Of a stretch of 64,000 nucleotides of DNA, positions 1 through 64,000 are shown in pieces. The notes beneath the pieces were generated by a model. The model worked only from the letters and a program-made list of their open reading frames with translations. It did no database searches and was not told where the DNA came from. Both the position numbers and the translations under genes were made by a program. Every line of letters begins with the position of its first letter. The stretch's first letter is position 1. Origin of the DNA: Patescibacteria group bacterium. Its GTDB lineage: Bacteria; Patescibacteriota; Minisyncoccia; UBA6257; GWB1-50-10. The stretch covers positions 2,836-66,835 of the forward strand of contig JAMCYI010000001.1 in the NCBI GenBank assembly GCA_023474215.1, written 5' to 3'.

Positions 1-50
1 AAGGCGCGCGGGGGCAGGGCGAGAAAATCGTCGAGAACGTCAGGCGCGCC

Positions 51-605
51 GTGGAGGCGGAGAAGCTTCCGGGCGTCGCGGTCTCGATGCGTGAAGTCGA
101 AACGGAGAACGGCGAAAAGCGGCCATTCCTCTCGCTCGCCAACGGCAGGCTCAAGGGGTACGAGATGCTCGTCTCGGCCTCCGATTACGGCAACCGCCTC
201 GACGTCGGCTGGTATCTCGTCTTCGATTCTCCCTGGGCGCTCTTGAAGCGCCGAAGGGCGGCCGAGCAGCCGAAAAATCCGGAGAAGAGTCCCTCCATTT
301 CAGACTCGCTGATTTCGCTCGCGGGGCCGGGTGTGAAGATAGCTCAGGCGGTGGGGCGGGCGGGAGCCGCGTCGGCGGCGAAGGACAGAAAAGCGGATGA
401 AGAGGCGGCCTTCGCCATGGCGAGCGAAGGGCAGGGCTACCGCGATCCGGAAATGCTCACCATAGCCGAGAAGCGCGAGCTCCAGAATTACGTGGGCATC
501 GTGCACGGCATCCTGAAAAGCGAAGTGAAAGCGGCGATGGACGAACTCAAGCTCGATTTCTCCAAAGTGGACACAAAGTCGCAGGGATTCCTGAACGTCG
601 ACTGA
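51..605 (+). CDS. hypothetical protein (184 aa), first gene of 4-gene module; stop overlaps start of downstream ATPase (TGA 603-605 / ATG 607)
   Basis: ORF track; translational coupling with 607..1986; no recognisable motifs. Confidence 0.5.
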   Translation: MEAEKLPGVAVSMREVETENGEKRPFLSLANGRLKGYEMLVSASDYGNRLDVGWYLVFDSPWALLKRRRAAEQPKNPEKSPSISDSLISLAGPGVKIAQAVGRAGAASAAKDRKADEEAAFAMASEGQGYRDPEMLTIAEKRELQNYVGIVHGILKSEVKAAMDELKLDFSKVDTKSQGFLNVD

Positions 606-606
606 C

Positions 607-1986
607 ATGGACGAACCGCGCGTCTTCGGTGGCGAACCCTCGGAGGACATGCTCGCGCTCGGGTACGCCTGGGGCACGGACGAGAAGGGCGAGCTGTGGC
701 AGCTGAAAGCCGTCGCGCAGGAAGATCGCCTGCTCCATTTCCACGTGATCGGCGCTTCGGGCACTGGCAAGACGAAATTCCTAGAATACCTGATTGGGCA
801 GGACATCAAGAACGGATTCGGCTTCGGTGTGATCGATCCCCACGGCGACCTCATCAGGGACGTGAAAGAGTGGCTCGCCCTTGAGGATGGAGACCGCGGC
901 GAGCATGTTGTCCTCGTCGACCCCACCGACAAGAAGCGGACGGTCGCCTTCAATCCCCTCGAACTGGCTGACGGCACGGACGCGGCGCGGCAGGCACAGG
1001 AACTCGTCGTCGCCTTTAAAAAGATATACGAGGATTCGTGGGGGCAGCGGCTGGAAGGGATTTTGCGGAACACTTTGATCGCCCTCATCGAAAACCGCCT
1101 CACGCTCCTCGAACTACCCCTCTTCCTGAGGGACGCCGCGGTGCGCGCGAAGCTGCTCCGCAACGTGAAAAGCGAAACGTGCCGCGATTTCTTCGAAAAC
1201 GACTTCGAGAAATGGAGCGAGCGCACGAGGCCCGAATGGACCCAGTCGACGCTGAACAAGGTGGACGCGTTCCTCTCGGACAGCCGGATGCGGCAGATGT
1301 TCGCGCCGGCCAAGAGCTCGTTCAGCTTCAGGGATATCATGGACGGCAGGAAAATCCTGCTCGTGAACCTTTCTAAGGGAATCCTCGGCGAGGAGAGCAG
1401 CAAACTCCTGGGCTCCCTGCTCCTCGCGAAAATCCAGATGGCGGCCATGCAGCGGGCCGAAGTCAAGGAGGACGAACGGGTGCCTTTCTATTTATACATC
1501 GACGAGTTCCAGAACTTCGCCGAGGAGAGCTTCATGCGCATGCTGGACGAGACGAGAAAATACCGGCTCGCACTCACACTCGCCCACCAGCACCTGGAAC
1601 AGGTGTCGTTCAAACTCCGGCCGTCGCTCATGAACTGCGGGCTCCAGGCGTGCTTCCGCGTCGCCCCGGCGGACGCCGAGGTCCTCGCCAGAGGACTTTT
1701 CGCCGGATTGTACGCCAACATCAACGAGCGGGAGCAGTACGTCCAGCTCCTTCAATCGCTGGAGCCCCGCGCCTGCTTCGTGAGGAACAATGCAAGAGGC
1801 GGGATCATACAAATTTCCGTCCCTCCGCCTTTCAAGGGGCCGGAACGCGCCGGGCGGGAGGCGGACGATGACAGGATCGGCAGCCGCTACCTGCGGCGGC
1901 GCGAGGACATCGACAAGGAATACAGGGAAAGGCGCAGAACGCTCGTCGGTGGAGAGGACGAGGAGAATTTCTACGACTCTTTTTAA
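607..1986 (+). CDS. TrwB/TraD/VirD4-family (type IV coupling protein-like; FtsK/HerA superfamily) P-loop ATPase, soluble (no N-terminal TM)
   Basis: Walker A GASGTGKT followed by VIDPHGDL (cf. TrwB GATGTGKS...IVDPNGDM); Walker B YLYIDEFQNF; RKYRLALTLAHQ motif; paralog at 6804..8072. Confidence 0.7.
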   Translation: MDEPRVFGGEPSEDMLALGYAWGTDEKGELWQLKAVAQEDRLLHFHVIGASGTGKTKFLEYLIGQDIKNGFGFGVIDPHGDLIRDVKEWLALEDGDRGEHVVLVDPTDKKRTVAFNPLELADGTDAARQAQELVVAFKKIYEDSWGQRLEGILRNTLIALIENRLTLLELPLFLRDAAVRAKLLRNVKSETCRDFFENDFEKWSERTRPEWTQSTLNKVDAFLSDSRMRQMFAPAKSSFSFRDIMDGRKILLVNLSKGILGEESSKLLGSLLLAKIQMAAMQRAEVKEDERVPFYLYIDEFQNFAEESFMRMLDETRKYRLALTLAHQHLEQVSFKLRPSLMNCGLQACFRVAPADAEVLARGLFAGLYANINEREQYVQLLQSLEPRACFVRNNARGGIIQISVPPPFKGPERAGREADDDRIGSRYLRRREDIDKEYRERRRTLVGGEDEENFYDSF

Positions 1987-1989
1987 AAC

Positions 1990-2886
1990 ATGGGGATTGG
2001 TAAGGCGCATTTTATAAGGGAAGCCGAGGCGGCGCGCCGGAAGGCGCGCGAGGCGAAGGCGGAAGCCAAGACGGCGCGGCGGCAGTACGAGGAAACGGCC
2101 GCCGGACTCCAGCCGCGGATCGACGAACTGAGCCGCGAGGCGGACGAGCTGGCAGCGAAGTTTAAGCGGCTCTACGAAGAATCGCAGGAGCACTATGACG
2201 CGCGGGAAGGAGGCGCGGCGAAAGAATTAGCCGAGGAAGGCCACGAAGCGGAGGACCGTTGCCGTCGCCTGAACGCCGAAGCGAACGCTCTCCGGAGAGA
2301 GCTCAAGGGACTTTACGACAGATACGAAAACCTGAACAGGGAGGCGGCGCGGTTCGAGGAGGACGCCGAAACGGCCGAGGAGCAGGGGTGGCTCGTGCGG
2401 GAAACCGATGTGACGGGCTTCGGCGGGAGCGTCGCCAAGAGCAATTTCGCGGTCGAGGAATTCCTCGATACGTTCCCGCAGGGGTTGTTCCATAAGATAG
2501 AGCGCATCGAGTACCGCGCCGCGCACGAGGAGTACGAGAATGAAGGGGCGGAAGGGGTAACGAGCAGGCCGAACGAGTTCAGCCGCAAGAGGAAAATAAG
2601 AATATTCCCGCACGATGACGAGGCGCATTTCAAGAAAACCATAAGCCACGAAATAGGCCACGTCGCGTTTTACGAATTCCTGACATGGGAGGAAAAAGAC
2701 AGATGGGCGGCCCTGGCCAAAAAACTGGCGCTGGCCGGCAAGCGCATCAGTGGGTACGCTTGGAATTCCAACGAGCACTTCTGCGAATGTTTCTCCACGT
2801 TTAAAGTGGAGCCACAGGTACTAAAAAAATTCGACGAAGAGGTCTATACTTTTATGGAAGACACATTCAAATCATTGCCAAAATGA
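1990..2886 (+). CDS. coiled-coil protein with C-terminal zincin-like HExxH motif (putative metallopeptidase, SprT/WLM-like guess)
   Basis: N-terminal ~150 aa E/R/A-rich predicted coiled coil; SHEIGHVAFYEF HExxH motif with downstream NEHFCECF; ATG 4 nt after upstream stop. Confidence 0.5.
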   Translation: MGIGKAHFIREAEAARRKAREAKAEAKTARRQYEETAAGLQPRIDELSREADELAAKFKRLYEESQEHYDAREGGAAKELAEEGHEAEDRCRRLNAEANALRRELKGLYDRYENLNREAARFEEDAETAEEQGWLVRETDVTGFGGSVAKSNFAVEEFLDTFPQGLFHKIERIEYRAAHEEYENEGAEGVTSRPNEFSRKRKIRIFPHDDEAHFKKTISHEIGHVAFYEFLTWEEKDRWAALAKKLALAGKRISGYAWNSNEHFCECFSTFKVEPQVLKKFDEEVYTFMEDTFKSLPK

Positions 2887-3230
2887 AAAAACTGAAACTG
2901 TACGGGAAAAAAAGCGCATCGGACGAGATAGACCGCGAGAACGCCGTGGCGGTGATCTATGTTACCGGCAAGAAAGAGCTGATGGTTGAATCGGCGCATC
3001 CGGAGGTAAAGCGCGATATAGAAGAAGCCATTGTGGAGCTCATCAAAAAAGGCGGGCCGAAGGTAAGGCGGTGCGTTGAAAAAAATGGAGAAACAGTCAG
3101 AATCGCCACGCCACAGAAACTCGGCGATGCGGATTTTCTTGAAGCGCTGCGGGAAGAATATCCTTTCTGGTCAAGAGAGTTCAGCGGGTACGAGATAAAT
3201 CACTTGGTTTCAAGGGTGGCAGATGAATAG
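2883..3230 (+). CDS. hypothetical protein (115 aa), last gene of module (ATGA overlap with upstream gene)
   Basis: ORF track; 4-bp overlap coupling. Confidence 0.45.
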   Translation: MKKLKLYGKKSASDEIDRENAVAVIYVTGKKELMVESAHPEVKRDIEEAIVELIKKGGPKVRRCVEKNGETVRIATPQKLGDADFLEALREEYPFWSREFSGYEINHLVSRVADE

Positions 3231-3265
3231 AAGCCGCGGTTGCGGATTAAGAGCGCTTCTGCGTC

Positions 3266-4084
3266 TTACTGGCTCTTCGGCAGCACGACGTTCCCGAGGT
3301 CGATGTCGGCGTTGTCCATGGTGAACGACTTCTGCACCGTGCCGTAGCCGTCAGCCGAAAACTCGAACGTGTAGCTTCCGGCTGGAAATGATCCCAGACC
3401 GCCGTTTTGCAGAGCATTGGCCCAGAGAATGCCCATAGAACCGCAGAAGTCGCCGGCTCGCGAACTCGTTTTCAGGAACCACTCGTCCGAGATATTGCAG
3501 TTCACGGCACCCCACTTGATCCCGTCGAGCTTGGTGCCAACGGCGTTTACGACATTGACCCCGACACTGCCCCAGCGGGTGAAGACAATCTTTCCGAGAT
3601 CAATTCCTTGGGGCGGGAGATAAAATTTCTCCTCGACGGGGGTAAGCCCCGCAAGTCCTCCTTTCTCGGTATCGGGCACTTCCATCATGTACGTTCCGGG
3701 CGGGAGCGTCGTCGAAGGATCGCTCTCGCTCTTCGCCGTCATGGCGAGAACGCCGTCTTTTATCACGGCTCTCCCCGCATACTCGCCCAGAGAGTCGTAT
3801 ATCCGTACATCCGCGCCGTTATCCCACGGATCGGTGATGTCGTCATACGACTTGCCGTACTGGTCGACGACATACGCCGTGACCGTTCCCGGCTTGACCT
3901 GCGGAGCGACCACAGGTTTCGCGGCTGAGACGCTGCTTCCCGGTGCCGCCTGCTTCGGAACAATCGCGGATGGCTGGTTTCCGGCGGACTGGCTCGGGGC
4001 ACCGCTGAAGGGATGGGCGTAATAGACGGACGCGCCCGCGACCACCACGGCGACCGCTACGTAAAGAACTATTTTCGTTTTCAT
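3266..4084 (-). CDS. membrane-anchored/secreted hypothetical protein (272 aa)
   Basis: N-terminal hydrophobic helix MKTKIVLYVAVAVVVAGASVYY; G/S/T/P-rich extracellular region. Confidence 0.55.
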   Translation of the reverse strand: MKTKIVLYVAVAVVVAGASVYYAHPFSGAPSQSAGNQPSAIVPKQAAPGSSVSAAKPVVAPQVKPGTVTAYVVDQYGKSYDDITDPWDNGADVRIYDSLGEYAGRAVIKDGVLAMTAKSESDPSTTLPPGTYMMEVPDTEKGGLAGLTPVEEKFYLPPQGIDLGKIVFTRWGSVGVNVVNAVGTKLDGIKWGAVNCNISDEWFLKTSSRAGDFCGSMGILWANALQNGGLGSFPAGSYTFEFSADGYGTVQKSFTMDNADIDLGNVVLPKSQ

Positions 4085-4094
4085 ATATGTAGAA

Positions 4095-4505
4095 TTATTC
4101 CGACTTTTGCTTCTCCTCTTTCTCCTCCTCCTTTTTCGCCCTGTACGGAATCATAGCCGTGTTGATGCCCATCTTCGCCATCCTTCCCCCTCCGGAGAAA
4201 ATTAGGAAGACGAAGAGGTACTGGAGCAGGGCGTCGCCCAGCTTCTCGGCGTTTTGGCCGACGGCCGCGAGCAGTTCGACGCTGTTCGTCGCCCCGAAAC
4301 GGGCGCCGCTCTCCGTGGCTGCGCCCGGCGCGACGTTGATCTTCGCTTCGAGTATCGAGGGGATGTCGTTCCCGCGGAACACCTGATACCCGTACCAGAC
4401 GCCGAAGCCGACAACGACCGCTCCGGCCGCGATGAGGATCAGGCTCAAGATGGCGTAATATTTTTTCTCGTGTTTCATGTCATTGAGTGTTGCCGACGGT
4501 CTCAC
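4095..4505 (-). CDS. small membrane protein
   Basis: TM helix YYAILSLILIAAGAVVVGFGVWYGY; K/E-rich tail. Confidence 0.45.
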   Translation of the reverse strand: MRPSATLNDMKHEKKYYAILSLILIAAGAVVVGFGVWYGYQVFRGNDIPSILEAKINVAPGAATESGARFGATNSVELLAAVGQNAEKLGDALLQYLFVFLIFSGGGRMAKMGINTAMIPYRAKKEEEKEEKQKSE

Positions 4506-4683
4506 TGTTCAACTCCGAAAGGCACTTCTCGACTTCGCTCGCGGGAACGGTGAACGCGGCGTATGGCTTGTACTCCTTGAAAGCGCAGTCTTCGTAATTG
4601 GGCGCGGGAGCGCTTTTGAGAAAAAAGGCGACAGCGACGAGCGCAGCCACAGCTATCGCTATGAGCCAGATAAGGGATTTCAT
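4480..4683 (-). CDS. small secreted protein (67 aa, signal peptide)
   Basis: MKSLIWLIAIAVAALVAVAFF N-terminus; operon position. Confidence 0.35.
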   Translation of the reverse strand: MKSLIWLIAIAVAALVAVAFFLKSAPAPNYEDCAFKEYKPYAAFTVPASEVEKCLSELNSETVGNTQ

Positions 4684-4916
4684 GTTCTAGACTCCTCCTT
4701 TGTCCGCGCGAGCCGGTTGATCAGGAGGCACACCGCGAAGTACAGCCACAGGGCGTTCCAGAATATCGCGGGCGCTATGAATTTCCGCGGATTATCGGAC
4801 GACAGGAAAAAAATGAATACCCCAGCAATCAGAAAGACGGCGAACAGCACCCAGTACGTAATGTGACGCTTTTTGGAAAGCGGAACTCCGAAAACTAGAC
4901 GTAATACTTTGTTCAT
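4680..4916 (-). CDS. small membrane protein (2 TM)
   Basis: two hydrophobic helices; 4-bp overlap with downstream gene. Confidence 0.4.
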   Translation of the reverse strand: MNKVLRLVFGVPLSKKRHITYWVLFAVFLIAGVFIFFLSSDNPRKFIAPAIFWNALWLYFAVCLLINRLARTKEESRT

Positions 4917-5178
4917 GTGTTCCTAACAAATAAACCCGACCTTTTTCTCTGGCCGGGTTCGACAAACTGCTCTGTGTGAAAACACAAAGCTCCCAGCCAG
5001 TGATGCCTTGCGGCACCCATACAGGTTTCCCCGTATGACCAGTAACGGAGCTCTGACTAGGAGCTTTCTATTCGTTACTGGTTTTTTGAACCCTGCCGCA
5101 GGCTTCCCTACGGGTTAGGTCTCATGTTTAGTTGTATGGAGTCAATATTAACACACTGGACAAGGAGGGCAAGACAAC

Positions 5179-5207
5179 AAAACGGCTACCTAAATATAGC
5201 CGTTTTT
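5179..5207 (+). terminator. hairpin aaaacggcta-cctaaata-tagccgtttt followed by TGC; bidirectional-looking terminator
   Basis: perfect 10-bp stem with A/T tracts on both sides. Confidence 0.5.
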
Positions 5208-5385
5208 GCTTAAAACTCATCTCCTGCGGATGTATAGATAACCGACGAGCAGTCCTAACACAAAGCCGAGGAGGGAGAAATCTATCTTCTCCACGGTTAT
5301 AAAGGAACGCCTGATTCGCTGAAGCGACCAGGAATTCCTGATTGCACTTCAGCGACCTTTGGTTATTTATACAATGAAAACACGA

Positions 5386-6594
5386 TTATGTCAATTGCTG
5401 GAATATGCGACCCATCCTAACGGGGACCACTGCCCCATTCCTCCAAACGCGAAGAGTTACGGGGATATTATTGTTTTTGCGTAGAACGTCGATTAGATAT
5501 TTAAGGGAAAAATGCTGCTCATCAATAATATCCTCATTCACCCCGACAATGACATCCCCTGCTCTAAGTCCGAATTTCTCAGCGATTGATCCAGGTACAA
5601 CGGCGGGGTTTTTCTTGTTGTCCTGGAGGAGCGCACCATGGTCAATTGGTAAATTTCGCTCATTGGCGATACCCGCTGTCAGTGGAATATAGTGTATCCC
5701 GAGCTGTCGCTGGTGCAAATACTCTCTCTTCATCTCTCTAATCGCTTTAGACACTTCGTTCTTAGCTAGCTGTTTCTCGTACTTAGCTATCATCTGTTCC
5801 TCATCATACCCGAACATCTTATAAAACAATTCTTTGCATCCAAGTTTTATCCCTTCCCAAAATCCGACTTCCCGATAATATCCCCGGTGGTGTAACCGAT
5901 CGCCTATCTGTTTGAGAGACGTTTCTAGACGGTCTATAGACTCATCAATTAGTTCTTCTGAACGGTAAAAGGCAGTCCGTTCGTCGTATTCAACGTAGAT
6001 TTCTCTTTGCCATATCGTCTTATAAAGTTCACCTCTAATATTTTGACTCAGGTAGGAGTATCTTATTCGAAACGCCAAATCCTCGAGATGTTGAGACGAT
6101 TCCAGCGTTCTCCGGCCTCTCGACAGCTCAAGATATTCTTTCTCATCATCCGTAAGGGGATATTTCTTACGGAACAGTCCGTCTATTGGTCTACCGAGAT
6201 ACTTATAGTAAGAGCTGCGAGAGTTACCGAGCATTTTTTCCAATGGCTCAACGTAGCGATCAAAAAGGGTGTCTTCCTTGTCAACGTCCTCTCTGGAATC
6301 GTCGTCAAAAAACTCGGAGAGGCTAAGGAGCAAATCCATGACAGGATTGATAATCTCCCTAATAGTCTCCTTCCTTACCTCGCCTTTTTCTTGTAAATCC
6401 GCTGCAGCAGATTCCAATAGTTTCTTGTGTGCTTCTCTTAACTGCTGGATACCAGCGTTGACGATTTCGCTGTCTTTCTGCAGGAGGCGAACTTCGATGT
6501 CTCTTTTGGCGTTTCTCCAAACTACAATAACGCCGAGTACGCCAGCGAAAAATGCGATTACTATGTTAACGAGTAGGTTGAGTAAAGAACCCAC
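5386..6594 (-). CDS. membrane-anchored protein with C-terminal PDZ domain (402 aa), low-GC gene
   Basis: N-terminal TM LLVNIVIAFFAGVLGVIVVW; C-terminal GDVIVGVNEDII...VTLRVWRNG PDZ-like; AT-rich codon usage vs neighbours. Confidence 0.6.
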   Translation of the reverse strand: MGSLLNLLVNIVIAFFAGVLGVIVVWRNAKRDIEVRLLQKDSEIVNAGIQQLREAHKKLLESAAADLQEKGEVRKETIREIINPVMDLLLSLSEFFDDDSREDVDKEDTLFDRYVEPLEKMLGNSRSSYYKYLGRPIDGLFRKKYPLTDDEKEYLELSRGRRTLESSQHLEDLAFRIRYSYLSQNIRGELYKTIWQREIYVEYDERTAFYRSEELIDESIDRLETSLKQIGDRLHHRGYYREVGFWEGIKLGCKELFYKMFGYDEEQMIAKYEKQLAKNEVSKAIREMKREYLHQRQLGIHYIPLTAGIANERNLPIDHGALLQDNKKNPAVVPGSIAEKFGLRAGDVIVGVNEDIIDEQHFSLKYLIDVLRKNNNIPVTLRVWRNGAVVPVRMGRIFQQLT

Positions 6595-6778
6595 ATTCCT
6601 ATTGTATCACGCCTTCTTTGATTTTCTTCCTTGGAAAATGCTATCCTTCTCCTGTCATTACCCGGAATCTTCGGGCATCGCCCGGCTTTCCGGAGTGGGG
6701 CGTCGAGAGTCAACGCTTCGCTCTCCCCCGCGCGGCTTCTCTCAGGCCGCGCTGGGGATGGAATGAGCTGGTACAATG

Positions 6779-6803
6779 AAAGGGTCGTCAGCCCTTTTTT
6801 ATT
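6779..6803 (+). terminator. hairpin aaaggg-tcgtcag-cccttt plus T-run abutting TTG start of paralog ATPase; terminator/attenuator-like
   Basis: stem-loop followed by TTTTTTATTTT. Confidence 0.4.
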
Positions 6804-8072
6804 TTGGAAATCCTCTCCATCGGCAAAGCCGCCTCCCGCTCAGGAAGCGTCGAGTTCGGCATCAAATCTCCCGACCGGCGGCACCACATGTACCTCGTGG
6901 GCCAGACCGGCACCGGCAAGTCCACCTTCCTCAAGAATGCGGCGGTTCAAGACTTGCGGGCTGGGCGCGGCCTTGCGGTAATCGATCCTCATGGCGCGCT
7001 TGTCGAGGACATCCTGCGGTTCATTCCCAGGCGCCGGACGGGCGAGGTCGCGTATTTCAATCCGACTGACGCCGATCATCCCGTCGGCCTTAATATCCTC
7101 GAGGCGAGGAGCGAGAACGAGCGGAACCTGGTCGCCTCGTCCCTCATCTCGATTTTCAAATATCTCTGGAAGGACTTCTGGGGTCCTCGGCTGGAGCATG
7201 TTTTCCACAATGCAATCCTCGCCCTAATGGACACGCCGGATTCGACGCTCCTCAGCGTGTACCGGATGCTTGCCGACGACGCCTTCCGCGCGAAGGTCGT
7301 CGGGAGGGCGAAGGACCCGGTCGTGAGGTTCTTCTGGGAAGAGGATTTCGAGAAATATCCGGCGCGGTTCAAGAAGGAAGTGACGTCGCCGATCCAGAAC
7401 AAGATCGGGCAGCTCCTCACGAACAGCTGCATTCGGAACATCGTCGGGCAAGCCGAGAGCACGCTCGACCTGCGGTTCCTGATGGACAACCAGAGGATTC
7501 TCTTTGTAAATCTCGCCAAAGGCGTGATCGGCGAGGATAAGGCAAACCTCCTAGGATCGGTGCTCGTGACGAAACTGTACCTCGCGGCGCTCGAGAGGCA
7601 GACAGTGCCGGAGGACAAGCGCCGGGATTTCTACCTTTATATCGACGAATTCCAGAATTTTTCGACGGAAGCGTTTCCGTCGATGTTGTCCGAATCCCGC
7701 AAGTACCGGCTGAACCTGATTCTGGCGCACCAGTATCTCCGCCAGCTCCCGGAGAGCGTGCGCCACGCCGTCTTCGGGAACGTCGGGACGCTCTCCGCCT
7801 TCCGCGTCGGCGGGCTCGACGCAGAGGAGCTGGCCAAGGAATTCCAGCCGGACTTCGAGCGGGACGATCTCACCCATATCGAGAACTACCGCTTCTGCAC
7901 AAGGCTCATGATCGACGGCAAGCGGTCAAAGCCGTTCTCGGCTGAAACGCTCCCGCCTCCCCGCCTGCGGGGCGACGAGGCGGACGCCGAGACGGTCATA
8001 AGGATTTCTCAAGAGCGTTTTGCTTCAAAACGTGAAGACGTGGAACAAGCGGTCGAAAAATGGTTCGCCTGA
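6804..8072 (+). CDS. TrwB/TraD/VirD4-family P-loop ATPase, paralog of 607..1986 (apparent TTG start)
   Basis: GQTGTGKST...VIDPHGAL, YLYIDEFQNF, RKYRLNLILAHQ; roughly 40% identity to first copy by eye. Confidence 0.7.
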   Translation: MEILSIGKAASRSGSVEFGIKSPDRRHHMYLVGQTGTGKSTFLKNAAVQDLRAGRGLAVIDPHGALVEDILRFIPRRRTGEVAYFNPTDADHPVGLNILEARSENERNLVASSLISIFKYLWKDFWGPRLEHVFHNAILALMDTPDSTLLSVYRMLADDAFRAKVVGRAKDPVVRFFWEEDFEKYPARFKKEVTSPIQNKIGQLLTNSCIRNIVGQAESTLDLRFLMDNQRILFVNLAKGVIGEDKANLLGSVLVTKLYLAALERQTVPEDKRRDFYLYIDEFQNFSTEAFPSMLSESRKYRLNLILAHQYLRQLPESVRHAVFGNVGTLSAFRVGGLDAEELAKEFQPDFERDDLTHIENYRFCTRLMIDGKRSKPFSAETLPPPRLRGDEADAETVIRISQERFASKREDVEQAVEKWFA

Positions 8073-8418
8073 GGCGAATCCGTTTTTCGCGTCGCGATCT
8101 CGGCTGCGCGGCCTCGAGCTTTTTATTTTGCCTTCCCCCCACCGCGCGCAGCGAAAAGAGAAAAGCTCCGGCGAAGGAGAGCGGAGGCCCGAGGATGCCC
8201 CGAGCCCGAAGCGGAAGCGAGGGGTGAAGGGGCAATGAGGACATGTTGTCGGGGGCCGGAGCCGCAAGAACGGAGAGAAAATATTCCGTCGTTTGCGGGC
8301 GGATCCGCCTTCCGGAGGCAGTCGTTCCGGAACGACCCCTTGAACGACCCCTTTGCGAATCAGAAATTTCTGGTAAAATAGGTTCTGATACCGGCGCGTA
8401 AACTCACTAAACCAAAGG

Positions 8419-8446
8419 CCGGTGACTCTTGTCACCGGTTTTTGGT
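8419..8446 (+). terminator. rho-independent terminator ccggtgac-tctt-gtcaccgg + TTTTT
   Basis: perfect 8-bp GC stem and T-run; flanked by direct ggttctgat. Confidence 0.7.
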
Positions 8447-8632
8447 TCTGATGTTTTCAAGGAGAGGATAAGAACCTTTGAAAGGGGGTCGGGGAAGAGC
8501 GGAAGCGCTTCCCCGTGGAGGAATGAGTCCGCGAAAGCGGACGGACTCAAAACCGAGGGTTTTGAGGGAGCGAAGCGACAGGTTCCATATCCTTCCCTGC
8601 ACACACTTTGAAAAATCGGCCTTCTAAAACTC

Positions 8633-8660
8633 GACCAGCTCACTGCTGGTCTTGTTTTTT
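8633..8660 (+). terminator. terminator gaccagc-tcact-gctggtc + cTTGTTTTTT (overlaps copy 1 of 35-bp direct repeat)
   Basis: 7-bp stem + T-run. Confidence 0.6.
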
Positions 8661-8673
8661 GAAGATTCGAGCC
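8639..8673 (+). repeat. 35-bp exact direct repeat copy 1 (ctcactgctggtcttgttttttgaagattcgagcc)
   Basis: identical to 10314..10348. Confidence 0.9.
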
Positions 8674-9070
8674 AGGTCGACATTCAACCATAACCCTAGG
8701 CGATAAGAGCACTTCTAGGTGGTATAATAACAATGACTCAGGGGGGGTCAGTTTTGTTTATCGCGAAAACAAGATAGCTATGAAGTTACCAAAGAGGGTA
8801 GATGTAAAAAATTCAAAAGGTCGATATTATATTCTAACCTAACTCTCTTTTCACTACCATAAAGTGGGGGGGCGGCTAAGGTAAACATTATGAGTAAAGA
8901 AAACCCTCGAACGGAGCGGGAAAAGAAAAGAGCCCGTGAGGAAAAACAAATAAAAAAGACGGGGGACAAATTAAAGGCAAAGCGTCTCCAGCGGCATCAG
9001 CATCCGCTACCGCCACATTAAAGGTGTACATTGAAGAAATAAAAGCCGGATTAACTTGTTAACAAGTCAT

Positions 9071-9616
9071 ATGAGAAAAAAGATTGTTGTCGGCGCAATA
9101 ATTTTGGTGGCGATAGTCATAGCGTACATCGGTGTCAGAGTAGCGTATAACCAGTATGAATGGAATCATAGTAAAGCTACGATAGCTAGTCCTGCCGTAG
9201 TAAACCCAACTCTTACAGGTAGCGTTACCACTGTTGGAAACGGCATAAGCATTACAGCTGATGCCGTGCAATCATCCGGTGTTATTAGTCAGACTTCTGC
9301 TGGAGATAATTCCGTGCTCAACTTAGTCGGTCCGGCGTTAGTGAAAATAACGGTAAACACTTCAGGTAGTAACTGCGCACTGGCTAATGCGTTGGGCGGG
9401 AGCTTCATGTATGGTCAATTCAAAACGCCAATTAGCGGATCTGCCGAAAAAACAGTCAGTTTTCCAGCGGATGGGATAATGTTCATGAGCGGCGTGTGTA
9501 TGGATTCCAGCGGCAATCCTATTGGTTTACCCAATAGTTTGATCGTGGAAACCGTCTCTAAAGGTGAGACGTTGGATAACCACGGCGCTCTTCAGACGGT
9601 TAACATGCCATGGTGA
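9071..9616 (+). CDS. membrane-anchored extracellular protein, paralog A
   Basis: N-terminal TM KKIVVGAIILVAIVIAYIG; shares VQSSGVI / CMDSSGNP motifs with 9703..10296. Confidence 0.55.
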   Translation: MRKKIVVGAIILVAIVIAYIGVRVAYNQYEWNHSKATIASPAVVNPTLTGSVTTVGNGISITADAVQSSGVISQTSAGDNSVLNLVGPALVKITVNTSGSNCALANALGGSFMYGQFKTPISGSAEKTVSFPADGIMFMSGVCMDSSGNPIGLPNSLIVETVSKGETLDNHGALQTVNMPW

Positions 9617-9702
9617 ACACTGCCGAAATGTAAGGGTTTGCTCTAATTTTATCCTTCCCTTCCTACGGCACATTATCATTACCCCATACAAATAATTAGA
9701 TC

Positions 9703-10296
9703 ATGAACGAAAAACCGAGAAAGAAAATATGGAGACATTGGTGGTTCTGGACGTTGATAGCGGTTTGTATAATGGCCTTGGCGGTCGCAGTGGTGCGCCT
9801 GCGCAACCAGAACAAGGTGCATTTGCCCAGTGGTCTTCCACAGAAACCTGTCAGTATGCCGTTTACTGGTACGTATGCCGCCTCGTCAACCGGCTATGCC
9901 AGCATATCACTGAGTGTTTTACAGTCATCCGGCATCATCAAAGCCGGAAGTTATAACGGTAAGGTGGGTACGCCCATCGGAGTATCTGCGGAAATAATGG
10001 GGCCAGCCGAACTTGATGTGAGAATCGATTCGATGTCCCAGGTTTGTATAATCTCGCATTCACTAGATATTACAACCGGGAGGGGCACATCATTAACCCA
10101 TGCGGTTGAGGTAACGCTCAACGTGCCCCCAGGCGGATTCATTAACTACTACGTCTTGTGCAAGGATTCGAACGGCAGCTACCAACTTTCTGAGTTAACG
10201 GTTAATGTATGGAATCCTGCCACGTACGGTACGGAGGCGATGTCCAAAGAGGCATTGACGCAAATTAACCTACCTGGCCTTAACAGCGTTCCTTAA
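9703..10296 (+). CDS. membrane-anchored extracellular protein, paralog B
   Basis: N-terminal TM WWFWTLIAVCIMALAVAVV; LQSSGII, CKDSNGS motifs. Confidence 0.55.
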   Translation: MNEKPRKKIWRHWWFWTLIAVCIMALAVAVVRLRNQNKVHLPSGLPQKPVSMPFTGTYAASSTGYASISLSVLQSSGIIKAGSYNGKVGTPIGVSAEIMGPAELDVRIDSMSQVCIISHSLDITTGRGTSLTHAVEVTLNVPPGGFINYYVLCKDSNGSYQLSELTVNVWNPATYGTEAMSKEALTQINLPGLNSVP

Positions 10297-10313
10297 GGGC
10301 ACTAATATAAAGG

Positions 10314-10348
10314 CTCACTGCTGGTCTTGTTTTTTGAAGATTCGAGCC
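10314..10348 (+). repeat. 35-bp exact direct repeat copy 2
   Basis: identical to 8639..8673. Confidence 0.9.
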
Positions 10349-10508
10349 GGCAATTTTCGGCAATAGGGGAGAGAAGCCACTTTTTGGCGATGGCGAGCGA
10401 TTTCTCTTTTTGAATACTTAGCTTTTCACCCTCCGCCAAAAAGTTCGAGCCGAAACTGAATCTACACCTTGAAAGTCGCCTCAGTAGAGTATCTATCACT
10501 CATATTTA

Positions 10509-11024
10509 CTAGATATCGTCTTGCCCAATTCCCATTTCTTTTCTCATTTCTTTTTTGACGTCTGCTAAGGCGGCCAGTAATTTCGTAATATGTTCTTCCT
10601 TTTGCAAACCAGAAAGACCTTGAGATTTTCCGACTAATTGAGCAAAGACCCTCGCTTTTTCTTCTAGCTCTTCTTCACCAAATAAGTTGATGGGGGACAT
10701 TGCGTTGCGAGTTTCTTCGCTATCTTTATCTCTAGCCTCTTTCATTTCCTTGGCAAGCGTCTCAAGTTGTTCTTGGGAAAAATTAGAGGTATCTATTTCT
10801 TCTTCAATCTGGATATCCCTAATGGTCTTGATGAAGTGAGAAAGAGCGTTTACGTAGGCCGTCTTCTTCGCGTCGAAAAGCCTCTGCTTCCTTTGCTCTT
10901 CTTTCTGAAATTTGATTTGGATTTGCAGGCGTCTCTCCTCGGATTTGGTTTGTCTACTTGTTGCCCATGCGGCGATGATGCCTCCAGATATGGTCCCCAA
11001 GAGAGTGAAAATTGCTATAAGCAT
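10509..11024 (-). CDS. membrane-anchored coiled-coil protein (171 aa)
   Basis: N-terminal TM then K/E/Q-rich helical region. Confidence 0.45.
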   Translation of the reverse strand: MLIAIFTLLGTISGGIIAAWATSRQTKSEERRLQIQIKFQKEEQRKQRLFDAKKTAYVNALSHFIKTIRDIQIEEEIDTSNFSQEQLETLAKEMKEARDKDSEETRNAMSPINLFGEEELEEKARVFAQLVGKSQGLSGLQKEEHITKLLAALADVKKEMRKEMGIGQDDI

Positions 11025-11118
11025 ACCTTTTATCTCATTAATTCTCCGACTTTTAGTCGTGCCTGGAAGAGGGCACGGGATATGCTGTTATCTTAACATT
11101 TTTAGCTATAATGATGGC

Positions 11119-11703
11119 ATGGATCCACTTGAGTTTTTAAAGAGTAGGGTTAAAGAAGGGTCAGAGGAACAGCTTAATAATGTAATTGCTAAGGGTGTAT
11201 TGAAACTGGGCGACGAGCAGATTGCCACGGTCGCATTCGTTTTTTGGCTGGTCTATATGGCCGAAACTGAATTAAACGCCGCTACGAGCCAGTCGTGGGC
11301 CATCGTGGAGAAGTTCGCCCCTCAAGGTGTAAAAGAGATGGTAGCGGACAGGGTGCAAAAATTAGCAGGAGGACGCAAAAAGTTAGATCTCAAAAATCTT
11401 GAGTATTTCTCAGATAAGATTAGGGTCTACGAGGCACTACTCGGAGACAACAAACTAAAGAGACTTCTATGGAAATTGAACGATATAAGAAACGACCTGA
11501 GCCACAATCGCGTTAGCAATCTTAGCTACGATGGTGAGTCACTCTCATTAAGGAGCACCAAGGAAAAAATTTTGATTGATTATTTTGACGCTGTTTTGAA
11601 TAGCGATGTCACTACATCGGACACCTGGAACTCTCTTAGCGAAGATAACAAAAAGGTGGTGAAGTCGATTGCGCGAGAGGTCAAAAAACAGGGCCTCAGT
11701 TAA
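11119..11703 (+). CDS. hypothetical protein with HEPN-like R-N-x3-H motif (KLNDIRNDLSHNR)
   Basis: RNDLSH fits HEPN Rx4-6H with polar residue after R; TATAAT at 11106-11111; low-GC island. Confidence 0.4.
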   Translation: MDPLEFLKSRVKEGSEEQLNNVIAKGVLKLGDEQIATVAFVFWLVYMAETELNAATSQSWAIVEKFAPQGVKEMVADRVQKLAGGRKKLDLKNLEYFSDKIRVYEALLGDNKLKRLLWKLNDIRNDLSHNRVSNLSYDGESLSLRSTKEKILIDYFDAVLNSDVTTSDTWNSLSEDNKKVVKSIAREVKKQGLS

Positions 11704-12311
11704 ATCGGCATTATTCTAGCTCCGCGCCGGGCGAATTCTTTGGATATCCTTTCCAAACCATCTAGGTCAGCTTGCGTTGCAACACTGGCATCCTTGAATA
11801 CATCTGCATGCATAAGGGTAAAGCCATCTATAAAAAGCTTGATTAGTGTGTCGGGAGATATGAACGCAACAGTATGGCCGAGTTTTTTAAATTTCTCATC
11901 CCAGTCCCTTATAACGTCCGTGCTTTCGGAACCGTTAGGCATATTTATGGAAACTCCATTTTCTGGCTCTGGCAAACCGAATGCGTGGACGATTGCACAA
12001 CGGAATTTATACAAAAACTTTTCGTTGACCAGTTTAAGATAAGGGTGGGTTTTATAGGTCGCATTGCTTTCGATAACGCAATATTTTTTCATCCACTCTT
12101 CCAAGAGAGGACGGCCGCCCAGACTGCGGTTATAGAAAGCGTTGTATAAGTTACTGGCGATTTCCAAAAACGAAAATGCTACTAACGCCCTCACCCTAAC
12201 GAACTGCTGATCTTTTCTGAGAACTCCAATTGCGCCGGATATCTCCTCAACCATTTCCCCTAGTCTATCATCGACATCTTTTTTCACCTCCTCGTATCTC
12301 TTGATATCCAT
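11700..12311 (-). CDS. hypothetical protein (203 aa) convergent with and overlapping the HEPN-like gene by 4 bp
   Basis: ORF track; no recognised motif. Confidence 0.45.
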   Translation of the reverse strand: MDIKRYEEVKKDVDDRLGEMVEEISGAIGVLRKDQQFVRVRALVAFSFLEIASNLYNAFYNRSLGGRPLLEEWMKKYCVIESNATYKTHPYLKLVNEKFLYKFRCAIVHAFGLPEPENGVSINMPNGSESTDVIRDWDEKFKKLGHTVAFISPDTLIKLFIDGFTLMHADVFKDASVATQADLDGLERISKEFARRGARIMPI

Positions 12312-12549
12312 GTTGTATGTTTTTAATTCTAAACCACCTCGTAGCTAGAGGGTAGTGGGAAATCCTCCTGCCCGTGCGCGGGAGTGGCGGGGCAGAGGCA
12401 GAACCGCGCGGAGAATGAACCATGATGTGCTAAGGAGGGAAAAATGGCGGAAGGGAAATTTTCTCCCGCCTTATCTTGTGCGCATCTTTCTCTTAAGATA
12501 ATTTCATAACGCTCCCCGTACTGAATTCGGATGTGTTAGAATATATGCA

Positions 12550-12951
12550 ATGAGCGAGGGGGAGAAAATCATAAATTGGCTAGAGAGAAATTGGTTTAGA
12601 TTAGGTGTACTTCTAATTCTGATTGCGATCGGAGCCGCTATTGTCTATTACATTGCAATCTTCTTACCGGACAGGCAATCTCAACTGGATCAGGAGAAGA
12701 AGGATGCTGTTATAGCCAACACGGTGTCCAGAAATAAATGCCTAGCTAATGCGGCGAGTGATTATCGAGACCTTTTAAAAGAGAACACCTACAGTGATGG
12801 AACCTTCAAGAGTACAAACGCTGAGCAGTATGTAGAAAATAAGTATACAGATGAGAAAGACGAATGTTTCAAGGAATACCCAATTAACGCGGATATCCAA
12901 TTGCCCTACGCGGACCCAACGAACATCTTCTATAATTTGCTTAACAAATAG
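12550..12951 (+). CDS. small membrane-anchored protein
   Basis: TM WFRLGVLLILIAIGAAIVYYIAIFL. Confidence 0.5.
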   Translation: MSEGEKIINWLERNWFRLGVLLILIAIGAAIVYYIAIFLPDRQSQLDQEKKDAVIANTVSRNKCLANAASDYRDLLKENTYSDGTFKSTNAEQYVENKYTDEKDECFKEYPINADIQLPYADPTNIFYNLLNK

Positions 12952-13331
12952 ATAAATCTATTTTACAACGCTCTCGGAATGCTTTTTGAATTGCCTGCGA
13001 TACATGAAAAAGGTTCTAACGTCCTCGACTACCGCGCACATTAAACCCCCCGACCCCCGTCTGGGACACCCCCGGGTTTCTCATCAGCCGCACTTTGTGC
13101 GGCTCCTTCCAACACGGGGATTTAATTCTTCCTTCTGCTTTGCAGAAGGATTCTCGTTTTTGGAAGAGAGGATTCGAACAGGGAAGGGGTCGGGAAACCG
13201 GGAGGTTTCCCGTCGCGAAGCTCACGTCAACGCTCGGGTTCGTGGGAGCGAGTTGCTACAGAGCAACTCGCGACGTTTGACTCCTCTCCTGGGCACAAAG
13301 ATTTCATCAAATATCTGCTATAATCCAGATT

Positions 13332-13877
13332 ATGGAATATCTGGATGTCTTGGATGCTCGGGGCAACCCAACCGGACAAAAAAAGACCAAAGCGGAAATT
13401 CACGAAGCCGGGGACTGGCACAAAGCAGTCCATGTTTGGATTGTAAACTCCAAGGGAGAATTGCTAATTCAAAGACGTTCGCCGGAAAAGGACAGCCATC
13501 CCAATATGTGGGATATTTCCGGTGCGGGACATGTTTCATTCGGAGAAGCACCTATCACATCCGCGTTAAGGGAGGTTGAGGAAGAGTTGGGTATATCCTT
13601 CCCGAAGGAAAAATTCGAGCATCTTTTCGGCTTAACCCAGCAATCAATCCAAAAAAACGGCGCCTGGAAGAACAACGAATTCAACGACGTTTACCTGATC
13701 GAAGCGGACTTAGACGTCAATACCCTCAAACTCCAAGAGGAAGAGGTTGCTGAAGTGAAATTCATTCCCTACAAAGAACTCGAGAAAGAAATTTCTTCCG
13801 GAAACGATAAATACGTTCCTCATCCAGAAGAATACCGGCGACTTTTCGAGGAGCTTCATAGAAGATATGCAAACTAA
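13332..13877 (+). CDS. Nudix hydrolase
   Basis: Nudix box GHVSFGEAPITSALREVEEELGI. Confidence 0.85.
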   Translation: MEYLDVLDARGNPTGQKKTKAEIHEAGDWHKAVHVWIVNSKGELLIQRRSPEKDSHPNMWDISGAGHVSFGEAPITSALREVEEELGISFPKEKFEHLFGLTQQSIQKNGAWKNNEFNDVYLIEADLDVNTLKLQEEEVAEVKFIPYKELEKEISSGNDKYVPHPEEYRRLFEELHRRYAN

Positions 13878-14430
13878 GTTCATACTCCACGGCGGATTCA
13901 CCCCCAAGACAGTACAAGAAGATGATGTTTTCTTCAAGGAAATATTGAAGGATGCGCCGCAAAACCCGAAGGTCCTTTTGGTCTACTTCGCCAAAGAAGA
14001 GGACCGCGTGGCGAAAAACCGAGAAGAAGATATCGCTCAATTCGAGAAAAACAGCGGAGACAAAACAATCTCGTTTGAAATCGCAAATGAAAAAGAATTT
14101 TCCGATCAAATTGCCCGGTCGGACGTCATTTATCTCCATGGCGGAAGATCGGTAAAAATACTCGAAACGCTCTCGAAATTCCAAAACCTGGGACAGCTTT
14201 TCAAGGGGAAAACGATCGCAGGCGATTCAGCGGGAGCAAACGTCCTTTCGGTATGCTTCTACAGCCGAGCCAGTGATGGAATATTTGAAGGGCTCGGAAT
14301 TCTGCCAATAAAACTTATCCCTCATTACTCGGAAGATCAAAACGAAAAACTCCAGGAACTCAAAAAACGCCATCCAGATATGGAGACGGTGATACTCTCC
14401 GAATATCAAACAAGGATCTTTTATTTGTAA
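13867..14430 (+). CDS. peptidase S51 (PepE/cyanophycinase-like) family protein
   Basis: HGGRS...IAGDSAGANV catalytic Ser motif. Confidence 0.6.
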   Translation: MQTKFILHGGFTPKTVQEDDVFFKEILKDAPQNPKVLLVYFAKEEDRVAKNREEDIAQFEKNSGDKTISFEIANEKEFSDQIARSDVIYLHGGRSVKILETLSKFQNLGQLFKGKTIAGDSAGANVLSVCFYSRASDGIFEGLGILPIKLIPHYSEDQNEKLQELKKRHPDMETVILSEYQTRIFYL

Positions 14431-14527
14431 CCATCCATTGACGTGATGGCTAAAAATATTGCACAATATGCTCCAGTAATTGGGGGCTAAACCTTTTCAA
14501 TCAACAACAAAAAATACAGGAGTAAGA

Positions 14528-15184
14528 ATGGAACATCAGAAAACAGCGCTCGTTTCCGTCTATAACAAGGACGGGATAGTCGAGTTCGTTCGGGACCTCA
14601 TCGGCATGCAGTGGAGGGTCATTGCATCCGGCGGAACGGCAAAGGTCCTTATGGAAGCCGGGTTGCACGTTACCGACGTTGCAAGCCTTTCCGGGATGGG
14701 TCCCATCCTCGACCACCGGGTCGTAACGTTGGTACCCGAAATCCACGGCGGGTTGCTTGCCTTGCCAAAACACTTTGACGAGCTTGACAGCCTCGGCATT
14801 CCCTGGATAGACCTCGTGTGCGTGGATCTCTATCCGCTGGAAGAAGAGATCAAAAAACGGACATCGACGCGGGAATCCGTCATCGAAAAAACAGACATCG
14901 GCGGCCCAACCATGCTCCGATCCGGCGCCAAGGGACTGCGCATTGTCGTTTGCGATCCGAACGACAGACAAAGGATAGTCAAGTGGATCAAGAAGGGAGA
15001 ACCGAACAAAGAAGAGGTTGTCAGGTACCTCCAAGGGAAGGCGGAATCGGTGGTAGCCGAGTACTGCCTGCGTTCCGGCGTCTATCAGACGCGAGGGAAA
15101 AAAGATCTTCCCATGGAAATAGGAAGATACTTCCGGAATCTCGTGTCGGAAGCCGAGCATCAGATAATCAAACTCACCAGCTGA
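14528..15184 (+). CDS. purH: stand-alone IMP cyclohydrolase (PurH N-terminal MGS-like domain only)
   Basis: ALVSVYNKDGIVEF...ASGGTAKVL...DLVCVDLYPL...TDIGGPTMLRSGAKG matches PurH N-domain; RBS aggagt. Confidence 0.75.
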   Translation: MEHQKTALVSVYNKDGIVEFVRDLIGMQWRVIASGGTAKVLMEAGLHVTDVASLSGMGPILDHRVVTLVPEIHGGLLALPKHFDELDSLGIPWIDLVCVDLYPLEEEIKKRTSTRESVIEKTDIGGPTMLRSGAKGLRIVVCDPNDRQRIVKWIKKGEPNKEEVVRYLQGKAESVVAEYCLRSGVYQTRGKKDLPMEIGRYFRNLVSEAEHQIIKLTS

Positions 15185-15249
15185 TACCAATTTTTATTTG
15201 CCCGCTACAATGCCAATGTAGCGGGTCTTTCATTTGATATAATCAAGGA

Positions 15250-15834
15250 ATGAAAAACAAAGAGGGGTTTTCGAAAATAGCGACCCAACTCGCCGTACTC
15301 GTCGTCATCGTCGCCGCGGGAGGGATCTTATGGTATCTCACGTCGGGGACGCCGCAAGCAAACCTGCCAACGGAAATATCGTTGCCATCAACGACAACAT
15401 GGATGACATTCAACGATCCGGCATTCGGATTCACGTTCCAATATCCGAGCGAATGGGGAACACCGACGACCACGCTTCTTAGCACACGGAGAAGTATCTC
15501 TTTTTCGCACAATAACGACTTCATCGTGGAAGACGGGGGATACTACAATCAGCCGCTCGGCAGGATGCTGACGCTTCCGGAAATAGTGACCGGCTTGCAA
15601 GGCGAAGCGACTGGCTCGATGAGCGCCGCAATCACGTTCGGCGGCGAGCCGGCGACGGCGGTCGTCATGCCCCTCGAGAACGGCGGAGAGGAGGTGGACA
15701 TTTTTGCGAGCGACAAAACCTCAAAAATCAACATAATCCACATCGGGTATGCATTCGACGCAACTCAAGCTGCCGCCGCCCAAACCCTGCTCAATGAAAT
15801 ACTCTCCACGTTTAAATTCACACCGGCGAAATAA
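15250..15834 (+). CDS. secreted protein with pilin-like N-terminus (MKNKEGFSKIATQLAVLVVIV)
   Basis: class-III-signal-like N-terminus shared with 51891..53387. Confidence 0.5.
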   Translation: MKNKEGFSKIATQLAVLVVIVAAGGILWYLTSGTPQANLPTEISLPSTTTWMTFNDPAFGFTFQYPSEWGTPTTTLLSTRRSISFSHNNDFIVEDGGYYNQPLGRMLTLPEIVTGLQGEATGSMSAAITFGGEPATAVVMPLENGGEEVDIFASDKTSKINIIHIGYAFDATQAAAAQTLLNEILSTFKFTPAK

Positions 15835-15918
15835 AGGGGTTCCGGTCACCGCGCAATCTGAAAATAAACCAAAGCAGCCCGATTCTTCGGGCTGCCTTTT
15901 TAATCGATCTCTTGGGAG

Positions 15919-16176
15919 CTAACCTTGTCTCTTCGAAACGAAGAGGTTGTAAAGCCACACGAAGAGCGCACCGCCGATAAAGGCATCGACAAAACCCCAA
16001 ATGCCGCCGACGATCCCGCCGCCGAAACCCGGAGCGTAGCCGATGTAAAACTTTCCGACGGCCGAAACGAAACTCTCGCCATATCCGCTCGGAGCGATCC
16101 AACCGAAAAGGAGGACACTCGCTCCCCAAAGCACTCCACAGGCGAGGGCGAATGATTTTAAATGCAGTTTTCCCAT
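15919..16176 (-). CDS. GlsB/YeaQ/YmgE-family small membrane protein (glycine-zipper)
   Basis: GYAPGFGGGIVGGIWGFVDAFIGGALFVWL. Confidence 0.45.
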   Translation of the reverse strand: MGKLHLKSFALACGVLWGASVLLFGWIAPSGYGESFVSAVGKFYIGYAPGFGGGIVGGIWGFVDAFIGGALFVWLYNLFVSKRQG

Positions 16177-16199
16177 TTTTATTTTAAAGACAGCAACCT

Positions 16200-16481
16200 T
16201 TAAAAATCCGATTTCTTCAAAGCGTTCGCTTGTTCGGGATCGCGTTTCTTGATGTATTCGAAAAGGAGCGCGGCATGCTCTTTTTCTTCGTCGCGGTTAT
16301 GAACCAGAATCTTCCGGAGCTCGCCGTCTTTCGTCGCTTCTATCCGCTGGTTGTACCAGTTGATCGCCTCGAATTCCTCGACGAACGACTGCCTCGCCCT
16401 TTCCAAATCCTTCACTTGATCGGGAAGCTTATCCCAATTCTCTTGGTAGGTTGCCATACCATCATTATACCACACAATCAC
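16200..16481 (-). CDS. small ferritin-like (EncFtn/Flp-like) protein, last gene of znu operon
   Basis: EEFEAINWY and DEEKEH (ExxH) motifs; 4-bp overlap with znuB. Confidence 0.35.
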   Translation of the reverse strand: MIVWYNDGMATYQENWDKLPDQVKDLERARQSFVEEFEAINWYNQRIEATKDGELRKILVHNRDEEKEHAALLFEYIKKRDPEQANALKKSDF

Positions 16482-17338
16482 TTTCTCTCAGTCAAAGAAA
16501 AGTTGGTTATCTTTTGAAGACCGCGCGTGAGGAGATAAAGCAGGAAGACGGCGCTCGCGATGAAGAAACTTACTGGATACGGCTCATAGAACGAAACGAA
16601 AAGACCAAACCACGTGACGAGGAGTGCAATCGCGACCGAAATCATCATACCGCGGAAAGGTTTTTTGGAAAGCCTCATAGCGATCGCGGCGGGCGTCACC
16701 ATAAGCGCAAAAATTAAAAGAACGCCGACCACTTGGACGGCAATGGACGTTGCAACAGCGACGAGGAGCATAAATAAGATGCCAATCCAGATCATTGAAA
16801 GTCCCTTCGCTTCGGCGACATCCTCATCAAGCGATGAAAAGAGCAAAGGATGATAGATGAGAGAAACGGCAAGGAGAATAACAAGCCCGGCGACAAGTGT
16901 AATGGTAACGTTTGCAGAACTAATACCGAGAATTTCCCCAAAAAGAAGCGAGTAGGCTTCCGTAGCATAGCCGCTGTACAAACTAATAAAGAGAACACCG
17001 AGACCGAGCATGAAAGCAAGCACGGTGCCGATTTCGACGTCGCGGCTTGCCGCCTTTCTTTCCAAGAGAGCCATGATAATGCCGCCGCTGCTCGTGAAAA
17101 CCAAAAGCCCGAAGATAGGATTTACACCCATTAAGACCGCGCCGGCTGCTCCCGCAAAGCCGATGTGGGAAAGAGCATGGGCAGCAAAAGAGGATCTTCG
17201 AAGAACGACGAAATACCCCACGATGCCGGCAATGATTGCCACAATCGTGCCGGCTTCGAACGCGTGAAGCATGAAACCATACCCGAGCATAAGCTTGAGG
17301 TCCTGAATAATATTAAAGCTGAAAGTAATGGGATTCAT
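16478..17338 (-). CDS. znuB: metal (Zn/Mn) ABC transporter permease
   Basis: ABC-3 family multi-TM pattern; operon with ATPase and TroA-like SBP. Confidence 0.85.
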   Translation of the reverse strand: MNPITFSFNIIQDLKLMLGYGFMLHAFEAGTIVAIIAGIVGYFVVLRRSSFAAHALSHIGFAGAAGAVLMGVNPIFGLLVFTSSGGIIMALLERKAASRDVEIGTVLAFMLGLGVLFISLYSGYATEAYSLLFGEILGISSANVTITLVAGLVILLAVSLIYHPLLFSSLDEDVAEAKGLSMIWIGILFMLLVAVATSIAVQVVGVLLIFALMVTPAAIAMRLSKKPFRGMMISVAIALLVTWFGLFVSFYEPYPVSFFIASAVFLLYLLTRGLQKITNFSLTERK

Positions 17339-18147
17339 AGTTGGTGTTCGTGCGTATGAATATGGCCTATTTCTTCAACACCGAGAACGGCAATGCGACC
17401 TTGGGAATTTTTTAAAACTTCGACCGGCGTTTCATAGAGCGAAGTAAGAAAGTGAGAATTCAAGATTTCCTCCGGTTTCCCGATGGCAACCTTCCCGTTC
17501 GCAACATAGACGATGCGATCAAGGACGGGGAGGAGGGGATTGATGTCATGGGCAATAAGAAGCGCGGTGATATTCCGCGATTTTGTGACATTCCTGATGA
17601 GTTGGACAAGCTCACCCTGGCGGCGGATATCCAAGCTCGCCAACGGTTCATCAAGGAGGAGAAGATCGGGATCGGAAACAAGCGCCTCCGCGAGGAAAAC
17701 GCGCTGAAGCTCACCGCCCGAGAGAGACCCAAGGGATCGCTCGGAAAGATGTTCCGCACCGACATCCCGCATCATCATGCGGGCTTTTTCACATTCTCCT
17801 CGACAAGGGATGACGAATCCCCATTCGCCACCCGAAATCCCCAACTTAACGAGTTCGATTGCCTCTACGCTCATCTCATTATCGATAAGATGTTTTTGGG
17901 GAACGTACCCGACGCGAGGATTGCCGCGCTTCGGTGGCTCGTCGAGAATGGACAGCTCGCCCGCCGACGGCCGCTTGAGGCCGAGAAGTAATCGAAAGAG
18001 CGTCGTTTTGCCGGCGCCGTTCGGCCCCAAGACCGCCACAAATTCGCCGCGGCCGATCGAGAAATTCGCATCTTGCCAAATAATTTTCCCGTCATATGAG
18101 GCGGCGAGGCTCTTCGCCGTTATCATGCCTTCCGATGTTTTGTTCAT
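17335..18147 (-). CDS. znuC: metal ABC transporter ATP-binding protein
   Basis: GPNGAGKTTL, LSGGELQRV, LLLLDEP. Confidence 0.9.
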   Translation of the reverse strand: MNKTSEGMITAKSLAASYDGKIIWQDANFSIGRGEFVAVLGPNGAGKTTLFRLLLGLKRPSAGELSILDEPPKRGNPRVGYVPQKHLIDNEMSVEAIELVKLGISGGEWGFVIPCRGECEKARMMMRDVGAEHLSERSLGSLSGGELQRVFLAEALVSDPDLLLLDEPLASLDIRRQGELVQLIRNVTKSRNITALLIAHDINPLLPVLDRIVYVANGKVAIGKPEEILNSHFLTSLYETPVEVLKNSQGRIAVLGVEEIGHIHTHEHQL

Positions 18148-19067
18148 TGTGATTGCAAAGCGTTTTCAATCGATGTGATTTCGCCGTTCATCCAATCCTC
18201 GAACGAAAGAGTGGGCGGCTCGATGGTTTCGGTGATGGCAACGACGGGAATGCCCTCCGACGCAGCCAGTTTTTTCATGTTGTCCGTCAGTGGCGTTACC
18301 GTCTGTTTATTATAAACCAAAACTTTCACCGTGCCGCTTTTCAGTTGGTTTTCAAACTCGACAACCGCCGCCGGCGAAGGGCTGTTGCCTTCAGCGACGG
18401 CTTGGATGAATTCCGGCGGAGAGACCAAATCGAGTCCCGATGCTTGGGCAAGATATGAGAAGATATCCTCGGTCGCGGCGACTTCTGCCCCGGCAAATTT
18501 TGCCTTCATGTCGGCAATGTTCGATTGGTAAACCGCAAGCGACGACATGAGCCTCGCATAGTTTGCAGTATAATAAGAAGCATGCGCGGGATCGAGATAC
18601 GCGAGATCAGCTTCCATTTGCTTTGCCACCCTGTTTACGTACTCGGGATTGTACCAAAAGTGAGGATTGTCTCCCGACTTTTTACCGAGAAAACGGGCAA
18701 CATCCAAAACCACGCGACCCGGGTTGGATCCAGCGCCCACGAGTTTTCCCATCCAGCTGTCGTATCCGGCGCCGTTTTCAATCACGTAATTCGCCGTCGC
18801 GACCGCGCGCGCCGTTGAAGCATTGCTCTCATATTCATGCGGATCGGCATTCGGGTCCGAAACGATACTCAAAACATCCACCTGAGAACCGCCGATTTGG
18901 GAAACCAAACTGCCCCAAAAATTTTCTGCGGCAACGATTCGAAGAACGCCGTTTGATGCCGTCGGCGCCGGAGAAGTGGGATGTCGCATCGCGAGGACAT
19001 ACGCGATAGTCGCAATGATCACTACACCAACGAGGGGATACAGCACCTTAAAGAGATCTTTTGTCAT
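18144..19067 (-). CDS. znuA: metal ABC transporter substrate-binding protein (TroA/ZnuA family)
   Basis: N-terminal anchor; NPHFWYNP motif typical of cluster-9 SBPs. Confidence 0.85.
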   Translation of the reverse strand: MTKDLFKVLYPLVGVVIIATIAYVLAMRHPTSPAPTASNGVLRIVAAENFWGSLVSQIGGSQVDVLSIVSDPNADPHEYESNASTARAVATANYVIENGAGYDSWMGKLVGAGSNPGRVVLDVARFLGKKSGDNPHFWYNPEYVNRVAKQMEADLAYLDPAHASYYTANYARLMSSLAVYQSNIADMKAKFAGAEVAATEDIFSYLAQASGLDLVSPPEFIQAVAEGNSPSPAAVVEFENQLKSGTVKVLVYNKQTVTPLTDNMKKLAASEGIPVVAITETIEPPTLSFEDWMNGEITSIENALQSQ

Positions 19068-19102
19068 TATATTAATCCTAGCGGCCAGCTATCAAACCGT
19101 CA

Positions 19103-19120
19103 AATTATTTGCAAATAATT
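19103..19120. promoter_or_regulatory. 18-bp perfect palindrome AATTATTTGCAAATAATT between divergent zur and znuA; candidate Zur/Fur box overlapping TATAAT (19127-19132)
   Basis: perfect 9-0-9 inverted repeat, AT-rich, in divergent promoter region. Confidence 0.65.
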
Positions 19121-19168
19121 CGCATTTATAATACCATAACCGGGATGCGGAAAAAAGGGGACGACAAA

Positions 19169-19576
19169 ATGATGCTCCGAAAAAGCGGCTGTAAGGTGAC
19201 GCCGGCACGACTCGCGATTTTGAATGTCTTTAAAAAAGCAAAAAAACCCTTGAGCGCACAGGAGGTTATTGAAACGCTTCACGAGACCGACCAAGCGACC
19301 GTCTATCGGACGCTCAAATCGCTCGAAGAAAAAGGGATCCTCCGACACATCGATCTCCGGCACAACCACGCCCACTACGAGCTTGCCGACCTTGCCGAGC
19401 ACCACCATCTTGTCTGCCTCGAATGCGGGAAGATCGAGATCGTACATCATTGCGGCATGGAGGAAACGCAAAACCGCATCGTGAGGTCCTCGAAGCATTT
19501 TGCCGAGATCAAACAGCACGCACTCGAGTTCTACGGTATTTGCAAGTCCTGCGCCGCGCGGCAAAAAAAGTTATAA
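19169..19576 (+). CDS. zur: Fur-family metalloregulator, probably Zur
   Basis: TPARLAILNVF...ATVYRTLKSLEEKGIL...HHHLVCLECGK; divergent from znuACB. Confidence 0.8.
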   Translation: MMLRKSGCKVTPARLAILNVFKKAKKPLSAQEVIETLHETDQATVYRTLKSLEEKGILRHIDLRHNHAHYELADLAEHHHLVCLECGKIEIVHHCGMEETQNRIVRSSKHFAEIKQHALEFYGICKSCAARQKKL

Positions 19577-19587
19577 TAAGAACCGAT

Positions 19588-21366
19588 ATGATCCGGGGGA
19601 AACGAAAAAAAGCCCTTCACGGGCTTACCATCATTTTCAAATACGTTAAACCGTACCAGAAGGTCATTACGGTGATCTCCGTTTTGAGCATTGTTTCGGC
19701 GATCGCGAACACCGCCGTGCCGTACTTCGCCGGGCGGATCATCGACAGCATCGTGAGCCAAAATCAGACATTTGCCCTCTTTGGAAAAGTAATGCCTCTC
19801 GTCTTCCTTTTTCTCGGTATTTGGATCGTCATCAAGTTCATCGCCGACGCATCGAGCTGGCAGATTGAACTGAAGCAAGAAAAACTCCTTTCACTTGTCG
19901 AAGCGGACTACATTGTAAAAGGAATGAGCAGGCTCCTCGAGCTTCCGCTCTCGTTCCACAAGGAACACAAGATGGGCGATACCATGGATCGGATCAACCG
20001 CGCTTCGAGCTGGCTCCAAAACATTTTGGGGAACGTCTTGATCGGCCTTGCTCCGCAGATCTTGAGCGTCGCGGGGGCGCTTGCGGTAACCTTCGCCATC
20101 AAGCCGATCCTAACATCGTTGATCCTCGTCGCCGTCGTGATCTATGTCTTTATCCTTTTCAACGTGGCGCCGAAGCTTTCGGCGCTCCAGAGGAAGATGC
20201 ACCATGCTTACAACCAGGCCTACGGCGACGCGTATGACGCCGTCATGAACGCACAAGCCGTGAAGCAAGCGACCGCCGAAGAGTACGAGCATAAAAAATC
20301 GTACAAAAATTTCAACTTGAAGGCCGCCAAGTTTTGGCAGGAATTCATCGGTATTTGGCAAAACATCAGCTTTTCCCAGCGCGTCATCATCATCGTTTCC
20401 CAGATCATCATTTACGCTTACGCGATCAACTCGATCTGGCAGGGGAGAATGACAATCGGCGAACTTGTCATGTTCAACGGCTATGCGGCGATGTTCTTCG
20501 GGCCGTTCGTCATCCTCGCTCAAAACTGGCAAACGTTCAACAATGGTCTTGTTGCCCTCGAGCGGGCAGAAAAGATCCTGACGCAGCCGACGGAAGTTTA
20601 CGTACCTGAAGCGCCCGTGATCCTCGAAAAACTGAAGGGGGGCGTCGAGTTCAAGAATGTGAGCTTTACTTATAAGAACAACAAGACGCCGACTTTGTCC
20701 GACGTAAGTTTTTCGGTCCATTCCGGGGAAATCATCGCACTCGTCGGAGAATCGGGCGTCGGGAAAACGACGCTTGTCGATCTCATCTCGAATTACATCC
20801 AGCCGACGGCGGGGGAAATTTACCTGGACGGCCACGACATCCGGAACATCGACCTCAAATTTTTGAGGACACAGATCGCCGTCGTTCCGCAGGAGATCAC
20901 GCTCTTCAATGAAACGGTCAAGCAGAACATCCGCTACGGCAACTTCTCCGCATCCGACCGGAAGGTACTGGAAGCCGCAAAGCTTGCCCACGCCGATGAC
21001 TTCATCAATACATTCCCCAAGCGATACAATCAGGTCGTCGGCGAGCGGGGCATCAAGCTTTCGACCGGCCAAAAGCAGCGCATCGCGATAGCCCGGGCGA
21101 TCCTGAAGGACCCCACGATCCTCATTCTCGACGAGCCGACATCGAGCTTGGATGCCCAATCGGAAAAATTCGTCATGGAAGCGCTCGAGAAACTCATGGA
21201 AGGAAGGACGACCTTCATCATCGCGCACCGCTTGAGCACGGTGAAAAAGGCGGATCGCATTTTCTTCCTCCACCGGGGGCATGTCGCGGAAGAGGGGACG
21301 CACGAAGAACTGATCCGAAAATCCGGCGGCCTCTACAAGAAGTTCTACGAGCTCCAGCAGCTGTGA
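19588..21366 (+). CDS. ABC exporter, fused permease/ATPase (MsbA-like)
   Basis: 6-TM N-half; GESGVGKTT, LSTGQKQRIAIARA, ILILDEPTSSLD. Confidence 0.85.
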   Translation: MIRGKRKKALHGLTIIFKYVKPYQKVITVISVLSIVSAIANTAVPYFAGRIIDSIVSQNQTFALFGKVMPLVFLFLGIWIVIKFIADASSWQIELKQEKLLSLVEADYIVKGMSRLLELPLSFHKEHKMGDTMDRINRASSWLQNILGNVLIGLAPQILSVAGALAVTFAIKPILTSLILVAVVIYVFILFNVAPKLSALQRKMHHAYNQAYGDAYDAVMNAQAVKQATAEEYEHKKSYKNFNLKAAKFWQEFIGIWQNISFSQRVIIIVSQIIIYAYAINSIWQGRMTIGELVMFNGYAAMFFGPFVILAQNWQTFNNGLVALERAEKILTQPTEVYVPEAPVILEKLKGGVEFKNVSFTYKNNKTPTLSDVSFSVHSGEIIALVGESGVGKTTLVDLISNYIQPTAGEIYLDGHDIRNIDLKFLRTQIAVVPQEITLFNETVKQNIRYGNFSASDRKVLEAAKLAHADDFINTFPKRYNQVVGERGIKLSTGQKQRIAIARAILKDPTILILDEPTSSLDAQSEKFVMEALEKLMEGRTTFIIAHRLSTVKKADRIFFLHRGHVAEEGTHEELIRKSGGLYKKFYELQQL

Positions 21367-21378
21367 TATACTTTACAT

Positions 21379-21984
21379 ATGTTCGAACTACCCAAATTAC
21401 CATACTCCTACGACGCGCTCGAGCCCCATATCGACGCGAAAACGATGGAGATCCACTATACCAAGCACCATGCGGGGTATGTGGCGAAGCTGAACGATGC
21501 GCTCGCCGGTTTTCCGGAGCTGCAGAAGAAAACGGTGCGGGAATTGGTCGAAGAACTCCAAAACATGCCGGATTCGGTGAAGTCGGCGGTCAAAAACCAC
21601 GGCGGCGGCCATTTCAACCATTCGCTCTTTTGGGAACTTATGAAACCCCAAGGCGGAGGAACACCGACGGGGGAGCTTTCGAGCGCGATAACGGCGACCT
21701 TCGGCAGTTTCGAAAAGTTCCAAGAAGAGTTCACGAAAGCCGCCGCGGGCGTCTTCGGAAGCGGCTGGGCGTGGCTTGCCATGAGCGACAAGGAAGGATT
21801 GAAGGTCATCCAAACATCGAATCAGGAAAACCCGATATCGAGCGGGATGAGACCCATCCTTGCGATCGACGTGTGGGAGCATGCCTACTATTTGAAATAC
21901 CAGAACCGCCGGCCCGATTACATTACCGCTTGGTGGAACGTGGTGAATTGGGACCAGGCAAACTCGAATTTTACCGCGCATTAG
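21379..21984 (+). CDS. sodA: Fe/Mn superoxide dismutase
   Basis: [16 protein letters not shown]...HYTKHH; DVWEHAYY. Confidence 0.95.
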
Positions 21985-22050
21985 CTGGCAAAGACCTGCG
22001 TTTTGTGATACAATAGATCTTATAAGAGAGGTCAAAAGCCCTTATTTTTT

Positions 22051-24051
22051 ATGGTGAAAATACAAATAAACAAAGAGAAGGAAACGCCAAAAAAAGAGCC
22101 GAAACGAGAATCAAAAGAAGAGCCGAAGAAGGCCGAAAAGCCGAAAGAAAAGGAAGCTTCATACAGCGCGAAGAGCATTTATGTTTTGGAAGGCCTTGAA
22201 CCGGTCCGAAAGCGTCCGGGCATGTACATCGGCTCCACGGGCGTCGACGGCCTTCACCACTTGATCTGGGAGGTCGTCGACAACTCCATCGACGAAGCGA
22301 TGGTCGGCTACGCTAAAAATATCGTGGTCGAGCTCTTGAAGAACAACCGCGTCGCCGTCACCGACGACGGCCGCGGCATCCCCGTTGATATCCATCCGCA
22401 AACCAAGAAATCAGCCCTCGAAACGGTTTTAACGACGCTCCATGCCGGCGGCAAATTCGGCGGCGATTCGTACAAGGTTTCCGGCGGTCTTCACGGCGTC
22501 GGCGTCTCGGTCGTGAACGCTCTCTCGACGTGGCTCCGCGTCGAAGTTTACCGCGACAACACGGTCTACTTCCAGGAATACAAGCGGGGGAAACCCGAAT
22601 TCGCCGTGAAGAAGAACGGCAAATCGACCCACACGGGAACGAAGGTCATTTTTGACGCAGACCCGGAAATCTTTCAAAAAGTGGAATACGACCGGAAGCG
22701 GATCATCGATCACCTCCGTCAGCAGGCATATCTCACGAAAGGCGTCCGCATCACGGTCGTCGACGAGCGGGGGGACGAGCCATACCGCTATGGTTTCTAT
22801 TTTGACGGCGGATTGAAATCGTTTTTGAGCTACTTGGTGGACGGCGAAACGCCCATCCAAGACGAATTCTTTTACGTCCATAAAACATACCAGGACATCG
22901 AGGTGGAAGCGGCGATCACGTATATCGACGATCAAGAAGCGAGGGAATTGAGCTTCGCGAACAATATTTATACATCCGACGGCGGTATGCACTTGACCGG
23001 CCTTCGATCGGCCATGACGAGAAGTTTGAACGATTATGCAAAGAAAGAAGAATACATTAAGAACGGCGATGACGGCTTGACCGGCGACGATATTCGGGAA
23101 GGGGTCGTTTCGATCGTTTCCATCAAGATCCATGAACCGCAGTTCGAAGGACAAACGAAAGCGAGACTCGGCAATCCCGAAGCAAGGACGGTGGTCGAGT
23201 CGGTCGTGAACGAAGCCCTGAAAGAATTCTTGGAAAAGCATCCGCAGGACGCGAAAAAGATCATTGAAAAAAACCTGATCGCCGCGAAGGCCAGGAAAGC
23301 GGCGAAAGCGGCGAAGGACACGGTCCTCCGGAAGGGGGCGCTCGAAGGATTGACGCTGCCCGGCAAACTCGCCGACTGCTCGTCCCGGAAGGCCGAAGAA
23401 TCGGAACTTTTCATCGTCGAGGGAGATTCGGCCGGCGGCTCCGCCAAACAAGGACGCGACCGGAGATTCCAAGCGATCCTTCCGCTCCGCGGCAAGATCA
23501 TGAACGTGGAAAAATCGAGGATCGACAAAATGCTCGTCAACAAGGAGATCCGCTCGCTCGTGATCGCCCTCGGAACCGCCATTTCCGAAAATTTCGACAT
23601 CTCGAAACTCCGCTACCATAAGATCGTCATCATGACGGATGCCGATGTCGACGGTGCGCACATCCGGACGCTGCTTTTGACCCTCTTCTACCGCTACTTT
23701 CCGAAGATCATGGAAGACGGCTACATTTACATCGCCCAGCCGCCGCTTTTCCGCGTCCAAAAGGGGAAAGAATTCCAGTATGCCTACAGCGACGGTGAAC
23801 GCGACAAGCTCATCAAGAAGATGGGCGGCGACGGCGTTTCGATCCAGCGCTACAAGGGCCTCGGGGAAATGAACCCCGAACAGCTGTGGGAAACAACCAT
23901 GAATCCAGCGACGCGGCTCATGAAAAAGATAGCCATTGACGACGCCGTCGAAGCGAATCGCATGTTCGACATTTTAATGGGGGAGCTTGTCGAACCGCGC
24001 AAGAATTTCATCCAAGCGAACGCCGTTTACGCAAAAAACATCGATATTTAG
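22051..24051 (+). CDS. gyrB: DNA gyrase subunit B (K/E-rich N-terminal extension)
   Basis: YSAKSIYVLEGLEPVRKRPGMYIGST, HHLIWEVVDNSIDE, TOPRIM and C-terminal domains. Confidence 0.95.
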   Translation: MVKIQINKEKETPKKEPKRESKEEPKKAEKPKEKEASYSAKSIYVLEGLEPVRKRPGMYIGSTGVDGLHHLIWEVVDNSIDEAMVGYAKNIVVELLKNNRVAVTDDGRGIPVDIHPQTKKSALETVLTTLHAGGKFGGDSYKVSGGLHGVGVSVVNALSTWLRVEVYRDNTVYFQEYKRGKPEFAVKKNGKSTHTGTKVIFDADPEIFQKVEYDRKRIIDHLRQQAYLTKGVRITVVDERGDEPYRYGFYFDGGLKSFLSYLVDGETPIQDEFFYVHKTYQDIEVEAAITYIDDQEARELSFANNIYTSDGGMHLTGLRSAMTRSLNDYAKKEEYIKNGDDGLTGDDIREGVVSIVSIKIHEPQFEGQTKARLGNPEARTVVESVVNEALKEFLEKHPQDAKKIIEKNLIAAKARKAAKAAKDTVLRKGALEGLTLPGKLADCSSRKAEESELFIVEGDSAGGSAKQGRDRRFQAILPLRGKIMNVEKSRIDKMLVNKEIRSLVIALGTAISENFDISKLRYHKIVIMTDADVDGAHIRTLLLTLFYRYFPKIMEDGYIYIAQPPLFRVQKGKEFQYAYSDGERDKLIKKMGGDGVSIQRYKGLGEMNPEQLWETTMNPATRLMKKIAIDDAVEANRMFDILMGELVEPRKNFIQANAVYAKNIDI

Positions 24052-24052
24052 G

Positions 24053-24079
24053 AATTCCAAAATCCAAATTCCAAATCAA
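24053..24079. repeat. AAWTCCA heptamer tandem repeat (about 3.5 units) directly after gyrB stop, followed by hairpin ccaaatcaa/ttgatttgg
   Basis: direct reading. Confidence 0.7.
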
Positions 24080-24216
24080 TGAGGGTTGATTTGGTATTTG
24101 ACATTTGAGCTTCGACATTATAGTATTGAATTGTTCCGTAGATAGCAGGGGCCGCAAGGCTTAATCATCCTGCCGAGGAAGAAACTTCTGGGAAGTCGGT
24201 CGATTCTTCTTGAAAA

Positions 24217-24238
24217 CTGCGGAAACGCAGATTTTTTG
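24217..24238 (+). promoter_or_regulatory. rplJ leader hairpin ctgcg-gaaa-cgcag + TTTTTTG (attenuator/L10-leader-like)
   Basis: GNRA hairpin + T-run 5 nt upstream of rplJ ATG. Confidence 0.5.
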
Positions 24239-24242
24239 TTAT

Positions 24243-24740
24243 ATGAAAACAAAAGCGCAAAAAAAGGAACAAATCGAAACGGGAAAAGGGGAACTCGATA
24301 AAAGCGAAACCGTCGTCTTCACCGATTTCACCGGCCTCTCGGCGAATGATTTGAACGTGTTTCGAAAACTCGTCCGGGGACTCGGGGGCGTCATGGTCGT
24401 CATGAAAAAGCGGCTCTTGACCCTCGCGCTGAAAGAGAAAGGCATCGACTTCGATGCAAAAAAACTCGAAGGCCAAGTCGGCGTCGTGTTTTCGCCGAAA
24501 GATTCGGTCGAGACCGCAAACGTCGTCTATCAATTCGGCAAACCGTTCAGAGCAAAAAATATCTTCAATATTTTGGGCGGCTTCGAGGTCAAAGGGAAGC
24601 GGTTCATGGAAAAAGCGGAAGTCGAAACGCTCGGTCAGCTTCCGTCACGCGAAGTCCTCCTGGGACAGCTTGCGTTCATGCTCACCGTTCCGATCAAGAA
24701 AGTTCTTTTCGTTTTGAACGAAAAGGCAAAACAACAATAA
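24243..24740 (+). CDS. rplJ: 50S ribosomal protein L10
   Basis: [32 protein letters not shown]. Confidence 0.9.
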
Positions 24741-24762
24741 AGGTCAATTCATTCAAACTATC

Positions 24763-25128
24763 ATGGAAAAATTCAACGACATCATAGAAAAGATCGAGAA
24801 GCTCTCGGTCATCGAACTTTCCGAGCTCGTCAAAGCGCTCGAAGAGAAGTTCGGCGTCTCGGCTGCGGCAATGGCCGTCGCGGGACCGGCGAACGGGGGA
24901 GCAGCCGCGGAGGAAAAGACCTCCTGGGGTGTGATGCTCAAAGCCGCCGGCGATCAGAAGATCAACGTCATCAAGGTCATCCGCGAAGCGACTGGCTTGG
25001 GCCTCAAAGAGGCTAAGGACGTCGCAGACGGAGCCCCGAAGCTCGTCAAAGAGGGGTTGAAGAAAGAAGAAGCCGAAGAACTCAAGAAGAAGCTCGAGGA
25101 AGTCGGCGCAACCGCGGAGCTGCAATAA
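24763..25128 (+). CDS. rplL: 50S ribosomal protein L7/L12
   Basis: [25 protein letters not shown]...[16 protein letters not shown]. Confidence 0.95.
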
Positions 25129-25149
25129 AAGCAGTTCAGTATATATCTA

Positions 25150-25190
25150 CCCTCCCAAGTTTCACGTTGAAATTTGGGAGGGTTTGATTT
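25150..25190 (+). terminator. rplJL operon terminator (ccctcccaa...ttgggaggg + TTTGATTT)
   Basis: long perfect stem followed by T-rich run. Confidence 0.7.
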
Positions 25191-25324
25191 AACTTTAAGG
25201 GTATCGGGCGTTTAGCGAGGTGGGTTGAAAGCAAATGGTTTTGCTTTCAACGGGCGAATTCTTTTGCTCAAATATACAACACTTCGCCCAGGAAGATCGT
25301 TGCGCACGCCCCGCGCCAAAAATT

Positions 25325-25396
25325 GCACCCTTAGTTTAGTGGTAGAACGTCGCATTCACATTGCGAAGATCGCAGGTTCGATCCCTGCAGGGTGCA
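25325..25396 (+). tRNA. tRNA-Val (anticodon CAC)
   Basis: cloverleaf: acceptor gcaccct/agggtgc, anticodon loop ttCACat, T-arm gcagg-ttcgatc-cctgc. Confidence 0.8.
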
Positions 25397-25419
25397 CAGC
25401 AATTTTGGTGCGGGGCAGG

Positions 25420-25458
25420 TTGCAAAGATCGCTGGTTCGATCCCAGCAACGCCCACCA
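25420..25458 (+). pseudogene. tRNA 3' fragment (anticodon-stem 3' half + variable + T-arm + acceptor 3' + CCA), homologous to 3' part of tRNA-Val, abutting ATG of next gene
   Basis: ttgcaaagatcgctggttcgatcccagcaacgcccacca aligns to ttgcgaagatcgcaggttcgatccctgcagggtgca; no matching 5' half. Confidence 0.45.
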
Positions 25459-26082
25459 ATGGATAACCTTTGCACCATCTACCTCGTAAGGCACGGAGAA
25501 TCGGAAGGAAACATCGGCAAGGTCGTTGGAGGAAATCCTGCCCTCACGGAAAACGGCAAAAAACAGGCGGCCAAAACGGCACAAAAACTGAAAGACGTTC
25601 GCTTTGACGCCGTTTTTTCTTCGAACCTCCTGCGAGCAAAGCAAACGGCAGAGATCATAGCCCTCGAAAAGAAACTCGCCGTCGAAACGCGGGATATCAT
25701 CCGAGAGCGGAGTTACGGTTCACTCGACGGGACGGACGCCGATAAGTTCGGGGAACTCATCAGGGAAGCTCGAGCAAACCTCGGCAAGCTCGCCGGCGCG
25801 GTGAAGTTCCACAATACCTACCCCGAAGGCGTTGAAAACAACATCGATCTTGCAAGCCGCATGATAACTTTTCTTCGGGAGATCGCATCGGCATATGCGG
25901 GGAAAACGGTCCTTGTCGTGAGCCATGGCGGGATCATGCGCGCATTCCTCATTCACCTCGGCTTCGGCACCTATCAAAATTTCAAATCGATGGACATTGG
26001 AAACACTGCCTTCGTGAAGATCGCGACCGACGGCGTTGAATTCAAAATACTCGAAACGGACGGCATCAAAATCCCCGCATAA
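25459..26082 (+). CDS. histidine phosphatase (phosphoglycerate mutase-like) family protein
   Basis: IYLVRHGESEGN RHG motif; SHGG near C-terminus. Confidence 0.75.
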   Translation: MDNLCTIYLVRHGESEGNIGKVVGGNPALTENGKKQAAKTAQKLKDVRFDAVFSSNLLRAKQTAEIIALEKKLAVETRDIIRERSYGSLDGTDADKFGELIREARANLGKLAGAVKFHNTYPEGVENNIDLASRMITFLREIASAYAGKTVLVVSHGGIMRAFLIHLGFGTYQNFKSMDIGNTAFVKIATDGVEFKILETDGIKIPA

Positions 26083-26155
26083 AAATTTGACAGGGCATCG
26101 ATCTAGTTATATAACAACAAGCGAGTTTCCGAGAACATTTACAAAGGAGGCATCG

Positions 26156-26533
26156 ATGATCGACGTCATTAACAAATACGAAGCCGGGGTGAAAAACCGG
26201 GAAATGTTCGAACTCTTTCTGAAAGAGTTCGAAGCGAAGCAGATTGGCATCTTGAACAGCGAAGAATTGTCCGATCCGCTCGCGACTCCGAAATTCGGAG
26301 AAGCGAAGGACGGGCAATTCCTTGCCATCGAGAAAGACGGAAAGATATTTATCTTTCCGAATCCCGCCGTGAAGGTCGACCGCGTGACCGTTGCCGAGCA
26401 AGAGACGATCTTTTTCGTCGACGTTCGGGAGATACGGCACGGACAATCATTTCATGTCGTGAAACCCGGCATCCTAAAAAGGGTCGACGGCTCGTTCGAA
26501 AGAACAGAGCGCGGGAGACTCTGTGTATACTGA
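26156..26533 (+). CDS. hypothetical protein (~125 aa)
   Basis: ORF with RBS-like aaggagg upstream. Confidence 0.4.
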   Translation: MIDVINKYEAGVKNREMFELFLKEFEAKQIGILNSEELSDPLATPKFGEAKDGQFLAIEKDGKIFIFPNPAVKVDRVTVAEQETIFFVDVREIRHGQSFHVVKPGILKRVDGSFERTERGRLCVY

Positions 26534-26548
26534 CTTCGCATAACGTTA

Positions 26549-26590
26549 TCCCGGATCCTGCACTCGCTGCGGAATCCGGGATACTTTTTT
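26549..26590 (+). terminator. terminator tcccggat...atccggga + TACTTTTTT
   Basis: 8-bp stem, T-run. Confidence 0.6.
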
Positions 26591-26670
26591 CTACAATTTG
26601 AAAGTGGGGAATCCCCACAAGTCAACTGTTGATAACTCATCACGAGAAAGTAAGATAAAACCTAATGAAT

Positions 26671-26692
26671 CCGCCAATATGGCGGTTTTTTT
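26671..26692 (+). terminator. terminator ccgccaatatggcgg + TTTTTTT
   Basis: perfect hairpin + 7 T. Confidence 0.7.
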
Positions 26693-26723
26693 GTGTTGGG
26701 AGTGGTGGTATAATGGTACATAA

Positions 26724-26756
26724 GAGTGGTGAGAAGTGGATAAGTTTGTGGATAAC
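26724..26756 (+). promoter_or_regulatory. three GTGG(A) direct repeats at about 10-bp spacing upstream of mraZ; candidate MraZ operator, with TATAAT at 26709-26714
   Basis: gaGTGGtgag aaGTGGATAAg tttGTGGATAAc; resembles MraZ-box architecture. Confidence 0.55.
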
Positions 26757-26788
26757 TCGCCAATCTGGGGAAAACTGAGATTTTCAAC

Positions 26789-27220
26789 ATGATACTGGGA
26801 GAATACAAACACAGCTTAGATATTAAAGGTCGGGTGGCGGTACCGGCCAAATTCAGGGAAAAAATAGAGGCCGGTGCCATTATTACGAGGGGCTTGGACA
26901 AATGCTTGTTCATGTTCGGCGCAAAAGAGTGGGAAACGCTCGTTCAAAAATTGATGTCGCTGCCATTGGCTCAATCGAACTCTCGAGCGTTCGTGCGTTT
27001 GATGCTCGCAGGAGCATCGGACGTCACGTTCGATAATCAGGGGAGAATCTTGATCCCCGAATATTTGCGGAAATATGCCGGACTCAAAAAACAAGTCGTC
27101 TTGACCGGCCTCTTTAACAGAATTGAAATTTGGGACTCGGCCGAATGGGACACTTACAAAACAAAGACCGAGTCATCTTCAGATGAAATAGCCGAGAAGC
27201 TCGGGGAACTGGGAATATAG
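26789..27220 (+). CDS. mraZ: transcriptional regulator MraZ
   Basis: MILGEYKHSLDIKGRVAVPAKFRE; two MraZ repeats. Confidence 0.9.
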   Translation: MILGEYKHSLDIKGRVAVPAKFREKIEAGAIITRGLDKCLFMFGAKEWETLVQKLMSLPLAQSNSRAFVRLMLAGASDVTFDNQGRILIPEYLRKYAGLKKQVVLTGLFNRIEIWDSAEWDTYKTKTESSSDEIAEKLGELGI

Positions 27221-27222
27221 CC

Positions 27223-28107
27223 ATGTCCCACGTTCCCGTTCTTTTAAACGAAGCAATAGAGATCTTGGACCCGCAGAAAGGGGAATTCTTCATCGACGGC
27301 ACGTTCGGAGAAGGAGGCCACGCAAAAGAAATCTTGGAACGGCTGACGCCCGGAGGAACACTCCTCGGCATCGATTGGGATCGGGAGATCTTGGAACGAA
27401 ATGCCGATTTGCCGAATCGATGGCCGGAGAATACGGTCATTTTGGAAAACGGAAATTATGCCGATATCCCGCGCATATTGAAAGACCACTATCTCGCGAA
27501 AGCCGACGGTATGATCGTCGATCTTGGATTCTCTTCCTGGCACATCGACGAATCGAAAAGAGGATTCAGCTTTGCGAAGGACGAACCGCTCGACATGCGG
27601 TATAACCCGGAAAGGAACGACCGAACTGCTTACGAAGTCGTGAATTCGCTCCCCGAAGGCGAACTTGCCGATGTGATCTACCGATACGGCGAGGAGCGGA
27701 ATTCTCGGAGGATCGCGAAGCGGATCGTCGAAGAGCGGCGGAAGAAAAAGATCCAGACGGCTCACGAGCTTTCCGAGATCGTGAATTCGGTATTCCGTTT
27801 CAAGGGCGGAAAACTGAGCCCTGCGACCAAAACCTTCCAAGCGATCAGGATCTACGTGAATGGGGAATTCGAGAATATCCGGGAACTCCTTGGATCGCTC
27901 CCGGAGATCCTGAAACCCGGAGGGCGGCTGGGAGTCATCACCTTCCATTCCTTGGAAGACAAACTGGTCAAAGATGCATTCAAACTGCTTCATCAAAAGG
28001 GACAAATAGATTTTTTAAACAAGAAAGTAATAAAACCGGGACGCGAAGAGATCATAAAAAATCCCAAAAGCCGTTCCGCAAAGCTCAGAGGAATAAAAAT
28101 AAAATAA
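27223..28107 (+). CDS. rsmH: 16S rRNA (cytosine1402-N4)-methyltransferase RsmH
   Basis: HVPVLLNEAIEIL...DGTFGEGGHA. Confidence 0.9.
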   Translation: MSHVPVLLNEAIEILDPQKGEFFIDGTFGEGGHAKEILERLTPGGTLLGIDWDREILERNADLPNRWPENTVILENGNYADIPRILKDHYLAKADGMIVDLGFSSWHIDESKRGFSFAKDEPLDMRYNPERNDRTAYEVVNSLPEGELADVIYRYGEERNSRRIAKRIVEERRKKKIQTAHELSEIVNSVFRFKGGKLSPATKTFQAIRIYVNGEFENIRELLGSLPEILKPGGRLGVITFHSLEDKLVKDAFKLLHQKGQIDFLNKKVIKPGREEIIKNPKSRSAKLRGIKIK

Positions 28108-28111
28108 AAAC

Positions 28112-28423
28112 ATGACCATCGTAAGACCTTCACTTTATACACAGAACGCACGCTTCATAATCTTCCTGCTTTCCTTTATACTGATTGCAGGTATCTCGTA
28201 CATCTTCATGTACAACGCGCTCGTGAATGCGCGCTACCAAGTATCGAACTTGAAAAGCCAAATAGCAGATGCGGCAAGCGCCCAAAACGAACTGAAGAGC
28301 CAGCTCTTCAATGTGACGGCACCGCAAAATCTTGATTCACTCGCGACGAAGTATAATCTTGTCCTGGATACCAAACCGCAATATCTTACCGAACACCCAT
28401 GGGTGTCAGATTCATCCTTCTAA
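28112..28423 (+). CDS. ftsL: FtsL-like cell division protein
   Basis: single TM + coiled coil; position between rsmH and ftsI. Confidence 0.5.
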   Translation: MTIVRPSLYTQNARFIIFLLSFILIAGISYIFMYNALVNARYQVSNLKSQIADAASAQNELKSQLFNVTAPQNLDSLATKYNLVLDTKPQYLTEHPWVSDSSF

Positions 28424-30024
28424 CAACACTTTTCGGATTGATTTTTGGACTTCTCGGGTTCAACTTATATAGGATTCAAATAGACAAAGGGGGGTACTAC
28501 TTGGATAAAGTCCAAGCAAGGACCGCGAATGCCGCTGAGCTGGAACTTTCGAGAGGGGAATTGTTTTTAACCGACCGTTATGGCAACGCCATACCGGTCG
28601 CCGTCGATAAGGATTACCCCATCATTTACGCAGTCCCGCAGCAAATCAAAAATCCGGAGCAAGAAGCCGCCGCTCTTGCGCCGGCTTTGAATATAAGCTC
28701 GACGACCCTCGCGTCGATGCTCGACAATCCCAAGAGCCTCTTCCGGGCTCTCACCGAAAAAGCGACCCAAGATCAAGTCAACGCGGTCGATGGCCTCAAC
28801 CTCGATGGCATTTATACCGACACGAAACAGTACCGCTACTATCCGTTCGACACGCTGGCTTCCAACGTCATCGGTTTCGTCGGCGTGAACGGCCAAAACC
28901 CGCAGCCGACCGGACTCTACGGCGCCGAAAAGGAGTTCAATAACACGCTTGCGGCGGGAGATGACGTCCATCTCACCATCGACCGCGTTCTCCAAGCGCA
29001 AGCCGAAGAACTCATTCAAAATTTGGTGGCTGCCCAAAGCGCCGAGAGCGGGTCGGTCATCATCGAAGATCCGACGACCGGCGCCATCCTCACGATGGTA
29101 TCATACCCGACCTTCAATCCGAACAGTTATGCCAGTTCGTCGATCGCCCTGTACGCGAACCAAAACGTGCAGGACAATTACGAGCCGGGTTCCGTCTTCA
29201 AGCCGATCACAATGTCGATCGGCATCGATAACGGCATTTTCACTCCGACCTCGACCTACGACGACAAAGGCGTCGTCGTTTTGAACGGGAGCGTCATCAG
29301 AAACTGGAATTTGAAAGCGTACGGTCCTCATACGACCATGACCAAGGTGATCGAAGAATCATTGAACACCGGGGCGGTTTGGGCGGAAGAACAGATCGGC
29401 AACAAACTTTTCTACGCCGGCGTCAAAAAATTCGGCTTCGGAGACCCAAGCGGCATCGACTTGCCGAACGAAGCTTCCGGCAGCCTTGCAAACCTCGAGA
29501 AGAGGGATGCCCGCGCCGTCGATTACGGCACGGCTGCCTTCGGACAAGGCATATCGGTAACGCCGGTTCAAATGATCAACGCCTTCTCGGTCATCGCAAA
29601 CGGAGGACTCTTGATGCGGCCGTACGTGAATGCAAGCGATGCCCCGGAAGTGATCCGCCGCGTCATAAGCAGCTCGACCGCAGAAAAAGTTCGGGGCATG
29701 ATGATCGACGCCGTGAACAAGGCGGGCGTTGCGACGATCTCGCAATTCACCGTCGCGGGAAAAACGGGGACTGCACAAATCCCGGATCTTCAAAGCGGCG
29801 GATATTATCCCAACCAATACATCCACACCTTCATCGGCATGGTTCCGGCAACCAAACCCCAGTACGTTATCTTGATCAAACTGGTCCGCCCGAAATCGGA
29901 ACTCGCTGCCGTTTCGGTCGTTCCGGCATTCAAGCAAATGGCGTCGTTTGTTTTAAATTATGAAAATGTCGCTCCCGACAACATCGGCAACAAACTCGAT
30001 TCCTATTTCTACGCCAACCCATGA
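28399..30024 (+). CDS. ftsI: penicillin-binding protein 2/3 (peptidoglycan D,D-transpeptidase FtsI)
   Basis: SxxK (GSVFKP), SxN (SLNTG), KTG (KTGTA) motifs. Confidence 0.9.
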   Translation: MGVRFILLTTLFGLIFGLLGFNLYRIQIDKGGYYLDKVQARTANAAELELSRGELFLTDRYGNAIPVAVDKDYPIIYAVPQQIKNPEQEAAALAPALNISSTTLASMLDNPKSLFRALTEKATQDQVNAVDGLNLDGIYTDTKQYRYYPFDTLASNVIGFVGVNGQNPQPTGLYGAEKEFNNTLAAGDDVHLTIDRVLQAQAEELIQNLVAAQSAESGSVIIEDPTTGAILTMVSYPTFNPNSYASSSIALYANQNVQDNYEPGSVFKPITMSIGIDNGIFTPTSTYDDKGVVVLNGSVIRNWNLKAYGPHTTMTKVIEESLNTGAVWAEEQIGNKLFYAGVKKFGFGDPSGIDLPNEASGSLANLEKRDARAVDYGTAAFGQGISVTPVQMINAFSVIANGGLLMRPYVNASDAPEVIRRVISSSTAEKVRGMMIDAVNKAGVATISQFTVAGKTGTAQIPDLQSGGYYPNQYIHTFIGMVPATKPQYVILIKLVRPKSELAAVSVVPAFKQMASFVLNYENVAPDNIGNKLDSYFYANP

Positions 30025-31328
30025 AACACACGACTCTCAAAATACTTTCGCTTTTCTTGAAATGGATAGCGCACGCGACCATCGCCAAATACCGACCGAG
30101 TATCGTCGGCGTGACGGGCAATGTCGGTAAAACATCAACGAAAACCGCCATTGCACGGGTTCTTGCGGCAGAACGACGGGTGAGAACGGCCTCGAAGAAT
30201 TTCAACAATGAACTGGGGTTGCCCGTAACCATCATCGGTGATTTTAAAGACACCGGCGGTACTTTTTTTTGGATCACCGTCATCGCGAAGGGGATGTGGC
30301 AATTGATAAGAAGGAATAACACGTACCCGGAAATGCTGGTCCTTGAATACGGCGTAGACCGGCCCGGGGACATGAACTATCTTCTTGCCATTGCGCGGCC
30401 CGACGTCGGCATCATTACGGCCATCGGCGAAACACCGGTCCATATCGAATTTTTCGATGGTCCGGAAGGGATCGCAAAAGAAAAATCGAAACTCATCGCG
30501 CAGTTGCCATCGACGGGATTTGCCATTTTGAACGTGGACGATAAACACGCGGAATTTTTCAAGGAACAAACAAGGGGGCATGTCATAACGTACGGCTTCG
30601 GGAACAACGCCGACGTCCGCATCACCGCGTTTGGAAACGCGATACGCGAAGACAATGAAAACGGCTTTGTTTCATTCAAACTGAATTACGGCGGGAGCAT
30701 GATCCCGGTCAAGATCGAAGGAGTTCTCGGGAAATCGACCGCTTATGCGGCGGCTGCGGCAGCCGCAACGGGCCTCATCTTCGGCATGAATCTCTTGAAG
30801 ATCGCGGAAGCGCTCGGCGGATTCAAGAACCCACCGGGCCGGGAAAACGTCATTCCGGGGATCAAAAATTCCATCGTGATCGACGATTCGTATAACGCTT
30901 CACCGAAGGCGACCGAAGAAGCGCTCGCGACCTTAAAGAGCATTGAAGCTAAACGGAAAGTCGCCGTTTTGGGAGATATGCTTGAACTCGGCCGTTACAC
31001 GATGGAGGCGCATCAAAAAATAGGCAGGCTTGCCGCAAAATCGGCTGATATCCTCGTGACAGTTGGAACAAGGGCGAAATTCACCGCGGAAGAAGCAATA
31101 AAAGCAGGCATGCCGAAACGAAACGTCATGGCATTCGAAAATTTGAACGATGCATCGCGGGAGCTCAAAAATCTCGTGCGGCACGGGGATGTCGTCCTTG
31201 TAAAAGGGTCGCAATCGGTCCGCATGGAAAAGATCACGAAAGACATCATGCGCGACCCCTTGGAAGCCGAGAAACTTCTCGTCCGCCAATCTTCGGTTTG
31301 GCTTGCCAAACCCGGGCTCTATGAATAA
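30021..31328 (+). CDS. murF: Mur ligase, UDP-MurNAc-tripeptide--D-Ala-D-Ala ligase (MurF-like)
   Basis: VGVTGNVGKTSTK P-loop; IDDSYNASP motif. Confidence 0.75.
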   Translation: MKHTTLKILSLFLKWIAHATIAKYRPSIVGVTGNVGKTSTKTAIARVLAAERRVRTASKNFNNELGLPVTIIGDFKDTGGTFFWITVIAKGMWQLIRRNNTYPEMLVLEYGVDRPGDMNYLLAIARPDVGIITAIGETPVHIEFFDGPEGIAKEKSKLIAQLPSTGFAILNVDDKHAEFFKEQTRGHVITYGFGNNADVRITAFGNAIREDNENGFVSFKLNYGGSMIPVKIEGVLGKSTAYAAAAAAATGLIFGMNLLKIAEALGGFKNPPGRENVIPGIKNSIVIDDSYNASPKATEEALATLKSIEAKRKVAVLGDMLELGRYTMEAHQKIGRLAAKSADILVTVGTRAKFTAEEAIKAGMPKRNVMAFENLNDASRELKNLVRHGDVVLVKGSQSVRMEKITKDIMRDPLEAEKLLVRQSSVWLAKPGLYE

Positions 31329-31340
31329 ACTAGGGGGTAA

Positions 31341-31415
31341 GGCCTCGTCGTCTAGCCTGGTCCAGGACACATGGTTCTCATCCATGTAACATGGGTTCGA
31401 ATCCCGTCGAGGCTA
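31341..31415 (+). tRNA. tRNA-Glu (anticodon CUC)
   Basis: close match to bacterial tRNA-Glu (TCGTCTAG...CAGGACAC); anticodon loop ttCTCat; T-loop ttcgaat. Confidence 0.8.
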
Positions 31416-31552
31416 CTAAATATTTGACATAATCTTTATATTATGTTAAAACAAACACGCTTCCAAGGCGGAAGAAGAGTGATCTTTGAAAGTTGAATAA
31501 AACCGGTCAAGCGATCACTACATTTAGTAACACAATAGAAAGGAGTTGGGTC

Positions 31553-31963
31553 ATGCCCACATGGTTTGATATCGTCAAAGCGGAAGTTGATTCCGTCGAT
31601 GAAAAAAATTTATTTGAACCACTAGCCGAGATAGAAGACGGCGACCACGAAATCGGCGAAGCTGATATGGACTTAAAAAGGCTGTACAGTCTTGCCATAA
31701 AATGGCAAAAATCTTCGATGGAGCTTATGGTTGCGGCGCAGTACGTCAACAATCGCGAAGACCAAGAATATAAGATCAAAAAAGCGAAGGAGCTTGGTCA
31801 AAAATCAAAACTTCTCGTGGAAATCTTTTGGACTTCCATAAAAGAGATGTACAATGTCTGGCACAAGCCTTCCATTGGCATCAGAAAAGGGTGGAAAATC
31901 GTCTGGAGCGAACCAGTAGAACCGCCCATCCCGGGGTTTCTCAAGGATCTTTTCGGTTTTTAG
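31553..31963 (+). CDS. hypothetical protein
   Basis: ORF; TTGACA-containing promoter at 31428. Confidence 0.4.
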   Translation: MPTWFDIVKAEVDSVDEKNLFEPLAEIEDGDHEIGEADMDLKRLYSLAIKWQKSSMELMVAAQYVNNREDQEYKIKKAKELGQKSKLLVEIFWTSIKEMYNVWHKPSIGIRKGWKIVWSEPVEPPIPGFLKDLFGF

Positions 31964-32036
31964 ATCACACTTCACCTCCGGCTACCGCGACAAAAGCCGT
32001 AAGAACAGTTTTTATCCCGGTAACCATGCAGGAAAA

Positions 32037-32062
32037 ACAAAAAGCCCAATATGTTTGGGCTT
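32037..32062 (+). terminator. terminator aagcccaa-tatg-tttgggctt + TTTATTTT
   Basis: hairpin + T-run. Confidence 0.65.
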
Positions 32063-32122
32063 TTTATTTTAGGCAATTGCTGCTCTTGGCGCGCAGGTGG
32101 TAAACCGCTAAAATAAGAAGGT

Positions 32123-32452
32123 ATGTTCAAGAAAAAGTCCATTCTTTTGCTCCTCGGAATGAGCGCTTTGTTCCTTCTGATAACGATCGGGCTCGTGATC
32201 CCCAAGATCGGGGGGCTCACGTACCCCTCCATCATCCACTTCGATAAATGGAACGGCGTGAATTTTCTGGGCGATCAAGCGGATTTTCTGGGAGTACTTT
32301 TTACCGGCATCGTTCTTGTCGCCTTGAACGTGCTTTTGAGCTCCCGGCTCTTCCATAAAGAACGGTTCGTGGCGTACCTGTTCCTCACCGCGAACGTCCT
32401 CATTTCGATACTTCTCTTGGTTTTTTCGGCAACCGTCGTAGGGAACAACTAA
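32123..32452 (+). CDS. membrane protein (3 TM)
   Basis: hydrophobic profile. Confidence 0.45.
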   Translation: MFKKKSILLLLGMSALFLLITIGLVIPKIGGLTYPSIIHFDKWNGVNFLGDQADFLGVLFTGIVLVALNVLLSSRLFHKERFVAYLFLTANVLISILLLVFSATVVGNN

Positions 32453-32453
32453 C

Positions 32454-33506
32454 ATGGTAACCATCCTCCTCATCATCCTCATCGTTCTTACCGTCGGCCT
32501 TTTGACGGCGACCATCCTTCTTGCACGCAAATTCGAGAAACCAAAAGAAAACGGAGAAGGCCTCACGTTCCTTCAAAATCAAATGAACGAGATCACGCGG
32601 ACGCTCGACTCGAAACTTACCGAATCGAACCGCGTTCTTCAAACCCAGTTCGGCGAAAGCGCAAAGATCATCCGCGACGTGACGGAACGCTTGACCAAGC
32701 TCGACGAAACGAACAAGCAGGTCGTGAATTTCGCCGACCAGCTCCAATCCCTGCAAGACATCCTGAAAAACCCGAAGCAGCGGGGAGTTCTCGGCGAATA
32801 CTATCTCGAAACGCTCCTCAAAAATGTCTTGCCGCCGGAAATCTATCAAATGCAGTACCCGTTCAAGAACGGCGAGATCGTGGACGCCGTCGTTTTCGTC
32901 GGCAAGAAACCCGACGAAAAGATCGTCCCGATCGACTCCAAATTTTCCCTCGAAAACTACAACCGGCTTACGGAAGCCAAGGACCCCGCCGAAAAAGAGC
33001 GGCTCGAAAAACTCTTCGTAAGCGACCTGAAGCAGCGGATCATCGAGACCTCGAAATATATCCGGCCGGAAGAAGGAACGACCGACTTTGCTTTCATGTT
33101 CATTCCCCACGAAGCCATTTACTACGATCTTTTGATCAACAAAGTAGGCGCCGTAACGGAAGATACGGAAAACTTGATCCAACGGGCGGCCGGTAAATAC
33201 AAGGTCGTCATCGTTTCGCCGACGTCATTTTTAGCATACCTCCAAACGGTCCTTCAAGGACTCCGCGCCATGAGGATCGAAGAATCGGCGAAGGAGATAC
33301 GAAAGCGAGTTGAAGAGCTGGGGAAGCATCTCGGAAACTATGAAACCTTCATGAAGAAACTGGGCAGCAACCTCGGCACAACGGTCAATATGTACAACAA
33401 TGCATACAAAGAGTTCGGAAAGATCGACAAGGACGTGCTCCGCATCACGGGCGAATCGATCAATGCGGAACCCGACCAATTAGAGCCTCCGGAAAACGGC
33501 GAATAA
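32454..33506 (+). CDS. rmuC: DNA recombination protein RmuC
   Basis: N-terminal TM + coiled coil, C-terminal DFAFMFIPHEAIYYDLL nuclease-like region typical of RmuC. Confidence 0.7.
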   Translation: MVTILLIILIVLTVGLLTATILLARKFEKPKENGEGLTFLQNQMNEITRTLDSKLTESNRVLQTQFGESAKIIRDVTERLTKLDETNKQVVNFADQLQSLQDILKNPKQRGVLGEYYLETLLKNVLPPEIYQMQYPFKNGEIVDAVVFVGKKPDEKIVPIDSKFSLENYNRLTEAKDPAEKERLEKLFVSDLKQRIIETSKYIRPEEGTTDFAFMFIPHEAIYYDLLINKVGAVTEDTENLIQRAAGKYKVVIVSPTSFLAYLQTVLQGLRAMRIEESAKEIRKRVEELGKHLGNYETFMKKLGSNLGTTVNMYNNAYKEFGKIDKDVLRITGESINAEPDQLEPPENGE

Positions 33507-33507
33507 G

Positions 33508-34149
33508 ATGGATCAAAAACTCCTCCTCGATCTCAAGTGGAAAAAACTGAGAAAACTCGCGAAATATTTCGCCTTCGTACCGTTTCTCGATTTCGTCGTG
33601 GTGACCGGATCGATGGCGGTGGGGAACGTGAAAGAAAATTCCGATTTCGATCTTCTGGTTTCGGTCAAAGAGGGGAGAATGTTTACTACGCGATACTGCA
33701 TCAATCTCATCTTTTCCCTCCTCGGAGAAAGGAGGCCGGACGATCTCGAGGAAACGAAGAGCGACAAGCTTTGCTTGAACCATTTCGTGACGGAAGCAAC
33801 GTGGAGCATAAAACCCATCAACGCATACAGCGCGGTCATTTACCAGAATTGGGTGCCGCTGTGGGGAGATGAGCAAAAAATAGAAAAGTTCCTGATCTTG
33901 AATTCCGGATACGATCCGAATGCAAAAACGCATTTGGAAGATCTGCGGTTCCGCAAAGGAAAGAAGAACGCCGTGGCACGGTCGCTTGAACGATCGCTCG
34001 GCGGTACGATCGGCGATCTCATCGAAAAAAATGTCGCGGGCGCCATCGCAAAGAGGAGGCTCTCCAAATATCTTGCAAGAAAAGAGGGGAGCGGGAGATT
34101 CATTTTAAACGAGCGGGAACTCGAGTTCCATTCAAACCCGAAAAAATAA
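33508..34149 (+). CDS. nucleotidyltransferase-domain protein
   Basis: TGSMAVGNVKENSDFDLLV (GS...DxD NTase motif). Confidence 0.55.
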   Translation: MDQKLLLDLKWKKLRKLAKYFAFVPFLDFVVVTGSMAVGNVKENSDFDLLVSVKEGRMFTTRYCINLIFSLLGERRPDDLEETKSDKLCLNHFVTEATWSIKPINAYSAVIYQNWVPLWGDEQKIEKFLILNSGYDPNAKTHLEDLRFRKGKKNAVARSLERSLGGTIGDLIEKNVAGAIAKRRLSKYLARKEGSGRFILNERELEFHSNPKK

Positions 34150-34153
34150 AACA

Positions 34154-34768
34154 ATGTTCGCACTCATATCGAATGTGGTCATCGAAACGATAAAATACCT
34201 CGGCTACCCGGGAATTTTCATCCTCATGACGCTCGAAAGCGTAAATATCCCCATCCCCTCGGAAGTCGTCATGCCGTTCTCGGGATTCCTCGCCCTTCAA
34301 GGGAATTTGGATTTTTGGCTTGTCGCGCTTATGGGTACGCTCGGAAATCTCGCCGGCTCTTTTTTGAATTATTTCCTCGCCGAGTGGATCCTCGGGATCA
34401 GGGAGAAATATAAGGTACTCCGCATCATCCTTTCGGAACGCCATCTCAAGAAGACCGACGAATGGTTCAAGAAATACGGATCGTACTCCATCTTCTTCGG
34501 GAGGGTTATTCCCGTGGTTCGAACGTTCATATCGCTGCCTGCCGGCATCGGAAAGATGAACATCGGAAAATTCACTTATCTGACCTTCTTCGGATCGTTC
34601 TTATGGGCGTGTTTTCTGACATACGTTGGATTCTTCCTCGGCAACAACTGGACCCTCATCCAGGATTACTTCAGGCAGATGGACTACATTATCCTCGCCG
34701 CCATCGCCGCCGCTTTGCTCTATTGGCTCCTCCGCCGCCGGAAGAGAAAGAAGGATTCCTTACATTAA
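34154..34768 (+). CDS. dedA: DedA-family membrane protein
   Basis: YPGIFILMTLESVNIPIPSEVVMPFSGFL. Confidence 0.75.
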   Translation: MFALISNVVIETIKYLGYPGIFILMTLESVNIPIPSEVVMPFSGFLALQGNLDFWLVALMGTLGNLAGSFLNYFLAEWILGIREKYKVLRIILSERHLKKTDEWFKKYGSYSIFFGRVIPVVRTFISLPAGIGKMNIGKFTYLTFFGSFLWACFLTYVGFFLGNNWTLIQDYFRQMDYIILAAIAAALLYWLLRRRKRKKDSLH

Positions 34769-34873
34769 TATGGGAGCGATGTCGCCTCCGAAGAAGCTTT
34801 TTCCTTGAGATATATAAATCCCGAGCGACGAGGAAGGAATGAACGAAATAGCGCCTGTATGAATCCCGAGTTG

Positions 34874-34905
34874 CCTCACTTTTTCACCATGGTGAAAAAG
34901 TGAGG
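34874..34905. repeat. 32-bp perfect palindrome cctcactttttcaccatggtgaaaaagtgagg
   Basis: self-reverse-complementary across CCATGG centre; no T-run on either side. Confidence 0.9.
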
Positions 34906-35007
34906 CATGAGGTTGAGTTCGATATTTCGTGGCTTAATTCCGACGAGGAGCGAGGAGGATTTATTCGAAAGGAAAACTTGCCGATGAGGAGACAACATCG
35001 CGACCCC

Positions 35008-35036
35008 TTGCATTTCAAGGAAAGATGTGCTATCAT
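35008..35036 (+). promoter_or_regulatory. sigma70-like promoter TTGCAT-17 bp-TATCAT upstream of secA leader
   Basis: near-consensus hexamers with 17-bp spacer. Confidence 0.55.
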
Positions 35037-35115
35037 ACTCGTGTGTGAGTGAAGCTTTCCTTGTCCTCAAGAGGCAACTCGCGAGGAAACCCAAGGAAAA
35101 ACCTTCAAAGTTCCG

Positions 35116-35143
35116 GAGTCCCGCAAGGGACTCTGGTTTTTTT
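35116..35143 (+). terminator. intrinsic terminator gagtccc-gcaa-gggactc + TGGTTTTTTT within secA leader
   Basis: GNRA-loop hairpin + 7 T. Confidence 0.7.
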
Positions 35144-35277
35144 ATGGAATACCCATTATTCTAAAAGGAGTGTCGGACCGCTCGTGCGGCTACGGTTGCG
35201 CACTCACACAACAATAAAAACTATTGGAGGTCACCACCGCAGCCGCACCAGCGGCCCGACTTATTTATCTTCATCCC

Positions 35278-37791
35278 ATGTCACTTTTAACCACGTTATT
35301 CAAAGACGGCAACCTCAAGCGATACGAACAAATCGTAAAAGAGATCAACTCTCTGGAATCCGAGATCCAGAAACTGACCTCTGAAAACATCAAAGGAGAG
35401 ATTGAAAAGCTCCGCGGGGAAGCAAAGAGCGGCAAAAGTCTCGATGAAATACTCCCGCGCTCTTTCGCCCTCACGCGAGAAGCGGCAAAACGCACCCTCC
35501 ACCAACGCCACTTCGACGTCCAGCTTATGGGCGGCATGGCGCTCCATGAAGGAAAGATCGCCGAAATGAGGACGGGAGAAGGAAAAACGCTCGCCGCGAC
35601 CCTTCCCACTGCGCTGAACGCACTGAAAGGTGACGGCGTTCACGTCATTACGGTCAACGACTATCTCGCAAAACGCGATGCTGTATGGATGGGACAAATT
35701 TACGACGCTTTGGGATTCAAAGTCGCGTGTATCGTCCACGACGCGGCGTACGCCTATGATCCATCGTTCGTCGGAGAAGAAAAATCCGACGAAGAACGTG
35801 ATGTGATTGGCGGGTTCAGGGTCGTCGAAAAATTTTTGCGCCCGATCTCGCGGAAAGAAGCATATGCAGCGGACATCGTCTACGGTACGAACCATGAATT
35901 CGGCTTCGACTATCTCCGCGACAATCTTTCCCTCCGTCTGGGGGAAAAAGTCCAGCGGGGCTTCCCGTACGTCATTATCGACGAGATCGACAGCATCTTG
36001 ATCGACGAGGCTCGGACACCGCTCATCATTGCCGGCCCCGATCAAGAATCGAGCGAATACTACAAGGTATTCGCCCGCATCGTCGGAAATTTGAACCAAG
36101 AAGAGGATTATGCGGTCGACGAAAAACTGAAGACCGTTTCCATCACCGAAGCCGGTATTGAGAAAGTTGAAAAGCTTTCCAACGTTCAAAATATCTACGC
36201 TCCGGAAAACCTCCGGCTCGTCCATTTCCTTCAAGAAAGCTTGAAGGCAAAAGCCCTCTTCAAACGCGACAAGGATTACATCGTGAAAAACGGCGAGGTC
36301 ATCATCGTCGACGAATTCACCGGCCGGATGCTTTTGGGGCGCAGATATTCCGGCGGGCTCCACCAAGCCATCGAGGCGAAGGAAGGGGTAAATGTCCGGC
36401 AAGAAGACCGAACATACGCTCAGATCACCATTCAAAATTATTTCCGCCTGTACACCAAGATCAGCGGCATGACGGGTACCGCACAAACTTCGGCTGAGGA
36501 GTTCCATAAGGTATACAAACTCGATGTCGTCACGATCCCGACGAACCGACCCATGATCCGAAGGGATTCTCCGGACGCCATCTATAAAACCAAAAAAGCA
36601 AAATACGAAGCGGCAGTCAAAGCCATCAAAGAAGAACGGGAAAAGGGGAGACCGATCCTCGTCGGCACGACTTCCATTGAGAACAACGAGATCATTTCCT
36701 CATACCTTTCGCGGGCAGGCATCCCCCACGAGGTCTTGAACGCGAAAAACCACGAGCGCGAAGGCGAGATCATCGCCCAAGCGGGGCGGTCCGGAACCGT
36801 TACGGTCGCGACCAATATGGCCGGACGCGGCGTCGACATCATCCTCGGCGGCAATCCGCCGGACGAAAAAGAAGCTGAAAAGATCAAAACGGCGGGCGGC
36901 CTTCTCGTCATCGGCACGGAACGGCATGAAGCGAGGCGGGTGGACAATCAGCTCCGCGGCCGCGCCGGTCGGCAGGGAGATCCCGGCTCGACGCAGTTTT
37001 TCCTTTCCCTCGAGGACGATCTCATGCGCATCTTCGGCGGCGATCGGATCAAGCGTCTCATGGAGACCTTGAACTATCCCGAAGACATGCCCATTCAATC
37101 GAAAACCGTCGTGAAGGCAATCAACCAAGCCCAAGTCAAAGTCGAAGGGGCGAACTTCGACATCCGAAAGCACCTCCTTGATTTTGACGATGTTTTGAAC
37201 AAACAGCGGAGTGCCGTCTACGGGAAAAGGGTGAAGATCCTCGAAGCCGGCGACAAAAACGAGATCATGCCGGTCGTGAAGGAAATGGTGGAACATTTCA
37301 CGGCAAATGCCGTGCAATCGCTCAAGGCTCAAATTGACCAGAAGCCGGAAGAGCGCGAGCAAATCGAAAAGCAAATCGAAGACCTCGAATCGAAGCCCGC
37401 AACGATACCGGATGCCGTCGATCAAATGAAATCGACCGTCATAGCCCAACAGATCGTAAGGATCATGGATACGCTCTGGGTAGACCACCTGGAACAACTC
37501 GACAGTCTCAGGGAATCGGTGAATATCAGAGCATATGGCCAGCACGATCCGCTGGTCGAATACCGCCGCGAAGCACATATTCTCTACCAACAGCTCATGG
37601 CCGCCGTGGAATCCCTTGTTACGAGCGTCATCTTCCAGATCCTCGCGATGGATTTCACAAAGACCGCGACGACGACCGCTCCGGTAAAACGGGAAACGCC
37701 CCCGCCGGAGTATAAAAACATCGGCAGGAACGACCCTTGCTGGTGTGGCAGCGGCCTGAAGTACAAAAAGTGCCATGGCAAAAACGCCTAA
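35278..37791 (+). CDS. secA: preprotein translocase ATPase SecA
   Basis: DEAD-like motifs, C-terminal CWCGSGLKYKKCHG zinc finger. Confidence 0.95.
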   Translation: MSLLTTLFKDGNLKRYEQIVKEINSLESEIQKLTSENIKGEIEKLRGEAKSGKSLDEILPRSFALTREAAKRTLHQRHFDVQLMGGMALHEGKIAEMRTGEGKTLAATLPTALNALKGDGVHVITVNDYLAKRDAVWMGQIYDALGFKVACIVHDAAYAYDPSFVGEEKSDEERDVIGGFRVVEKFLRPISRKEAYAADIVYGTNHEFGFDYLRDNLSLRLGEKVQRGFPYVIIDEIDSILIDEARTPLIIAGPDQESSEYYKVFARIVGNLNQEEDYAVDEKLKTVSITEAGIEKVEKLSNVQNIYAPENLRLVHFLQESLKAKALFKRDKDYIVKNGEVIIVDEFTGRMLLGRRYSGGLHQAIEAKEGVNVRQEDRTYAQITIQNYFRLYTKISGMTGTAQTSAEEFHKVYKLDVVTIPTNRPMIRRDSPDAIYKTKKAKYEAAVKAIKEEREKGRPILVGTTSIENNEIISSYLSRAGIPHEVLNAKNHEREGEIIAQAGRSGTVTVATNMAGRGVDIILGGNPPDEKEAEKIKTAGGLLVIGTERHEARRVDNQLRGRAGRQGDPGSTQFFLSLEDDLMRIFGGDRIKRLMETLNYPEDMPIQSKTVVKAINQAQVKVEGANFDIRKHLLDFDDVLNKQRSAVYGKRVKILEAGDKNEIMPVVKEMVEHFTANAVQSLKAQIDQKPEEREQIEKQIEDLESKPATIPDAVDQMKSTVIAQQIVRIMDTLWVDHLEQLDSLRESVNIRAYGQHDPLVEYRREAHILYQQLMAAVESLVTSVIFQILAMDFTKTATTTAPVKRETPPPEYKNIGRNDPCWCGSGLKYKKCHGKNA

Positions 37792-38617
37792 AAAGGAATA
37801 TTGCTATTTGAACGGAAAAATAATTCCCGTCAATGACGCAAAAATTCCGGTGATCGACATCGGCGTGCTCCGCGGCTATGGGATCTTCGATTCCGTTGCC
37901 GGCATCGATGACCGGATCGTTTTCTTCGACGAACACTACAAACGCTTCGAAACGTCCGCGAAGATCATGCGGCTCAAGATCCCCCTGAAGAAAGGGGAGA
38001 TAAAAAAGATCATAGAGGGCCTTTTGAAAAGGAACGGCTACCGCCTTTCAAAAATACGCCTTGTCCTCACGGGGGGAAAGACAATCGGCAGCCTGGACTT
38101 CGATCGACGTTCGGAAAATTTCTTCATCTTGGCAGAAAAAACGGAATTGCCCCCGAAGGATAGTTATACGAGGGGCGTAAAGCTCATCACCGCGGAATAC
38201 GAGCGCGAAATACCGAGAGCGAAGAGCAACGACTACGTAGCCGCGGTCTATCTCCAGCCGTCCCAGAAAAAAGCCGGAGCAACGGAGATCCTTTACACCT
38301 TCCGGGGAAATGTTCTTGAAGCTACGACATCCAATTTTTTCATCATAAAAGGCAACAAGCTCATAACGGCAAAGGACGGGATTTTATTCGGCATAACGCG
38401 GGACAAGGTCATCGGCCTTGCAAAAAGATCCATGGATGTTGAGGAACGCATCGTGAAAACAAGCGAATTCAAGGCGGCCGACGAAGCATTCATCACAAGC
38501 ACCTACAAAAAAGTGATGCCGGTCGTAAAAATAGACAATTTGATCATAGGCAACGGGAAAGTCGGCCCCAAAACAAGACTGCTCATGCAGAGATACAATG
38601 AGCTCGAACAAAAGTAA
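37775..38617 (+). CDS. class IV (branched-chain/D-amino acid) aminotransferase
   Basis: fold-type IV PLP enzyme N-terminal pattern YLNGKIIPVNDAKIPVIDIGVLRGYGIFD. Confidence 0.7.
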   Translation: MAKTPKKEYCYLNGKIIPVNDAKIPVIDIGVLRGYGIFDSVAGIDDRIVFFDEHYKRFETSAKIMRLKIPLKKGEIKKIIEGLLKRNGYRLSKIRLVLTGGKTIGSLDFDRRSENFFILAEKTELPPKDSYTRGVKLITAEYEREIPRAKSNDYVAAVYLQPSQKKAGATEILYTFRGNVLEATTSNFFIIKGNKLITAKDGILFGITRDKVIGLAKRSMDVEERIVKTSEFKAADEAFITSTYKKVMPVVKIDNLIIGNGKVGPKTRLLMQRYNELEQK

Positions 38618-39089
38618 GAAACTACTTACCTTGTGCCTCATCTACGAACATCCGAGGATACTCTTCGGCATGAAAAAGCGGGGATTCGGCGCGGGAAGAT
38701 GGAATGGCTTCGGCGGAAAACTGAACGAGGGCGAAACCGTGGAAAAGGGGGCAAAACGCGAACTCCAGGAAGAAGCTGGCGTCACGGCAACCGAAATGGA
38801 AAAACGGGGTATTTTAGAATTCGAGTTCCAAACGAACGGGGATATCTTCGAGGTGCATGTTTTTCGCGTGAAAAGCTTTACCGGAACGCCGACGGAAAGC
38901 GAAGAGATGAAACCGCAATGGTTCGATGTCGCCGACATCCCCTACGATGCGATGTGGCCGGACGACAGATTCTGGCTCCCGCTTTTTTTGAAGGACAAGA
39001 AGTTCAAAGGAAAATTCCTCTTCGGGGAAAACGATGCGATCGTGGAGCACGAACTCTCGGAAATTGAAAATCTCGAGGAAGGCGCCTAG
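38598..39089 (+). CDS. Nudix hydrolase (MutT-like)
   Basis: Nudix box GGKLNEGETVEKGAKRELQEEAGV. Confidence 0.8.
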   Translation: MSSNKSKKLLTLCLIYEHPRILFGMKKRGFGAGRWNGFGGKLNEGETVEKGAKRELQEEAGVTATEMEKRGILEFEFQTNGDIFEVHVFRVKSFTGTPTESEEMKPQWFDVADIPYDAMWPDDRFWLPLFLKDKKFKGKFLFGENDAIVEHELSEIENLEEGA

Positions 39090-39100
39090 AATGAAAAGTC

Positions 39101-39679
39101 ATGGAAGAAAAAGAAGTAAAATTCCTCAACGTTAACAAGGAGGAATTGGAGAACAAAATAGCGGGTCTGGGCGCTACGAAAGAAGGGGATTATTTTTACA
39201 AACGGGAAGTGTTCGATTATCCCGATTTTCGTTTGGACAAGAATGGCGCATGGCTCCGCTTGAGGGACGAGGGTAATCGGATAACGCTCTCGTATAAGCA
39301 GCGGCTCGGGATCAAATCGGAGGACGGAAGCATTTCCGATGAAAGCATGAAAGAAGTGGAGATCGTCGTGAACGACTTCGAAAAGACCGCCGTGCTCCTC
39401 AAGGAACTCGGCTTCATCGAAAAACACTATGCCGAAAACAAGCGAACCCGCTGGATAAAGGATGGCGTCGAATTCGATATCGATACGTGGCCGGCGCTCG
39501 AGCCGTACCTTGAAATAGAATCATCGACCTGGGAAAAGGTTGACGAGGCGATCGCCTGGCTTGGATTGGACCCGAAAGACAAAAAGATATTTTCCACCAA
39601 TCAGATCTATAAAATGAAAGGCATGGATATCATCGATTACATTCGCCTGACATTCGACGGGCTCGTGAAAAGGAAATGA
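39101..39679 (+). CDS. CYTH-domain protein (CyaB/thiamine triphosphatase-like)
   Basis: N-terminal EKEVKFL (ExExK) signature. Confidence 0.6.
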   Translation: MEEKEVKFLNVNKEELENKIAGLGATKEGDYFYKREVFDYPDFRLDKNGAWLRLRDEGNRITLSYKQRLGIKSEDGSISDESMKEVEIVVNDFEKTAVLLKELGFIEKHYAENKRTRWIKDGVEFDIDTWPALEPYLEIESSTWEKVDEAIAWLGLDPKDKKIFSTNQIYKMKGMDIIDYIRLTFDGLVKRK

Positions 39680-39912
39680 TGAGCGAGGAAGCGAAAAATC
39701 TGAAGCTGGGCGTCTACGAACATTTCAAGCCGGAACACCATCGCTACCGCGTTCTTGGCGTCGCTCGGCACAGCGAGACGTTGGAAGAAATGGTCGTCTA
39801 CCAAGCCCTCTACGGCGAAGGGGATATCTGGGTCCGCCCCTTGAACATGTTCCTTGGAGAAGCGGAGGTCGACGGCAAAAAAGTTCCCCGCTTCACGTAC
39901 ATCAGCGAATGA
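39676..39912 (+). CDS. DUF1653-like small protein
   Basis: GVYEHFKPEHHRYRVLGV...VVYQALYG pattern. Confidence 0.45.
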   Translation: MMSEEAKNLKLGVYEHFKPEHHRYRVLGVARHSETLEEMVVYQALYGEGDIWVRPLNMFLGEAEVDGKKVPRFTYISE

Positions 39913-40879
39913 AATGAAAAGGGCGCTCATCATAACAGGTGCCGCTATTCTCGTTTTGGGAGCGGCGTGTTATTTTCTCTTCGGTGCGCCGGGGGGAGCT
40001 CCGACGCCCGAACGCTTTATCGTATCCCTCGGCGAAACTCGCGCACAGGCGATACAAAATTTGGCGGATCAAGGATTTATTCGAAGCGGCTTCGGTTTTT
40101 CGATCGCCTCTACCCTCGAAGGGAACCAAGCCATCATCCCCGGCGGATACAAAATCAACGGGAGCATGAACGTTTTTCAGGTGGTTTCGGCCTTAAACCG
40201 ACCACCCTATATGAAATGGGTCGTGGTGCCGGAAGGATTGCGAAAAGAAGAAACAGCGAACCTTCTTCAAAAAGACCTTGGATGGACCGATGCGACGAAG
40301 AACCAATTCTTGAACGCCTATCAGACCCTCGGAGGCAACGATTACAAAGAAGGCGTCTATTTCCCGGACACGTATCTTTTACCCGTCGACGAAACGGGCA
40401 CCCAGATAGCCCAGAGATTCATAACGCAATTCAACGAGAGCTTTGCTCCGTATGCCAAGGAAGCTACGGCTCAAAACATCAAATGGACGACCGCTCTCAA
40501 AATCGCTTCGATCATCCAACGGGAAGCCGCTGGCACAAGCGACATGGCGCTCATTTCCGGGATCATTTGGAACCGACTCCTGAAGAATATGCCTCTCGAC
40601 ATCGATGCGACCATTCAATACGCCCGGGGCGACACGGGCAATGGTTTCTGGGCACCGCTTGCGGTAGCCGACCTGAAAATCGACTCACTATACAACACTT
40701 ACCTCCACAAGGGTTTGCCGCCGACGCCGATATCGAATCCGGGCCTCGCAGCGATCGACGCCGCCTTGAACCCGCAAACGACGACCTGCCTCTACTATAT
40801 CCATGATGCAAATCATATCATCCACTGCGCGGATACATATGCCGAGCAAGAATTAAATGTAAAGAAATATCTCCAATGA
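39912..40879 (+). CDS. mltG: endolytic murein transglycosylase MltG (YceG-like)
   Basis: N-terminal TM; GLPPTPISNPG motif. Confidence 0.8.
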
Positions 40880-41643
40880 AAAATACACTGACGCCATCAA
40901 AAAACGCAGAACGAATGGCAATTCAGTATCTTCAACACGAATTCAGGAAAATCTTGAACGGCATTCGGGACCCGAAGACTTGGAGATTAATAGACAGAGA
41001 AATCGCCAATTTCCCCAAAACACAGGGTGGGGCATCATTCTGGAATCTCGTTGCGGCTATATCGGAAGATTGGAAACTGAAATCGGTCTTCCGAATATTG
41101 TCGGACACGCGGGTCACTTGGACACTGCAAGAAATTTCCCTGAAGAGAATTGTCCTCACCGGGATGTCGCCGGAAATCGACCGCTACACAATAGCGCGAT
41201 GCGACGGGAGTCCGAAGCAGTTTCTTAAACTGTGGGAAGGTAATCGGAAAGCGCGGAGCGACATATTGAAAACAGGATTCTCAAAACACGGGGAGCGAGA
41301 TTACTATCCCATCTTCCTTTGGGAGGGACCGGATGGCCTCCACGTTTTTGATGGCATGCGGAGGATGCTCCTTGCGATCATCAATCGCAAAAAGACGATC
41401 AGGGCATGGGTCGGGAAACCTTCGAGGAAGAAGGGAGGACCACTCATTGCAAACGGTTTTGCTTATGCTCTGTCAGCGGTTTACCGGCATGCCGGCAAGA
41501 GAAATAATGCCCTTGATAATGCCATCATCGAAATCGTAAAAACGATAAAAAGAGATTATCGGAACGGCAAAGAGGTGACAGAAAAAAGAATCGCTGGCTG
41601 GTCGCGCGATGAAAAGATAAAAAAGATATTCGGTCAAAAATGA
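40876..41643 (+). CDS. hypothetical protein (255 aa)
   Basis: ORF, 4-bp overlap with mltG. Confidence 0.45.
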   Translation: MKNTLTPSKNAERMAIQYLQHEFRKILNGIRDPKTWRLIDREIANFPKTQGGASFWNLVAAISEDWKLKSVFRILSDTRVTWTLQEISLKRIVLTGMSPEIDRYTIARCDGSPKQFLKLWEGNRKARSDILKTGFSKHGERDYYPIFLWEGPDGLHVFDGMRRMLLAIINRKKTIRAWVGKPSRKKGGPLIANGFAYALSAVYRHAGKRNNALDNAIIEIVKTIKRDYRNGKEVTEKRIAGWSRDEKIKKIFGQK

Positions 41644-41764
41644 AAAATCGTGCTAAAATAGGCGGAAGGCCGGGCAATCCGGCATACCGAACGCCCGCAC
41701 GGTTGCGGGCAAATGTAAAGTTCAAAATACAAAAGTCAAAACTGAAATTAAAAACTAAAAAACA

Positions 41765-42439
41765 ATGAATGGAAAGTTATACGTCGTGGGAACACCCATC
41801 GGCAATCTGAAAGACATCACGGAAAGGGCAAAGGAGACGCTCACAAGCGTCGATTTGGTACTTGCGGAAGACACGCGGGTCACATCAAAACTCCTAAACC
41901 ATCTCGGCATTAAGAAGCCGATGTGGCGGTACGATGAATACGCAAAAAGCGATCTCTATGAACGGATCCTCGAGTTCCTCGGCGCAGGAAAGGAAATCGC
42001 GCTCGTAACGGACGCAGGAACGCCCTTGATTGCCGACCCCGGATCGAAACTCATTGCCTTCATACGAGAAAGGACGCCCGAAGTGAAGATCGTCCCGATC
42101 CCGGGACCATCGGCCATCGTAACCGCGCTTTCCGCGTCCGGCATGAACGCCGACCGATTCACATTCGCCGGATACCCGCCGCATAAGAAGGGGAGGCAAA
42201 CATTTTTCAAAACCTTGAAACAGATCGAAATGCGACCGGTCGTCATATATGAATCGCCGCACCGGCTTCAAAAAACGTTCAACGACATGGAAAAGATCTG
42301 CGGCATTGAACATCCGATAACCGTGGCAAAAGAATTGACGAAAATACACGAAGAGATTTGGAAGGGGACGCTCGAAGAAGCAAAAAGACATTTTCAAAAA
42401 GAAAAGGGGAAAGGTGAATTCGTCATCATCATACCGTAA
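41765..42439 (+). CDS. rsmI: 16S rRNA 2'-O-methyltransferase RsmI
   Basis: KLYVVGTPIGNLKDITERA...LAEDTR. Confidence 0.85.
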   Translation: MNGKLYVVGTPIGNLKDITERAKETLTSVDLVLAEDTRVTSKLLNHLGIKKPMWRYDEYAKSDLYERILEFLGAGKEIALVTDAGTPLIADPGSKLIAFIRERTPEVKIVPIPGPSAIVTALSASGMNADRFTFAGYPPHKKGRQTFFKTLKQIEMRPVVIYESPHRLQKTFNDMEKICGIEHPITVAKELTKIHEEIWKGTLEEAKRHFQKEKGKGEFVIIIP

Positions 42440-43038
42440 TGGCTTACCGGGGGAAAAGAATTTTAGATCTCGTGATCGCACTGCCGGCTTCACTTTTTAC
42501 CGTGTTCCTCACGCCTTTCGTGGGGCTTGCCGTGGCCCTCGAAGACGGCTTTCCGATATTCGTACGTCTTGAACGGATAAGCGACGGTAAAGTGATCCGC
42601 GTGTGGAAATTCCGTTCAATGATAAAGGGAGCACAAACGATGAAAAAAGAACTGGGGAGCTTGAACGAGCGGAAAGACGGCCCGCTTTTCAAGATCAAAA
42701 ACGATCCGCGCCTCACGAAGACCGGCAAGATACTCCGCAAATTCAGACTGGACGAGTTCCCGCAAGCATGGAATATCCTTTCGGGCGATATCTCTCTCGT
42801 CGGCCCGCGGCCGCACGAGCCCGGGGAAATCGGCCAATATCCTCCGGAATTCAAACGCCTGTCGCTCGCACAATCAGGCCTCACCGGCCTTTCTCAAGTT
42901 TCAGGCGCTTCAAAACTGCCGTTCAAAGAAGAAGTGGCGCTCGATGTTTACTACGTCGACCACGAATCATTCCTCATGGACATGAAGATCCTTTGGAAGA
43001 CCATCGCCATTTTTTTCTCCGACCCGACCGGAGTGTGA
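42439..43038 (+). CDS. bacterial sugar transferase (undecaprenyl-phosphate hexose-1-phosphate transferase, PglC/WbaP C-domain type)
   Basis: KFRSM, DGPLFK...DPR, DEFPQ...SLVGPRP motifs. Confidence 0.85.
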   Translation: MAYRGKRILDLVIALPASLFTVFLTPFVGLAVALEDGFPIFVRLERISDGKVIRVWKFRSMIKGAQTMKKELGSLNERKDGPLFKIKNDPRLTKTGKILRKFRLDEFPQAWNILSGDISLVGPRPHEPGEIGQYPPEFKRLSLAQSGLTGLSQVSGASKLPFKEEVALDVYYVDHESFLMDMKILWKTIAIFFSDPTGV

Positions 43039-43042
43039 GCGA

Positions 43043-43180
43043 GTGAGGGTATTTCTCTTCAAAACACGCTATCAAATTCCCCAGCGTGGAATTTGCGCTC
43101 GCTCTCGGCCTCGCTCTGCCCTTCGGGCAACCATGCCCGCGAGGCCTCCGAGACGGTTTCGAAAGAGAAATATCCTCACC
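43043..43180. repeat. palindrome-flanked element family A (TIR GTGAGGGTATTTCTCTT / AAGAGAAATATCCTCAC), 5 nt after stop
   Basis: 16/17 TIR; internal aaacacgct...cgctcgctctcgg...gagacggttt shared with 49488..49629. Confidence 0.6.
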
Positions 43181-43262
43181 CTTTGGTAAAGTTTTTATAT
43201 TCAAAAGAGGCACAGCTAAAAAGAATGGAAAATCATATAAAACCAGGGTAGAATGAGACCTA

Positions 43263-44360
43263 ATGAAGGTTGCCATTCTGCATGATTATTTGAACCAATT
43301 CGGCGGCGCGGAGCGCGTCGTGAAAGTCCTTCTCGAAATATTCCCGCAAGCGGACCTCTACACGCTTCTGTACGACAAACAAAAAACCAGCGGCCTCTTC
43401 GACCGGAACATAAAAAAGACCAGCTTCATGGACATCCCGTTCATTCGGAACCATCATCGAATGTTCATACCCTTCATGCCGTTCGCCGCAAAGTACCTTA
43501 CGTCGCCCGAAAAATACGATCTCGTCATTTCGTCGACGGCCGGTTACGGCAAGGGGATCAACGTCCGGGGGAAATATCACATAAGCTACTGCCACACGCC
43601 CTTACGGTATGCATGGGAAATCGACTACTTGAAAAACCTCTCCGCTTCGCCGCGGCCTCTTTCGAATGCCATCGCATACCCCATCGCACGAAGGCTCCGC
43701 GAATGGGATAAGCGCTCCGCCAGCCGAGTGAATCTTTTTATCGCCAACTCAACCTTCATCGCCGATAAAATAAAATCATACTACGGCAGAGATGCGGTGG
43801 TCGTGAATCCGCCGGTAAACTTGAAGATTTTTTTCCCAGAGCCGACCGCCGCAAAACGCGATTATTATCTCATGGCCGGGCGACTGTTGTACTACAAGGG
43901 CTTCGACCTCGGTATTGCGGCCTTTAATCAGCTCCAAAAGCCCCTGAAGATCGTGGGGCAGGGTCCCGAACTCGAGAAACTCATGAAGATGGCGAGATCT
44001 CAAAAAATAGAATTCATCACGAAAGCCGACGATCGCGAACTCCGAAAGCTCTATGCGAACGCGAAAGCGCTCTTATTCCCTCAAATCGAAGATTTCGGAC
44101 TCGTCGCCGCCGAAGCTCAAGCGTGCGGCACGCCGGTCATCGCTTACGAACGGGGCGGCATTCGGGATATTGTCATAAACAAAAAGACCGGCTTGTTCTT
44201 CAATGAGCAAACGCCGGCAGCCATCGTCGAGGCCGTAAAGGATTTCGAGAATATGTCCTTCTCGAGAAGTTCCATCGCGAAAGCCGCAGAACGTTTCTCC
44301 AAAGAAAATTTTATACGGGAATTTTTGGAGATTCTTCGGTCATACGGCCTGATGATATGA
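43263..44360 (+). CDS. glycosyltransferase family 4
   Basis: EDFGLVAAEAQACGTPVIAYERGGIRDIV. Confidence 0.85.
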   Translation: MKVAILHDYLNQFGGAERVVKVLLEIFPQADLYTLLYDKQKTSGLFDRNIKKTSFMDIPFIRNHHRMFIPFMPFAAKYLTSPEKYDLVISSTAGYGKGINVRGKYHISYCHTPLRYAWEIDYLKNLSASPRPLSNAIAYPIARRLREWDKRSASRVNLFIANSTFIADKIKSYYGRDAVVVNPPVNLKIFFPEPTAAKRDYYLMAGRLLYYKGFDLGIAAFNQLQKPLKIVGQGPELEKLMKMARSQKIEFITKADDRELRKLYANAKALLFPQIEDFGLVAAEAQACGTPVIAYERGGIRDIVINKKTGLFFNEQTPAAIVEAVKDFENMSFSRSSIAKAAERFSKENFIREFLEILRSYGLMI

Positions 44361-45481
44361 AGATCTTCATTGACGCACGGTCGCTCTATGCCCATATCAT
44401 TTCCGGCGTGCCGGAGTATACGCGTCTTGCCATAACTGCGATGGCAAGCCGGTTTCCAAGCGAAGAATTTTTATTCTTCGCCAATCGCTCGAAAATGAAG
44501 TCGAAAAAAAATCCGCTGGAAAACGAGGTAAAAGGGGAATGGCTGAACCTCGGAATATCCAACAAGATTTGGAGCGCTACAAATCGTCTCTTCGGCTTGC
44601 CGAAGATAGACAAGCTGGTTCGCGCCGACGTTTACTGGAGTCCTCACATCGACATCCTTTCTTTTAAGAATCCTGCGCGTCACGTCCTGACGATCCACGA
44701 CCTTTCCTTCGTCTTTTATCCGGAATTCTTCACATGGCAAAAAAACTTCTGGCACTGGCGGCAAAACTACGAACGGCAAATCAAGGAAGCGGGGCGCGTG
44801 ATCGCCGTTTCGGAGTTCACGCGGCGGACGATCATCGACCGGTTCCGCTTGGATGAAAGAAAAGTCGTCCGCATTTATCCGGGACTCGACGATTTCTATC
44901 GCGGCAAAACGGAGGGGAAGGAAACGGGTGAAAGGAAATATCCTTTTCTCCTCCACGTCGGAACTTTGGAGCCGCGGAAAAACGCAATCGGAGCCATCCG
45001 GGCTTTCAACCTCGTAAAACAAAACGGACGCTTCAAGGACCTCAAATTCATTCTTGTGGGCGCCCCGGGTTGGCTGTATCAAAAGATCCTCGTGGAAATC
45101 GATCGATCGCCGGCAAAAAACGACATTGTCGTTTGGGGGAAGGCGACCAGAGAAGACCTCCGGAGCCTCTACCGGCAAGCCGCGGCCTTTGTCTATCCTT
45201 CTTTTTTCGAAGGGTTTGCATTCCCATGCCTCGAAGCTCAAGCATCCGGAACCCCGGTCATAGCCTCCAATCGAGGCCCCCTCGAGGAAGTGTTAGGCAC
45301 AAGCGCCCTCCTCGTCGATCCTTGGAAAATCGGCGATCTCGCATTGGCAATAGAAAGCGTTTTGTTGGACAATAAAGTAAAAGAACATTTGATCGAGGCT
45401 GGCCGGAAGAATGCGGATCGATTCCAATGGCAAACGACAGCCGAGGAGCTTATGAAAACCTTCCGAGAAATACATGGCTAA
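44357..45481 (+). CDS. glycosyltransferase family 4
   Basis: EGFAFPCLEAQASGTPVIASNRGPLEEVLG. Confidence 0.85.
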   Translation: MKIFIDARSLYAHIISGVPEYTRLAITAMASRFPSEEFLFFANRSKMKSKKNPLENEVKGEWLNLGISNKIWSATNRLFGLPKIDKLVRADVYWSPHIDILSFKNPARHVLTIHDLSFVFYPEFFTWQKNFWHWRQNYERQIKEAGRVIAVSEFTRRTIIDRFRLDERKVVRIYPGLDDFYRGKTEGKETGERKYPFLLHVGTLEPRKNAIGAIRAFNLVKQNGRFKDLKFILVGAPGWLYQKILVEIDRSPAKNDIVVWGKATREDLRSLYRQAAAFVYPSFFEGFAFPCLEAQASGTPVIASNRGPLEEVLGTSALLVDPWKIGDLALAIESVLLDNKVKEHLIEAGRKNADRFQWQTTAEELMKTFREIHG

Positions 45482-47579
45482 AAGGAACGTCCCCAAAAAG
45501 AATATCGATCCCATTTTAGTTGACGTCAAGAAACCGAACTTCAACTACGACCATCTCCGAAAATTCGAGATCGTCAATCTCACGAAGATCCCCAAGCAGG
45601 AAAAGAGGAACGCGGTTTCGATCGCAAAAAGGGTCCTCCTTGCCGTTTTCATTGCGGGGATCGTGGGATTCGTTTCGTTCATCGGCATCACCTTCGCGAA
45701 TATCCGGCAAATGAAGGCGACCGTCGAGGAAAGTGGGGCGCAAATCATGCAGAATTTCAGTTCATCGGTCGGAGCCCTCAAAAACTTCGAGCCGTCGACC
45801 GCCGCAACGTATCTCGAGAACAACTCGAAATCGCTCGCTAACATCGACAACCTCGTGACAAAGGGGTTCGGCGAAAACATCGTGCAAACGGTGAGCAATT
45901 TCGTCCCCATCATCAAACAAGCGTTCGGTCTTGTAGGACAAGTGTCCAATTTGAACGGGGATCTTTTGGAACTTACCCAAACGATCGCCGATCTCCAAAA
46001 GAACGGATTTAAAGACTTCAAAAGCAACGGCCCCGCACTTATTGCAGACCTCGAAAAACTCCACACCCTCGTCCAAAATCTCAACAGCGAGGCGGGGGGC
46101 ATCAAGAATACCACTTCGTATCTCAAGAGCATGTCGAGCTTTTTCGGAGGATTGGACCAAAATGTCGGAAACGAATATTTGAAGTACAGTTCCGAGCTCT
46201 ACGGCTGGGATAACGTGCTGGTTCAACTGACCAACTTCCTGAACTCCCCGACACCGAAGCATATTGCCGTTCTCTTCCAAAATCCGGCAGAAATACGGCC
46301 CGGCGGGGGATTCATCGGAAGCTACGCGGATGTGAGCGTCCAAAACGGCCAAATGCAGGGCATGGACGTGCGAGACATTTACGATCCGGACGGCCAGCTT
46401 GCCATTAAGGTGATACCGCCCGAAGAATTGCAGGCGACGACTCCCAATTGGGGCGCCCGCGATTCCAACTGGTTCTTCGACTTTCCAACGTCGGCAAAAA
46501 CGACACTGAACTTCTTGAACGCTTCAAAAATGTACTCCGACAAGGGGATCCGCTTCGATGCGGCGATCGCCATCAACATCAACGTCGTAAACTCCCTCCT
46601 TGATGTTACGGGACCTATCACATCGCCCGGATATCCAACCGTCGATTCGTCGAATTTTCTCGAAGAAGTTCAGCGCGAGACGGAGCAGAGCGCGAACCAG
46701 CGAGCCGGGCAGCCGAAAAAAATCCTGCAAGTTCTGGCGCCGATCCTCATGGAAAAGTTGGATGCGCTCGACAGCGATCAATCGAAAGCGCTCATCGATG
46801 CCCTCAAAAATGACCTTCAAAAGAAGGATATCATGTTTTACTCCACCGATCCCACAATCGAGAATTTCCTCGACTCGAACGACGTGAATGGCGGCGTTTA
46901 CCAGCTCCCCGACGGCTTTTGGGGAAACTATCTCGCAGTCGTGAACGCCAACGTTGCCGGCGGCAAGAGCGATGCGTTCGTAAAGGAGGCGGTGAACGCT
47001 CATGTCGACATTGACACGAGCGGGAACACCTTTACGGATGTAACCGTCACGAGACAGCATACCGGCAACACTCAAACGGATCCATGGTGGCGCGCCACGA
47101 ACAATGATTTTCTACAGATCTTCACGGAACCGAACTCGAGCCTCGTCGACGTGACCGGCGAAAACACGCGAAAGAAATACTCAACGCTCGACTATGCCAA
47201 TTCCGACTACGCCGTGAATCCGGATCTCGCTGCCATTCAAGCGAACGAGGTGTTCCTTACCAATTTCAACACGTGGCAGCGATCCGAATTCGGCAAGAAC
47301 GTTTTCGGAACCTGGCTTTTCACAAAGGCGGGGACGACCTCCACGCTCACCATGCGTTACCAAACGAGCTATAACGGCATCAAGGTTTTGATGCCCGGCC
47401 AAAAATACACGTTCGTCTTCGAGCGGCAGTCGGGTGTCCAAAACTCACTCGATTTGACCATCAACGCTCCCTTCAAATATTATTGGGTAGAATCCAATTC
47501 GCCGGTCTATACGTATCACACAGACGACCCGGATAAGCGGATCATCATAACCCTCACGCTTGGGTATCAAAGTCAATAA
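45474..47579 (+). CDS. large membrane-anchored extracellular protein (701 aa), possibly DUF4012-like, in glycan cluster
   Basis: N-terminal TM; IRPGGGFIGSYADVSV motif; gene context. Confidence 0.45.
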   Translation: MAKRNVPKKNIDPILVDVKKPNFNYDHLRKFEIVNLTKIPKQEKRNAVSIAKRVLLAVFIAGIVGFVSFIGITFANIRQMKATVEESGAQIMQNFSSSVGALKNFEPSTAATYLENNSKSLANIDNLVTKGFGENIVQTVSNFVPIIKQAFGLVGQVSNLNGDLLELTQTIADLQKNGFKDFKSNGPALIADLEKLHTLVQNLNSEAGGIKNTTSYLKSMSSFFGGLDQNVGNEYLKYSSELYGWDNVLVQLTNFLNSPTPKHIAVLFQNPAEIRPGGGFIGSYADVSVQNGQMQGMDVRDIYDPDGQLAIKVIPPEELQATTPNWGARDSNWFFDFPTSAKTTLNFLNASKMYSDKGIRFDAAIAININVVNSLLDVTGPITSPGYPTVDSSNFLEEVQRETEQSANQRAGQPKKILQVLAPILMEKLDALDSDQSKALIDALKNDLQKKDIMFYSTDPTIENFLDSNDVNGGVYQLPDGFWGNYLAVVNANVAGGKSDAFVKEAVNAHVDIDTSGNTFTDVTVTRQHTGNTQTDPWWRATNNDFLQIFTEPNSSLVDVTGENTRKKYSTLDYANSDYAVNPDLAAIQANEVFLTNFNTWQRSEFGKNVFGTWLFTKAGTTSTLTMRYQTSYNGIKVLMPGQKYTFVFERQSGVQNSLDLTINAPFKYYWVESNSPVYTYHTDDPDKRIIITLTLGYQSQ

Positions 47580-49486
47580 TGGAAACCATTCGAAATTTTT
47601 GCATTATCGCTCATATCGATCACGGTAAGAGCACGCTTGCCGACCGCCTTCTCGAGATCACGGGGACGGTCGAATCGCGGCGCATGCATGCCCAGTATTT
47701 GGATCAACTCGATCTCGAGCAAGAGCGGGGGATCACCATCAAAATGGCCCCCGTCCGGATGGCATATCATCCGGAATTAGGAATTTCGAATTTCGAATTT
47801 CGAAACAAAGAAAACAATCCTGCTGCCGCTCAAAATTCAAAATTAAAAATTAAAAATTCAGGTTCAGAATATATTCTGAACCTCATAGATACTCCCGGCC
47901 ACTCCGATTTCGCGTACGAAGTATCGCGATCGTTGAACGCCGTCGAGGGCGGCATTCTTCTTGTCGACGCGACACAGGGGATCCAAGCCCAGACACTTTC
48001 CAATTTCAGAGCGGCAAAAGCGGCCGGCCTCACGCTCATCGGGGCGATCAATAAGATCGATCTTTTCAAGGATCGGAACGACCACGCACTTGCCGAACTC
48101 CGAAAGGAAGTGGCGGAACTCCTGGGGATAGGGCCGGAGGACGTTTTCATGGTTTCAGGGAAGACCGGCGAAGGTGTCGAGCAACTTTTGTCGGCTATTA
48201 TCGAAAAGGTTCCGCCGCCAAAAGTCGCAAATTCAAATTTCAAATTTCAAATTTCAAATTTGGGCCGCGCTCTTATCTTCGATTCGTTCTACGACGATCA
48301 TAAAGGCATCGTCGCTTCCGTTCGCGTTTTCGAGGGAGCTTTCGAACGCGAAGACCCGATCGTTCTTGCAGCAACGGGCACCGAAGTAAAGATCAAAGAG
48401 GTCGGTTACTTCTCGCCTCAGCCGAAAGCAGCTCAATCGATCAAGAAAGGCGAGATCGGCTACATTGCGACCGGCATCAAAGACACGAGCAAAGTAAAGA
48501 TCGGCGACACCGTTCTCATGATCCCCAAACCTTACACCATCGACCCTCAAACCCTCGCTCTTCCCGGTTACCGGGAGCCGAACCCCGTGGTTTTCGTTTC
48601 TTTTTATCCCGAAGATGCCGACGACTATGAAAATCTGAAGAGGGGACTTGAAAAACTCCATTTGAACGACTCATCGCTCCATATCGAGCCGGACCAGAAT
48701 GAGATTCTGGGGAGGGGATTCAAAGTCGGATTCCTCGGCAAGCTTCACTTTGAAATAACCGCGGAGCGCCTCGAGCGCGAGTTCGATGCGCGGGTCGTAA
48801 GCACGTTCCCATCCGTCGTCTACAAGATCGTCAATAAAGGAAAGGAAGAATTCATTACAAAACCGGAAGATCTGCCGAACGAATACGACGAGATTTGGGA
48901 ACCGCTCGTCCGCATCAATATCCTCGTTCCTTCGAATTACCTTGCAAGCGTCCTCTCGCTCCAGAATAAATTCCGGATCGAGGATCTGACGACGAAGACG
49001 GTCGTGAACTCCATCGATATCGAAGCGATCATGCCTCTTTCCGAACTCGTGAGCGATTTCGACGACCAACTGAAATCGGCAACGTCCGGCTATGCTTCGT
49101 TCAGCTACGAATTTTTGGACTATCGCAAGGCCGACGTCGTGAAAGTGGATAATTTCGTCGCGGGCGAGATCATTCCGGGCCTTTCGCGGTTCTTCCCTCG
49201 GGAAAGCGTGGAGCGTGAAGCGCGGAAGATGGTGGAAAAACTAAAAATTACCCTTCCGAAACAGCAGTTCCCGCAGGCGCTCCAAGCGAAGATCTCGGGG
49301 AAGGTCATCGCACGCGAGGATATTCCGGCCATGCGGAAGGAACTCGGCAATTTCGGCAAAAACGGCGGAGACCGGACGCGAAAAATGAAACTCTGGCAAA
49401 AGCAGAAAAGGGGGAAGGAAAAACTGAAAGCAATGGGAAAGGTGCGGATCGCGCCGGAGGTATTCAAGGAATTAATTAAGAAATAA
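47579..49486 (+). CDS. lepA: elongation factor 4 (LepA) with two in-frame repeat-derived insertions
   Basis: NFCIIAHIDHGKSTL, DTPGH; C-terminal LepA domain; insertions at about 47772-47884 and 48227-48262. Confidence 0.95.
   Translation: METIRNFCIIAHIDHGKSTLADRLLEITGTVESRRMHAQYLDQLDLEQERGITIKMAPVRMAYHPELGISNFEFRNKENNPAAAQNSKLKIKNSGSEYILNLIDTPGHSDFAYEVSRSLNAVEGGILLVDATQGIQAQTLSNFRAAKAAGLTLIGAINKIDLFKDRNDHALAELRKEVAELLGIGPEDVFMVSGKTGEGVEQLLSAIIEKVPPPKVANSNFKFQISNLGRALIFDSFYDDHKGIVASVRVFEGAFEREDPIVLAATGTEVKIKEVGYFSPQPKAAQSIKKGEIGYIATGIKDTSKVKIGDTVLMIPKPYTIDPQTLALPGYREPNPVVFVSFYPEDADDYENLKRGLEKLHLNDSSLHIEPDQNEILGRGFKVGFLGKLHFEITAERLEREFDARVVSTFPSVVYKIVNKGKEEFITKPEDLPNEYDEIWEPLVRINILVPSNYLASVLSLQNKFRIEDLTTKTVVNSIDIEAIMPLSELVSDFDDQLKSATSGYASFSYEFLDYRKADVVKVDNFVAGEIIPGLSRFFPRESVEREARKMVEKLKITLPKQQFPQALQAKISGKVIAREDIPAMRKELGNFGKNGGDRTRKMKLWQKQKRGKEKLKAMGKVRIAPEVFKELIKK
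47780..47884. repeat. (GAATTTC)3 - spacer - (AAAATTM)4 - 24-bp perfect palindrome ggttcagaatatattctgaacc, in-frame inside lepA
   Basis: direct reading; adds ~27 aa between G2 and G3 regions relative to E. coli LepA. Confidence 0.85.
48227..48262. repeat. (AAATTTC)n heptamer tandem repeat in-frame inside lepA
   Basis: aaattcaaatttcaaatttcaaatttcaaattt. Confidence 0.85.
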
Positions 49487-49487
49487 C

Positions 49488-49629
49488 GGCAACTCTCGAT
49501 CTCTTCCCAAACACGCTGTGCCAAACCCCGGCGAGGTTTGGCCGCTCGCTCTCGGGTTCGCTCTCTCGCTTCGCTCGAACCGTGCCCGTTCACCCTGCGA
49601 GACGGTTTTGTCAGAAATCGAGAGTTGCC
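49488..49629. repeat. palindrome-flanked element family A/B (13-bp perfect TIR GGCAACTCTCGAT), 1 nt after lepA stop
   Basis: perfect TIR; shared internal blocks with 43043..43180 and compensatory internal hairpins. Confidence 0.65.
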
Positions 49630-49677
49630 TAAATTTTGGGGTGGGTGTTTTTGACTCAAGGAAGGGGTGGTGTAAAA

Positions 49678-49988
49678 TGGAGGTAATGAAGTACTGGAAG
49701 GTGATCGTCTTTGTGGTGATCGCGGGAATCGTTGGGTGGGGGCTCTTGAGCCTCTACCAATCACGGAACGCGGCGGACAAGCAGGCAGCCGCACTGAAGG
49801 CCCAATACGACAAGCTCCAAGAGCAGAACCAAAACCTTTCCTCCGAAGTCCAGTATTTTCAAAACCCGGCGAATTTGGTAAAACAACTGAAGGCGCAAAC
49901 GAACTACAAAAATCCCGGGGAAGGGCTTATAATCGTGGTACCGGGATCGACCACGACGACAAGCACGGCAACCGGGACGCAGCAATAG
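49678..49988 (+). CDS. small TM + coiled-coil protein (FtsB/DivIC-like septum-formation-initiator guess)
   Basis: TM VIVFVVIAGIVGWGLLSL followed by Q/K-rich helix; T/S-rich tail. Confidence 0.4.
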
Positions 49989-49998
49989 GCGGATACAT

Positions 49999-50072
49999 GC
50001 GGGATTGGTTTAGTGGCAGAACGCGACCTTCCCAAGGTTGAGACACGAGTTCGATTCTCGTATCCCGCACCA
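49999..50072 (+). tRNA. tRNA-Gly (anticodon CCC), CCA encoded
   Basis: matches bacterial tRNA-Gly(CCC) pattern; anticodon loop ttCCCaa; T-arm acgag-ttcgatt-ctcgt. Confidence 0.8.
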
Positions 50073-50614
50073 AAAGCAGAGCGTCGACCTTCATGGCCGG
50101 CGTTTTGCTTTCTGACGCGAGAATAAGAGTGGGGTCGGGAGAACATTCGGTAGTTAACCCCCATTTCTGTTTTTGATAAACTCAATAAAAAGAAGAAAGG
50201 AACCCGAGAGGTTCCTTAATTTATGGGGGAGGGCAGAAACCCTTTCCGATTTTCAGTTGGTCCAATTCCTGGGATATATGAGGATCCCAGCAAAGACTGA
50301 AAATACGGAAAGGTTCGAGAATTATTTGATAAATAAGAAAGAAATAATAAAAAGATAATTCTCGAATTTGTAACTAGTACTGCCGCAACCTTGGTCCTTC
50401 GTATATAAAAGAGCACTAAGAACTCTCTCAGAAAAAATAATATTGTTATTCTTTCTAATCAAAATCATACTAGACAATTGATAAATTGTCAAGATGGCTT
50501 ATTCTAGTGGAATTGACGCACATCTATCTTATATGGCATAACCTTAGGAGCATTGGGGAGATTTAAAAAGCTATATCATAGAAACCCAAAAACAAAATAG
50601 AAAGGAAAAAGTTT

Positions 50615-51289
50615 ATGACAGGAGATGAAGTTCAAAATATCCTCGAGAACGCCGGGGTATTTTGGATCTACCAAGGCGAACCGAGACCGGAAGCTCCGCA
50701 CGCCCTTTTGACGAGCGGAAAACATTCCAACGGCTACGTAAACGTTGGAGAGGTCCTGAAGGCCTATCCCATCATCAGAAAAAAATTTGCGGAAGCTTTG
50801 CTCTCGACGCTCCCGCCGCTCTGGGAAGGCGTCTTCAACTGGGTCGTCGGATCCGATACCTCCGCGACCGATCTTGCCGAAGACGTTGCAAAATTGGCCG
50901 GTGTCGGTCATATCAAGATGGTAAAAGACAAAGAGGCTAAAAAGCAGATCTGGCACCCCGACAATAAGCGCATCCGCGAAGGGGACACCGTTCTTCACGT
51001 TGAAGAATTGATAACCGTCGGCGGATCTTCGCACTTGGTGCGGGAGGGAATACGGATCGCAAACGACGACATGGTGGAGATGGTCCGCTTCGCGCCTTTT
51101 CTTCCGGTGATCGTCGATCGATCGAGTCCGGGAGACAGAGTCGTTTTTGTGGAACGGTCAAGAGTGCTGCCGCTGCTCCAGCTTTCCATCGAGAATTATG
51201 AACCAGACCTTTGCCCGTACTGCAAAGCGGGGTCCGAGGCCATCAAGCCGAAATTCGGTGATAATTGGTCTCGCCTGACCGGCTCCTAA
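50615..51289 (+). CDS. phosphoribosyltransferase-fold protein
   Basis: VLHVEELITVGGSS PRPP-binding-like motif. Confidence 0.45.
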   Translation: MTGDEVQNILENAGVFWIYQGEPRPEAPHALLTSGKHSNGYVNVGEVLKAYPIIRKKFAEALLSTLPPLWEGVFNWVVGSDTSATDLAEDVAKLAGVGHIKMVKDKEAKKQIWHPDNKRIREGDTVLHVEELITVGGSSHLVREGIRIANDDMVEMVRFAPFLPVIVDRSSPGDRVVFVERSRVLPLLQLSIENYEPDLCPYCKAGSEAIKPKFGDNWSRLTGS

Positions 51290-51295
51290 CTTCAA

Positions 51296-51333
51296 TTGCC
51301 CTCGCTCCAGAGAAAACTCTAGGCGAGGGCTCG
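51296..51333. repeat. imperfect 34-38 bp palindrome gccctcgctccagag aaaa ctctaggcgagggc right after stop
   Basis: inverted arms with 2 mismatches. Confidence 0.6.
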
Positions 51334-51354
51334 TTTGTTCTATATAATCAACAT

Positions 51355-51891
51355 ATGAAAAAGATCGTCATTGCATCGAAGAATCCGGTGAAGATGAATG
51401 CGACCCTCGCGGGATTCAAAAAAATGTTCCCGGATGAGGAATTCGCGATCGAAGGCGTCTCCGTCCCTTCGGGTGTCTCAGACCAGCCAATGACCGATGC
51501 GGAGACCTTCCTTGGAGCAAAGAACCGGGCGGAAAACGCTTCAAAGGAACGGACCGATGCGGACTTTTTTGTCGGTATTGAAGGCGGCGTCGAGGAAAAG
51601 AACGGCGAAATGGAATCGTTCGCGTGGGTCGCGATAAAGGCGAAGGATAACGGCTTCGGCAAAGGAAGAACGGGAACGTTTTTTCTTCCTCCGCGGGTCG
51701 CGGAACTGATAAAACAAGGGAAGGAACTCGGCGAAGCGGATGATATCGTCTTCCAACGCACGAACTCGAAGCAGGAAAACGGCGCAATTGGCATCCTGAC
51801 CGGCAACGTCATCGACCGGACGACGTACTATACGGATGCCGTCGTGATCGCGCTCATTCCGTTCAAAAATAGGGAGCTCTACCTGCTATAA
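51355..51891 (+). CDS. inosine/xanthosine triphosphatase (YjjX-like non-canonical NTPase)
   Basis: MKKIVIASKNPVK N-terminus typical of YjjX/Maf/Ham1 fold. Confidence 0.55.
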   Translation: MKKIVIASKNPVKMNATLAGFKKMFPDEEFAIEGVSVPSGVSDQPMTDAETFLGAKNRAENASKERTDADFFVGIEGGVEEKNGEMESFAWVAIKAKDNGFGKGRTGTFFLPPRVAELIKQGKELGEADDIVFQRTNSKQENGAIGILTGNVIDRTTYYTDAVVIALIPFKNRELYLL

Positions 51892-53387
51892 TGAAACTGA
51901 TGAAAAATGAAGGGGGGTTTTCAAAAATAGTCACTCAGCTCATGGTACTGGGGGTTATCGTCATAGGAGGAGTGGTTTACTTCGCTTTTGAAATGCCGGC
52001 GACAAATCCGCAAGGATCGGCACCAACGGCACTAGGCCTTACTGCGAATCAAATAAAAACGGCGGAATATACGCTGCCTGATTTTGGTGGACCTTTCACG
52101 TTCGACGCAGACGATACCGCAACGACTTCGGCTGTCGAAGGGAAGGGGAGCGCCGGAGCGACTTTGACATATACCGCAACACTCATGAGCGATAAAACGG
52201 CTTTCGGCGATCTGAACGGCGACGGCGCGATCGATGCTGTCGTCCCGGCCGTCGAACAGCTGGGCGGCAGTGGGAGCTTTTACTATCTCGTCGCGTTCCT
52301 GAACGACAACGGAACACCCAAGGAAGCTGCTGCCGTACCCCTCGGCGATCGCATCATCGTGAATTCGATAACCATAAAGGACGGCGAGATTGCAGTCGCT
52401 ATGCTGGATCACGGCCCAAATGACGGCATGGCGCGGGCGACGCTGCCGGTCACAAAATATTTTGTCCTGCAGAACAGCAATCTCGTCGAATCCTCCAAAA
52501 CCCCGCAAATAAACACGACAACAACCGGAGAATCCTCGGCATGGAAAACGTACCTAAACAGCCAATATGGTTTCACTTTTCAATATCCTGAAGGCTGGCA
52601 AATTTCAGACACAAGCGAAATGAAGGACGGGAGAAAATGGCCGAGCGTCAATATAACAAGCCCGCTCCGCTATAACCTGCCCGGATACGACGGAGTGCCA
52701 ACCGAGTATCGAATACTCATCTTCTTCCCTACGGCAAGCGGCACTTCCCCTTCGACTCGGGATATGGAGCCGATAGCCGGCTTCGGGAGTCCGGATCCCC
52801 AATTCGGACATCAATCGGCCTGGAACATAGAAGTACCGCGGAATGTTCTTGAAGCATCAAGCGAATACCAAGACGGTCAGCAAATAATGTCTTCATTCAA
52901 GTTTATCCCTTCGCCGCCGCTTTCCGTCTATCCGTCTCCGAACGGCAAGATAGATGTTTATACCATAACTTCAACCACCCTCGAAAGCATCTTATCCGTA
53001 AACGACGCTTCGACGACCGGTATTCTTTCGAGATTAAATCTCACCTCGGAGGACGGAGAGCACGGCGCCATAGCCGACAAGTTACTATGGACGCCGGATT
53101 CAAAGTTTTTCATCTTAGCGACGCATCTTTCCGGAGGACATATGCCCTGGAGCGAACCCACGTATATCTACGTGGTATCAAAGAATATGTGGTACAGTCT
53201 CGATGATTTTCTCGGCAAGCAAAATCTGGCGGCCGCCGGCGACGTGAAGCTTGCAACCGACGACAAATTGATTTTGGAGCCTTGGATCACGGGTGGAGGA
53301 AGCGGGGAACCGACAACCACCATCATCGATATATCATCCTTGCCATTCAACGAAGTGCAGCCGGTTACTTCCACGCCCTACAGATAA
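51891..53387 (+). CDS. large secreted protein with pilin-like N-terminus (MKNEGGFSKIVTQLMVLGVIVIGG)
   Basis: N-terminus paralogous to 15250..15834. Confidence 0.5.
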   Translation: MKLMKNEGGFSKIVTQLMVLGVIVIGGVVYFAFEMPATNPQGSAPTALGLTANQIKTAEYTLPDFGGPFTFDADDTATTSAVEGKGSAGATLTYTATLMSDKTAFGDLNGDGAIDAVVPAVEQLGGSGSFYYLVAFLNDNGTPKEAAAVPLGDRIIVNSITIKDGEIAVAMLDHGPNDGMARATLPVTKYFVLQNSNLVESSKTPQINTTTTGESSAWKTYLNSQYGFTFQYPEGWQISDTSEMKDGRKWPSVNITSPLRYNLPGYDGVPTEYRILIFFPTASGTSPSTRDMEPIAGFGSPDPQFGHQSAWNIEVPRNVLEASSEYQDGQQIMSSFKFIPSPPLSVYPSPNGKIDVYTITSTTLESILSVNDASTTGILSRLNLTSEDGEHGAIADKLLWTPDSKFFILATHLSGGHMPWSEPTYIYVVSKNMWYSLDDFLGKQNLAAAGDVKLATDDKLILEPWITGGGSGEPTTTIIDISSLPFNEVQPVTSTPYR

Positions 53388-53439
53388 TTTCCCGGTAATC
53401 CACAATTAAATAAACTCCGGATATTCTATAATTATTTTT

Positions 53440-53994
53440 ATGGACAACCTCGTGCCGAAGAAGATGTTCTTTACGAAAGGCGTCGGCCGCCACAAGGAAT
53501 ATCTGCAATCGTTCGAAATGGCGCTCCGGGATGCCGGCATCGCCGAATACAACCTCGTGCAGGTGAGTTCGATCTTCCCGCCGAACTGCAAGCGGGTATC
53601 GAGGGAAGAAGGGAAGAAGCTCCTCCAGCCGGGACAGGTGGTCTTTTGCGTTATGGCCCGAAATGCGACGAACGAACCGAACCGCTTGATCGTCTCTTCC
53701 GTCGGCCTCGCACAACCGTCCGACCCGAACCAGCACGGCTATCTCTCCGAACACCACGCGTTCGGCGAAACGGAGGAGAAAGCGGGGGAGTATGCCGAAG
53801 ATCTCGCGGCAACCATGCTTGCTTCGATCCTCGGCCTCGAGTTCGACCCGAATGCCGCATGGGACGAGCGGGAGCAAGTATACAAATCATCCGGGAAGAT
53901 CTTCAAAACGACCAATATCACCCAATCGGCGGAGGGACACAAGGACGGCATCTGGACGACCGTCGTTGCCGCCGCCGTCCTCATATTCGAATAA
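53440..53994 (+). CDS. pdaD: pyruvoyl-dependent arginine decarboxylase (PdaD family)
   Basis: [12 protein letters not shown]...[13 protein letters not shown]...VQVSSIFPP (Ser-Ser self-cleavage site). Confidence 0.75.
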
Positions 53995-54030
53995 CCGACT
54001 CGCAAGGACGAGCGTCACAATTTACAAAAA

Positions 54031-54107
54031 GCGAGCCAAACACCCTCGCGAAGGCTAAGACTTGGGCGTCGCCCCGGAGACAGCCTGAGCGAGGGTGTTT
54101 GGCGAGC
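54031..54107. repeat. palindrome-enclosed element C1: 15-bp perfect arms GCCAAACACCCTCGC around 44-bp core
   Basis: core gcgaaggctaagacttgggcgtcgccccggagacagcctgagcg identical (inverted) to 56131..56175. Confidence 0.8.
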
Positions 54108-54149
54108 TCAGTTGCCTCAAGGAAAATAAAACTTGTATCATATTAATGT

Positions 54150-56111
<1,962 letters not shown>

Positions 56112-56118
56112 GAGCTCA

Positions 56119-56186
56119 CCGGACATCTCCCGCTCAGGCTGTCTCCGGGGCGACGCCCAAGTCTTAGCCTTCGCAGGAGATGTCCG
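56119..56186. repeat. palindrome-enclosed element C2: arms CCGGACATCTCC/GGAGATGTCCG around same 44-bp core in inverted orientation
   Basis: direct comparison with 54031..54107. Confidence 0.8.
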
Positions 56187-56214
56187 ATTCGCTGTGACTT
56201 GTTATAATTGATAT

Positions 56215-56541
56215 ATGAAGATCAACATAGAAAGCACCGGACTGGACTTAACTCCATCCATAAAGACGTACATCGAAACCAAACTTACGCCGCTCGGCCG
56301 GATCATCAAGCGATTCGAGACGAAGGGGGAAATAACCGCCTTCGTGGAGGTCGGCCGGTCCACCAAACATCACAAGCACGGCGACGTATTTCGGGCATCG
56401 ATCGACATCGAAGTACCGGGGAAGAAACTTTTTGCCGAGAATGAAAGCCCCGACCTCCGGACGGCGATCGATATGGTAAAAAACAAGATCAAAGACGATA
56501 TCCAAAAATACAAAGAAAAGTCAACGGACAAACGGAAGTAA
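56215..56541 (+). CDS. hpf: ribosome hibernation promoting factor (HPF/RaiA)
   Basis: MKINIESTGLDLTPSIKTYIETKL... Confidence 0.85.
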   Translation: MKINIESTGLDLTPSIKTYIETKLTPLGRIIKRFETKGEITAFVEVGRSTKHHKHGDVFRASIDIEVPGKKLFAENESPDLRTAIDMVKNKIKDDIQKYKEKSTDKRK

Positions 56542-56638
56542 AATTCGCCATTTGGAACTTGGCTTTGACTCTTGCGAAGTTTAATACTAAACTTCGCTTA
56601 TACTCCTAGGGGGACAAACCGAGGGGAACTTTGCGTGT

Positions 56639-59161
56639 ATGACCGACAAAATCATCATAAAAGGAGCGAGGGAACACAACCTCAAAAACATCAACCTCGA
56701 GATACCGAGGGATAAAATGATCGTCATGACGGGGCTTTCCGGCTCCGGCAAATCATCGTTGGCCTTCGACACCATCTTCGCCGAGGGGCAGCGCCGGTAT
56801 GTCGAGTCGCTCTCAGCCTATGCCCGGCAGTTTTTGGGGCGCCTCGACAAGCCCGACGTCGACGAGATCGAAGGGTTATCGCCCGCGATATCCATCGATC
56901 AAAAGCACCACAGCGCAAACCCGCGCTCGACCGTCGCGACCATCACGGAAATCTACGATTATCTCCGTGTTCTTTTCGCGCGCGTCGGCGTGCCGCACTG
57001 TCCCGTCTGCGGCCGCGAGATCAAAAAGATGACGCAGGAGGAAATTGTCGACATTGCGATCCAAATCTACAAAGAAACAAAAGAAAAAAGGAACATGGTG
57101 ATCTTGGCACCCGTGGTCCGCGGCCGAAAAGGAGAGTACTACCAAATGCTCTACGACTTCTTGAACGCCGGGTTCTCGGAAGTTCGGGTCGACGGCAAGC
57201 TCATGAACCTCCGGGAACGGATCGACCTCTCGCGGTATAAGCAGCATTCGATCGACCTTGTGATCGACCGGATTCCGGGTGGGCTCGATTTTCGGAACAA
57301 GGACAACCGCCTTCGCCTTGCGGAAAGCATCGAAAACGGCTTGAAATACGGCGCGGACGTCGTCACCATCATCACGGACAAAGAAATATCGCTCTCGGCG
57401 AAATATACCTGCCCCAACGACGGCTTTTCATTTCCCGAGATCGAGCCGCGCCTTTTTTCATTCAACAGTCCCTTTGGCGCTTGTGAAACATGCCACGGCT
57501 TGGGTGTTGAAAACCCCTGGTCGGAAAAGATCTGTCCGACCTGCCTCGGCAAGCGCCTTAAGGTGGAAAGTTTGAACGTTTTGATCGACGATAAAAACAT
57601 CGCGGAAGTTACCGCATTTTCCATCGCTCATTCCTTTGATTTTTTCACCAAGCTCGAAACAAAGCTCGAAAAGAACAAGAGCCTCATCGCCATTGCCGAA
57701 GTGCCGATGAAGGAAATCAAGAACCGCCTGAAATTCATGATCGACGTCGGCCTTGAATACCTGCAGCTCGACCGCAAAGCCGGAACGCTTTCGGGCGGGG
57801 AGTCGCAGCGGATCCGTCTGGCATCCCAGATCGGCTCGCGCCTCGTGGGCGCCCTGTACATCTTGGATGAACCGACCATCGGACTCCATCAAAAAGACAA
57901 CGCAAAACTCATTCAAACCCTCAAAAATCTCCGCGATCTCGGAAACACGATCGTTGTCGTGGAACACGACGAGGATACGATCCGCGAATCCGACTACCTG
58001 GTCGACATCGGCCCCGGTGCCGGCATTCACGGCGGGAAGGTCGTCGCGGAGGGACCGATCCCTGCGATCCTGAAAGACAAGACCCAGAAATCCCTGACGC
58101 TCGATTACCTCCGGGGCGAGGAGTTCATCGCCGTCCCCAAAACGAGGCGACCAGTCTCAAGGGCCCACGAACATTTGAAGGTACAAGGGGCGACGGAAAA
58201 CAATCTGCAAAACATCGACGTCGAATTCCCGCTTCGAAGGTTTTCCGTCGTGACCGGCGTTTCGGGGTCCGGCAAATCGACCTTGGTGTACGACGTTCTC
58301 TTTAAAAACCTCTCGAACAAATTCAATAAATCCCATTTCAAAGCGGGACAATGCAAAGGGATCATTGGAACCGAATACGTGAATCGCATTGTGAGCATTG
58401 ATCAGTCGCCGATCGGCCGGACGCCCAGATCGAACCCGGCGACCTACGTGGGCGCCTGGGGACCGATCCGCGATCTTTTCGCCTCAACACCGGACGCGCG
58501 GGTCCGCGGATACAAACCGGGGCGCTTCAGCTTCAACGTCCGGGGAGGGCGGTGCGAGAACTGCGAAGGACACGGCGTGATCGCGATCGAAATGCATTTC
58601 CTACCGACCGTTTACGTCACCTGCGACGTTTGCAAGGGCAAGCGCTTCGACCGGGAAACGCTCGAAGTCGAATACAAGGGAAAAAGCATCTTCGATGTTC
58701 TCGAAATGACCATCGAAGAAGCGACGAAATTCTTTAACGATATCCCGTGGATCGAAGACAAATTGAAGATCTTGAACGAGGTCGGCCTCGGATACCTGAA
58801 ACTCGGCCAATCGGCGACAACGCTTTCGGGCGGCGAAGCTCAGCGCATCAAGCTCGGCGCGGAGCTTGGCAAGCGGGACACGCGGCGCACGCTTTATCTC
58901 TTGGACGAGCCAACGACCGGCCTCCATTTCGCCGACGTCAAAAAGCTCATCGAAGTCCTTCAAAGGCTCGTCGAACGGGGAAATACCGTCGTCGTCATCG
59001 AACACAACTTGGATGTCATAAAAACCGCCGATTGGGTGATCGATCTCGGTCCGGAAGGAGGAGAAAACGGCGGCACACTCGTCGCCACAGGAACACCGGA
59101 AGCGATCTCAAAGAAAGCGGGCAGCTTCACTGGAGAGTACTTGAAGAAAGTTTTAAAATAA
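56639..59161 (+). CDS. uvrA: excinuclease ABC subunit A (840 aa, short)
   Basis: two ABC ATPase modules, zinc-finger CxxC motifs. Confidence 0.9.
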
Positions 59162-59165
59162 GTTC

Positions 59166-60023
59166 ATGAAATCGAAAACCATCGGCTTGGCGCTCGGGGG
59201 CGGGGGAGCGAAGGGTCTCGCTCATATCGGCGTTTTAAAAACCTTCCTCAGGGCGGGATTCAAGATCGATTACCTTGCCGGCACATCCATGGGCTCTCTT
59301 GTCGGGGGGCTTTACGCCGCAACCGAAGACATTGATTTCATAGAACGAACGTTCCTCGACATAGCCGAGAATTATTCCTTCCATCGAAAACATTTGAGAG
59401 GAAAAAAGAACCTGCTCTTTACGGACGAAGAGACGGTCGAAAAAATGCTTTCCCAAAAGATCGACGGACTCGACGTTAAAAATACCCGGATCCCGTTCAA
59501 AGCGATCGCAACCGATGTGAAAGACGGGGACGAAGTGGTCATCGACAAAGGAAGTTTGGTAAAAGCCATTCGGGCAAGCTCGGCCCTCCCCATTGCCTTC
59601 CCGCCCGTCGAGATCGACGGGAGACTCTTAATGGACGGCGGTTTCGTAAATCCCGTTCCCGTCGATATCGTGAAGAAAATGGGGGCCGAATACGTCATCG
59701 GCGTCGACGTCTCGAGCAAATGGCCCGACATCGAAGACGAACACTTTTCTCTTTCCGGGATCAAATCGACCATCGTCGATGCGTTTTCAGCGCTCGAATA
59801 TCAAGTCGCCAAAGAGAAGGTCAAGGACGCCGACTTCATGCTCCATCCGCCGGTTTTAAGCTTTCATTGGGACGACTTCCGGAATGCGAAGGACATCATT
59901 CAAATGGGCGTCAATGAAGCGACAAATAGCATTCGCGAGATCAGGGAACGAACGCATTATCCGAAACCGGTCAAAAAACCCCTCCAAAGCTTCATCGACT
60001 TCATTTCGGGAAACGACCTGTAG
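59166..60023 (+). CDS. patatin-like phospholipase (RssA-like)
   Basis: GGGAKG, GTSMG (GxSxG), DGG motif. Confidence 0.85.
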   Translation: MKSKTIGLALGGGGAKGLAHIGVLKTFLRAGFKIDYLAGTSMGSLVGGLYAATEDIDFIERTFLDIAENYSFHRKHLRGKKNLLFTDEETVEKMLSQKIDGLDVKNTRIPFKAIATDVKDGDEVVIDKGSLVKAIRASSALPIAFPPVEIDGRLLMDGGFVNPVPVDIVKKMGAEYVIGVDVSSKWPDIEDEHFSLSGIKSTIVDAFSALEYQVAKEKVKDADFMLHPPVLSFHWDDFRNAKDIIQMGVNEATNSIREIRERTHYPKPVKKPLQSFIDFISGNDL

Positions 60024-60028
60024 CGCCC

Positions 60029-60166
60029 GCGAGAATTCACTTCTCGGAACCGGGCGTTCTTTCGCTCCGGCGGCGAAAGCCGCCCTGCGTTCTCGGCGGA
60101 AAATCCGCCCCACGGGCGGAACCGAGCTTTTTCGCCTCCGAGAGCTTCCTCGAAGTGAATTCTCGC
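60029..60166. repeat. element D with 15-bp perfect TIR GCGAGAATTCACTTC, 5 nt after patatin stop
   Basis: perfect TIR; internal hairpins (ctttcgc...gcgaaag) and repeated cggaaccg. Confidence 0.7.
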
Positions 60167-60206
60167 AGGCTTGATTTTAATTGGGAAAAAGGAAAAATTA
60201 TAAACA

Positions 60207-61394
60207 ATGAATCTTTATTCGAAACTTCCGGAAACTCCGGGCGTCTACATCATGAAAGATGCGGCGGGGAAAATCCTCTATATCGGCAAGGCCGTCAATG
60301 TGCGGCGGCGGGTTTCGAGTTATTTCACGCGACCGCATGATGCGCGGATCGAAGGGCTCGTCCGGGAGATCAAAACGATCGATTTCAAGAAGACCGATAC
60401 GGGAATTGAAGCACTGATCCTTGAATCCGAGCTTATTAAAAAACATCAACCTCCCTTCAACATCAAGGAAAAGGACGACAAGAGCTTCTTATACGTCGAA
60501 ATGACGGGAGAAAGGTTCCCACGCATATTTTTAGCGAGAGGGAAGGACAAACCGAACGGCAAACGGTACGGTCCTTTTACATCGGCCTCAAGCATTCGCG
60601 AGGCGCTCCGGATCATAAGAAAAATTTTCCCCTACGCGACGCACCCCGAGCCGAAAAAACCGCAGGCGAGGGCCTGTTTCGACTACCAAATCGGTCTCTG
60701 CCCGGGAACGTGCATCGGTGCGATCTCAAGGAAGGACTATTTGAAAAACATCGAGAACATCGAACTCTTCTTCGGAGGCAAAAAGGAACGGATCATAAAA
60801 AACCTCGAGCGCGAGATGAAAACGGCAAGCAAGGCATTGAACTTCGAGCGGGCAGGAGAATTGAAGCGCCAGCTTTTTGCCCTCCAGCACATCCAAGACG
60901 TAGCAGTCATCTCTGATGATAAAATCCAAAATCCAAATGACAAATTCAAAAAAACGACGCGAATCGAAGGGTACGATATCTCAAATATCAGTGGAGCTTC
61001 TGCTGTTGGATCGATGGTCGTTTTCACGAACAACGAACCGGACAAAAAAGAGTATCGAAAATTCAAAATTAAAACGGTTTTTCAGCCGAACGATTTCGGC
61101 ATGCTTCAGGAGGTCCTGGAACGGCGCCTCAAAAATAACTGGCCGTTGCCCGACCTTTTCCTTATCGACGGCGGCAGGGGACAGGTGAGCGCCGTCCGCG
61201 GGATCCTTGGCAAAGCAGGGATCAAAATTCCGGTCATCGGCATCGTGAAGGGCCCGGAACGAAAGCGAAACGACATCATCGGAAAAATCCCGTCATTCAC
61301 CGATCTTCAGATCCTCATAAAAGTACGAGACGAAGCTCATCGCTTCGCCATTACGTACCATAAAAAGGTGAGAAGCCGCGAATTTATGAATTGA
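60207..61394 (+). CDS. uvrC: excinuclease ABC subunit C, short form (GIY-YIG + UVR + endonuclease; no C-terminal HhH)
   Basis: GVYIMKDAAGKILYIGKAVNVRRR GIY-YIG; UVR motif ERAGELKRQLFALQ. Confidence 0.8.
   Translation: MNLYSKLPETPGVYIMKDAAGKILYIGKAVNVRRRVSSYFTRPHDARIEGLVREIKTIDFKKTDTGIEALILESELIKKHQPPFNIKEKDDKSFLYVEMTGERFPRIFLARGKDKPNGKRYGPFTSASSIREALRIIRKIFPYATHPEPKKPQARACFDYQIGLCPGTCIGAISRKDYLKNIENIELFFGGKKERIIKNLEREMKTASKALNFERAGELKRQLFALQHIQDVAVISDDKIQNPNDKFKKTTRIEGYDISNISGASAVGSMVVFTNNEPDKKEYRKFKIKTVFQPNDFGMLQEVLERRLKNNWPLPDLFLIDGGRGQVSAVRGILGKAGIKIPVIGIVKGPERKRNDIIGKIPSFTDLQILIKVRDEAHRFAITYHKKVRSREFMN
60921..60955. repeat. heptamer-periodic A-rich repeat (AAAATCC AAAATCC AAATGAC AAATTCA) in-frame in uvrC
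   Basis: direct reading. Confidence 0.7.
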
Positions 61395-61764
61395 GGTATT
61401 TTTCGAGAGACTCGACGGCCTTGCTTTTCACCACATCGCTCTTTTCATCGGTCAATCCTTCACCCTTGAACGTAGCCGAATTCAACTTAAAGAGGATGTG
61501 CCGGGCCAACAGTTCGGCGTCTCCTTTCCGGTCCTCTTCCTCCAAGCTTTTCAGCTTCGTCATAACCCGGGCATCCAAATTATGCTGCAAGATGCCGACA
61601 TTCCCGGCATTCATATGCCCCAAGTTCTCTTCCTCCCCCGCGAACTCCTTGATAAGGTCTTCAGCGACCTCATCAGGGGAAAACATCTCCTCCTCAAACC
61701 CCTTGAATTGTTCCGACATAGTACGGACACTATACCACTTTTCCGATAATCCGGCAAGAATCAC
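61384..61764 (-). CDS. hypothetical protein (126 aa)
   Basis: ORF; acidic. Confidence 0.4.
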   Translation of the reverse strand: MILAGLSEKWYSVRTMSEQFKGFEEEMFSPDEVAEDLIKEFAGEEENLGHMNAGNVGILQHNLDARVMTKLKSLEEEDRKGDAELLARHILFKLNSATFKGEGLTDEKSDVVKSKAVESLEKYLNS

Positions 61765-61768
61765 CCGA

Positions 61769-62248
61769 TTACCGGTAAACCACTTCGATCGTCGAGTTCG
61801 GCAGGAGCGGCGTGTTTACAATATCGGCCTCTGATTCGCCATTCAAATAAACCGAAAGGGTATGGCCGTTACCCGCTTCATATGAATCAAATTGGGTCGC
61901 AGTGAATGTCTTGCGCCAGGCCTGAAAAAAATTCTGAAGCGTATAGGTTACATGATCATTCGTTTGGACGTATACGAGGCCGCTCGCATCTTCCGTATGG
62001 ACAACCCGCAGACAATTCCCCGGATCATGGCCGATATCGCCTGCAAGCGGATAATTCGATCCATTGATGCTGATCGAAATATGGAACGTGTAGTTTTGCG
62101 TAACGGATTCCGTCGGATTGAAGCAGGGCACCGTCGGGAGCCCCAAAAAACTCGACTGGGTCTCGGCATTCCTGAAAAACACGATAGCGAGAATAAAGAC
62201 GCCGGCGAGGGGCAAAACGATGAGCCAATGATGTTTTTGCACGTTCAT
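61769..62248 (-). CDS. secreted/membrane-anchored hypothetical protein
   Basis: N-terminal TM HHWLIVLPLAGVFILAIVFF. Confidence 0.5.
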   Translation of the reverse strand: MNVQKHHWLIVLPLAGVFILAIVFFRNAETQSSFLGLPTVPCFNPTESVTQNYTFHISISINGSNYPLAGDIGHDPGNCLRVVHTEDASGLVYVQTNDHVTYTLQNFFQAWRKTFTATQFDSYEAGNGHTLSVYLNGESEADIVNTPLLPNSTIEVVYR

Positions 62249-62252
62249 ATTT

Positions 62253-63326
62253 CTAATTTGCGGAAGCGGGAAGTTGCTTGCGTTTTAAAAGCCGCCTGAT
62301 CCGCGGAACGATCCTTGCGTCGAGCGTCCACCGGTCGCCCGAATTGATCAAGAGTGAAAAAGAAATTCCATAAAGCATGAGATGCGGCCACAAAAGCTCG
62401 CGGAAATAGAGGATGGAAAGCGTGATGAAGATGAGCGATATGATGACGGTCCATCGCATCGCAAAACCGAGAATGATGAAGAGACCGATCAGCATTTCCG
62501 CAACCCCCGCTCCGGCTGCAATATAGGCCGCCGTCGCATGGAAAAAGTTCACCAAGTGGTATTCGTTGTATACATCGACGGTGAGCTGTTGATGAAGGAA
62601 TTTGATCGTATAACCCGCGTAGAGGAGCGCCACCCCGTAGAGGATCCGCACGATCGGCGTCTCGAGCCATTTGAAACGTTCAAGTTTTTTCACCCAAAGG
62701 TCTTTTCCGAGGATCCAGCGGTCAAAGGAGAGGTACCGCGATCCGAAAAGCAAGAGGACAATGATCTCGCCGAAATAGTTGGCATACGTCGCCATATACA
62801 CCCCGAACGTGAACGTAACATAAACGAACATGGCGAGCGCGATCAAAGCCGCGAGCTCGATCAAGACGCCGAAGAGCACCATGAAGCCGACGAGGAAGAG
62901 GAGAAAACGGATGACGATGCCGTAAGGCACAAGCGAGAGCGAAAGTTCGGGCCCGAGGATCGCATTGCTCATGGCGGCGTAAATGAAAGAAGCGCTGATC
63001 GCCGTACGGATGATAAGAGGACCGGCCACCTTCGCTTTCCGCACGATCCGGTCGAGGATCTCGGCCGGCTTCGACGCCGACCACAAGAAAACGAGGATAT
63101 AAGAAACAAGGACCGCGAGCGCCGTCCAAAGGAACGTTTCGAGATGGGCGGGATCAACAAGGGGAGCAAAGGGGTTCTTCGCAAAAACATTGAGCCCCGC
63201 GTCGAACTGCCGCGCGGTCAAGACATATGCTTCGTGGGCCGAGGCGCCGGGTGCCATAAATAAAAAGAGCACCGTCATAAGCGCTGCCCCTCCCACCGCC
63301 AGAATCAATCGTCGTTTGATTCTCAT
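62253..63326 (-). CDS. polytopic membrane protein (HTTM/DoxX-like guess)
   Basis: at least 8 hydrophobic helices. Confidence 0.5.
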   Translation of the reverse strand: MRIKRRLILAVGGAALMTVLFLFMAPGASAHEAYVLTARQFDAGLNVFAKNPFAPLVDPAHLETFLWTALAVLVSYILVFLWSASKPAEILDRIVRKAKVAGPLIIRTAISASFIYAAMSNAILGPELSLSLVPYGIVIRFLLFLVGFMVLFGVLIELAALIALAMFVYVTFTFGVYMATYANYFGEIIVLLLFGSRYLSFDRWILGKDLWVKKLERFKWLETPIVRILYGVALLYAGYTIKFLHQQLTVDVYNEYHLVNFFHATAAYIAAGAGVAEMLIGLFIILGFAMRWTVIISLIFITLSILYFRELLWPHLMLYGISFSLLINSGDRWTLDARIVPRIRRLLKRKQLPASAN

Positions 63327-63364
63327 CTGTTTTTATTATACCATAAGGCGTCACGGACACCCAT

Positions 63365-64000
<636 letters not shown>

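Follow-up and report, generated by a model that had tools for sequence, protein, structure and literature searches.

The four-gene cluster that opens the window (by which we mean the whole 64,000-nt stretch of DNA analysed) is probably the middle of a mobile element, ~11-12 kb long and integrated into the chromosome of a Patescibacteria host, that would mobilise DNA by means of a relaxase and twin coupling-type ATPases. As read from its genes, the element has a backbone ordered as terminal inverted repeat (TIR), MOBC relaxase, ORF1 with ATPase1, a variable slot, ATPase2 and TIR, and locus comparison recovered this backbone in at least five other lineages; longer members, including that of the window, carry an extra leftward operon for envelope proteins preceded by an orphan LOOT RNA (Table 1). 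An earlier note on this DNA had suggested a mobilome remnant, and the element does belong to the mobilome but is not a remnant, as near-perfect TIRs bound it and several genomes have kept its backbone. Its chromosomal context is indicated by housekeeping genes elsewhere in the window (GyrB, SecA, LepA, UvrABC, a PBP and a Mur ligase), together with a drop in GC from ~0.6 to ~0.5, and the related elements of L009 and L021 sit within contigs of 804 kb and 459 kb, respectively. Only the right element junction is visible in the window genome, the left TIR falling outside the window; NCBI locus-tag numbering suggests that the contig starts only ~7 genes upstream of ORF4, and the left host junction may therefore be unassembled.

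Table 1. Features of the element within the window (positions are those of the window).
Feature	Position	Strand	Description
ORF1, 3' part	1..605	+	200 C-terminal codons of 257; start and TM helix upstream of window
ATPase1	607..1986	+	VirD4/TrwB-family P-loop ATPase of the FtsK-HerA superfamily, 459 aa
ORF3	1990..2886	+	298 aa; DUF1771-like antiparallel helical hairpin (~5-137) and C-terminal zincin domain
ORF4	2883..3230	+	115 aa; small ORF3 partner, unannotated family
Envelope protein	3266..4084	-	272 aa; N-terminal signal-anchor (TM 5-23) and beta-rich ectodomain; last gene of leftward operon
Three small membrane proteins	4095..4916	-	Overlapping genes, TM predictions; 127-136 aa (4095-4505), 67 aa (4480-4683), 78 aa (4680-4916)
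LOOT RNA (Rfam RF03000)	5002..5121	-	Full length; 86 nt upstream of small-membrane-protein operon
Membrane-anchored PDZ protein	5386..6594	-	402 aa; TM 7-25; C-terminal PDZ_6 (1.7e-8)
ATPase2	6804..8072	+	Second VirD4/TrwB-family ATPase, soluble; conserved in every element
Right TIR	8130..8407		278 nt; aligns with both L003 TIR arms and with L009

All four ORFs listed in the earlier note (51..605 for the first, the others as in Table 1) are present, as are their tight junctions (TGA-C-ATG with a 1-nt gap, TAA-AAC-ATG with a 3-nt gap, and a 4-nt ATGA overlap), and because each has homologues in syntenic loci we take them to be real genes and not chance ORFs of GC-rich DNA. The single module that was proposed for them resolves instead into two pairs, ORF1-ATPase1 and ORF3-ORF4, which are not co-inherited. 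Position 51 is also not the start of ORF1: the frame is open back to base 3, and in L001, the locus of the window's element in a longer contig of the same sequence, the full gene (L001:1837-2610) encodes 257 aa with an N-terminal TM helix, TILILIMVVAMLLFIRAVF, at residues 3-21.

By sequence, ORF1 and ATPase1 together are a split coupling protein of the VirD4/TrwB type, with ORF1 as its predicted membrane-anchoring N-terminal module. ATPase1 has a Walker A motif (GASGTGKT), a Walker B motif (YLYIDEFQ) and an acidic C-terminal tail, and the T4CP family to which it had been assigned is borne out, specifically as the TrwB/VirD4 clade, by Pfam (TrwB_AAD_bind, 45.6 bits against a cut-off of 20.5, 5.8e-12; T4SS-DNA_transf, 29.2 bits against 20.1; DUF87 also matched) and by profile matches to the PDB, in which DotL (3.6e-7) and TrwB (9e-7) are the best solved relatives; NCBIfam coupling-protein models scored far under their cut-off (41 bits versus 250). 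The remark that a membrane anchor is missing is correct for the ATPase1 ORF alone, within which no TM helix is predicted, but not for the pair, since the anchor lies in ORF1 and L003 and L007 encode the two as a single fused protein of 664 aa. In L009, L020, L021, L023, L024 and L100, ORF1 has a gene of its own immediately before that of the ATPase, with 1 to ~11 nt between its end and the start of the ATPase in most of them and an overlap in L024; as at least six other lineages have the split, it is not a lesion. The C-terminus of ORF1 is conserved as GFLN(I/V)(S/T/D). Two observations count against the tether reading: a simple hydropathy scan found no N-terminal TM helix in the ORF1 proteins of L020 and L021, and that of L100, which lay outside the scan, has a zinc-ribbon-like CxxC...CxxC where the helix would be expected.

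The second paralogous ATPase that had been reported downstream is indeed present, is 41% identical to ATPase1 over 330 aa, and matches TrwB_AAD_bind at 2.1e-13. Across elements, identity is 44-69% within the orthologue group of ATPase1, 62-82% within that of ATPase2, and 33-43% between the two groups. To our knowledge, mobilisable elements offer no precedent for what a second coupling-type ATPase would do, which counts against the mobilisation reading.

About 2 kb before the window begins, L001:1-210 encodes the C-terminal end of a Replic_Relax (MOBC) relaxase. The element relaxase (Pfam Replic_Relax, 2e-27) combines a winged helix with a PD-(D/E)xK nuclease, the fold of the Replic_Relax family (PMC3424549), and PF13814 corresponds to the MOBC relaxase superfamily, streptococcal IMEs of the same class also having a VirD4 coupling protein (PMC5357655). 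That the window holds no relaxase, VirB4 or other T4SS gene, as previously stated, is literally true of the ~30 window ORFs covered by our non-exhaustive scan (20 larger ORFs outside the element, mostly housekeeping, and the element's own genes), but overlooks the relaxase just upstream.

The right TIR contains short G-rich direct repeats, the hairpin GTCGTTCCGGAACGAC, a third half-site GAACGAC and, at 8371, the conserved motif CTGGTAAAATAGGT, which occurs once per TIR and is confined to element loci; its terminus reads ...GTAAACTCAC. Paired TIRs were found in L003 (322-nt arms, 98% complementary, 10.65 kb apart), L009 (328 nt, 97%), L021 (294 nt, 100%) and L020 (at least 120 nt), and TIRs are also present in L100 and L102. 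The TIR architecture is kept across elements though arm sequences differ, with hairpin arms of GTCGTTC/GAACGAC in the window and L003, GTCAATC/GATTGAC in L009, CCCCTTCAAAT/ATTTGAAGGGG in L021 and GTCGTT/TAACGAC in L100. Among 80 metagenomic ATPase loci, TIRs occur in just two (L020 and L021), both with RepRelax and ORF1; scans of the two other RepRelax-bearing loci that were long enough (L030 and L090) and of L066, which has a RepRelax homologue, detected none. Domain searches of the element genes found no integrase or transposase inside the TIRs, leaving TIR-bounded integration unexplained, and no clear target-site duplication was found, which counts against the mobile-element reading. We also know of no IMEs or ICEs with TIRs as a feature, the known ones having direct att repeats, and this counts against an IME-like reading. 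The L003 TIR carries five GAAGGGGC repeats in tandem, and by analogy the TIR repeats may resemble a MOBC oriT, with its short direct repeats set apart from a hairpin and conserved motif; in a parallel case, that of pAD1, the five direct repeats bound by TraX are 70-120 bp away from the nic site (PMC12857230).

DNA mobilisation is most likely the function of the element. In the mechanism that we infer, the relaxase would recognise repeats in the TIRs and cut the DNA there, and the membrane-bound ORF1-ATPase1 complex and ATPase2 would receive and pump the element DNA, which could leave the cell through a chromosomal T4SS resident in the host or through the element's own envelope proteins. A chromosomal T4SS is usual in Patescibacteria, and a survey of the group counted 5,713 VirD4-like genes in 2,918 genomes, with 148 near virB4, 58 MOBC relaxases, and 39 relaxases of all classes near t4cp (PMC12102498).

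The leftward operon of the longer elements encodes four signal-anchored or small membrane proteins. Its 272-aa product has no credible match in Pfam, and a different signal-anchored protein of 188 aa takes its position in L003 and L007; the 127-aa and 67-aa membrane proteins have orthologues in L003, L007 and L009, and the 78-aa protein in L007 only. For the LOOT RNA the score is 88.6 bits (E 1.8e-15; gathering score, 46.4), and L003, L007 and L009 have syntenic matches that score 81-84 bits. The slot of the PDZ protein is variable, holding a protein of 255-262 aa in L003 and L009. The presence of four envelope proteins beside the ATPases would fit an alternative that we consider unlikely, namely a self-transmissible exporter independent of any T4SS, in which the relaxase of restriction-endonuclease fold would first cut both TIRs, the twin ATPases and small membrane proteins would push out dsDNA, and naturally competent Patescibacteria recipients would take it up, with published parallels in Streptomyces TraB/clt conjugation and in the TdtA 'transjugation' of Thermus ICETh1. 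That both motors are conserved and both ends identical suits such an exporter, as do the lack of a VirB4 or T4SS gene in the element and the scanned window ORFs and the absence of a covalent DNA intermediate with MOBC relaxases; the tandem 8-nt repeats of the L003 TIR also recall what we take to be the 8-bp recognition repeats of TraB. ICETh1 likewise joins a membrane-associated FtsK-HerA ATPase to restriction-type and NurA nucleases in a 14-kb element (PMC5365140). However, the present ATPases fall in the TrwB/VirD4 clade and not with FtsK/TraB or HerA/TdtA, the envelope operon is absent from the shortest elements (L020 and L100), double-strand cutting would have to be assumed, and the usual chromosomal T4SS of Patescibacteria could be used instead (PMC12102498).

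In the window, the variable slot of the mobilisable element holds ORF3-ORF4 as cargo, a pair that reads as a separable two-gene cassette of a predicted cytoplasmic zincin and an obligate small partner. The HEIGH motif and long helical region noted earlier in the 298-aa protein are both confirmed, the latter as the helical hairpin, and the HExxH region does have a zincin fold, of the anthrax-LF/PPEP/MtfA type, with HEIGH and a conserved Glu in EHFCECF; neither a signal peptide nor a TM helix was found in ORF3. An ORF4 homologue stands behind every ORF3 homologue examined (L003, L007, L100, L103, L104, L105 and L106-L108), no Pfam domain or name was found for its family in 34 members, and sequence comparison found no relatives in the PDB. 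An NTPase-protease module is not what is inherited together, as ORF3-ORF4 pairs occur in four lineages without a nearby ATPase, amid cell-wall and housekeeping genes, and the same-backbone elements of L009, L020 and L021 lack the cassette and keep both ATPases. The slot of L009 instead carries a DGR target with bAvd and RT (17/17 VR/TR mismatches at TR adenines) and that of L021 other genes, and the L100 copy of ORF3 has lost HExxH with the gene still kept. The cassette is probably a travelling protease with a regulator, inhibitor or addiction-type module, outside the transfer motor.

It seems very unlikely to us that the zincin is an effector or toxin, exported by the tethered ATPase through recognition of the ORF3 hairpin, with ORF4 as chaperone or immunity protein, by analogy with T7SS EssC and its WXG/LXG hairpin toxins or with T4CP-dependent effectors. 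It is true that ATPase1 is immediately followed by ORF3 in the window, L003, L007 and L103, that the L100 element also contains ORF3, that polymorphic toxin-immunity pairs have the same plan of a hairpin N-domain, an enzymatic C-domain and then a small overlapping gene, that one ORF3-family member matches WXG100 (4e-9), and that the DGR-diversified protein in the L009 slot would typically be a binding protein; but the pairs without an ATPase, the ATPases without ORF3, the retention of the L100 copy and the lack of an identified secretion signal in ORF3 all argue against export. Anti-phage defence, with an NTPase motor like MADS mad8 or DndH coupled to a protease effector, deserves hardly any credence: ATPase1 has PADLOC matches (mad8, 2.8e-13; DndH, 1.3e-6), restriction-modification genes lie at the right flanks of L003, L020 and L021, and an AbiEii gene adjoins the cassette in L103, but those matches span the generic ATPase domain only and are no better than the T4CP matches, no other MADS or Dnd component and no PADLOC match was found among the neighbours, ATPase and protease are not co-inherited, and the relaxase, TIRs and patchy insertion sites indicate a mobile element. 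Least credible of all is a small membrane-containing virus or provirus whose ATPases package its genome, or, in a variant, a decayed remnant with a broken ATPase gene, for although tectivirus- and polinton-like elements are likewise marked by TIRs, a small size and FtsK-HerA-superfamily ATPases, both ATPases match phrog_5156 (7e-46 for ATPase1, 3.5e-61 for ATPase2) and homologues occur in large Bacillus phages and IMG/VR contigs, no capsid, polymerase or lysis genes were recognised, the ATPases belong to the TrwB clade and not the A32/packaging clade, the phage homologues come from tailed phages of 56-500 kb with their own terminases, and the recurrent ORF1/ATPase split is no lesion.

Among known systems, the streptococcal IME_Class_8 (Coluzzi et al. 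2017, PMC5357655) is likewise a small chromosomal element with a Replic_Relax/MOBC relaxase beside a VirD4-family ATPase and without mating-pore genes of its own, and the large serine recombinase that adjoins the L009 element is of its recombinase type. The window element differs in its ~300-bp inverted repeats in place of direct att repeats, the lack of a recombinase inside them, two paralogous coupling-type ATPases with the anchor on a separate gene, the LOOT RNA and envelope operon, and its Patescibacteria host. With TrwB of R388, VirD4 and DotL it shares the Walker A/B ATPase domain, acidic C-terminal tail and relaxase linkage, whereas ATPase1 has no TM segment, ORF1 would supply a single TM helix and not the usual N-terminal TM domain, no VirB4 system is adjacent, and the gene is duplicated. 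ORF3 is only 12-19% identical to anthrax lethal factor/Pro-Pro endopeptidase (M34, ATLF-like) and MtfA (M90), and differs from them in having no Pfam ATLF match, no signal peptide or toxin-delivery domain, a DUF1771-like hairpin as N-domain, an obligatory small partner gene, and one lineage without HExxH. ICETh1 of Thermus thermophilus (PMC5365140) and the Streptomyces TraB plasmids are also small elements with an FtsK-HerA-superfamily motor, and move DNA with a motor and nucleases without a T4SS; their ATPase clades differ from the present one, any such push-out of DNA by the present element would be hypothetical, and the direct repeats of ICETh1 are 47 bp long and accompanied by a site-specific recombinase. 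Lastly, the element's ATPases share protein family and phylum with the orphan VirD4-like genes of Patescibacteria, nearly all 5,713 of which lie far from virB4 (Quinonero-Coronel et al. 2025, PMC12102498), and elements of this kind may help to explain the thousands of 'orphan' conjugation-type ATPase genes in these ultra-small bacteria.

Comparison of the locus with related loci (designated by L numbers) places its genes in a mobile element of about 11-12 kb that is bounded by terminal inverted repeats (TIRs). Every member shares a backbone of a Replic_Relax relaxase, ORF1, ATPase1 and ATPase2, and the members are inserted at different chromosomal places; genes elsewhere in the window are chromosomal (GyrB, SecA, LepA, UvrA/B/C, PBP, Mur ligase and tRNAs). 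In L003, one of the two closest relatives of the window locus, the inverted repeats are 322 nt long and 98% complementary, and exactly bracket the interval from Replic_Relax to ATPase2. Inverted repeats were also found in L009 (328 nt, 97% complementary, within an 804-kb contig), L021 (294 nt, 100% complementary, within a 459-kb contig) and L020 (at least 120 nt, with the arm reaching the contig end), and L100 and L102 have TIRs too. The right arm in the window can be aligned to the arms of these related elements; the relaxase gene and the left arm fall before the window start. Judging from the NCBI locus tag that ORF4 carries, M1604_00040 (the source is labelled as a Patescibacteria MAG), the contig probably starts only about seven genes upstream of ORF4. 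With the left arm outside the window and the contig start so near, integration in the window genome is therefore read from the right junction alone.

The TIRs follow a shared plan: short direct repeats (five tandem copies of GAAGGGGC in L003), a hairpin with a third half-site, the motif GGTAAAATRGGT and, about 25 nt on, an end reading CTCAC or CCAC. Hairpin arm sequences vary by lineage and the plan is kept; GGTAAAATRGGT occurs once per TIR arm and is confined to element loci. Only two of the 80 metagenomic loci fetched by the ATPase profile have TIRs (L020 and L021), and both carry Replic_Relax and ORF1, while scans of L030, L066 and L090, where a Replic_Relax homologue is present, detected no TIRs. 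Among GTDB representative genomes, the exact TIR motif was found only in the genome of L009; the pattern missed the window genome because the window variant differs by one base. When the termini of three element copies were inspected, no convincing target-site duplication was seen; there were only short T-rich similarities and, past the inverted repeat, some bases with partial conservation. The first ~40 nt outside the right TIR of L009, L021, L102 and L003 contain a partly conserved …TTATTTTCCCCAAAATTTTCACGGG… and variants of it, a stretch that looks like the TIR motif in inverted form; this reflects either an asymmetric true end or a preference of the element for such target sites. No recombinase is encoded between the TIRs, and the element repeats are inverted rather than direct, as the att repeats of an IME would be; only in L009 does a large serine recombinase lie just beyond the right arm. 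Because the element has inverted ends and no recognisable recombinase, it presents a mechanistic puzzle.

The relaxase assignment is based on PF13814, which the L003 orthologue matches at 97 bits (gathering score 25.3) and which L009, L020, L021 and L100 match as well. For the window genome only the C-terminal 65-69 relaxase residues can be read (positions 1-210 of L001, a longer contig with the same sequence), and these match the family profile at 8e-35. A PD-(D/E)xK-type acidic motif reads VPDAFF...FFLEADRST in L003, ADAFF...CFLEADRAT in L021 and PDAFF...FFLEADRGS in L100; the Replic_Relax fold is of the PD-(D/E)xK type (PMC3424549). Replic_Relax corresponds to the MOBC relaxase superfamily; streptococcal IMEs with such a relaxase also encode a VirD4 coupling protein and a serine integrase (PMC5357655).

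Both ATPases contain the FtsK-HerA-type nucleotide-binding domain of type IV coupling proteins (T4CPs), which bears out this part of the earlier note. Their Walker A and B motifs (GASGTGKT and YLYIDEFQ in ATPase1, GQTGTGKS and YLYIDEFQ in ATPase2) occupy positions that are invariant in an alignment of eight sequences. ATPase1 scores 45.6 bits against Pfam TrwB_AAD_bind (cut-off 20.5) and 29.2 bits against T4SS-DNA_transf (cut-off 20.1), and is also above threshold for DUF87; ATPase2 reaches 50.4 bits in the TrwB_AAD_bind/T4SS-DNA_transf test and thus bears the T4CP domain signature. A phmmer search of ATPase1 against PDB returned no match, and only its profile reached structures there, with DotL and TrwB on top. 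Scores stayed far below the NCBIfam equivalog cut-offs for conju_CD1115, TraD and TraG (best 41 bits vs a cut-off of 250), and no VirB4 or VirB6/8-like gene was detected in the element or among the ~30 window ORFs scanned. Identity is 44-69% within the ATPase1 orthologue group, 62-82% within that of ATPase2 and 33-43% between the two, a pattern across elements which indicates an old duplication, with selection acting on both copies.

In Patescibacteria this ATPase family is very abundant, with more than 3,400 matches, many of which are annotated as 'type IV secretion system DNA-binding domain-containing protein'. Streptomyces, Bacillus and haloarchaeal plasmids carry members too, as do large phages of Bacillus. 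The best plasmid match, from Sulfitobacter (40% identity), lies in an uninformative, transposase-disrupted context. Many other family ATPases from metagenome contigs (loci L026, L029, L048, L049, L060 and L067) are ~800-1,100 aa long and encoded as tandem pairs of two long genes, without Replic_Relax, ORF1 or TIRs; this arrangement of the family is a different one and apparently more common. AlbA_2 (PF04326) N-terminal domains were observed in ATPase homologues of ~630-667 aa.

Neither ATPase has a transmembrane helix, and the earlier note had described a soluble, anchorless T4CP. This description is misleading: the anchor of ATPase1 comes in trans from ORF1, and only ATPase2 is without any. 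The note had begun ORF1 at position 51, a start that we revise, as the frame is open back to window base 3 and the full-length product in L001, a Logan contig with identical genes, has 257 aa. Residues 3-21 of this full gene product form a strongly hydrophobic N-terminal helix, and the family has conserved motifs and a near-invariant C-terminus, GFLN(I/V)(S/T/D). The two loci most closely related to this one, L003/L004 and L007, have one 664-aa gene that combines an N-terminal transmembrane helix, an ORF1-like region and the ATPase. The split form of the window recurs in L009, L020, L021, L023, L024 and L100, with the end of ORF1 directly preceding the ATPase start, and we therefore regard it as a conserved arrangement rather than damage to a gene; a pseudogene split of the ATPase is ruled out by the identical split in these six other lineages. 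ORF1 and ATPase1 together are a split coupling-type protein. The ORF1 homologue of L100 has an N-terminal CxxC...CxxC (CAKCG...CTKCG, zinc-ribbon-like) in place of the transmembrane helix. A sequence search of ORF1 against PDB gave coiled-coil or chance matches only.

The four plus-strand ORFs themselves are present as first described, and their junctions read, in order, TGA-C-ATG, TAA-AAC-ATG and ATGA. GC content is ~0.6 in this region vs ~0.5 across the remaining window. Long antisense ORFs arise in GC-rich DNA; we consider the plus-strand ORFs to be genuine genes because each has homologues in syntenic loci.

What lies between the two ATPase genes differs among elements. In the window, L003 and L007 this interval holds ORF3-ORF4 followed by a leftward operon that encodes signal-anchored and small membrane proteins, together with one larger membrane protein; in L009 the ORF3 position is taken by the target gene of a diversity-generating retroelement (DGR), with bAvd and a reverse transcriptase, and all 17 mismatches between VR and TR fall at TR adenines; L021 has unrelated genes there and L020 almost nothing. 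A structured RNA, LOOT, was detected at 81-89 bits (gathering score 46.4) just upstream of the leftward small-membrane-protein operon in all four of the window, L003, L007 and L009 elements, and is absent from the short elements L020, L021 and L100. The text of Weinberg et al. 2017 states the existence of the LOOT family and nothing further on it, and the element gives this orphan motif a defined genomic context.

Several features lie outside the conserved unit. Beyond the right TIR, three independent copies (L003, L020 and L021) have restriction-modification or related genes, encoding an N6_N4 methylase, Tsp45I, a type III Res helicase, a Dam-like methylase and a probable DUF262-type protein. 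The right flank in the window is of low GC (0.44-0.48) and holds unannotated genes. Two paralogous signal-anchored proteins enclosed there by a direct repeat are weakly similar (E ~1e-5) to the 318-aa element envelope protein of L003 and L009.

Positions of genes, repeats and RNAs in the window and in related loci.
Feature	Locus	Position	Strand	Remarks
ORF1	window	51..605	+	start as first described
ATPase1	window	607..1986	+	
ORF3	window	1990..2886	+	
ORF4	window	2883..3230	+	
LOOT RNA (RF03000)	window	5002-5121	-	88.6 bits (gathering score 46.4), model positions 1-121
ATPase2	window	6804-8072	+	
TIR, right arm	window	8130-8407		
Terminator-like hairpin	window	~8419-8445		CCGGTGAC-TCTT-GTCACCGG then TTTTT; directly after right TIR
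Right flank	window	~8.4-13 kb		
Direct repeat GCTCACTGCTGGTCTTGTTTTTTGAAGATTCGAGCC	window	8638-8673 and 10313-10348		perfect, 36 nt; just outside right TIR
Paralogous signal-anchored proteins	window	9056-9616 and 9703-10296		between the GCTCACTGCTGGTCTTGTTTTTTGAAGATTCGAGCC copies
Ribosomal protein L10 leader (RF00557)	window	24118-24246	+	66 bits; upstream of 24210-24740 ORF; ordinary chromosomal feature
Inverted repeat	window	54048-54091 and 56131-56174		perfect, 44 nt; either side of uvrB (54150-56111)
LOOT RNA, syntenic	L003	8383-8497	-	full-length
LOOT RNA, syntenic	L007	5540-5663	-	full-length
LOOT RNA, syntenic	L009	16268-16386	-	full-length
DGR	L009	11502-14328		VR 12245-12375, TR 12758-12888; target gene, with bAvd and reverse transcriptase downstream
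ORF1 homologue	L100	6899-7549		
Right flank	L003	11538-15829		
Right flank	L020	7024-13623		
Right flank	L021	16698-21283		

ORF3 has the zincin fold that the earlier note had proposed, of the LF/PPEP/MtfA type, with HExxH and a downstream Glu ligand as in M34/ATLF-like and M90 gluzincins. The protein itself has no match to ATLF (PF07737) or Peptidase_M90 at E<=1, and 4 of 22 relatives reach ATLF, weakly (best 5e-4). DUF1771 (PF08590) is matched marginally, at 30.2 bits vs a gathering score of 28.7 in a coiled-coil-rich sequence, and by 20 of the 22 relatives (best 9.3e-11); ORF3 lacks the Smr domain that accompanies DUF1771 elsewhere. A word-indexed search recovered only three relatives; an exhaustive HMMER search gave 253 clusters (50% identity), mostly of proteins ~300 aa long with the same architecture. 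Across the family, the HExGH motif and the Glu within E(D/E)FCECF are near-invariant, and the L100 copy has lost the HExxH motif (MASMIGG). No ORF3 relative was found in the GTDB representative genomes scanned, and searches of full-length ORF3 and of ORF4 against PDB by sequence gave coiled-coil or chance matches only. An ORF4 homologue follows each ORF3 homologue examined, usually overlapping it; the ORF4 family comprises 34 members and has no Pfam domain or name. The pair lies beside a coupling-type ATPase or within an element in four lineages (window, L003/L007, L100 and L103) and in four others (L104, L105, L106/107 and L108) it stands by itself, surrounded by housekeeping genes or by genes for the cell wall or surface proteins; it is therefore a separable cassette and a frequent cargo of these elements. 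Most economically, ORF3 would be a protease and ORF4 its regulator, inhibitor or addiction-type partner. That ORF3 is an exported effector, with ORF4 as its immunity or chaperone partner, is less likely.

The earlier note had also entertained a joint NTPase-protease module, possibly in defence. The ATPase domain alone matches MADS and Dnd; no other component of these systems was found, and ten neighbouring proteins had no PADLOC match. The two gene pairs are inherited independently, which rules out the four-gene operon as a functional unit. The observations of the earlier note thus hold in part, and so does its interpretation; the locus is of interest mainly for the element class and for its bearing on gene transfer in Patescibacteria, rather than for an NTPase-protease system.

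How such an element most likely moves can be outlined. The relaxase would recognise the TIR repeat arrays and cut near the hairpin or the conserved motif; for comparison, pAD1 TraX binds five direct repeats 70-120 bp from the nic site, without a covalent intermediate (PMC12857230). Membrane-bound ORF1-ATPase1, jointly with ATPase2, may engage the DNA, and export could proceed through the host's chromosomal T4SS, which most Patescibacteria have (PMC12102498), or alternatively by a TraB- or TdtA-like push (PMC5365140) involving the element's own envelope proteins. It is possible, if rather doubtful, that the TIR-bounded units form a class of transposon-like transfer elements not described before in Patescibacteria. 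Their MOBC relaxase, of restriction-endonuclease fold, would act at both oriT-like inverted ends; a pair of coupling-type ATPases from an ancient duplication, one of which a split adaptor tethers to the membrane, would move DNA although the element has no mating channel of its own; and LOOT would control the envelope operon. If so, some of the phylum's thousands of 'orphan' VirD4 homologues would be accounted for, and the LOOT motif would gain its first genomic context.

A large part of bacterial diversity belongs to Patescibacteria, whose mobile elements are barely described. A 2025 survey reported 5,713 homologues in 2,918 Patescibacteria genomes, with 148 near virB4, and left their function open; it also listed 58 relaxases of the MOBC class, put the number of relaxases near a t4cp at 39, and offered no explanation for the presence of about two VirD4-like genes in each genome at a great distance from any T4SS (PMC12102498). 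Our results place at least some of these orphan genes as conserved pairs with a MOBC relaxase, in sharply bounded inverted-repeat elements at different chromosomal sites, and provide a concrete, testable unit of gene transfer in the phylum; they also define an unannotated zincin-plus-partner cassette that recurs on elements and in chromosomes. The papers we searched did not describe the TIR-bounded unit, the conserved ATPase1/ATPase2 pair, the split ORF1 adaptor, the ORF3-ORF4 cassette or the LOOT link. The protein families, the pairing of MOBC with a T4CP and the abundance of orphan T4CPs in the phylum are already known. The TIRs resemble the plan of the pAD1 oriT, with direct repeats at a distance from a hairpin. 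Set against known systems, the locus is a mobilisable element of the MOBC/T4CP kind that differs in its unusual ends and its twin motors.

Follow-up and report, generated by a model that had tools for sequence, protein, structure and literature searches.

A conserved structured RNA and a terminator-like hairpin upstream of a soluble TrwB-like ATPase gene with a predicted TTG start in Patescibacteria

Directly upstream of T4CP2, a gene for a VirD4/TrwB-like ATPase, we found a previously uncatalogued, strongly conserved structured RNA of about 115 nt (6653-6768). The analysis covered a 64-kb stretch of Patescibacteria DNA, the whole of which is referred to as the window. The RNA keeps a strict position before the ATPase gene, promoter motifs precede both, and the ATPase has a conserved N-terminus that commonly begins with a weak start codon. 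We consider it somewhat probable that the locus is composed of two nested transcription units: a small-RNA gene that ends at a hairpin, and T4CP2 with its own promoter in the linker between the RNA and that hairpin. The hairpin most likely terminates the small RNA rather than attenuating the T4CP2 mRNA, because the predicted transcription start of T4CP2 falls within the 5' arm of the hairpin. Coordinates of the features are given in Table 1.

Table 1. Features of the T4CP1/T4CP2 locus, with positions numbered from the first nucleotide of the window
Feature	Position	Strand	Description
Paralogue 1 (T4CP1)	607..1986	+	Soluble VirD4/TrwB-like ATPase, 459 aa
Lineage-specific insertion ('island')	1990..6594	.	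DUF1771 protein, unknown small proteins, LOOT RNA, PDZ protein (Pfam)
LOOT RNA (Rfam RF03000)	5002..5121	-	88.6 bits (gathering score 46.4)
Putative promoter of the structured RNA	6618..6647	+	-35 TTGATT 6618-6623; 18-nt spacer ending TGC (6639-6641); -10 TATCCT 6642-6647
Structured RNA core, four-way junction	6653..6768	+	Fold, covariance model, covariation
RNA helix P1	6655-6662 with 6760-6766	+	Bulged A6660
RNA helix P2	6663-6692	+	
RNA helix P3	6693-6723	+	Loop GAGAG 6705-6709
RNA helix P4	6724-6758	+	Loop CUCUC 6739-6743
Putative extended -10 promoter of T4CP2	6769..6777	+	TGGTACAAT; between RNA body and hairpin
Predicted intrinsic-terminator hairpin and U-tract	6778-6798, U-tract to 6805	+	Runs into the start codon
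Paralogue 2 (T4CP2)	6804..8072	+	422 aa, predicted TTG start; soluble VirD4/TrwB-like P-loop ATPase
15-bp hairpin	8055..8088	+	UGA stop codon in loop; outer arms CGAAAAATGG / CCATTTTTCG kept in close relatives
Decayed T4CP2 terminator remnant and T-run	8098..8130	+	Relatives: GCTCA-GGCC-atgc-GGCC-TGAGC
Purine-rich conserved non-coding stretch	8135..8320	+	Begins with CCCCCCAC
Triple-arm element	8321..8353	+	Palindrome GTCGTTCC/GGAACGAC, then exact tandem copy of the 3' arm (GAACGACCCCTT twice)
Putative extended -10 promoter	8371..8379	+	TGGTAAAAT; relatives: TGnTAAAAT or GnTAAAAT
Predicted short transcript, about 65 nt	8386..8452	+	Ends at terminator 8410-8447

The ATPase, its start codon and its paralogue

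The ORF reported for T4CP2 in the initial annotation, with its TTG start, was borne out. Judged by sequence, the product is a member of a Patescibacteria-wide family of soluble VirD4/TrwB-like P-loop ATPases. It has the Walker A (GQTGTGKS, residue 33) and Walker B (FYLYIDE, residue 276) motifs of a P-loop NTPase, and it matches Pfam TrwB_AAD_bind (PF10412) at 50.4 bits, where the cut-off is 20.5; TraG-D_C and DUF87 match weakly. More than 7,999 homologues were found, and their names are Patescibacteria, Parcubacteria or Minisyncoccota. In its Walker motifs and its TrwB_AAD_bind score, T4CP2 resembles the VirD4/TrwB coupling proteins (PDB 1E9R), but unlike them it has no N-terminal membrane anchor: no membrane helix was predicted (maximum 19-residue hydropathy 1.01), and 32 residues lie ahead of the P-loop. 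All NCBIfam conjugation models and equivalogs likewise scored far under their cut-offs on T4CP2 (for example, 37.5 against 250), and the match to 1E9R (TrwB) is confined to the surroundings of the P-loop. The genomic setting is chromosomal and housekeeping in character: the neighborhood includes gyrB, ABC transporters and the leader of ribosomal L10. No VirB4 or relaxase turned up where the window was annotated. In some relatives, a Replic_Relax gene lies two or three genes upstream; a relaxase just upstream in the genome of T4CP2 itself was considered and rejected, since positions 304-1191 of L001 have no Replic_Relax match. In its passages on these homologues, a survey of VirD4-like coupling proteins in Patescibacteria counts 5,713 of them over 2,918 genomes, or some two in each; most lie at a distance from virB4, and exaptation to a different function is considered possible (PMC12102498). 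The two paralogues described here fit that number; the same passages make no mention of a paired arrangement, non-ATG starts or an associated RNA.

Between the stop codon at 6777 and ATG 6888, which encodes Met29, the sole in-frame ATG, GTG or TTG is TTG 6804. The earlier proposal of a non-ATG start is upheld by the retention of the 28 N-terminal residues in more than 100 orthologues, with TTG 6804 aligned to their Met1 (MEIL...), as can be seen in orthologues P0003 and P0007. The alignment contains a conserved segment, IGK..FGIK.DRRxH, and the DUF87 match on T4CP2 begins at residue 6. In the 27 loci of the clade, the codon at this position is TTG in 14, GTG in 3, ATG in 9 and none of these in 1. 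Given the alignment with orthologue Met1, the conservation of the 28 residues before ATG 6888 and the occurrence of TTG or GTG in 17 of 27 loci, TTG 6804 is, on this comparative evidence, the true start of T4CP2. The public gene call (P0001, 394 aa), which begins at ATG 6888, is truncated. Among the 120 matches listed, at least 13 homologues are likewise called from the internal Met; the cause is that TTG and GTG starts escape gene calling when no Shine-Dalgarno sequence precedes them.

The alternative is that the start has been mis-defined, with translation from ATG 6888, or from ATG 6776 by way of a +1 frameshift or a one-base sequencing error in the T-run, in which case the hairpin would be irrelevant. 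Gene callers did choose ATG 6888 and treated the other short-called homologues alike, and deletion of one T would bring ATG 6776 into frame. However, the 28 residues before Met29 are conserved in the paralogue as well as in the orthologues, and a start at Met29 would leave four residues ahead of the P-loop. For its part, ATG 6776 falls within the -10 box, before the predicted transcription start, and is absent from most relatives (ACAATAAAGGG). In addition, L001 and L002, two independent assemblies of the same genome, encode the same protein and have identical RNA-model scores, a comparison made at the level of protein and score. The frameshift or sequencing error was rejected on the position of ATG 6776, its lack of conservation and the identical L001 and L002 proteins, and we regard a mis-defined start as highly improbable.

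The paralogue T4CP1 matches Pfam TrwB_AAD_bind (45.6 bits) as well as T4SS-DNA_transf and DUF87, and no hydrophobic segment was found in it (maximum 19-residue hydropathy 1.37). The two proteins had been described as about 40% identical, including the region upstream of the first in-frame ATG; they align with 41% identity over 330 aa (E 5e-74), and the alignment begins at T4CP2 residue 19, ten residues ahead of Met29. T4CP1 orthologues (47-58% identity) were found near T4CP2 in most of the relatives searched, usually upstream and on the same strand. The gap between the genes is 198-260 nt in L163, L165, L084 and L090; it is 1.4-3.4 kb in other relatives and reaches 4.8 kb in the window. Since the pair is close together in most relatives, the pair is evidently old and 1990-6594 is a lineage-specific insertion. 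The suggestion that module duplication or recombination had placed two paralogues on either side of an island is not supported, given their conservation, close together on the same strand, in most relatives. GC content falls to 0.45 at 5-6 kb of the window, within the insertion. The LOOT RNA of this segment is also found upstream of the module in L088, L166 (two copies) and L167.

The structured RNA

The window sequence by itself folds into a four-way junction plus a terminator (z -4.28, 0 of 200 shuffles). The covariance model derived for the RNA, R1, matches the window at 66.7 bits (E 1e-13). In the underlying alignment 87.5% of cells are paired, compared with 37-54% when the partners are slid; both sides have changed in 33 of 44 pairs, and the observed value was reached by 0 of 500 shuffles. 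All four helices were recovered by RNAalifold, run on the same model-fitted alignment. The loops of P3 and P4 are covarying complementary 5-mers that form a kissing pseudoknot, GAGAG:CUCUC in the window, although the covariation is the same for intramolecular and intermolecular pairing of these loops. P1 is invariant in sequence and P2-P4 vary freely; the invariant nucleotides are those of P1 and both kissing loops, with none conserved in the junction.

R1 matched all loci with protein identity of 59% or more and upstream sequence available, always on the same strand and directly upstream of T4CP2. These included five independent loci outside the seed alignment (L103, L163, L165, L166 and L167). 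No match was found in about 135 more distant loci, nor was there a second copy of the RNA in the 64-kb window. Among the loci scanned, the RNA is confined to one sub-clade, and the ATPase family occurs throughout Patescibacteria. Membership of a known RNA family was rejected, since Rfam 15 gave no credible match at gathering or permissive thresholds, either for the window RNA (none at E up to 5) or for the RNA in 20 related loci (none at gathering scores). We found no literature on a described Patescibacteria RNA at the T4CP2 locus. The best sub-threshold match was that of L090 to csRNA (RF02379). It spans P4, linker and terminator and reaches 41 bits, where the gathering score is 57, and the CUCCU loop of P4 is similar to an anti-Shine-Dalgarno sequence. 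Only the 3' half is matched and the window itself has no match, so the RNA is not a csRNA.

The region 3' to T4CP2

A long structured 3' UTR had been proposed for T4CP2, GC-rich and hairpin-dense from 8073 to 8418; this description is unsupported. Its GC content (0.59) equals that of coding sequence (0.596), 8131-8362 folds no better than its shuffles (z -0.7 and -1.5 for the + and - strands), and RNAalifold on the 3' regions of the relatives gave a covariation term of about zero on either strand. A global conserved fold was rejected on these values. The 3' region is conserved in pieces, without significant global structure. In relatives, a strong terminator (-16 and -21 kcal/mol; z -2.8 and -3.3) lies right after the T4CP2 stop, and the downstream element has a separate promoter. 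The window copy of this terminator has decayed (-6.5 kcal/mol, z +1.8), and read-through to 8447 is therefore possible. Blocks of the purine-rich stretch, in which purines make up 59-67% of the + strand, are kept in L083, L163, L084, L165, L086, L166 and L167. The arms of the triple-arm element vary in concert, the 5' arm with both of the 3' copies, giving four sequence versions across the relatives. The strong terminator reported at 8419-8446 proved to be real, with 17 pairs at 8410-8447 (z -5.7, 0 of 200 shuffles), and the short transcript that it would end has a sub-threshold match to Rfam P26 (24 bits).

Several other roles for this region were considered and rejected. Specific pairing of the upstream RNA with the purine-rich region was not supported, as duplexes between cognate partners had energies no better than those of partners from different loci, and a 16-nt complementarity between the upstream RNA and the downstream region (I5) was treated as chance after this comparison. 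A CsrA-type GGA sponge at 8143-8320 was discarded, since GGA was enriched over dinucleotide shuffles in 0 of 7 loci. For AACGACCCC, 16 copies against 16.7 expected do not indicate a genome-wide uptake sequence or REP-like repeat. The two copies that might bound an invertible segment, CCCCCCAC at 8135 and GTGGGGGG at 8864-8871, are at chance expectation.

Promoters, the hairpin and rival readings

The presumed promoter of the structured RNA has counterparts at the same place in relatives (TTGACA/TTGACT, a 17-nt spacer and TGnTATCTT), and a near-consensus promoter was present upstream of the RNA in all loci read. The motif TGNTANAAT occurs 16 times in the window, where 4.1+-2.1 copies are expected, and 0 of 100 shuffles reached 16. 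For 9 of the 16 copies, an ORF of 60 aa or more has its start codon 7-9 nt after the motif, marking leaderless genes, and this spacing calibrates the distance to the transcription start. By the resulting 7-9 nt rule, the structured RNA would start at about G6654 and T4CP2 transcription at 6784-6786, inside the 5' arm of the hairpin. A TACAAT, TATAAT or TAGAAT box is found at the T4CP2 promoter site in 13 of 13 closest relatives read, the distance of the TAnAAT box to the stem is the same in the closest relatives, and leaderless genes are present in these genomes also. Folding left the segment 6784-6830 unstructured. The gyrB gene of the window has a leader of the same kind as T4CP2, with TGATACAAT, a 36-nt leader and then CCCUUAUUUUUU-AUG, and no Shine-Dalgarno sequence was visible upstream of 17 genes. 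In L092-type loci (the clade's more distant half), the AT-rich box ahead of the hairpin makes a poor -10, and it is so far upstream that the mRNA would include the full terminator.

The hairpin plus T-run said to abut the TTG does exist. It has 8 pairs, 3 of them G-C, between arms at 6778-6785 and 6791-6798 with a loop at 6786-6790, and is followed by the U-tract UUUUUUAUUUU, the stem-loop and U-tract of an intrinsic terminator. It folds at -8.4 kcal/mol (z -2.9), a value equalled or bettered by 3 of 200 shuffles. By itself it is weak, as 12 terminator-like sites occur in 5 kb where 6.1+-2.5 are expected, and it is also weak compared with the hairpins of the relatives; it is convincing because it is conserved in them. 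A hairpin with an A-tract and a U-tract was found in all but one related locus examined; the stem in L084 is weak. The stems differ by locus (GGGACGC/GCGUCCC, GGGCGAG/CGCCC, GAGACGUG/CACGUCUC), so that structure is kept and not sequence, and they covary between loci, with the hairpin following the promoter-driven RNA in every locus. The initial annotation had offered two readings, a regulatory attenuator or a mis-defined start. The hairpin is most likely a functional signal and no artefact of start-site definition; attenuation is not the best reading of it, since the hairpin appears to close a conserved RNA gene and an extended -10 motif lies between the two.

We propose that a sigma-70-type promoter (6618-6647) directs synthesis of an RNA from about 6654. 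Its first 115 nt or so would fold into the four-way junction, closed by the invariant P1 with its bulged A and with loops 3 and 4 kissing, and the small RNA would end at the hairpin and U-tract (6778-6805). TGGTACAAT (6769-6777), in the linker between RNA body and terminator, would drive T4CP2. Transcription that begins at 6784-6786, within the terminator 5' arm, would leave the T4CP2 mRNA unable to form the hairpin. This mRNA would have an unstructured U-rich leader of about 20 nt, without a Shine-Dalgarno sequence, and TTG 6804 as its first start codon. The T-run would have a dual use, as terminator tail of the RNA and as U-rich leader of T4CP2. Both starts, termination at the hairpin and any regulatory coupling are predictions from sequence; the most economical coupling would be occlusion of the T4CP2 promoter by polymerases from the strong RNA promoter, with some read-through.

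Several observations go against two nested units. L092-type genomes would need read-through for T4CP2, which favors an attenuator-like reading there. The hairpin of the window is weak beside those of the relatives. The strict linkage of the RNA to T4CP2 alone is what would be expected of a cis-regulatory leader. In several relatives, the 5' strand of P1 (UUUCAU) is repeated immediately downstream of P1, and this repeat might pair with the P1 3' strand in an alternative hairpin of the kind found in switching RNAs. The RNA could then be the 5' leader of the T4CP2 mRNA, a riboswitch or protein-dependent attenuator with the hairpin and U-tract as an expression platform gated by ligand or protein. 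The layout is the classic one of promoter, covarying P1-closed fold, terminator and start codon, always before the same gene, and the purine and lysine riboswitches share with this RNA a P1-closed multi-helix junction and covarying kissing loops, then terminator and gene. The covarying structured domain of a riboswitch is thus present, but here, unlike in those riboswitches, a promoter intervenes: TGGTACAAT, a perfect copy of the motif used in this genome, lies between fold and terminator, with the predicted start inside the stem. The case is less clear in L092-type relatives, which have no convincing promoter following or bypassing the terminator. The junction, where ligand pockets usually sit, has none of the invariant nucleotides, which are in P1 and the kissing loops, and there is neither a known ligand nor an Rfam match. 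The UUUCAU hairpin is possible in L083, L086, L088, L090 and L166, but the linker with the putative switching copy is missing in the window, no overlap of terminator and antiterminator was found, and the P1-3'/linker hairpin of the relatives leaves the terminator untouched. We regard this reading as unlikely, if the most serious competitor of the nested units.

A further possibility is that the RNA does not regulate the ATPase but works with it, as cofactor or partner, with P1 and its bulged A bound to the hexamer and the loops perhaps pairing between molecules to form a ring. The pRNA of phage phi29, which has a three-way junction, is such a ring-forming partner of a packaging ATPase. The two RNAs have in common a length of about 120 nt, paired 5' and 3' ends, a multi-way junction, two covarying complementary loops and a position beside the gene for an ASCE-type nucleic-acid translocase. 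A partnership would agree with the strict adjacency to a gene for an FtsK/HerA/TrwB-type ATPase, with the invariance of P1 while P2-P4 vary, with the complementary 5-mers of the two loops and with a strong promoter and terminator belonging to the RNA itself. However, the ATPase family is Patescibacteria-wide and the RNA was detected in one sub-clade, the covariation of the loops fits pairing within a molecule equally well, and no match to the Rfam pRNA family was obtained. Unlike pRNA, the T4CP2-linked RNA is chromosomal and bacterial and has a four-way junction; it has no sequence or model similarity to pRNA. A role as cofactor is very unlikely in our estimation. The broader idea that the RNA is a functional partner of the ATPase, either as a new riboswitch-type sensor gating T4CP2 or as a pRNA-like molecule with P1 on the hexamer and loops linking a ring, is improbable.

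These observations suggest that the start of a very common Patescibacteria ATPase gene is often mis-called, and that terminator-like hairpins abutting start codons should not be taken as attenuators by default. The host genome of T4CP2 appears to depend on promoters of the extended -10 type and on leaderless mRNAs. In the two units that we favor, the promoter of one gene would be nested within the terminator of the RNA gene ahead of it, which would illustrate how compact genomes overlay signals. The RNA is a complex-folded molecule absent from Rfam, with unusually clean covariation that includes a pseudoknot, and the conserved gene pair with which it is associated is among those least understood in ultra-small episymbiotic bacteria. 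New riboswitches or ribonucleoproteins have repeatedly come to light through orphan RNAs of such quality. If the partner or sensor reading were true, it would provide an RNA-dependent mechanism for the enigmatic, near-universal 'coupling proteins' of Patescibacteria.

The ATPase gene, its paralogue and the DNA between them

The product of the ATPase gene T4CP2 matches the Pfam model TrwB_AAD_bind (50.4 bits, cut-off 20.5) and, weakly, TraG-D_C and DUF87, and contains Walker A (GQTGTGKS, residue 33) and Walker B (FYLYIDE, residue 276) motifs. No hydrophobic segment was found in it, all NCBIfam conjugation models scored far under their cut-offs, and TrwB, its sole sequence match in the PDB, is confined to the surroundings of the P-loop. 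A homology search gave at least 7,999 scored relatives; those named are Patescibacteria, Parcubacteria or Minisyncoccota, and so are the named loci among the best 80 in the genome collection and the best 80 in the metagenome collection. The remaining window is ordinary chromosome (gyrB, ABC and Znu transporters, tRNAs, ribosomal L10 leader). A recent Patescibacteria survey counts 5,713 VirD4-like homologues across 2,918 genomes, describes them as mostly distant from virB4 and regards another role by exaptation as possible (PMC12102498).

The initial annotation put the identity of T4CP2 and its paralogue T4CP1 (607-1986) at about 40%, and protein alignment agrees (41% over 330 aa); the pair is already known biology. 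The accompanying proposal, that module duplication or recombination flanked an island, is not supported by the relatives searched: most have orthologues of both genes, often close together, and T4CP1 as a rule precedes T4CP2 in the same orientation. The gap is 198-260 nt in four loci (L163, L165, L084, L090), 0.5-3.4 kb in other loci and 4.8 kb in the window. These comparisons point to an old gene pair and not to a recent duplication bracketing an island. Since the gap is mostly short in relatives, the intervening segment, in which GC drops to 0.45, is read as a lineage-specific insertion.

LOOT RNA (Rfam RF03000) turns up in four independent genomes, each time in the variable DNA 5' of the RNA-ATPase module. 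It lies directly 5' of a homologous small gene in L088 and the window (4680-4916, 78 aa), and in L166 about 125 nt separate it from the start of the structured RNA. L167 carries a diversity-generating retroelement (bAvd and reverse transcriptase, 1359-2749) 3-5 kb upstream of its ATPase gene; no such element is present at the window locus.

Positions of features in the window and, where named, in related loci (L-numbers)
Feature	Position	Strand	Remarks
Putative lineage-specific insertion	1990-6594		DUF1771 protein, small unknown proteins, LOOT RNA, PDZ protein (Pfam/Rfam matches)
LOOT RNA	5002-5121	-
LOOT RNA, related loci	L088 3385-3502; L166 1706-1824 and 5582-5700; L167 4689-4807
Putative structured-RNA promoter	6618-6623; 6642-6647		-35 TTGATT, 18-nt spacer, TATCCT
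Structured RNA	6653-6768	+	helices P1-P4
Linker promoter motif TGGTACAAT	6769-6777	+
Hairpin	6778-6798, U's to 6805	+	-8.4 kcal/mol, z -2.9
T4CP2 ORF	6804-8072	+	422 aa
Tandem-3'-arm hairpin	8321-8353		equivalents in L083, L084, L165, L086, L166, L167
Putative extended -10 promoter TGGTAAAAT	8371-8379	+	predicted ~65-nt transcript ending at terminator 8410-8447
Putative TGNTANAAT extended -10 promoters	12534, 13316, 15235, 51884, 56200	+	7-9 nt before start codons
Putative TGNTANAAT extended -10 promoters	6609, 16472, 63343	-	7-9 nt before start codons

The region downstream of the ATPase gene

A 15-bp hairpin (8055-8088) holds the UGA stop in its loop, and its outer arms are kept in close relatives; there, as in the window, a conserved CCATTTTTCG immediately past the stop pairs with the final codons (..EKW..). 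The next element 3' in the relatives is a strong terminator, GCUCA-GGCC-augc-GGCC-UGAGC (-16 and -21 kcal/mol), followed by an AT-rich spacer, in several loci with a plausible promoter, then a C-run (CCCCCCAC) with a 200-300-nt purine-rich stretch, a hairpin whose 3' arm is tandemly repeated and, last in the series, a conserved TGnTAAAAT promoter. The window counterpart of the terminator is decayed (-6.5 kcal/mol, z +1.8) and its spacer is only 19 nt long and promoterless, so that in this genome ATPase transcription may run on as far as the strong terminator at 8410-8447. The long structured 3' UTR initially proposed is unproven, since 8131-8362 folds no better than shuffles and neither strand yielded a consensus structure supported by covariation; the fair description is a non-coding region, composite and conserved. 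A GGA sponge and specific pairing with the upstream RNA were both ruled out for this stretch.

In the tandem-3'-arm hairpin the second 3' arm is an exact copy of the first, and four sequence versions occur in which the 5' arm covaries with the two 3' copies (GTCGTT/AACGAC, GTCACTC/GAGTGAC, GTCAATC/GATTGAC, CCCCTTCAAA/TTTGAAGGGG); loop length is 2-13 nt, and the conserved promoter lies 20-45 nt downstream. The element could act either as RNA or as single-stranded DNA (e.g. an oriT-like site). The DNA past the ATPase stop (window 8072-8350 and equivalents) is a hotspot of assembly breaks: at least 18 of about 30 clade contigs, including the Logan contigs of the window's own genome (L001, L002), end 0-280 nt beyond it. 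A repeat, hypervariability or difficult sequence could be the cause.

Farther downstream, within 8720-8750 (+), a perfect TGGTATAAT promoter is immediately followed by a hairpin and T-run (8734-8750). Ahead of a lysine/arginine-rich ORF of 43 aa (8890-9021, +) stands GUGGGGGGG, a motif also present in the RNA-like non-coding region downstream in relatives. Some 400-750 nt past the stop, L084, L086, L165 and L167 have a conserved hairpin, AUAACAC-UUGCCCCACACCACCCGUGCGC-GUGUUAU, with a 22-nt loop and two GUGGGGGUA motifs ahead of it; L086 and L167 are identical, and the stem covaries in L084 and L165. This region looks like a further structured RNA of ~330 nt, for which the window showed no recognisable homologue.

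A conserved structured RNA upstream

Relatives at 59-77% protein identity keep the non-coding DNA 5' of the ATPase gene, including a near-consensus promoter (TTGACA, 17 nt, TGnTATCTT) with GUUUCAUUACC 7-9 nt after it. The ~115 nt downstream of the promoter fold into a four-way junction, in which P1 joins both RNA ends (UCAUU-A-CC with GG-AAUGA), P2 is a bipartite hairpin, and P3 and P4 are hairpins with mutually complementary loops (GAGAG:CUCUC in the window; GGGGA:UCCCC, GGAGA:UCUCC or GAGAA:UUCUC elsewhere). Folding of the window sequence alone gave the four-way junction plus terminator (-73.8 kcal/mol, z -4.28, 0 of 200 shuffles).

A covariance model built from 22 seed sequences matched all loci of 59% protein identity or more that had upstream sequence, five independent non-seed loci (L103, L163, L165, L166, L167) among them, and the match invariably adjoined the 5' side of the ATPase gene on the same strand. 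It matched none of ~135 more distant loci and found no second copy in the window. In the model-based alignment 87.5% of cells are paired, versus 37-54% with partners slid by 1-3 columns; both sides change in 33 of 44 pairs, three of these in the pseudoknot, and none of 500 shuffles attained the observed covariation. Applied to the same model-fitted alignment, RNAalifold recovered P1-P4 with 28 of 36 predicted pairs compensated. P1 is near-invariant in sequence; P2-P4 vary freely. No Rfam 15 family was found to match this RNA (window at E<=5, 20 related loci at gathering scores, two relatives at E<=10), the best result being csRNA at 41 bits, under its threshold of 57, and literature searches found no description of the RNA.

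The hairpin and the start of the ATPase mRNA

After a short linker, the RNA is followed by a hairpin with A-tract and U-tract, variable in stem sequence, at all examined loci except L084, which has only a weak stem. In the window the motif TGNTANAAT is present in 16 copies (expected 4.1+-2.1), and nine of them are followed 7-9 nt later by the start codon of an ORF 60 aa or longer. This spacing implies transcription starts 7-9 nt past the -10, and leaderless mRNAs thus appear to be common in this genome. The pattern is shared by relatives, and no Shine-Dalgarno sequences were visible upstream of 17 window genes. Two further extended -10 promoters (both +) precede long leaders of 75 and 106 nt that reach to the next ORF (promoter and leader together within 26706-26790 and 41651-41765); the second leader is GC-rich, and these may be further leader RNAs.

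By the same rule, ATPase transcription would start at 6784-6786, within the 5' arm of the hairpin, and the mRNA would be unable to make the stem; segment 6784-6830 folds no better than shuffles. Its first start codon would be TTG 6804, behind a U-rich leader of ~20 nt. The design of gyrB is alike (TGATACAAT, 36-nt leader, CCCUUAUUUUUU-AUG). TTG 6804 is the sole canonical start between the in-frame stop at 6777 and ATG 6888. It adds 28 residues (MEILSIGKAASRSGSVEFGIKSPDRRHH) conserved in more than 100 orthologues; the homologues P0003 and P0007 open with MEILGLGK exactly at this position, and the DUF87 alignment begins at residue 6. Among 27 clade loci the conserved position holds TTG in 14, ATG in 9, GTG in 3 and no canonical codon in one, and almost all more distant orthologues have ATG. 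The public call for this same protein, P0001 (394 aa), begins at the internal Met, as do at least 12 more among the 120 homologues listed; these calls are very probably truncated. Conservation therefore argues that TTG 6804 is the real start, and the initial annotation, which had proposed it, was largely right.

The hairpin had also been taken for a regulatory attenuator or the sign of a mis-defined start. It does seem to be a functional signal; however, because the predicted start falls inside the stem and a TACAAT/TATAAT/TAGAAT box is kept at unchanged distance from it in 13 of the 13 closest relatives read, we infer that it is better read as a small-RNA terminator with the ATPase promoter nested in front. 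Control of read-through at the hairpin by a riboswitch or attenuator is rather unlikely but a serious rival, since in more distant relatives of the L092 type the box makes a poor -10, and any mRNA would contain the entire terminator. An attractive idea of low probability, modelled on phi29 pRNA, is that the RNA might serve as a cofactor of the ATPase. What is new is the assignment of the hairpin to an RNA that is conserved, complex-folded and outside Rfam; this RNA is in tight linkage with the ATPase gene, and the promoter of that gene appears to nest in the RNA's terminator.

Follow-up and report, generated by a model that had tools for sequence, protein, structure and literature searches.

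A strain-variable islet behind a tRNA-Leu gene of Patescibacteria and a two-gene cassette present or absent at a 36-nt direct repeat

Many genomic islands at tRNA genes are elements of tyrosine integrases that duplicate the 3' end of the tRNA gene as attL and attR, and sublocations of integration within tRNA genes were reportedly described by Williams in 2002. In Streptococcus thermophilus (ICESt1/CIME), integrase-less cis-mobilizable elements (CIMEs) are said to accrete in tandem beside integrative elements. Integrons with their integrase IntI, the site attI and the cassette-borne attC are a further system for comparison, as is deletion at short homologies in reduced genomes, which are prone to deletion. 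The class of mechanism, a tRNA-linked island with a repeat-flanked indel, is already well known, and the locus described here is ordinary island and cassette plasticity in little-studied bacteria.

In the 64-kb stretch of DNA from an uncultured member of the Patescibacteria that was analysed (the window), a strain-variable island of 4.9 kb (8408-13296) follows the 3' end of tRNA-Leu(GAG) directly (Table 1). A contig of an NCBI MAG (L001) matches the window at 100% identity from 8405 on and is unrelated before, with rplS and an intact tRNA-Leu (L001 9253-9337) upstream; in the window, element X replaces this tRNA-Leu side upstream of 8405. Both in L001 and in a second contig (L002), the last base of tRNA-Leu(GAG) corresponds to window 8407. 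At the other end, the repeat of the tRNA-Leu 3' end is the sole such match to the 3' 23-mer of this gene in the window, and contig L010 joins a different, X-like left flank to the NUDIX flank directly after the CAC at 13296. The sample of L010 also holds an island contig (L004), so L010 defines the boundary and is not proof of an islandless strain; a direct tRNA-Leu/NUDIX junction, which would be the true empty site, was not found among the assemblies compared. The tRNA-Leu hot spot was seen in at least four haplotypes. The GC content of the island is 45.2%, below every 4.9-kb segment of the chromosomal remainder (51.1% overall, lowest segment 48.9%), and the upstream foreign element has 55.8%. 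An earlier sequence-only reading of this DNA had correctly noticed the lower GC of the island, but its values of about 40% against about 58% were too far apart; it had also taken the direct repeats for the brackets of the island, which they are not, as they bound only genes A and B and the island ends at the tRNA-Leu 3' end and its 20/23 repeat.

Table 1. Features of the islet, with positions counted from the first base of the window.
Feature	Position	Strand	Description
CAC, last bases of tRNA-Leu(GAG) as in L001	8405-8407	+	island left boundary; window/L001 breakpoint
17-bp-stem hairpin, T-tracts on both strands	8410-8447	.	terminator-like, directly after tRNA-Leu
GC-rich multi-hairpin spacer	8448-8581	.	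fold z-score -6.4 for 8405-8680
Inverted T-arm-like piece	8461-8476	-	14/16 to tRNA-Leu T arm; motif scan; near start of left spacer
Decayed tRNA-Tyr(GTA) 3' fragment GGTTCCATATCCTTCCCTGCAC	8582-8607	+	aligns to intact tRNA-Tyr 3' end and downstream flank in L110/L111/L112
Intrinsic-terminator-like hairpin GACCAGC-TCACT-GCTGGTC with TTGTTTTTT	8633-8660	+	stem 8633-8651 and T-tract
36-nt repeat, copy 1	8638-8673	+	5' arm (2 nt), loop, 3' arm, T-tract, 13 nt beyond
A-B cassette, unique part	8674-10312	+	1,639 bp; repeat period 1,675 bp; absent from variant haplotype
14-bp palindrome ACTTGTTAACAAGT	9054-9067	.	3 nt before gene A start
Gene A	9071-9616	+	181 aa; N-terminal transmembrane helix and Ig-like beta-sandwich ectodomain, conserved Cys pair
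Gene B	9703-10296	+	197 aa; distant paralog of A
36-nt repeat, copy 2	10313-10348	+	without 5' hairpin arm; TAAAG upstream
Gene C	10509-11024	-	171 aa; membrane-anchored coiled-coil protein
Gene D	11119-11703	+	194 aa; HEPN-fold; invariant R124-x4-H129
Gene E	11700-12311	-	203 aa; convergent with D, 4-nt overlap; no family match
Second indel	12515-12966	+	452 bp; carries gene F; absent from variant haplotype
Gene F	12550-12951	+	133 aa; membrane-anchored
Hairpin, T-tract and inverted T-arm-like piece	13130-13181	.	T-arm-like piece 13165-13180 minus strand, 14/16
GC-rich multi-hairpin spacer	13182-13273	.	fold z-score -6.9 for 13080-13300
tRNA-Leu 3'-end direct repeat CGTTTGACTCCTCTCCTGGGCAC	13274-13296	+	20/23, last 15 exact; island right boundary

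As in tRNA-integrated islands, the islet starts exactly where a tRNA gene ends, carries a direct repeat of the 3' end of this gene at its distal boundary and has an atypical base composition; its cargo is likewise orphan or accessory, its breakpoints on either side are strain-specific, and relics of another tRNA (Tyr) lie inside. Unlike these islands, it is very small and carries no integrase gene, neither next to the tRNA nor elsewhere inside, and it has extra inverted T-arm-like fragments together with GC-rich hairpin spacers at both ends.

Within the islet, the direct repeat GCTCACTGCTGGTCTTGTTTTTTGAAGATTCGAGCC occurs in two exact copies (36/36). The sequence-only reading had given it as 35 bp starting at 8639 and 10314; the repeat is real and exact, and it is one nucleotide longer, starting at 8638 and 10313. 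Two copies were found in the window at up to three mismatches, compared to none in 100 shuffles, no diverged copies with up to nine mismatches were detected in 1.76 Mb of fetched loci, and its 28-nt core gave no match in the JGI metagenome and IMG/VR collections. In the sequences searched, the 36-mer is unique to the locus; it is not the common genome-wide terminator motif that the sequence-only reading had named beforehand as evidence against itself. It resembles the other hairpin and T-arm-like sites of the island weakly (p ~0.04).

A variant haplotype of about 96% identity is represented by six independent contigs from other samples (L110-L115), all of which carry the neighbouring genes C, D and E. 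Four of them reach the site (L110-L112 and L115), with L113 and L114 starting within the block to the right of it, and these four have a single 36-mer and no A-B pair. Identity to the window in the C-D-E block, which both haplotypes have in common, is 95.6-96.3% for the variant contigs, with a nucleotide identity of 97% also given for this block. In the alignment, the left flank of the variant matches that of copy 1 and its right flank that of copy 2 (L110 234-328 to window 8580-8675, and L110 291-2491 to window 10313-12514), and the endpoints of the indel fall exactly on the 36-nt repeat. Identical direct repeats at both ends of the cassette and an unoccupied one-copy site with matching flanks are what attL and attR would leave, and the proposal of att-like repeats around an inserted cassette therefore holds for the A-B pair. 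No alternative cassette was seen at the site. In L110, L111 and L112, an intact tRNA-Tyr(GTA) ends 33 nt before the single 36-mer, and the 36-mer comprises the loop, the 3' arm and the T-tract of the terminator of this tRNA, which is the counterpart of the hairpin at 8633-8660, plus 13 nt; in the window, only the decayed 3' fragment of the tRNA is left. The chromosomal context of the C-D-E block also differs between the two haplotypes, and their homology stops at 13179/13180.

The repeats flank two paralogous membrane-anchored proteins, as had been noticed from the sequence, with Ig-like domains and 23% identity between A and B (E 5e-6). Their family is tiny, as a search of 1.84 billion proteins with a combined A and B profile led to only 12 representatives at E<=1e-3. 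In two relatives' loci that were examined (L120 and L124), genes of this family adjoin genes for 668-aa T4CP-like ATPases, and L120 additionally carries a Replic_Relax gene. The palindrome that had been pointed out upstream of gene A is present, but not individually significant, as the window holds 12 perfect palindromes of this length where 3.8 are expected. For the downstream part of the island, the earlier description of an anchored coiled-coil protein, a HEPN-like protein with a convergent partner and a small anchored protein fits genes C to F. None of genes A to F matched Pfam, NCBIfam, PHROG or PADLOC. With an invariant R-x4-H motif, which fits the R-x4-6-H pattern of HEPN domain proteins, and their alpha-helical fold, D is a HEPN-fold putative RNase. 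Its family has about 44 clusters, the sole source name given being 'Patescibacteria group bacterium', and one homolog adjoins a large serine recombinase (L116). An assignment of D and E as a HEPN-MNT toxin-antitoxin pair was rejected, as E has no family or PDB match and shows no homology to the gene beside the D homolog of L116; E is not conserved beside D in distant relatives, and in L118 an 87-aa gene takes its place. The second indel with gene F is flanked by AACGCTC at 12508-12514 and 12967-12973. Taken together, the cargo consists of surface and accessory functions.

The island, element X (8.4 kb), a larger T4CP-bearing element that adjoins the island in the window, and ten ORFs of 250-400 aa elsewhere in the window yielded no integrase, recombinase or transposase, and tblastn with the serine recombinase of L116 gave no match. 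The islet resembles CIMEs in its recombinase-less modules, which att-like repeats separate behind a conserved target, in having one module that is either there or missing between identical repeats, and in the adjoining larger element X. The islet differs from these in that no cognate integrase or excisionase was found in the sequences searched, its repeat lies in a tRNA terminator instead of the 3' end of a gene, only one repeat pair is exact and mobilisation is putative. Integrons likewise have small promoter-poor cassettes that bring no recombinase of their own and end in structured recombination sites, whereas the A-B locus has neither IntI nor attI, its 36-mer is an exact direct repeat and not an imperfect palindrome of the attC type, and its cassette consists of two genes with a leader of about 400 bp; an integron cassette array was therefore rejected.

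The locus is probably a mosaic islet linked to a tRNA gene and devoid of an integrase, with the 36-mer as the duplicated junction of a single-crossover insertion or as the substrate of the reverse deletion. The islet, lodged directly behind tRNA-Leu(GAG) in the chromosome, would have been assembled from modules that vary separately in the population, namely the A-B cassette, the C-D-E block and the F cassette. Its 36-mer is a piece of the terminator region behind a tRNA-Tyr gene, of which the sister haplotype has an intact copy and the window a 3' remnant. We infer that the 1.64-kb A-B cassette was inserted and not deleted, possibly as a circular intermediate, in a single crossover (Campbell-type) within the 36 nt of identity, by either a trans-acting site-specific recombinase or short-homology recombination. 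Such an entry would have duplicated the repeat, so that the two copies would be attL/attR-like junctions, and the reverse event would be a precise loss of A-B between them, leaving one copy.

The opposite direction, with two old 36-nt copies and a one-copy haplotype that arose by recombination or replication slippage, would make the repeat a deletion substrate and no insertion scar; we regard this as possible, if rather unlikely. The variant also lacks gene F, and the 7-bp microhomology at this junction is a typical signature of illegitimate deletion in the variant lineage, so that A-B could have been lost there as well. The tendency of reduced genomes towards deletion and the absence of a recombinase from the sequences searched point the same way, and as in deletions at short homologies, both indels are flanked by direct repeats (36 and 7 nt) of which one copy is left. 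However, an exact 36-nt duplication that cuts a hairpin requires a prior event, for which a crossover-type insertion is the simplest source, and deletion alone does not account for this origin. Moreover, the two copies are identical while the adjoining non-coding DNA has diverged by 12-15% between the haplotypes (85% identity on the left, 88% on the right), indicating a recent duplication or constraint. The 36-mer itself is 36/36 identical between the haplotypes; by our own arithmetic, the chance of this at 0.87 per site is about 0.007. No outgroup polarises the A-B indel, which is a point against the insertion.

Constraint on the 36-mer, which is better conserved than its flanks, could also reflect a functional element used twice, as a terminator or regulatory site behind the upstream RNA and gene B, and kept by selection without any insertion. 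Copy 1 forms part of a good terminator-like hairpin, GC-rich and directly followed by a T-tract, and copy 2 begins 17 nt 3' of the stop codon of gene B. Nevertheless, the edge of the repeat cuts through the hairpin at copy 2, where TAAAG replaces GACCA and no terminator stem can form, which argues for a recombination product instead of a copied functional unit and against the duplicated terminator that had been considered from the sequence. Since the conserved unit also extends 13 nt beyond the T-tract, the indel has exactly the repeat as its endpoints, and the 64 kb, with dozens of genes in need of a terminator, contain no third copy, such a dual use is highly improbable. That the arrangement is an assembly artefact, joined chimerically at a shared k-mer, deserves hardly any credence. 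Short Logan unitigs do break exactly within the repeat (at 8644, where L005 and L007 start, and at 10342, the end of L005), but such breaks are expected from a 36-nt repeat at k=31, and three independent assemblies besides the window span both copies at 100% identity in the same arrangement (L001, L002 and L004, the latter two with k141_ contig names that suggest MEGAHIT and a final k of 141), while the one-copy form comes from four contigs, each assembled independently from its own sample or run. As for a circular or excised intermediate, the 1,699-bp unitig L005 is explained by the graph structure at k=31.

Beyond the mosaic islet, one may speculate that the 36-mer and the two other sites of the island with a hairpin, a T-tract and an inverted T-arm-like piece (8410-8476 and 13130-13181) form a family of tRNA-derived attachment sites, with which T4CP/Replic_Relax elements of Patescibacteria (X-like, LOOT-RNA-bearing) deposit integrase-less cassettes in arrays behind tRNA genes. 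This is improbable; if true, CPR bacteria would have a cassette platform resembling that of integrons, served by a recombinase in trans. As most genomes of Patescibacteria (CPR) are fragmentary MAGs, gene flux at the strain level is poorly documented in these bacteria, and the locus provides a resolved example, in which both alternative states of a two-gene surface-protein cassette, with two repeats when present and one when absent, are captured in public assemblies. Its cargo families (membrane-anchored Ig-like and HEPN proteins) are met again on T4CP-like or recombinase-bearing elements. The locus offers a concrete site for the study of excision and integration.

The direct repeat is exact over 36 nt, slightly longer than the 35 bp of the sequence-only reading, and was present and unique to two sites (copies 1 and 2; table). 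The window has no further copy with up to three mismatches, 100 shuffles gave none at all, and the wider search for other copies that had been proposed gave no diverged copy (up to nine mismatches) across 1.76 Mb of fetched loci. The 28-nt core had 0 matches in JGI metagenome contigs and IMG/VR, a weak negative because a JGI-sourced contig (L003) contains the 36-mer. Beyond the 36 nt, the sequences flanking copies 1 and 2 are unrelated to each other. Copy 1 takes in the final 2 nt of the 5' arm of a terminator-like hairpin, its loop, 3' arm and T-tract and 13 further bases, and in copy 2 the 5' arm is absent, with TAAAG in place of GACCA. Therefore the repeated unit is no complete terminator, and a duplicated terminator, as suggested from the sequence, is not supported.

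Coordinates of features at the locus (window numbering unless a contig is named)
Feature	Position	Sequence or remark
TrwB/T4CP-like ATPases in X	607-1986; 6804-8072	
272-aa secreted protein of X	3266-4084	
LOOT RNA (RF03000) in X	5002-5121 (-)	upstream of operon ending with the 272-aa secreted protein
LOOT RNA in X-like L120	2582-2698 (+)	same position as in X
LOOT RNA in L116	3613-3732 (-)	adjoins gene D homolog and serine recombinase
22-nt linker after right end of X	8386-8407	ends CTCAC; meets island
22-nt linker after X' in L010	119-140	ends CTCAC; meets NUDIX flank; last 11 nt TAAAGGCTCAC
Inverted T-arm-like pieces	8461-8476; 13165-13180	14/16
Decayed tRNA-Tyr 3' fragment	8582-8607	GGTTCCATATCCTTCCCTGCAC; same downstream flank as in variant
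Terminator-like hairpin at copy 1	8633-8651 (stem)	then T-tract TTGTTTTTT
36-nt repeat, copy 1	8638-8673	GCTCACTGCTGGTCTTGTTTTTTGAAGATTCGAGCC
Extended -10-like element, cassette leader	8720-8728	TGGTATAAT; hairpin follows directly
Hairpin with T-tract, cassette leader	8734-8750	
Very basic 43-codon ORF, cassette leader	8890-9021	MSKENPRTEREKKRAREEKQIKK...
36-nt repeat, copy 2	10313-10348	GCTCACTGCTGGTCTTGTTTTTTGAAGATTCGAGCC
Microhomology AACGCTC	12508-12514; 12967-12973	edges of gene F indel
Repeat of tRNA-Leu 3' 23-mer	13274-13296	20/23, last 15 exact
Dispersed intergenic repeat, window	49480-49640; 43055-43168	49.5-kb copy bounded by inverted repeat GGCAACTCTCGAT/ATCGAGAGTTGCC
Dispersed intergenic repeat, L001	8699-8814; 2328-2585	large internal insertion in 2328-2585

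A search for homologs of gene D led to a 95%-identical variant protein (P0003), encoded on six contigs (L110-L115) of other samples, four of them from ENA assemblies and two from Logan runs, which match window 10313-12514 with 95.6-96.3% identity. In L110, L111, L112 and L115, window 8580-8675 is matched (92.7%) directly left of that block, and the overlap of the left and right matches is a single 36-mer, whose flanks in the alignment are those of copy 1 on the left and of copy 2 on the right. Therefore what this variant is missing is precisely the 1,675-bp period holding genes A and B. L113 and L114 begin within the block, right of the repeat site, and are uninformative on copy number. An assembly artefact as the origin of the two-copy form was rejected, as this form is identical in the window, the NCBI MAG L001 and the contigs L002 and L004 with MEGAHIT-style k141_ names. 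Logan unitigs L005 and L007 start or stop 6 nt within the repeat, as expected of a 36-nt repeat at k=31. Among the source samples, ERZ27236928/ERZ27237183 and SRR10244963, for example, are of the two-copy type, and ERZ27237541/ERZ27237554 and SRR13300764 of the one-copy type.

In L110, L111 and L112, an intact tRNA-Tyr(GTA), recognised by ARAGORN, Rfam and sequence, lies 33 nt upstream of the start of the single 36-mer, which is the terminator of that tRNA; a decayed 3' fragment is found in the window. Window and variant agree at 85% over the 58 nt preceding the repeat, at 88% over the 160 nt that follow it, at 96-98% in genes C, D and E, and at 36/36 positions in the 36-mer itself. At an identity of 0.87 per site this last has a probability of about 0.007, and therefore the block is under constraint or was exchanged recently.

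Single-crossover insertion of A-B is the simplest explanation, because the repeat cuts a functional hairpin, coincides with the ends of the indel and is single when the site is unoccupied. A circular DNA that shares these 36 nt would have recombined with the tRNA-Tyr terminator region, through a site-specific recombinase acting in trans or through short-homology recombination, and the reverse reaction would remove the cassette. We infer the direction as insertion rather than deletion. As the main rival, A-B may have been lost in the variant lineage by deletion between pre-existing repeats, which is supported by a second difference of this haplotype: it is also without the 452-bp segment 12515-12966 containing gene F, a microhomology-type indel with 7 bp shared at its edges. 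However, deletion of A-B would still require an earlier duplication of the same kind. No recombinase was found in the island, in the upstream element X or, by a Pfam scan, in ten ORFs of 250-400 aa from the rest of the window, and the serine recombinase of contig L116 as tblastn query gave no recombinase match. Among hairpin, T-tract and T-arm-like sites, the 36-mer is marginally similar to 13141-13176, as is the sequence downstream of gene B to the tRNA-Leu end (p about 0.04 for both), so that an array of related att sites stays speculative.

The ends of the island show in contigs bearing gene A or the NUDIX gene. From 8405 on, L001 (GCA_027423645.1) and L002 match the window with 100% identity, and before it they are unrelated; upstream they carry rplS and then tRNA-Leu(GAG), whose final bases equal window 8405-8407. 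The repeat of its 3' 23-mer at the right end is the sole such match in the window. In L010, 98.7% identical to the window in core genes, the NUDIX flank right after this repeat is joined, through the 22-nt linker, to another left flank, which matches window 8270-8385 with 93% identity. Thus both ends of 8408-13296 are population breakpoints at the 3' end of tRNA-Leu or at the copy of it. Absence of the island is not proven by L010, since the island contig L004 comes from the same sample, and a direct tRNA-Leu/NUDIX junction was not found among the contigs compared. The repeat and the cassette are real, and the sequence-only reading was right in regarding the repeats as those of an inserted cassette for A-B, but wrong on the boundaries of the island, which runs 8408-13296, as on the terminator. 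The low GC of the island was also confirmed (45.2% against 51.1% in the chromosomal remainder of the window, every 4.9-kb window of which exceeds the island, and 55.8% in the upstream 8.4 kb), but the contrast of 40 versus 58% was too large and partly measured against another foreign segment. Every junction seen at the locus falls directly after ...CAC, and the L010 linker ends in 11 nt identical to window 10308-10318, which spans the left edge of copy 2.

Both non-coding stretches at the island's ends fold into strong structures (z = -6.4 on the left, -6.9 on the right) and include one inverted T-arm-like piece each. ARAGORN gave no tRNA or tmRNA in the flanks, and Rfam over 8000-13400 (gathering thresholds and E<=5) only chance-level matches; GC-rich flanks as intron-containing tRNAs or tmRNA-like were dropped for lack of a T-stem and of any detection. 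The two GC-rich modules at the flanks showed no homology to each other by blastn-short or nhmmer and have only short motifs in common. Ends of many independent contigs lie at the right-hand structured spacer between 13079 and 13229 (starts at 13083 in L009, L011 and L012; stops at 13079-13086 in L098 and L099, at 13175 in L004 and at 13211-13229 in L100 and L101), suggesting additional population variants.

The variant departs from the window left of 8580, with a 93-aa gene and the tRNA-Tyr, and right of 13180, with a terminator and a pilin-like gene, and therefore the chromosomal surroundings of C-D-E are not the same in the two. The locus has at least four haplotypes: rplS-tRNA-Leu-island, X-island (window), X'-NUDIX (L010) and tRNA-Tyr-C-D-E (variant). 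L003 tracks the window to 18930 and continues with window 21306-21199 inverted (L003 9950-10056; 99% identity), as a structural variant or because the contig end is chimeric. Element X (window 1-8404; also L015 and L120-L124) is a separate foreign element of 8.4 kb and 55.8% GC. Related elements on contigs L120 and L124 have an A/B-family gene and encode a T4CP/AlbA_2 protein of 668 aa; L120 additionally encodes a Replic_Relax protein and one homologous to the 272-aa secreted protein of X. X-bearing contigs stop at window 8159, and the X-island junction (8160-8404) is supported by the window alone plus L010 at 93% identity. LOOT RNA scores 88-91 bits, where the gathering score is 46, and appears to be associated with these mobile elements of Patescibacteria. 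The window and L001 also share a dispersed intergenic repeat of ~115-160 nt that is rich in GC and in hairpins and has no Rfam match.

Genes A-F gave nothing significant in Pfam, PADLOC, NCBIfam, PHROGs and PDB sequence searches. The proposed paralogy of A and B was borne out as a distant one (23% identity, E 5e-6); B was an orphan in the word-indexed search, and from 1.84 billion proteins an A+B profile retrieved just 12 representatives. In L116 a large serine recombinase adjoins the D homolog. The neighbours of the D homologs in L116 and L118 differ and E is not kept beside D, so D-E is no demonstrated two-gene system and was rejected as a conserved one. The 14-bp palindrome at 9054, pointed out upstream of the first gene, exists but is not special: perfect 14-bp palindromes are ~3x enriched in the whole window (12 observed, 3.8 expected from block shuffles, maximum 8), and it was dropped as an operator candidate. 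In the cassette leader, gene callers on L002 placed a 47-aa ORF on the opposite strand instead of the 43-codon basic ORF.

Source names of matches indicate a Patescibacteria/Paceibacterota-like bacterium; a scan of genome contigs with the NUDIX flank gave no close relative (best 57% identity, Paceibacterota), and blastn no match of island DNA in phage and plasmid collections. A-B was rejected as an integron cassette, as IntI, attI and attC are all absent, and is like an integrase-less cis-mobilizable module in sitting between att-like repeats. Of the defining features of tRNA-associated genomic islands the whole island has most: it adjoins a tRNA gene, bears a direct repeat of the tRNA 3' end, deviates in GC and has breakpoints specific to strains. 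But no integrase was found in it, and the best description is that of a small islet, decayed or trans-dependent.

Follow-up and report, generated by a model that had tools for sequence, protein, structure and literature searches.

HEPN proteins form a superfamily of metal-independent RNases whose active site is built from two domains (PMC3710099). The site is marked by an Rx4-6H motif with a polar residue after the arginine, placed where core helix-3 ends and the loop to helix-4 begins, and by a conserved acidic residue in helix-2 close to that motif (PMC3710099). HepS ('HEPN Solo'), encoded by the Salmonella Gifsy-1 prophage (PDB 9oij and 9oik), is an inactive tetramer that is opened by a phage tail-tip peptide and acts by anticodon cleavage (PMC13043305). 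AbiV is an abortive-infection HEPN RNase of Lactococcus, 201 residues in length (PDB 9bj5; bioRxiv 10.1101/2024.05.05.592566). In the Dazbog system, consisting of DzbA and DzbB, a DUF262 protein is found next to DzbB (PMC10952713).

Here we describe two convergent genes, designated A and B, in a 64,000-nucleotide stretch of DNA from a Patescibacteria group bacterium; this whole stretch is referred to as the window. Each gene encodes a stand-alone HEPN-like protein (Table 1), and gene A contains KLNDIRNDLSHNR. Both are real, conserved genes, and their start codons agree with the N-termini of their homologues. The reading we favor, and consider reasonably likely, is that A and B are two independent solo HEPN RNases of new, unclassified families, neighbors only in this lineage within a variable island, with a role in defense or as toxins.

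Table 1. Features of the A/B locus and its upstream flank, in window coordinates.
Feature	Position	Strand	Description
tRNA-Tyr 3′-end remnant, then its terminator	8580..8605	+	Integration hotspot mark just upstream of the locus
36-nt perfect direct repeat, copy 1	8638..8673	+	From repeat search and strain comparison
36-nt perfect direct repeat, copy 2	10313..10348	+	Left edge of the block common to L023-L026
171-aa gene divergent from A	10509..11024	-	Part of the context, no conserved partner; accompanies A and B in L023-L026
Gene A	11119..11703	+	194 aa, stand-alone HEPN-like, unclassified family, mostly Patescibacteria
E49 codon of A	11263..11265	+	Conserved acidic residue in long helix 32-66 (helix-2 equivalent); invariant in alignment A3
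R124-N-D-L-S-H129 codons of A	11488..11505	+	Rx4H motif; from translation, family conservation and helix position
Shared stop codons of convergent A and B, TTAA	11700..11703	.	From sequence; 3′ overlap of 4 bp
Gene B	11700..12311	-	203 aa, stand-alone HEPN-like, unrelated to A, small family (29 clusters)
R104-C-A-I-V-H109 codons of B	11985..12002	-	Rx4H motif; from translation, conservation and helix position
E50 codon of B	12162..12164	-	Invariant acidic residue in helix 35-60 (helix-2 equivalent); from alignment A5 and model

Like HepS, A is a stand-alone HEPN-like protein of fewer than 250 residues with no co-occurring partner gene. HepS is also the sole PDB sequence reached by profiles of the A family, with an alignment spanning YFxxKIK...IRNxxxH. 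However, that match is not significant (E 0.25-0.87), and in structure the predicted model of A resembles HepS no more than it does other HEPN proteins. HepS, moreover, resides on a prophage, whereas scans for both families found no relatives of A or B on viral contigs. The Csm6/Csx1 proteins offer a second likeness, in that CARF_HEPN is the best sequence-level link of the A family and Csm6 is the top Foldseek match, albeit not a significant one. A differs from them at only 194 aa, with no CARF domain match and no cas genes among the neighbors scanned. Because it has no CARF sensor domain, A cannot sense cyclic oligoadenylate as Csm6 does. Anticodon nucleases of the PrrC/RloC type are HEPN RNases that stay latent inside restriction-modification (R-M) loci, PrrC within one of type I. 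A distant relative of A (P0140) recalls PrrC in that it directly follows the genes of an R-M operon, and other relatives abut Mrr or GmrSD genes. A itself, however, has no ABC-ATPase N-terminal domain, and the window copy is beside no R-M gene.

The comparison of B with AbiV brings out differences. B has no match to the Pfam AbiV family, and its Rx4H motif is strictly conserved, whereas AbiV carries RNHKSKH (R-x5-H), which is not conserved across the AbiV family. No abiV2-like inhibitory gene or transcript was identified. More generally, A and B differ from AbiD/AbiF (Abi_2) and from AbiV, which are type III TA-like, in having no match to the family HMMs, no inhibitory RNA and no repeat array. 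They differ from the HEPN-MNT pair HepT/MntA as well: no minimal nucleotidyltransferase adjoins them, whether in the window or at the homologous loci examined, and both proteins are 50-70 aa longer with extra helices. In the case of Dazbog, no DUF262 gene is found next to B in the window and the DzbB match is partial. The PADLOC model of DzbB is reached by 8 of 28 B-family members in the motif region, with a best E of 6e-5, and in the window protein the match is limited to ~14 residues around the motif.

The original prediction for this locus reported no nucleotidyltransferase or antitoxin partner, and this holds. None was found among the Pfam-scanned flanking genes (607-12951), and no nucleotidyltransferase domain turned up in the scanned window neighbors or in the examined homologous loci. 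An RNA antitoxin of the ToxI/AbiF kind was considered and rejected, since there are no tandem repeats near A or B, no Rfam match and no structured leader; upstream of B, the folding of the leader is unremarkable (z = -1.0). Because neither family has a conserved antitoxin, nucleotidyltransferase or RNA partner, A and B are most likely solo nucleases.

The same prediction had drawn attention to a HEPN-like R-N-x3-H motif in A. Taken alone, the bare R/H motif proves nothing, as it occurs at chance level in the window: among 98 ORFs of at least 150 aa, Rx4-6H is present in 66, R[polar]x3H in 23 and RNx3H in 4. What lifts the motif of A above chance is its invariance throughout the family and its position in the predicted fold. 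A first search returned 44 homologues of A, and an exhaustive profile search of 1.84 billion representatives gave 125 clusters. In an alignment of 82 diverse sequences (A3; 19-54% identity), R124, H129 and E49 are the only invariant columns, while N125, which supplies the polar residue after the arginine, F40 and Y137 are each at least 90% conserved. The block IRNDLSHNR is nearly invariant among 30 close relatives. Named relatives of both A and B come from MAGs of Patescibacteria, Minisyncoccia, Parcubacteria, Saccharibacteria and Pacebacteria.

An AlphaFold2 model of A built from the family alignment is confident (pLDDT 89.4, pTM 0.80) and all-alpha with one small hairpin, and ~30 residues precede the HEPN core. 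In this model helix 112-128 carries the motif at its C-terminal end and leads into a loop and the hairpin, a placement that corresponds to the end of helix-3 where the motif of described HEPN proteins is located (PMC3710099), and E49 occupies helix 32-66 as the acidic helix-2 residue. Structural comparison brought up the HEPN entries YutE, AF0298, AMPylated HepT and HI0074, and lower down AbiF, HepS and Csm6. Foldseek of the model against the PDB gave nothing significant, the top match to Csm6 having an E of 0.16 and TM-scores reaching at most 0.32. The predicted fold is HEPN-like, and the refuting condition named in the original prediction, a structure of A without the HEPN fold, did not refute the assignment.

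No curated family model passed when the window proteins A and B were compared with Pfam, NCBIfam and PADLOC; the matches were noise only. Family members of A were more informative. PADLOC CARF_HEPN is matched by 24 of the 82 (best E 7.7e-8), and others match the PADLOC models for Csx1, Csm6, Cas13 and RT-associated HEPN proteins; the window protein itself falls short of E 0.05 against CARF_HEPN, Csx1, Csm6 and Cas13. Recurrent Pfam matches below the gathering cut-offs are to HEPN_Apea, HEPN_Swt1, HEPN_Cthe2314, RiboL-PSP-HEPN and Abi_2, the last of these only weakly and in two distant relatives (E 0.035-0.055). A profile of the distant subgroup (A6) had no match among PDB sequences. Taken together, our results indicate that A very probably belongs to the HEPN superfamily, in a family covered by no curated model.

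B had been passed over as an unrecognized partner of A. That view has to be revised, as B is itself HEPN-like, with an invariant Rx4H motif of its own that the first reading missed. Its family is small, with 29 clusters among 5.8 billion. In an alignment of 28 sequences (A5), R104, H109 and E50 are invariant, as is the block YKFR(N/C)xxxH; the residue after the arginine is asparagine in 19 sequences and cysteine in 9, the window copy being among the latter. The AlphaFold2 model of B, again confident (pLDDT 89.8, pTM 0.85), has two long N-terminal helices, the second of which carries E50 as the acidic helix-2 residue, then a helical insert with an invariant H89, and helix 97-110, which ends in the conserved motif. 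After it come a small alpha/beta insertion and two more helices. Entries brought up by structural comparison include AMPylated HepT (8xdj), TTHA0636, YutE, 7ae2 and 5yep, and further the sacsin HEPN domain, Csm6, HI0074, AF0298 and Cas13h1, and HEPN entries rank above those of DinB. At the sequence level, 6 of 17 members match HEPN_Cthe2314 below threshold. B profiles searched against PDB sequences returned no relevant match, and in sequence B is not significantly linked to any known HEPN protein. We regard B as probably a HEPN protein, an assignment that is less secure than that of A.

It could be argued that A, B or both are not active RNases but non-catalytic helical bundles, A being an MtlR-like regulator or ligand-binding HEPN protein and B a DinB-like metal-binding four-helix bundle, with the arginine and histidine serving binding or structure. 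We consider this unlikely. The acidic helix-2 residue and the R-polar-x3-H motif stay invariant while the rest of the protein drifts, in A down to ~20% identity, whereas some members of the MtlR family no longer carry the motif (PMC3710099). For B, the higher rank of HEPN over DinB entries argues against a DinB-like bundle, as does H89, which is invariant and lies in the insert that separates helix-2 from helix-3, where AbiV-type HEPN proteins carry an extra catalytic histidine (PMC3710099).

The A/B pair is situated in DNA of unusual composition. Its GC content is 43.7% compared with 51.3% for the window, which places it at the 1.8th percentile of equal-sized windows, and positions 9056-12951 make up a 3.9 kb stretch whose GC content is essentially the lowest in the window. 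The low-GC island described earlier is therefore well founded, and its setting is variable among strains. A LOOT RNA is also present elsewhere in the window; the reported distribution of this motif is consistent with a Patescibacteria origin.

In related strains of ~95% identity, the trio formed by the 171-aa gene, A and B has an intact tRNA-Tyr(GTA) with its terminator immediately upstream. Of this tRNA, the window retains no more than the final ~25 nt, together with the terminator, and ARAGORN calls no tRNA at the remnant. Two segments are additional in the window. The first, 1.64 kb in length (8676-10312), is bracketed by the 36-nt repeats, encodes two distantly paralogous membrane-anchored proteins and is absent in the related strains. 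The second, of 452 bp (12515-12966), carries a gene for a 133-aa membrane protein and is absent in the ~95% strains. The DNA of the left flank looks foreign and is high in GC (57-63% over the first 4 kb); it carries two genes for TrwB/VirD4-like coupling proteins. The remnant and the foreign left flank together are the pattern expected if an element had integrated into the 3′ end of the tRNA. The A/B locus is thus a low-GC, strain-variable spot beside a tRNA-Tyr integration hotspot.

Comparison with the ~95% strains also allowed us to gauge selection on the three genes. A differs by 10 non-synonymous and 4 synonymous changes (dN/dS ~0.66), B by 9 and 14 (dN/dS 0.16), and the 171-aa gene by 4 and 11 (dN/dS 0.09), the last indicating strong purifying selection. 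The non-synonymous excess in A (10:4) is significant relative to the pooled B and 171-aa genes (13:25; Fisher p = 0.027). The changes in A avoid E49, R124-H129 and Y137; they map to the N-terminal helices, insert, hairpin and C-terminal region. The counts are small and give no more than a hint of relaxed or diversifying selection on peripheral surfaces of A.

We also examined the neighborhoods of relatives. Those of A differ in every locus examined. Relatives adjoin an Mrr-type endonuclease and a 1578-aa SF1 helicase (L001), a reverse transcriptase (L003), a Bro-N protein (L004), a DUF559 endonuclease-like gene (L005), a SNF2 helicase with DUF2779 and HNH genes (L019) and a large serine recombinase (L021). 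In L002 a GmrSD_N+HNH enzyme lies 32 nt upstream, and P0140 comes directly after HsdR-HsdM-HsdS-DUF6602. Relatives of B are found in an island of TIR, Shedu (SduA_C), resolvase and Rep genes (L011), next to tyrosine integrases (L014 and L016), next to RelB (L012) and next to Mrr, NmeDI, PIN and HTH genes (L008). The serine recombinases of one A locus (L021) and one B locus (L011) share 59% identity, suggesting mobile carriers of a similar kind. There are counter-examples. The distant A relative P0132 is located inside a heat-shock operon, hrcA-grpE-x-HEPN-hsp20-dnaK, and in L033 a B relative comes after RecJ and RNase H. A toxin or abortive-infection role for A and B is plausible from the neighborhoods, and a defense role is plausible through guilt by association, with some relatives in ordinary contexts.

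These ordinary contexts raise the possibility that A and B, as active HEPN RNases, serve in housekeeping or stress, for example in RNA processing or turnover or as a stress-induced growth brake, rather than in anti-phage defense. The heat-shock operon, the RecJ and RNase H neighbors, the lack of relatives on viral contigs and the ordinary purifying selection on B and the 171-aa gene would all be consistent with this. We nevertheless give it only a small chance. Phyletic spread is patchy, with 125 clusters in 1.84 billion for A and 29 in 5.8 billion for B, and the position of the genes differs in nearly every genome, often beside restriction enzymes, TIR, Shedu, recombinases or an R-M operon. 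The low-GC, strain-variable window locus beside a tRNA and the non-synonymous excess in A likewise argue against a housekeeping function.

One further feature of the original prediction was confirmed, the 4-bp overlap at the 3′ ends of the convergent genes, where a single TTAA holds both stops. The reading of the two genes as one module is not supported. Alignment of the two families with hhalign gave a probability below 1%, with no detectable relation. We searched all collected loci with both family profiles using hmmsearch. None of ten A loci (L001-L007, from GTDB genomes, plus L017, L019 and L021) has a B relative within ~6 kb, and none of about 11 B loci (L008, L011, L012, L014, L016, L032-L036 and the P0046 contig) has an A relative, some of the latter having short flanks and the P0046 contig being judged by its gene list only. 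A and B as a conserved pair was therefore rejected. P0046 is the closest non-identical homologue of B on record (70% identity); its same-strand neighbors are of different sizes, and the gene list of its contig contains no convergent gene of A's size. Outside the window, the pair with the same 4-bp overlap occurs only in four short, ~95%-identical contigs (L023-L026). As these strains are so close, they represent the same population as the window, and the shared gene order is not independent evidence.

Nor did other genes emerge as partners. An all-against-all BLAST of neighbors found no conserved partner for A and no gene similar to the divergent 171-aa gene beside any other A-family member, so that the latter was rejected as a conserved partner; it has no Pfam match. 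Among neighbors of B, only a ~276-aa protein is common to two loci (L008 and L011), and it is absent from the window. The overlap itself recurs with other genes: an A homologue shares it with an unrelated 87-aa gene in L017 (6582-6585), and a B homologue with an unrelated 140-aa gene in L008 (6624-6627). Since homologues show the same overlap with unrelated partners, it is a feature of compact genomes and no sign of coupling. No terminator-like site was found between A and B.

A more elaborate proposal is that A and B are coupled in the window lineage, through terminator-less overlapping convergent transcripts or a mixed complex, and are at the same time founders of two families of solo HEPN effectors, restricted for the most part to CPR bacteria, that sense an infection- or mobile-element-derived protein directly via peripheral elements, making the pair a dual-nuclease defense locus. 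The sensing elements may be the hairpin after the motif, with the near-invariant Y137 of A, and the N- and C-terminal helices in which the strain-level changes of A fall. We find this combination improbable. Least probable of all is a single functional two-gene module in the window lineage, with B neutralizing or regulating A, a mixed HEPN nuclease or antisense control by the overlapping transcripts: the same overlap is kept in L023-L026, no terminator separates the genes, and both are HEPN-like in a superfamily whose sites are built from two domains (PMC3710099, PMC13043305), but the families are unrelated and never co-occur in the ten A and about 11 B loci, P0046 has no convergent A-sized gene by its gene list, identical overlaps join unrelated partners in L008 and L017, and the ~95% strains are too close to be independent.

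We therefore return to two independent solo HEPN RNases as the favored reading. The RNase activity, oligomeric state, latency, trigger, substrate and defense role that we infer for A and B could be combined as follows. The two genes would have been brought together only in this lineage, in the low-GC, strain-variable stretch by the tRNA-Tyr hotspot. Each protein would homo-oligomerize, with two Rx4H motifs and the helix-2 glutamate forming a composite, metal-independent RNase site, and each would cut tRNA, rRNA or mRNA. They would probably be held latent, either through their own conformation or by neighbors that vary, and switched on by an infection cue, as for HepS, PrrC or AbiV-type abortive infection. 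The outcome of activation would be growth arrest or abortive infection.

A search of the literature on HEPN proteins in Patescibacteria brought up no description of the A or B families. The novelty is modest, comprising two small, CPR-centered families of the well-known HEPN superfamily with a 'solo HEPN' architecture. The case of A and B illustrates that overlapping adjacent genes within a variable island need not cooperate, and that comparison of neighborhoods is needed before a module is called. Little of the immune and toxin systems of Patescibacteria (CPR) has been mapped, since they escape detection by standard family models. If A and B are active, they would add two compact single-gene HEPN families to the HepS-type 'solo' nucleases, a set that raises the question of how a toxic RNase stays silent without an antitoxin.

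Two strain-level differences flank the A/B locus, the convergent genes A and B that encode unrelated HEPN-like proteins. On the side of gene A, a perfect 36-nt direct repeat, made up of the 3′ half of the tRNA-Tyr terminator, then a T-run and 13 further nucleotides, brackets a 1.64 kb segment. Comparison with near-identical strains (contigs L023–L026, about 95% identical to the window) showed this segment to be missing from L023–L025. The two N-terminally anchored proteins it encodes are distant paralogues (23% identity, E 7e-6). A 452-bp segment, containing a gene for a 133-aa membrane protein, is missing from L023, L025 and L026 and is a second strain-level indel beside the pair.

Directly upstream of the locus, the near-identical strains (e.g. 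L023) carry an intact tRNA-Tyr(GTA) gene. Comparing window 8580-8675 with L023 173-328 shows that in the window this gene is cut down to its last ~25 nt plus the terminator; the window lacks the intact gene. The remnant looks like an att-type scar left by an element integrated into the 3′ end of this tRNA. Window 1-8072 is possibly that element, conjugative-like in nature, whose integration displaced the tRNA-Tyr. It is high in GC (57-63% in the first 4 kb, 51% overall) and encodes two TrwB/VirD4-like coupling proteins, a DUF1771 coiled-coil protein and a PDZ protein. A HerA/TrwB-like ATPase is also found near the B-family gene of another locus, L034. A LOOT RNA falls inside the putative foreign segment as well. 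The L10 leader and the tRNA-Val, tRNA-Glu and tRNA-Gly genes are ordinary core-genome content downstream.

Features of the window around and downstream of the A/B locus
Feature	Position	Strand	Score
TrwB/VirD4-like coupling-protein gene	607-1986		
LOOT RNA (RF03000)	5002-5121	-	88.6 bits (gathering score 46.4)
TrwB/VirD4-like coupling-protein gene	6804-8072		
36-nt direct repeat, first copy	8638-8673		
N-terminally anchored protein	9056-9616		
N-terminally anchored protein	9703-10296		
36-nt direct repeat, second copy	10313-10348		
452-bp segment	12515-12966		
133-aa membrane protein gene	12550-12951		
Ribosomal protein L10 leader (RF00557)	24118-24246	+	66 bits
tRNA-Val	25325		
tRNA-Glu	31341		
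tRNA-Gly	49999		

At 8073-8580 and 12967-13331 the sequence is GC-rich over roughly 350-500 nt; both stretches hold only implausible ORFs and could be untranslated or RNA-coding sequence. Rfam gave no match in either, the best being a below-threshold Pseudomonas sRNA P26 (8379-8441, E 0.08). Positions 12967-13179 are about 90% conserved in L023.

Gene A itself (11119-11703) differs from its L023 counterpart (1097-1681) by 10 non-synonymous and 4 synonymous substitutions. With a dS of 0.034, it has diverged at synonymous sites roughly a third as much as either flanking gene (0.11-0.12). Diversifying selection, constrained synonymous sites or recent allele exchange could account for this pattern.

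Distant relatives of gene A occupy other settings. At L027 3666-4525, P0132 (174 aa) and the unannotated 109-aa gene that precedes it by 5 nt sit inside a heat-shock operon ordered hrcA-grpE-[109 aa]-[HEPN-like]-hsp20-dnaK...dnaJ; the two may form a two-gene cassette, or this branch may have a stress-linked role. P0140 (206 aa, Pacebacteria) ends a type I R-M operon (L030 1-4621; HsdR-HsdM-HsdS-DUF6602-HEPN-like, then an FtsK_gamma protein), a placement resembling that of PrrC.

At two otherwise different loci, a ~276-aa protein adjoins the B-family gene (L008 7062-7928, minus strand; L011 4938-5768, plus strand; 24% identity, E 2e-19). It has no Pfam domain, is not encoded in the window, and may be an occasional partner of the B family or merely another island gene. 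L011 also carries a large serine recombinase (8377-9678) near its B-family gene, 59% identical to one near the A-family gene of L021 (5112-6446), which suggests that the A and B families travel on related mobile elements.
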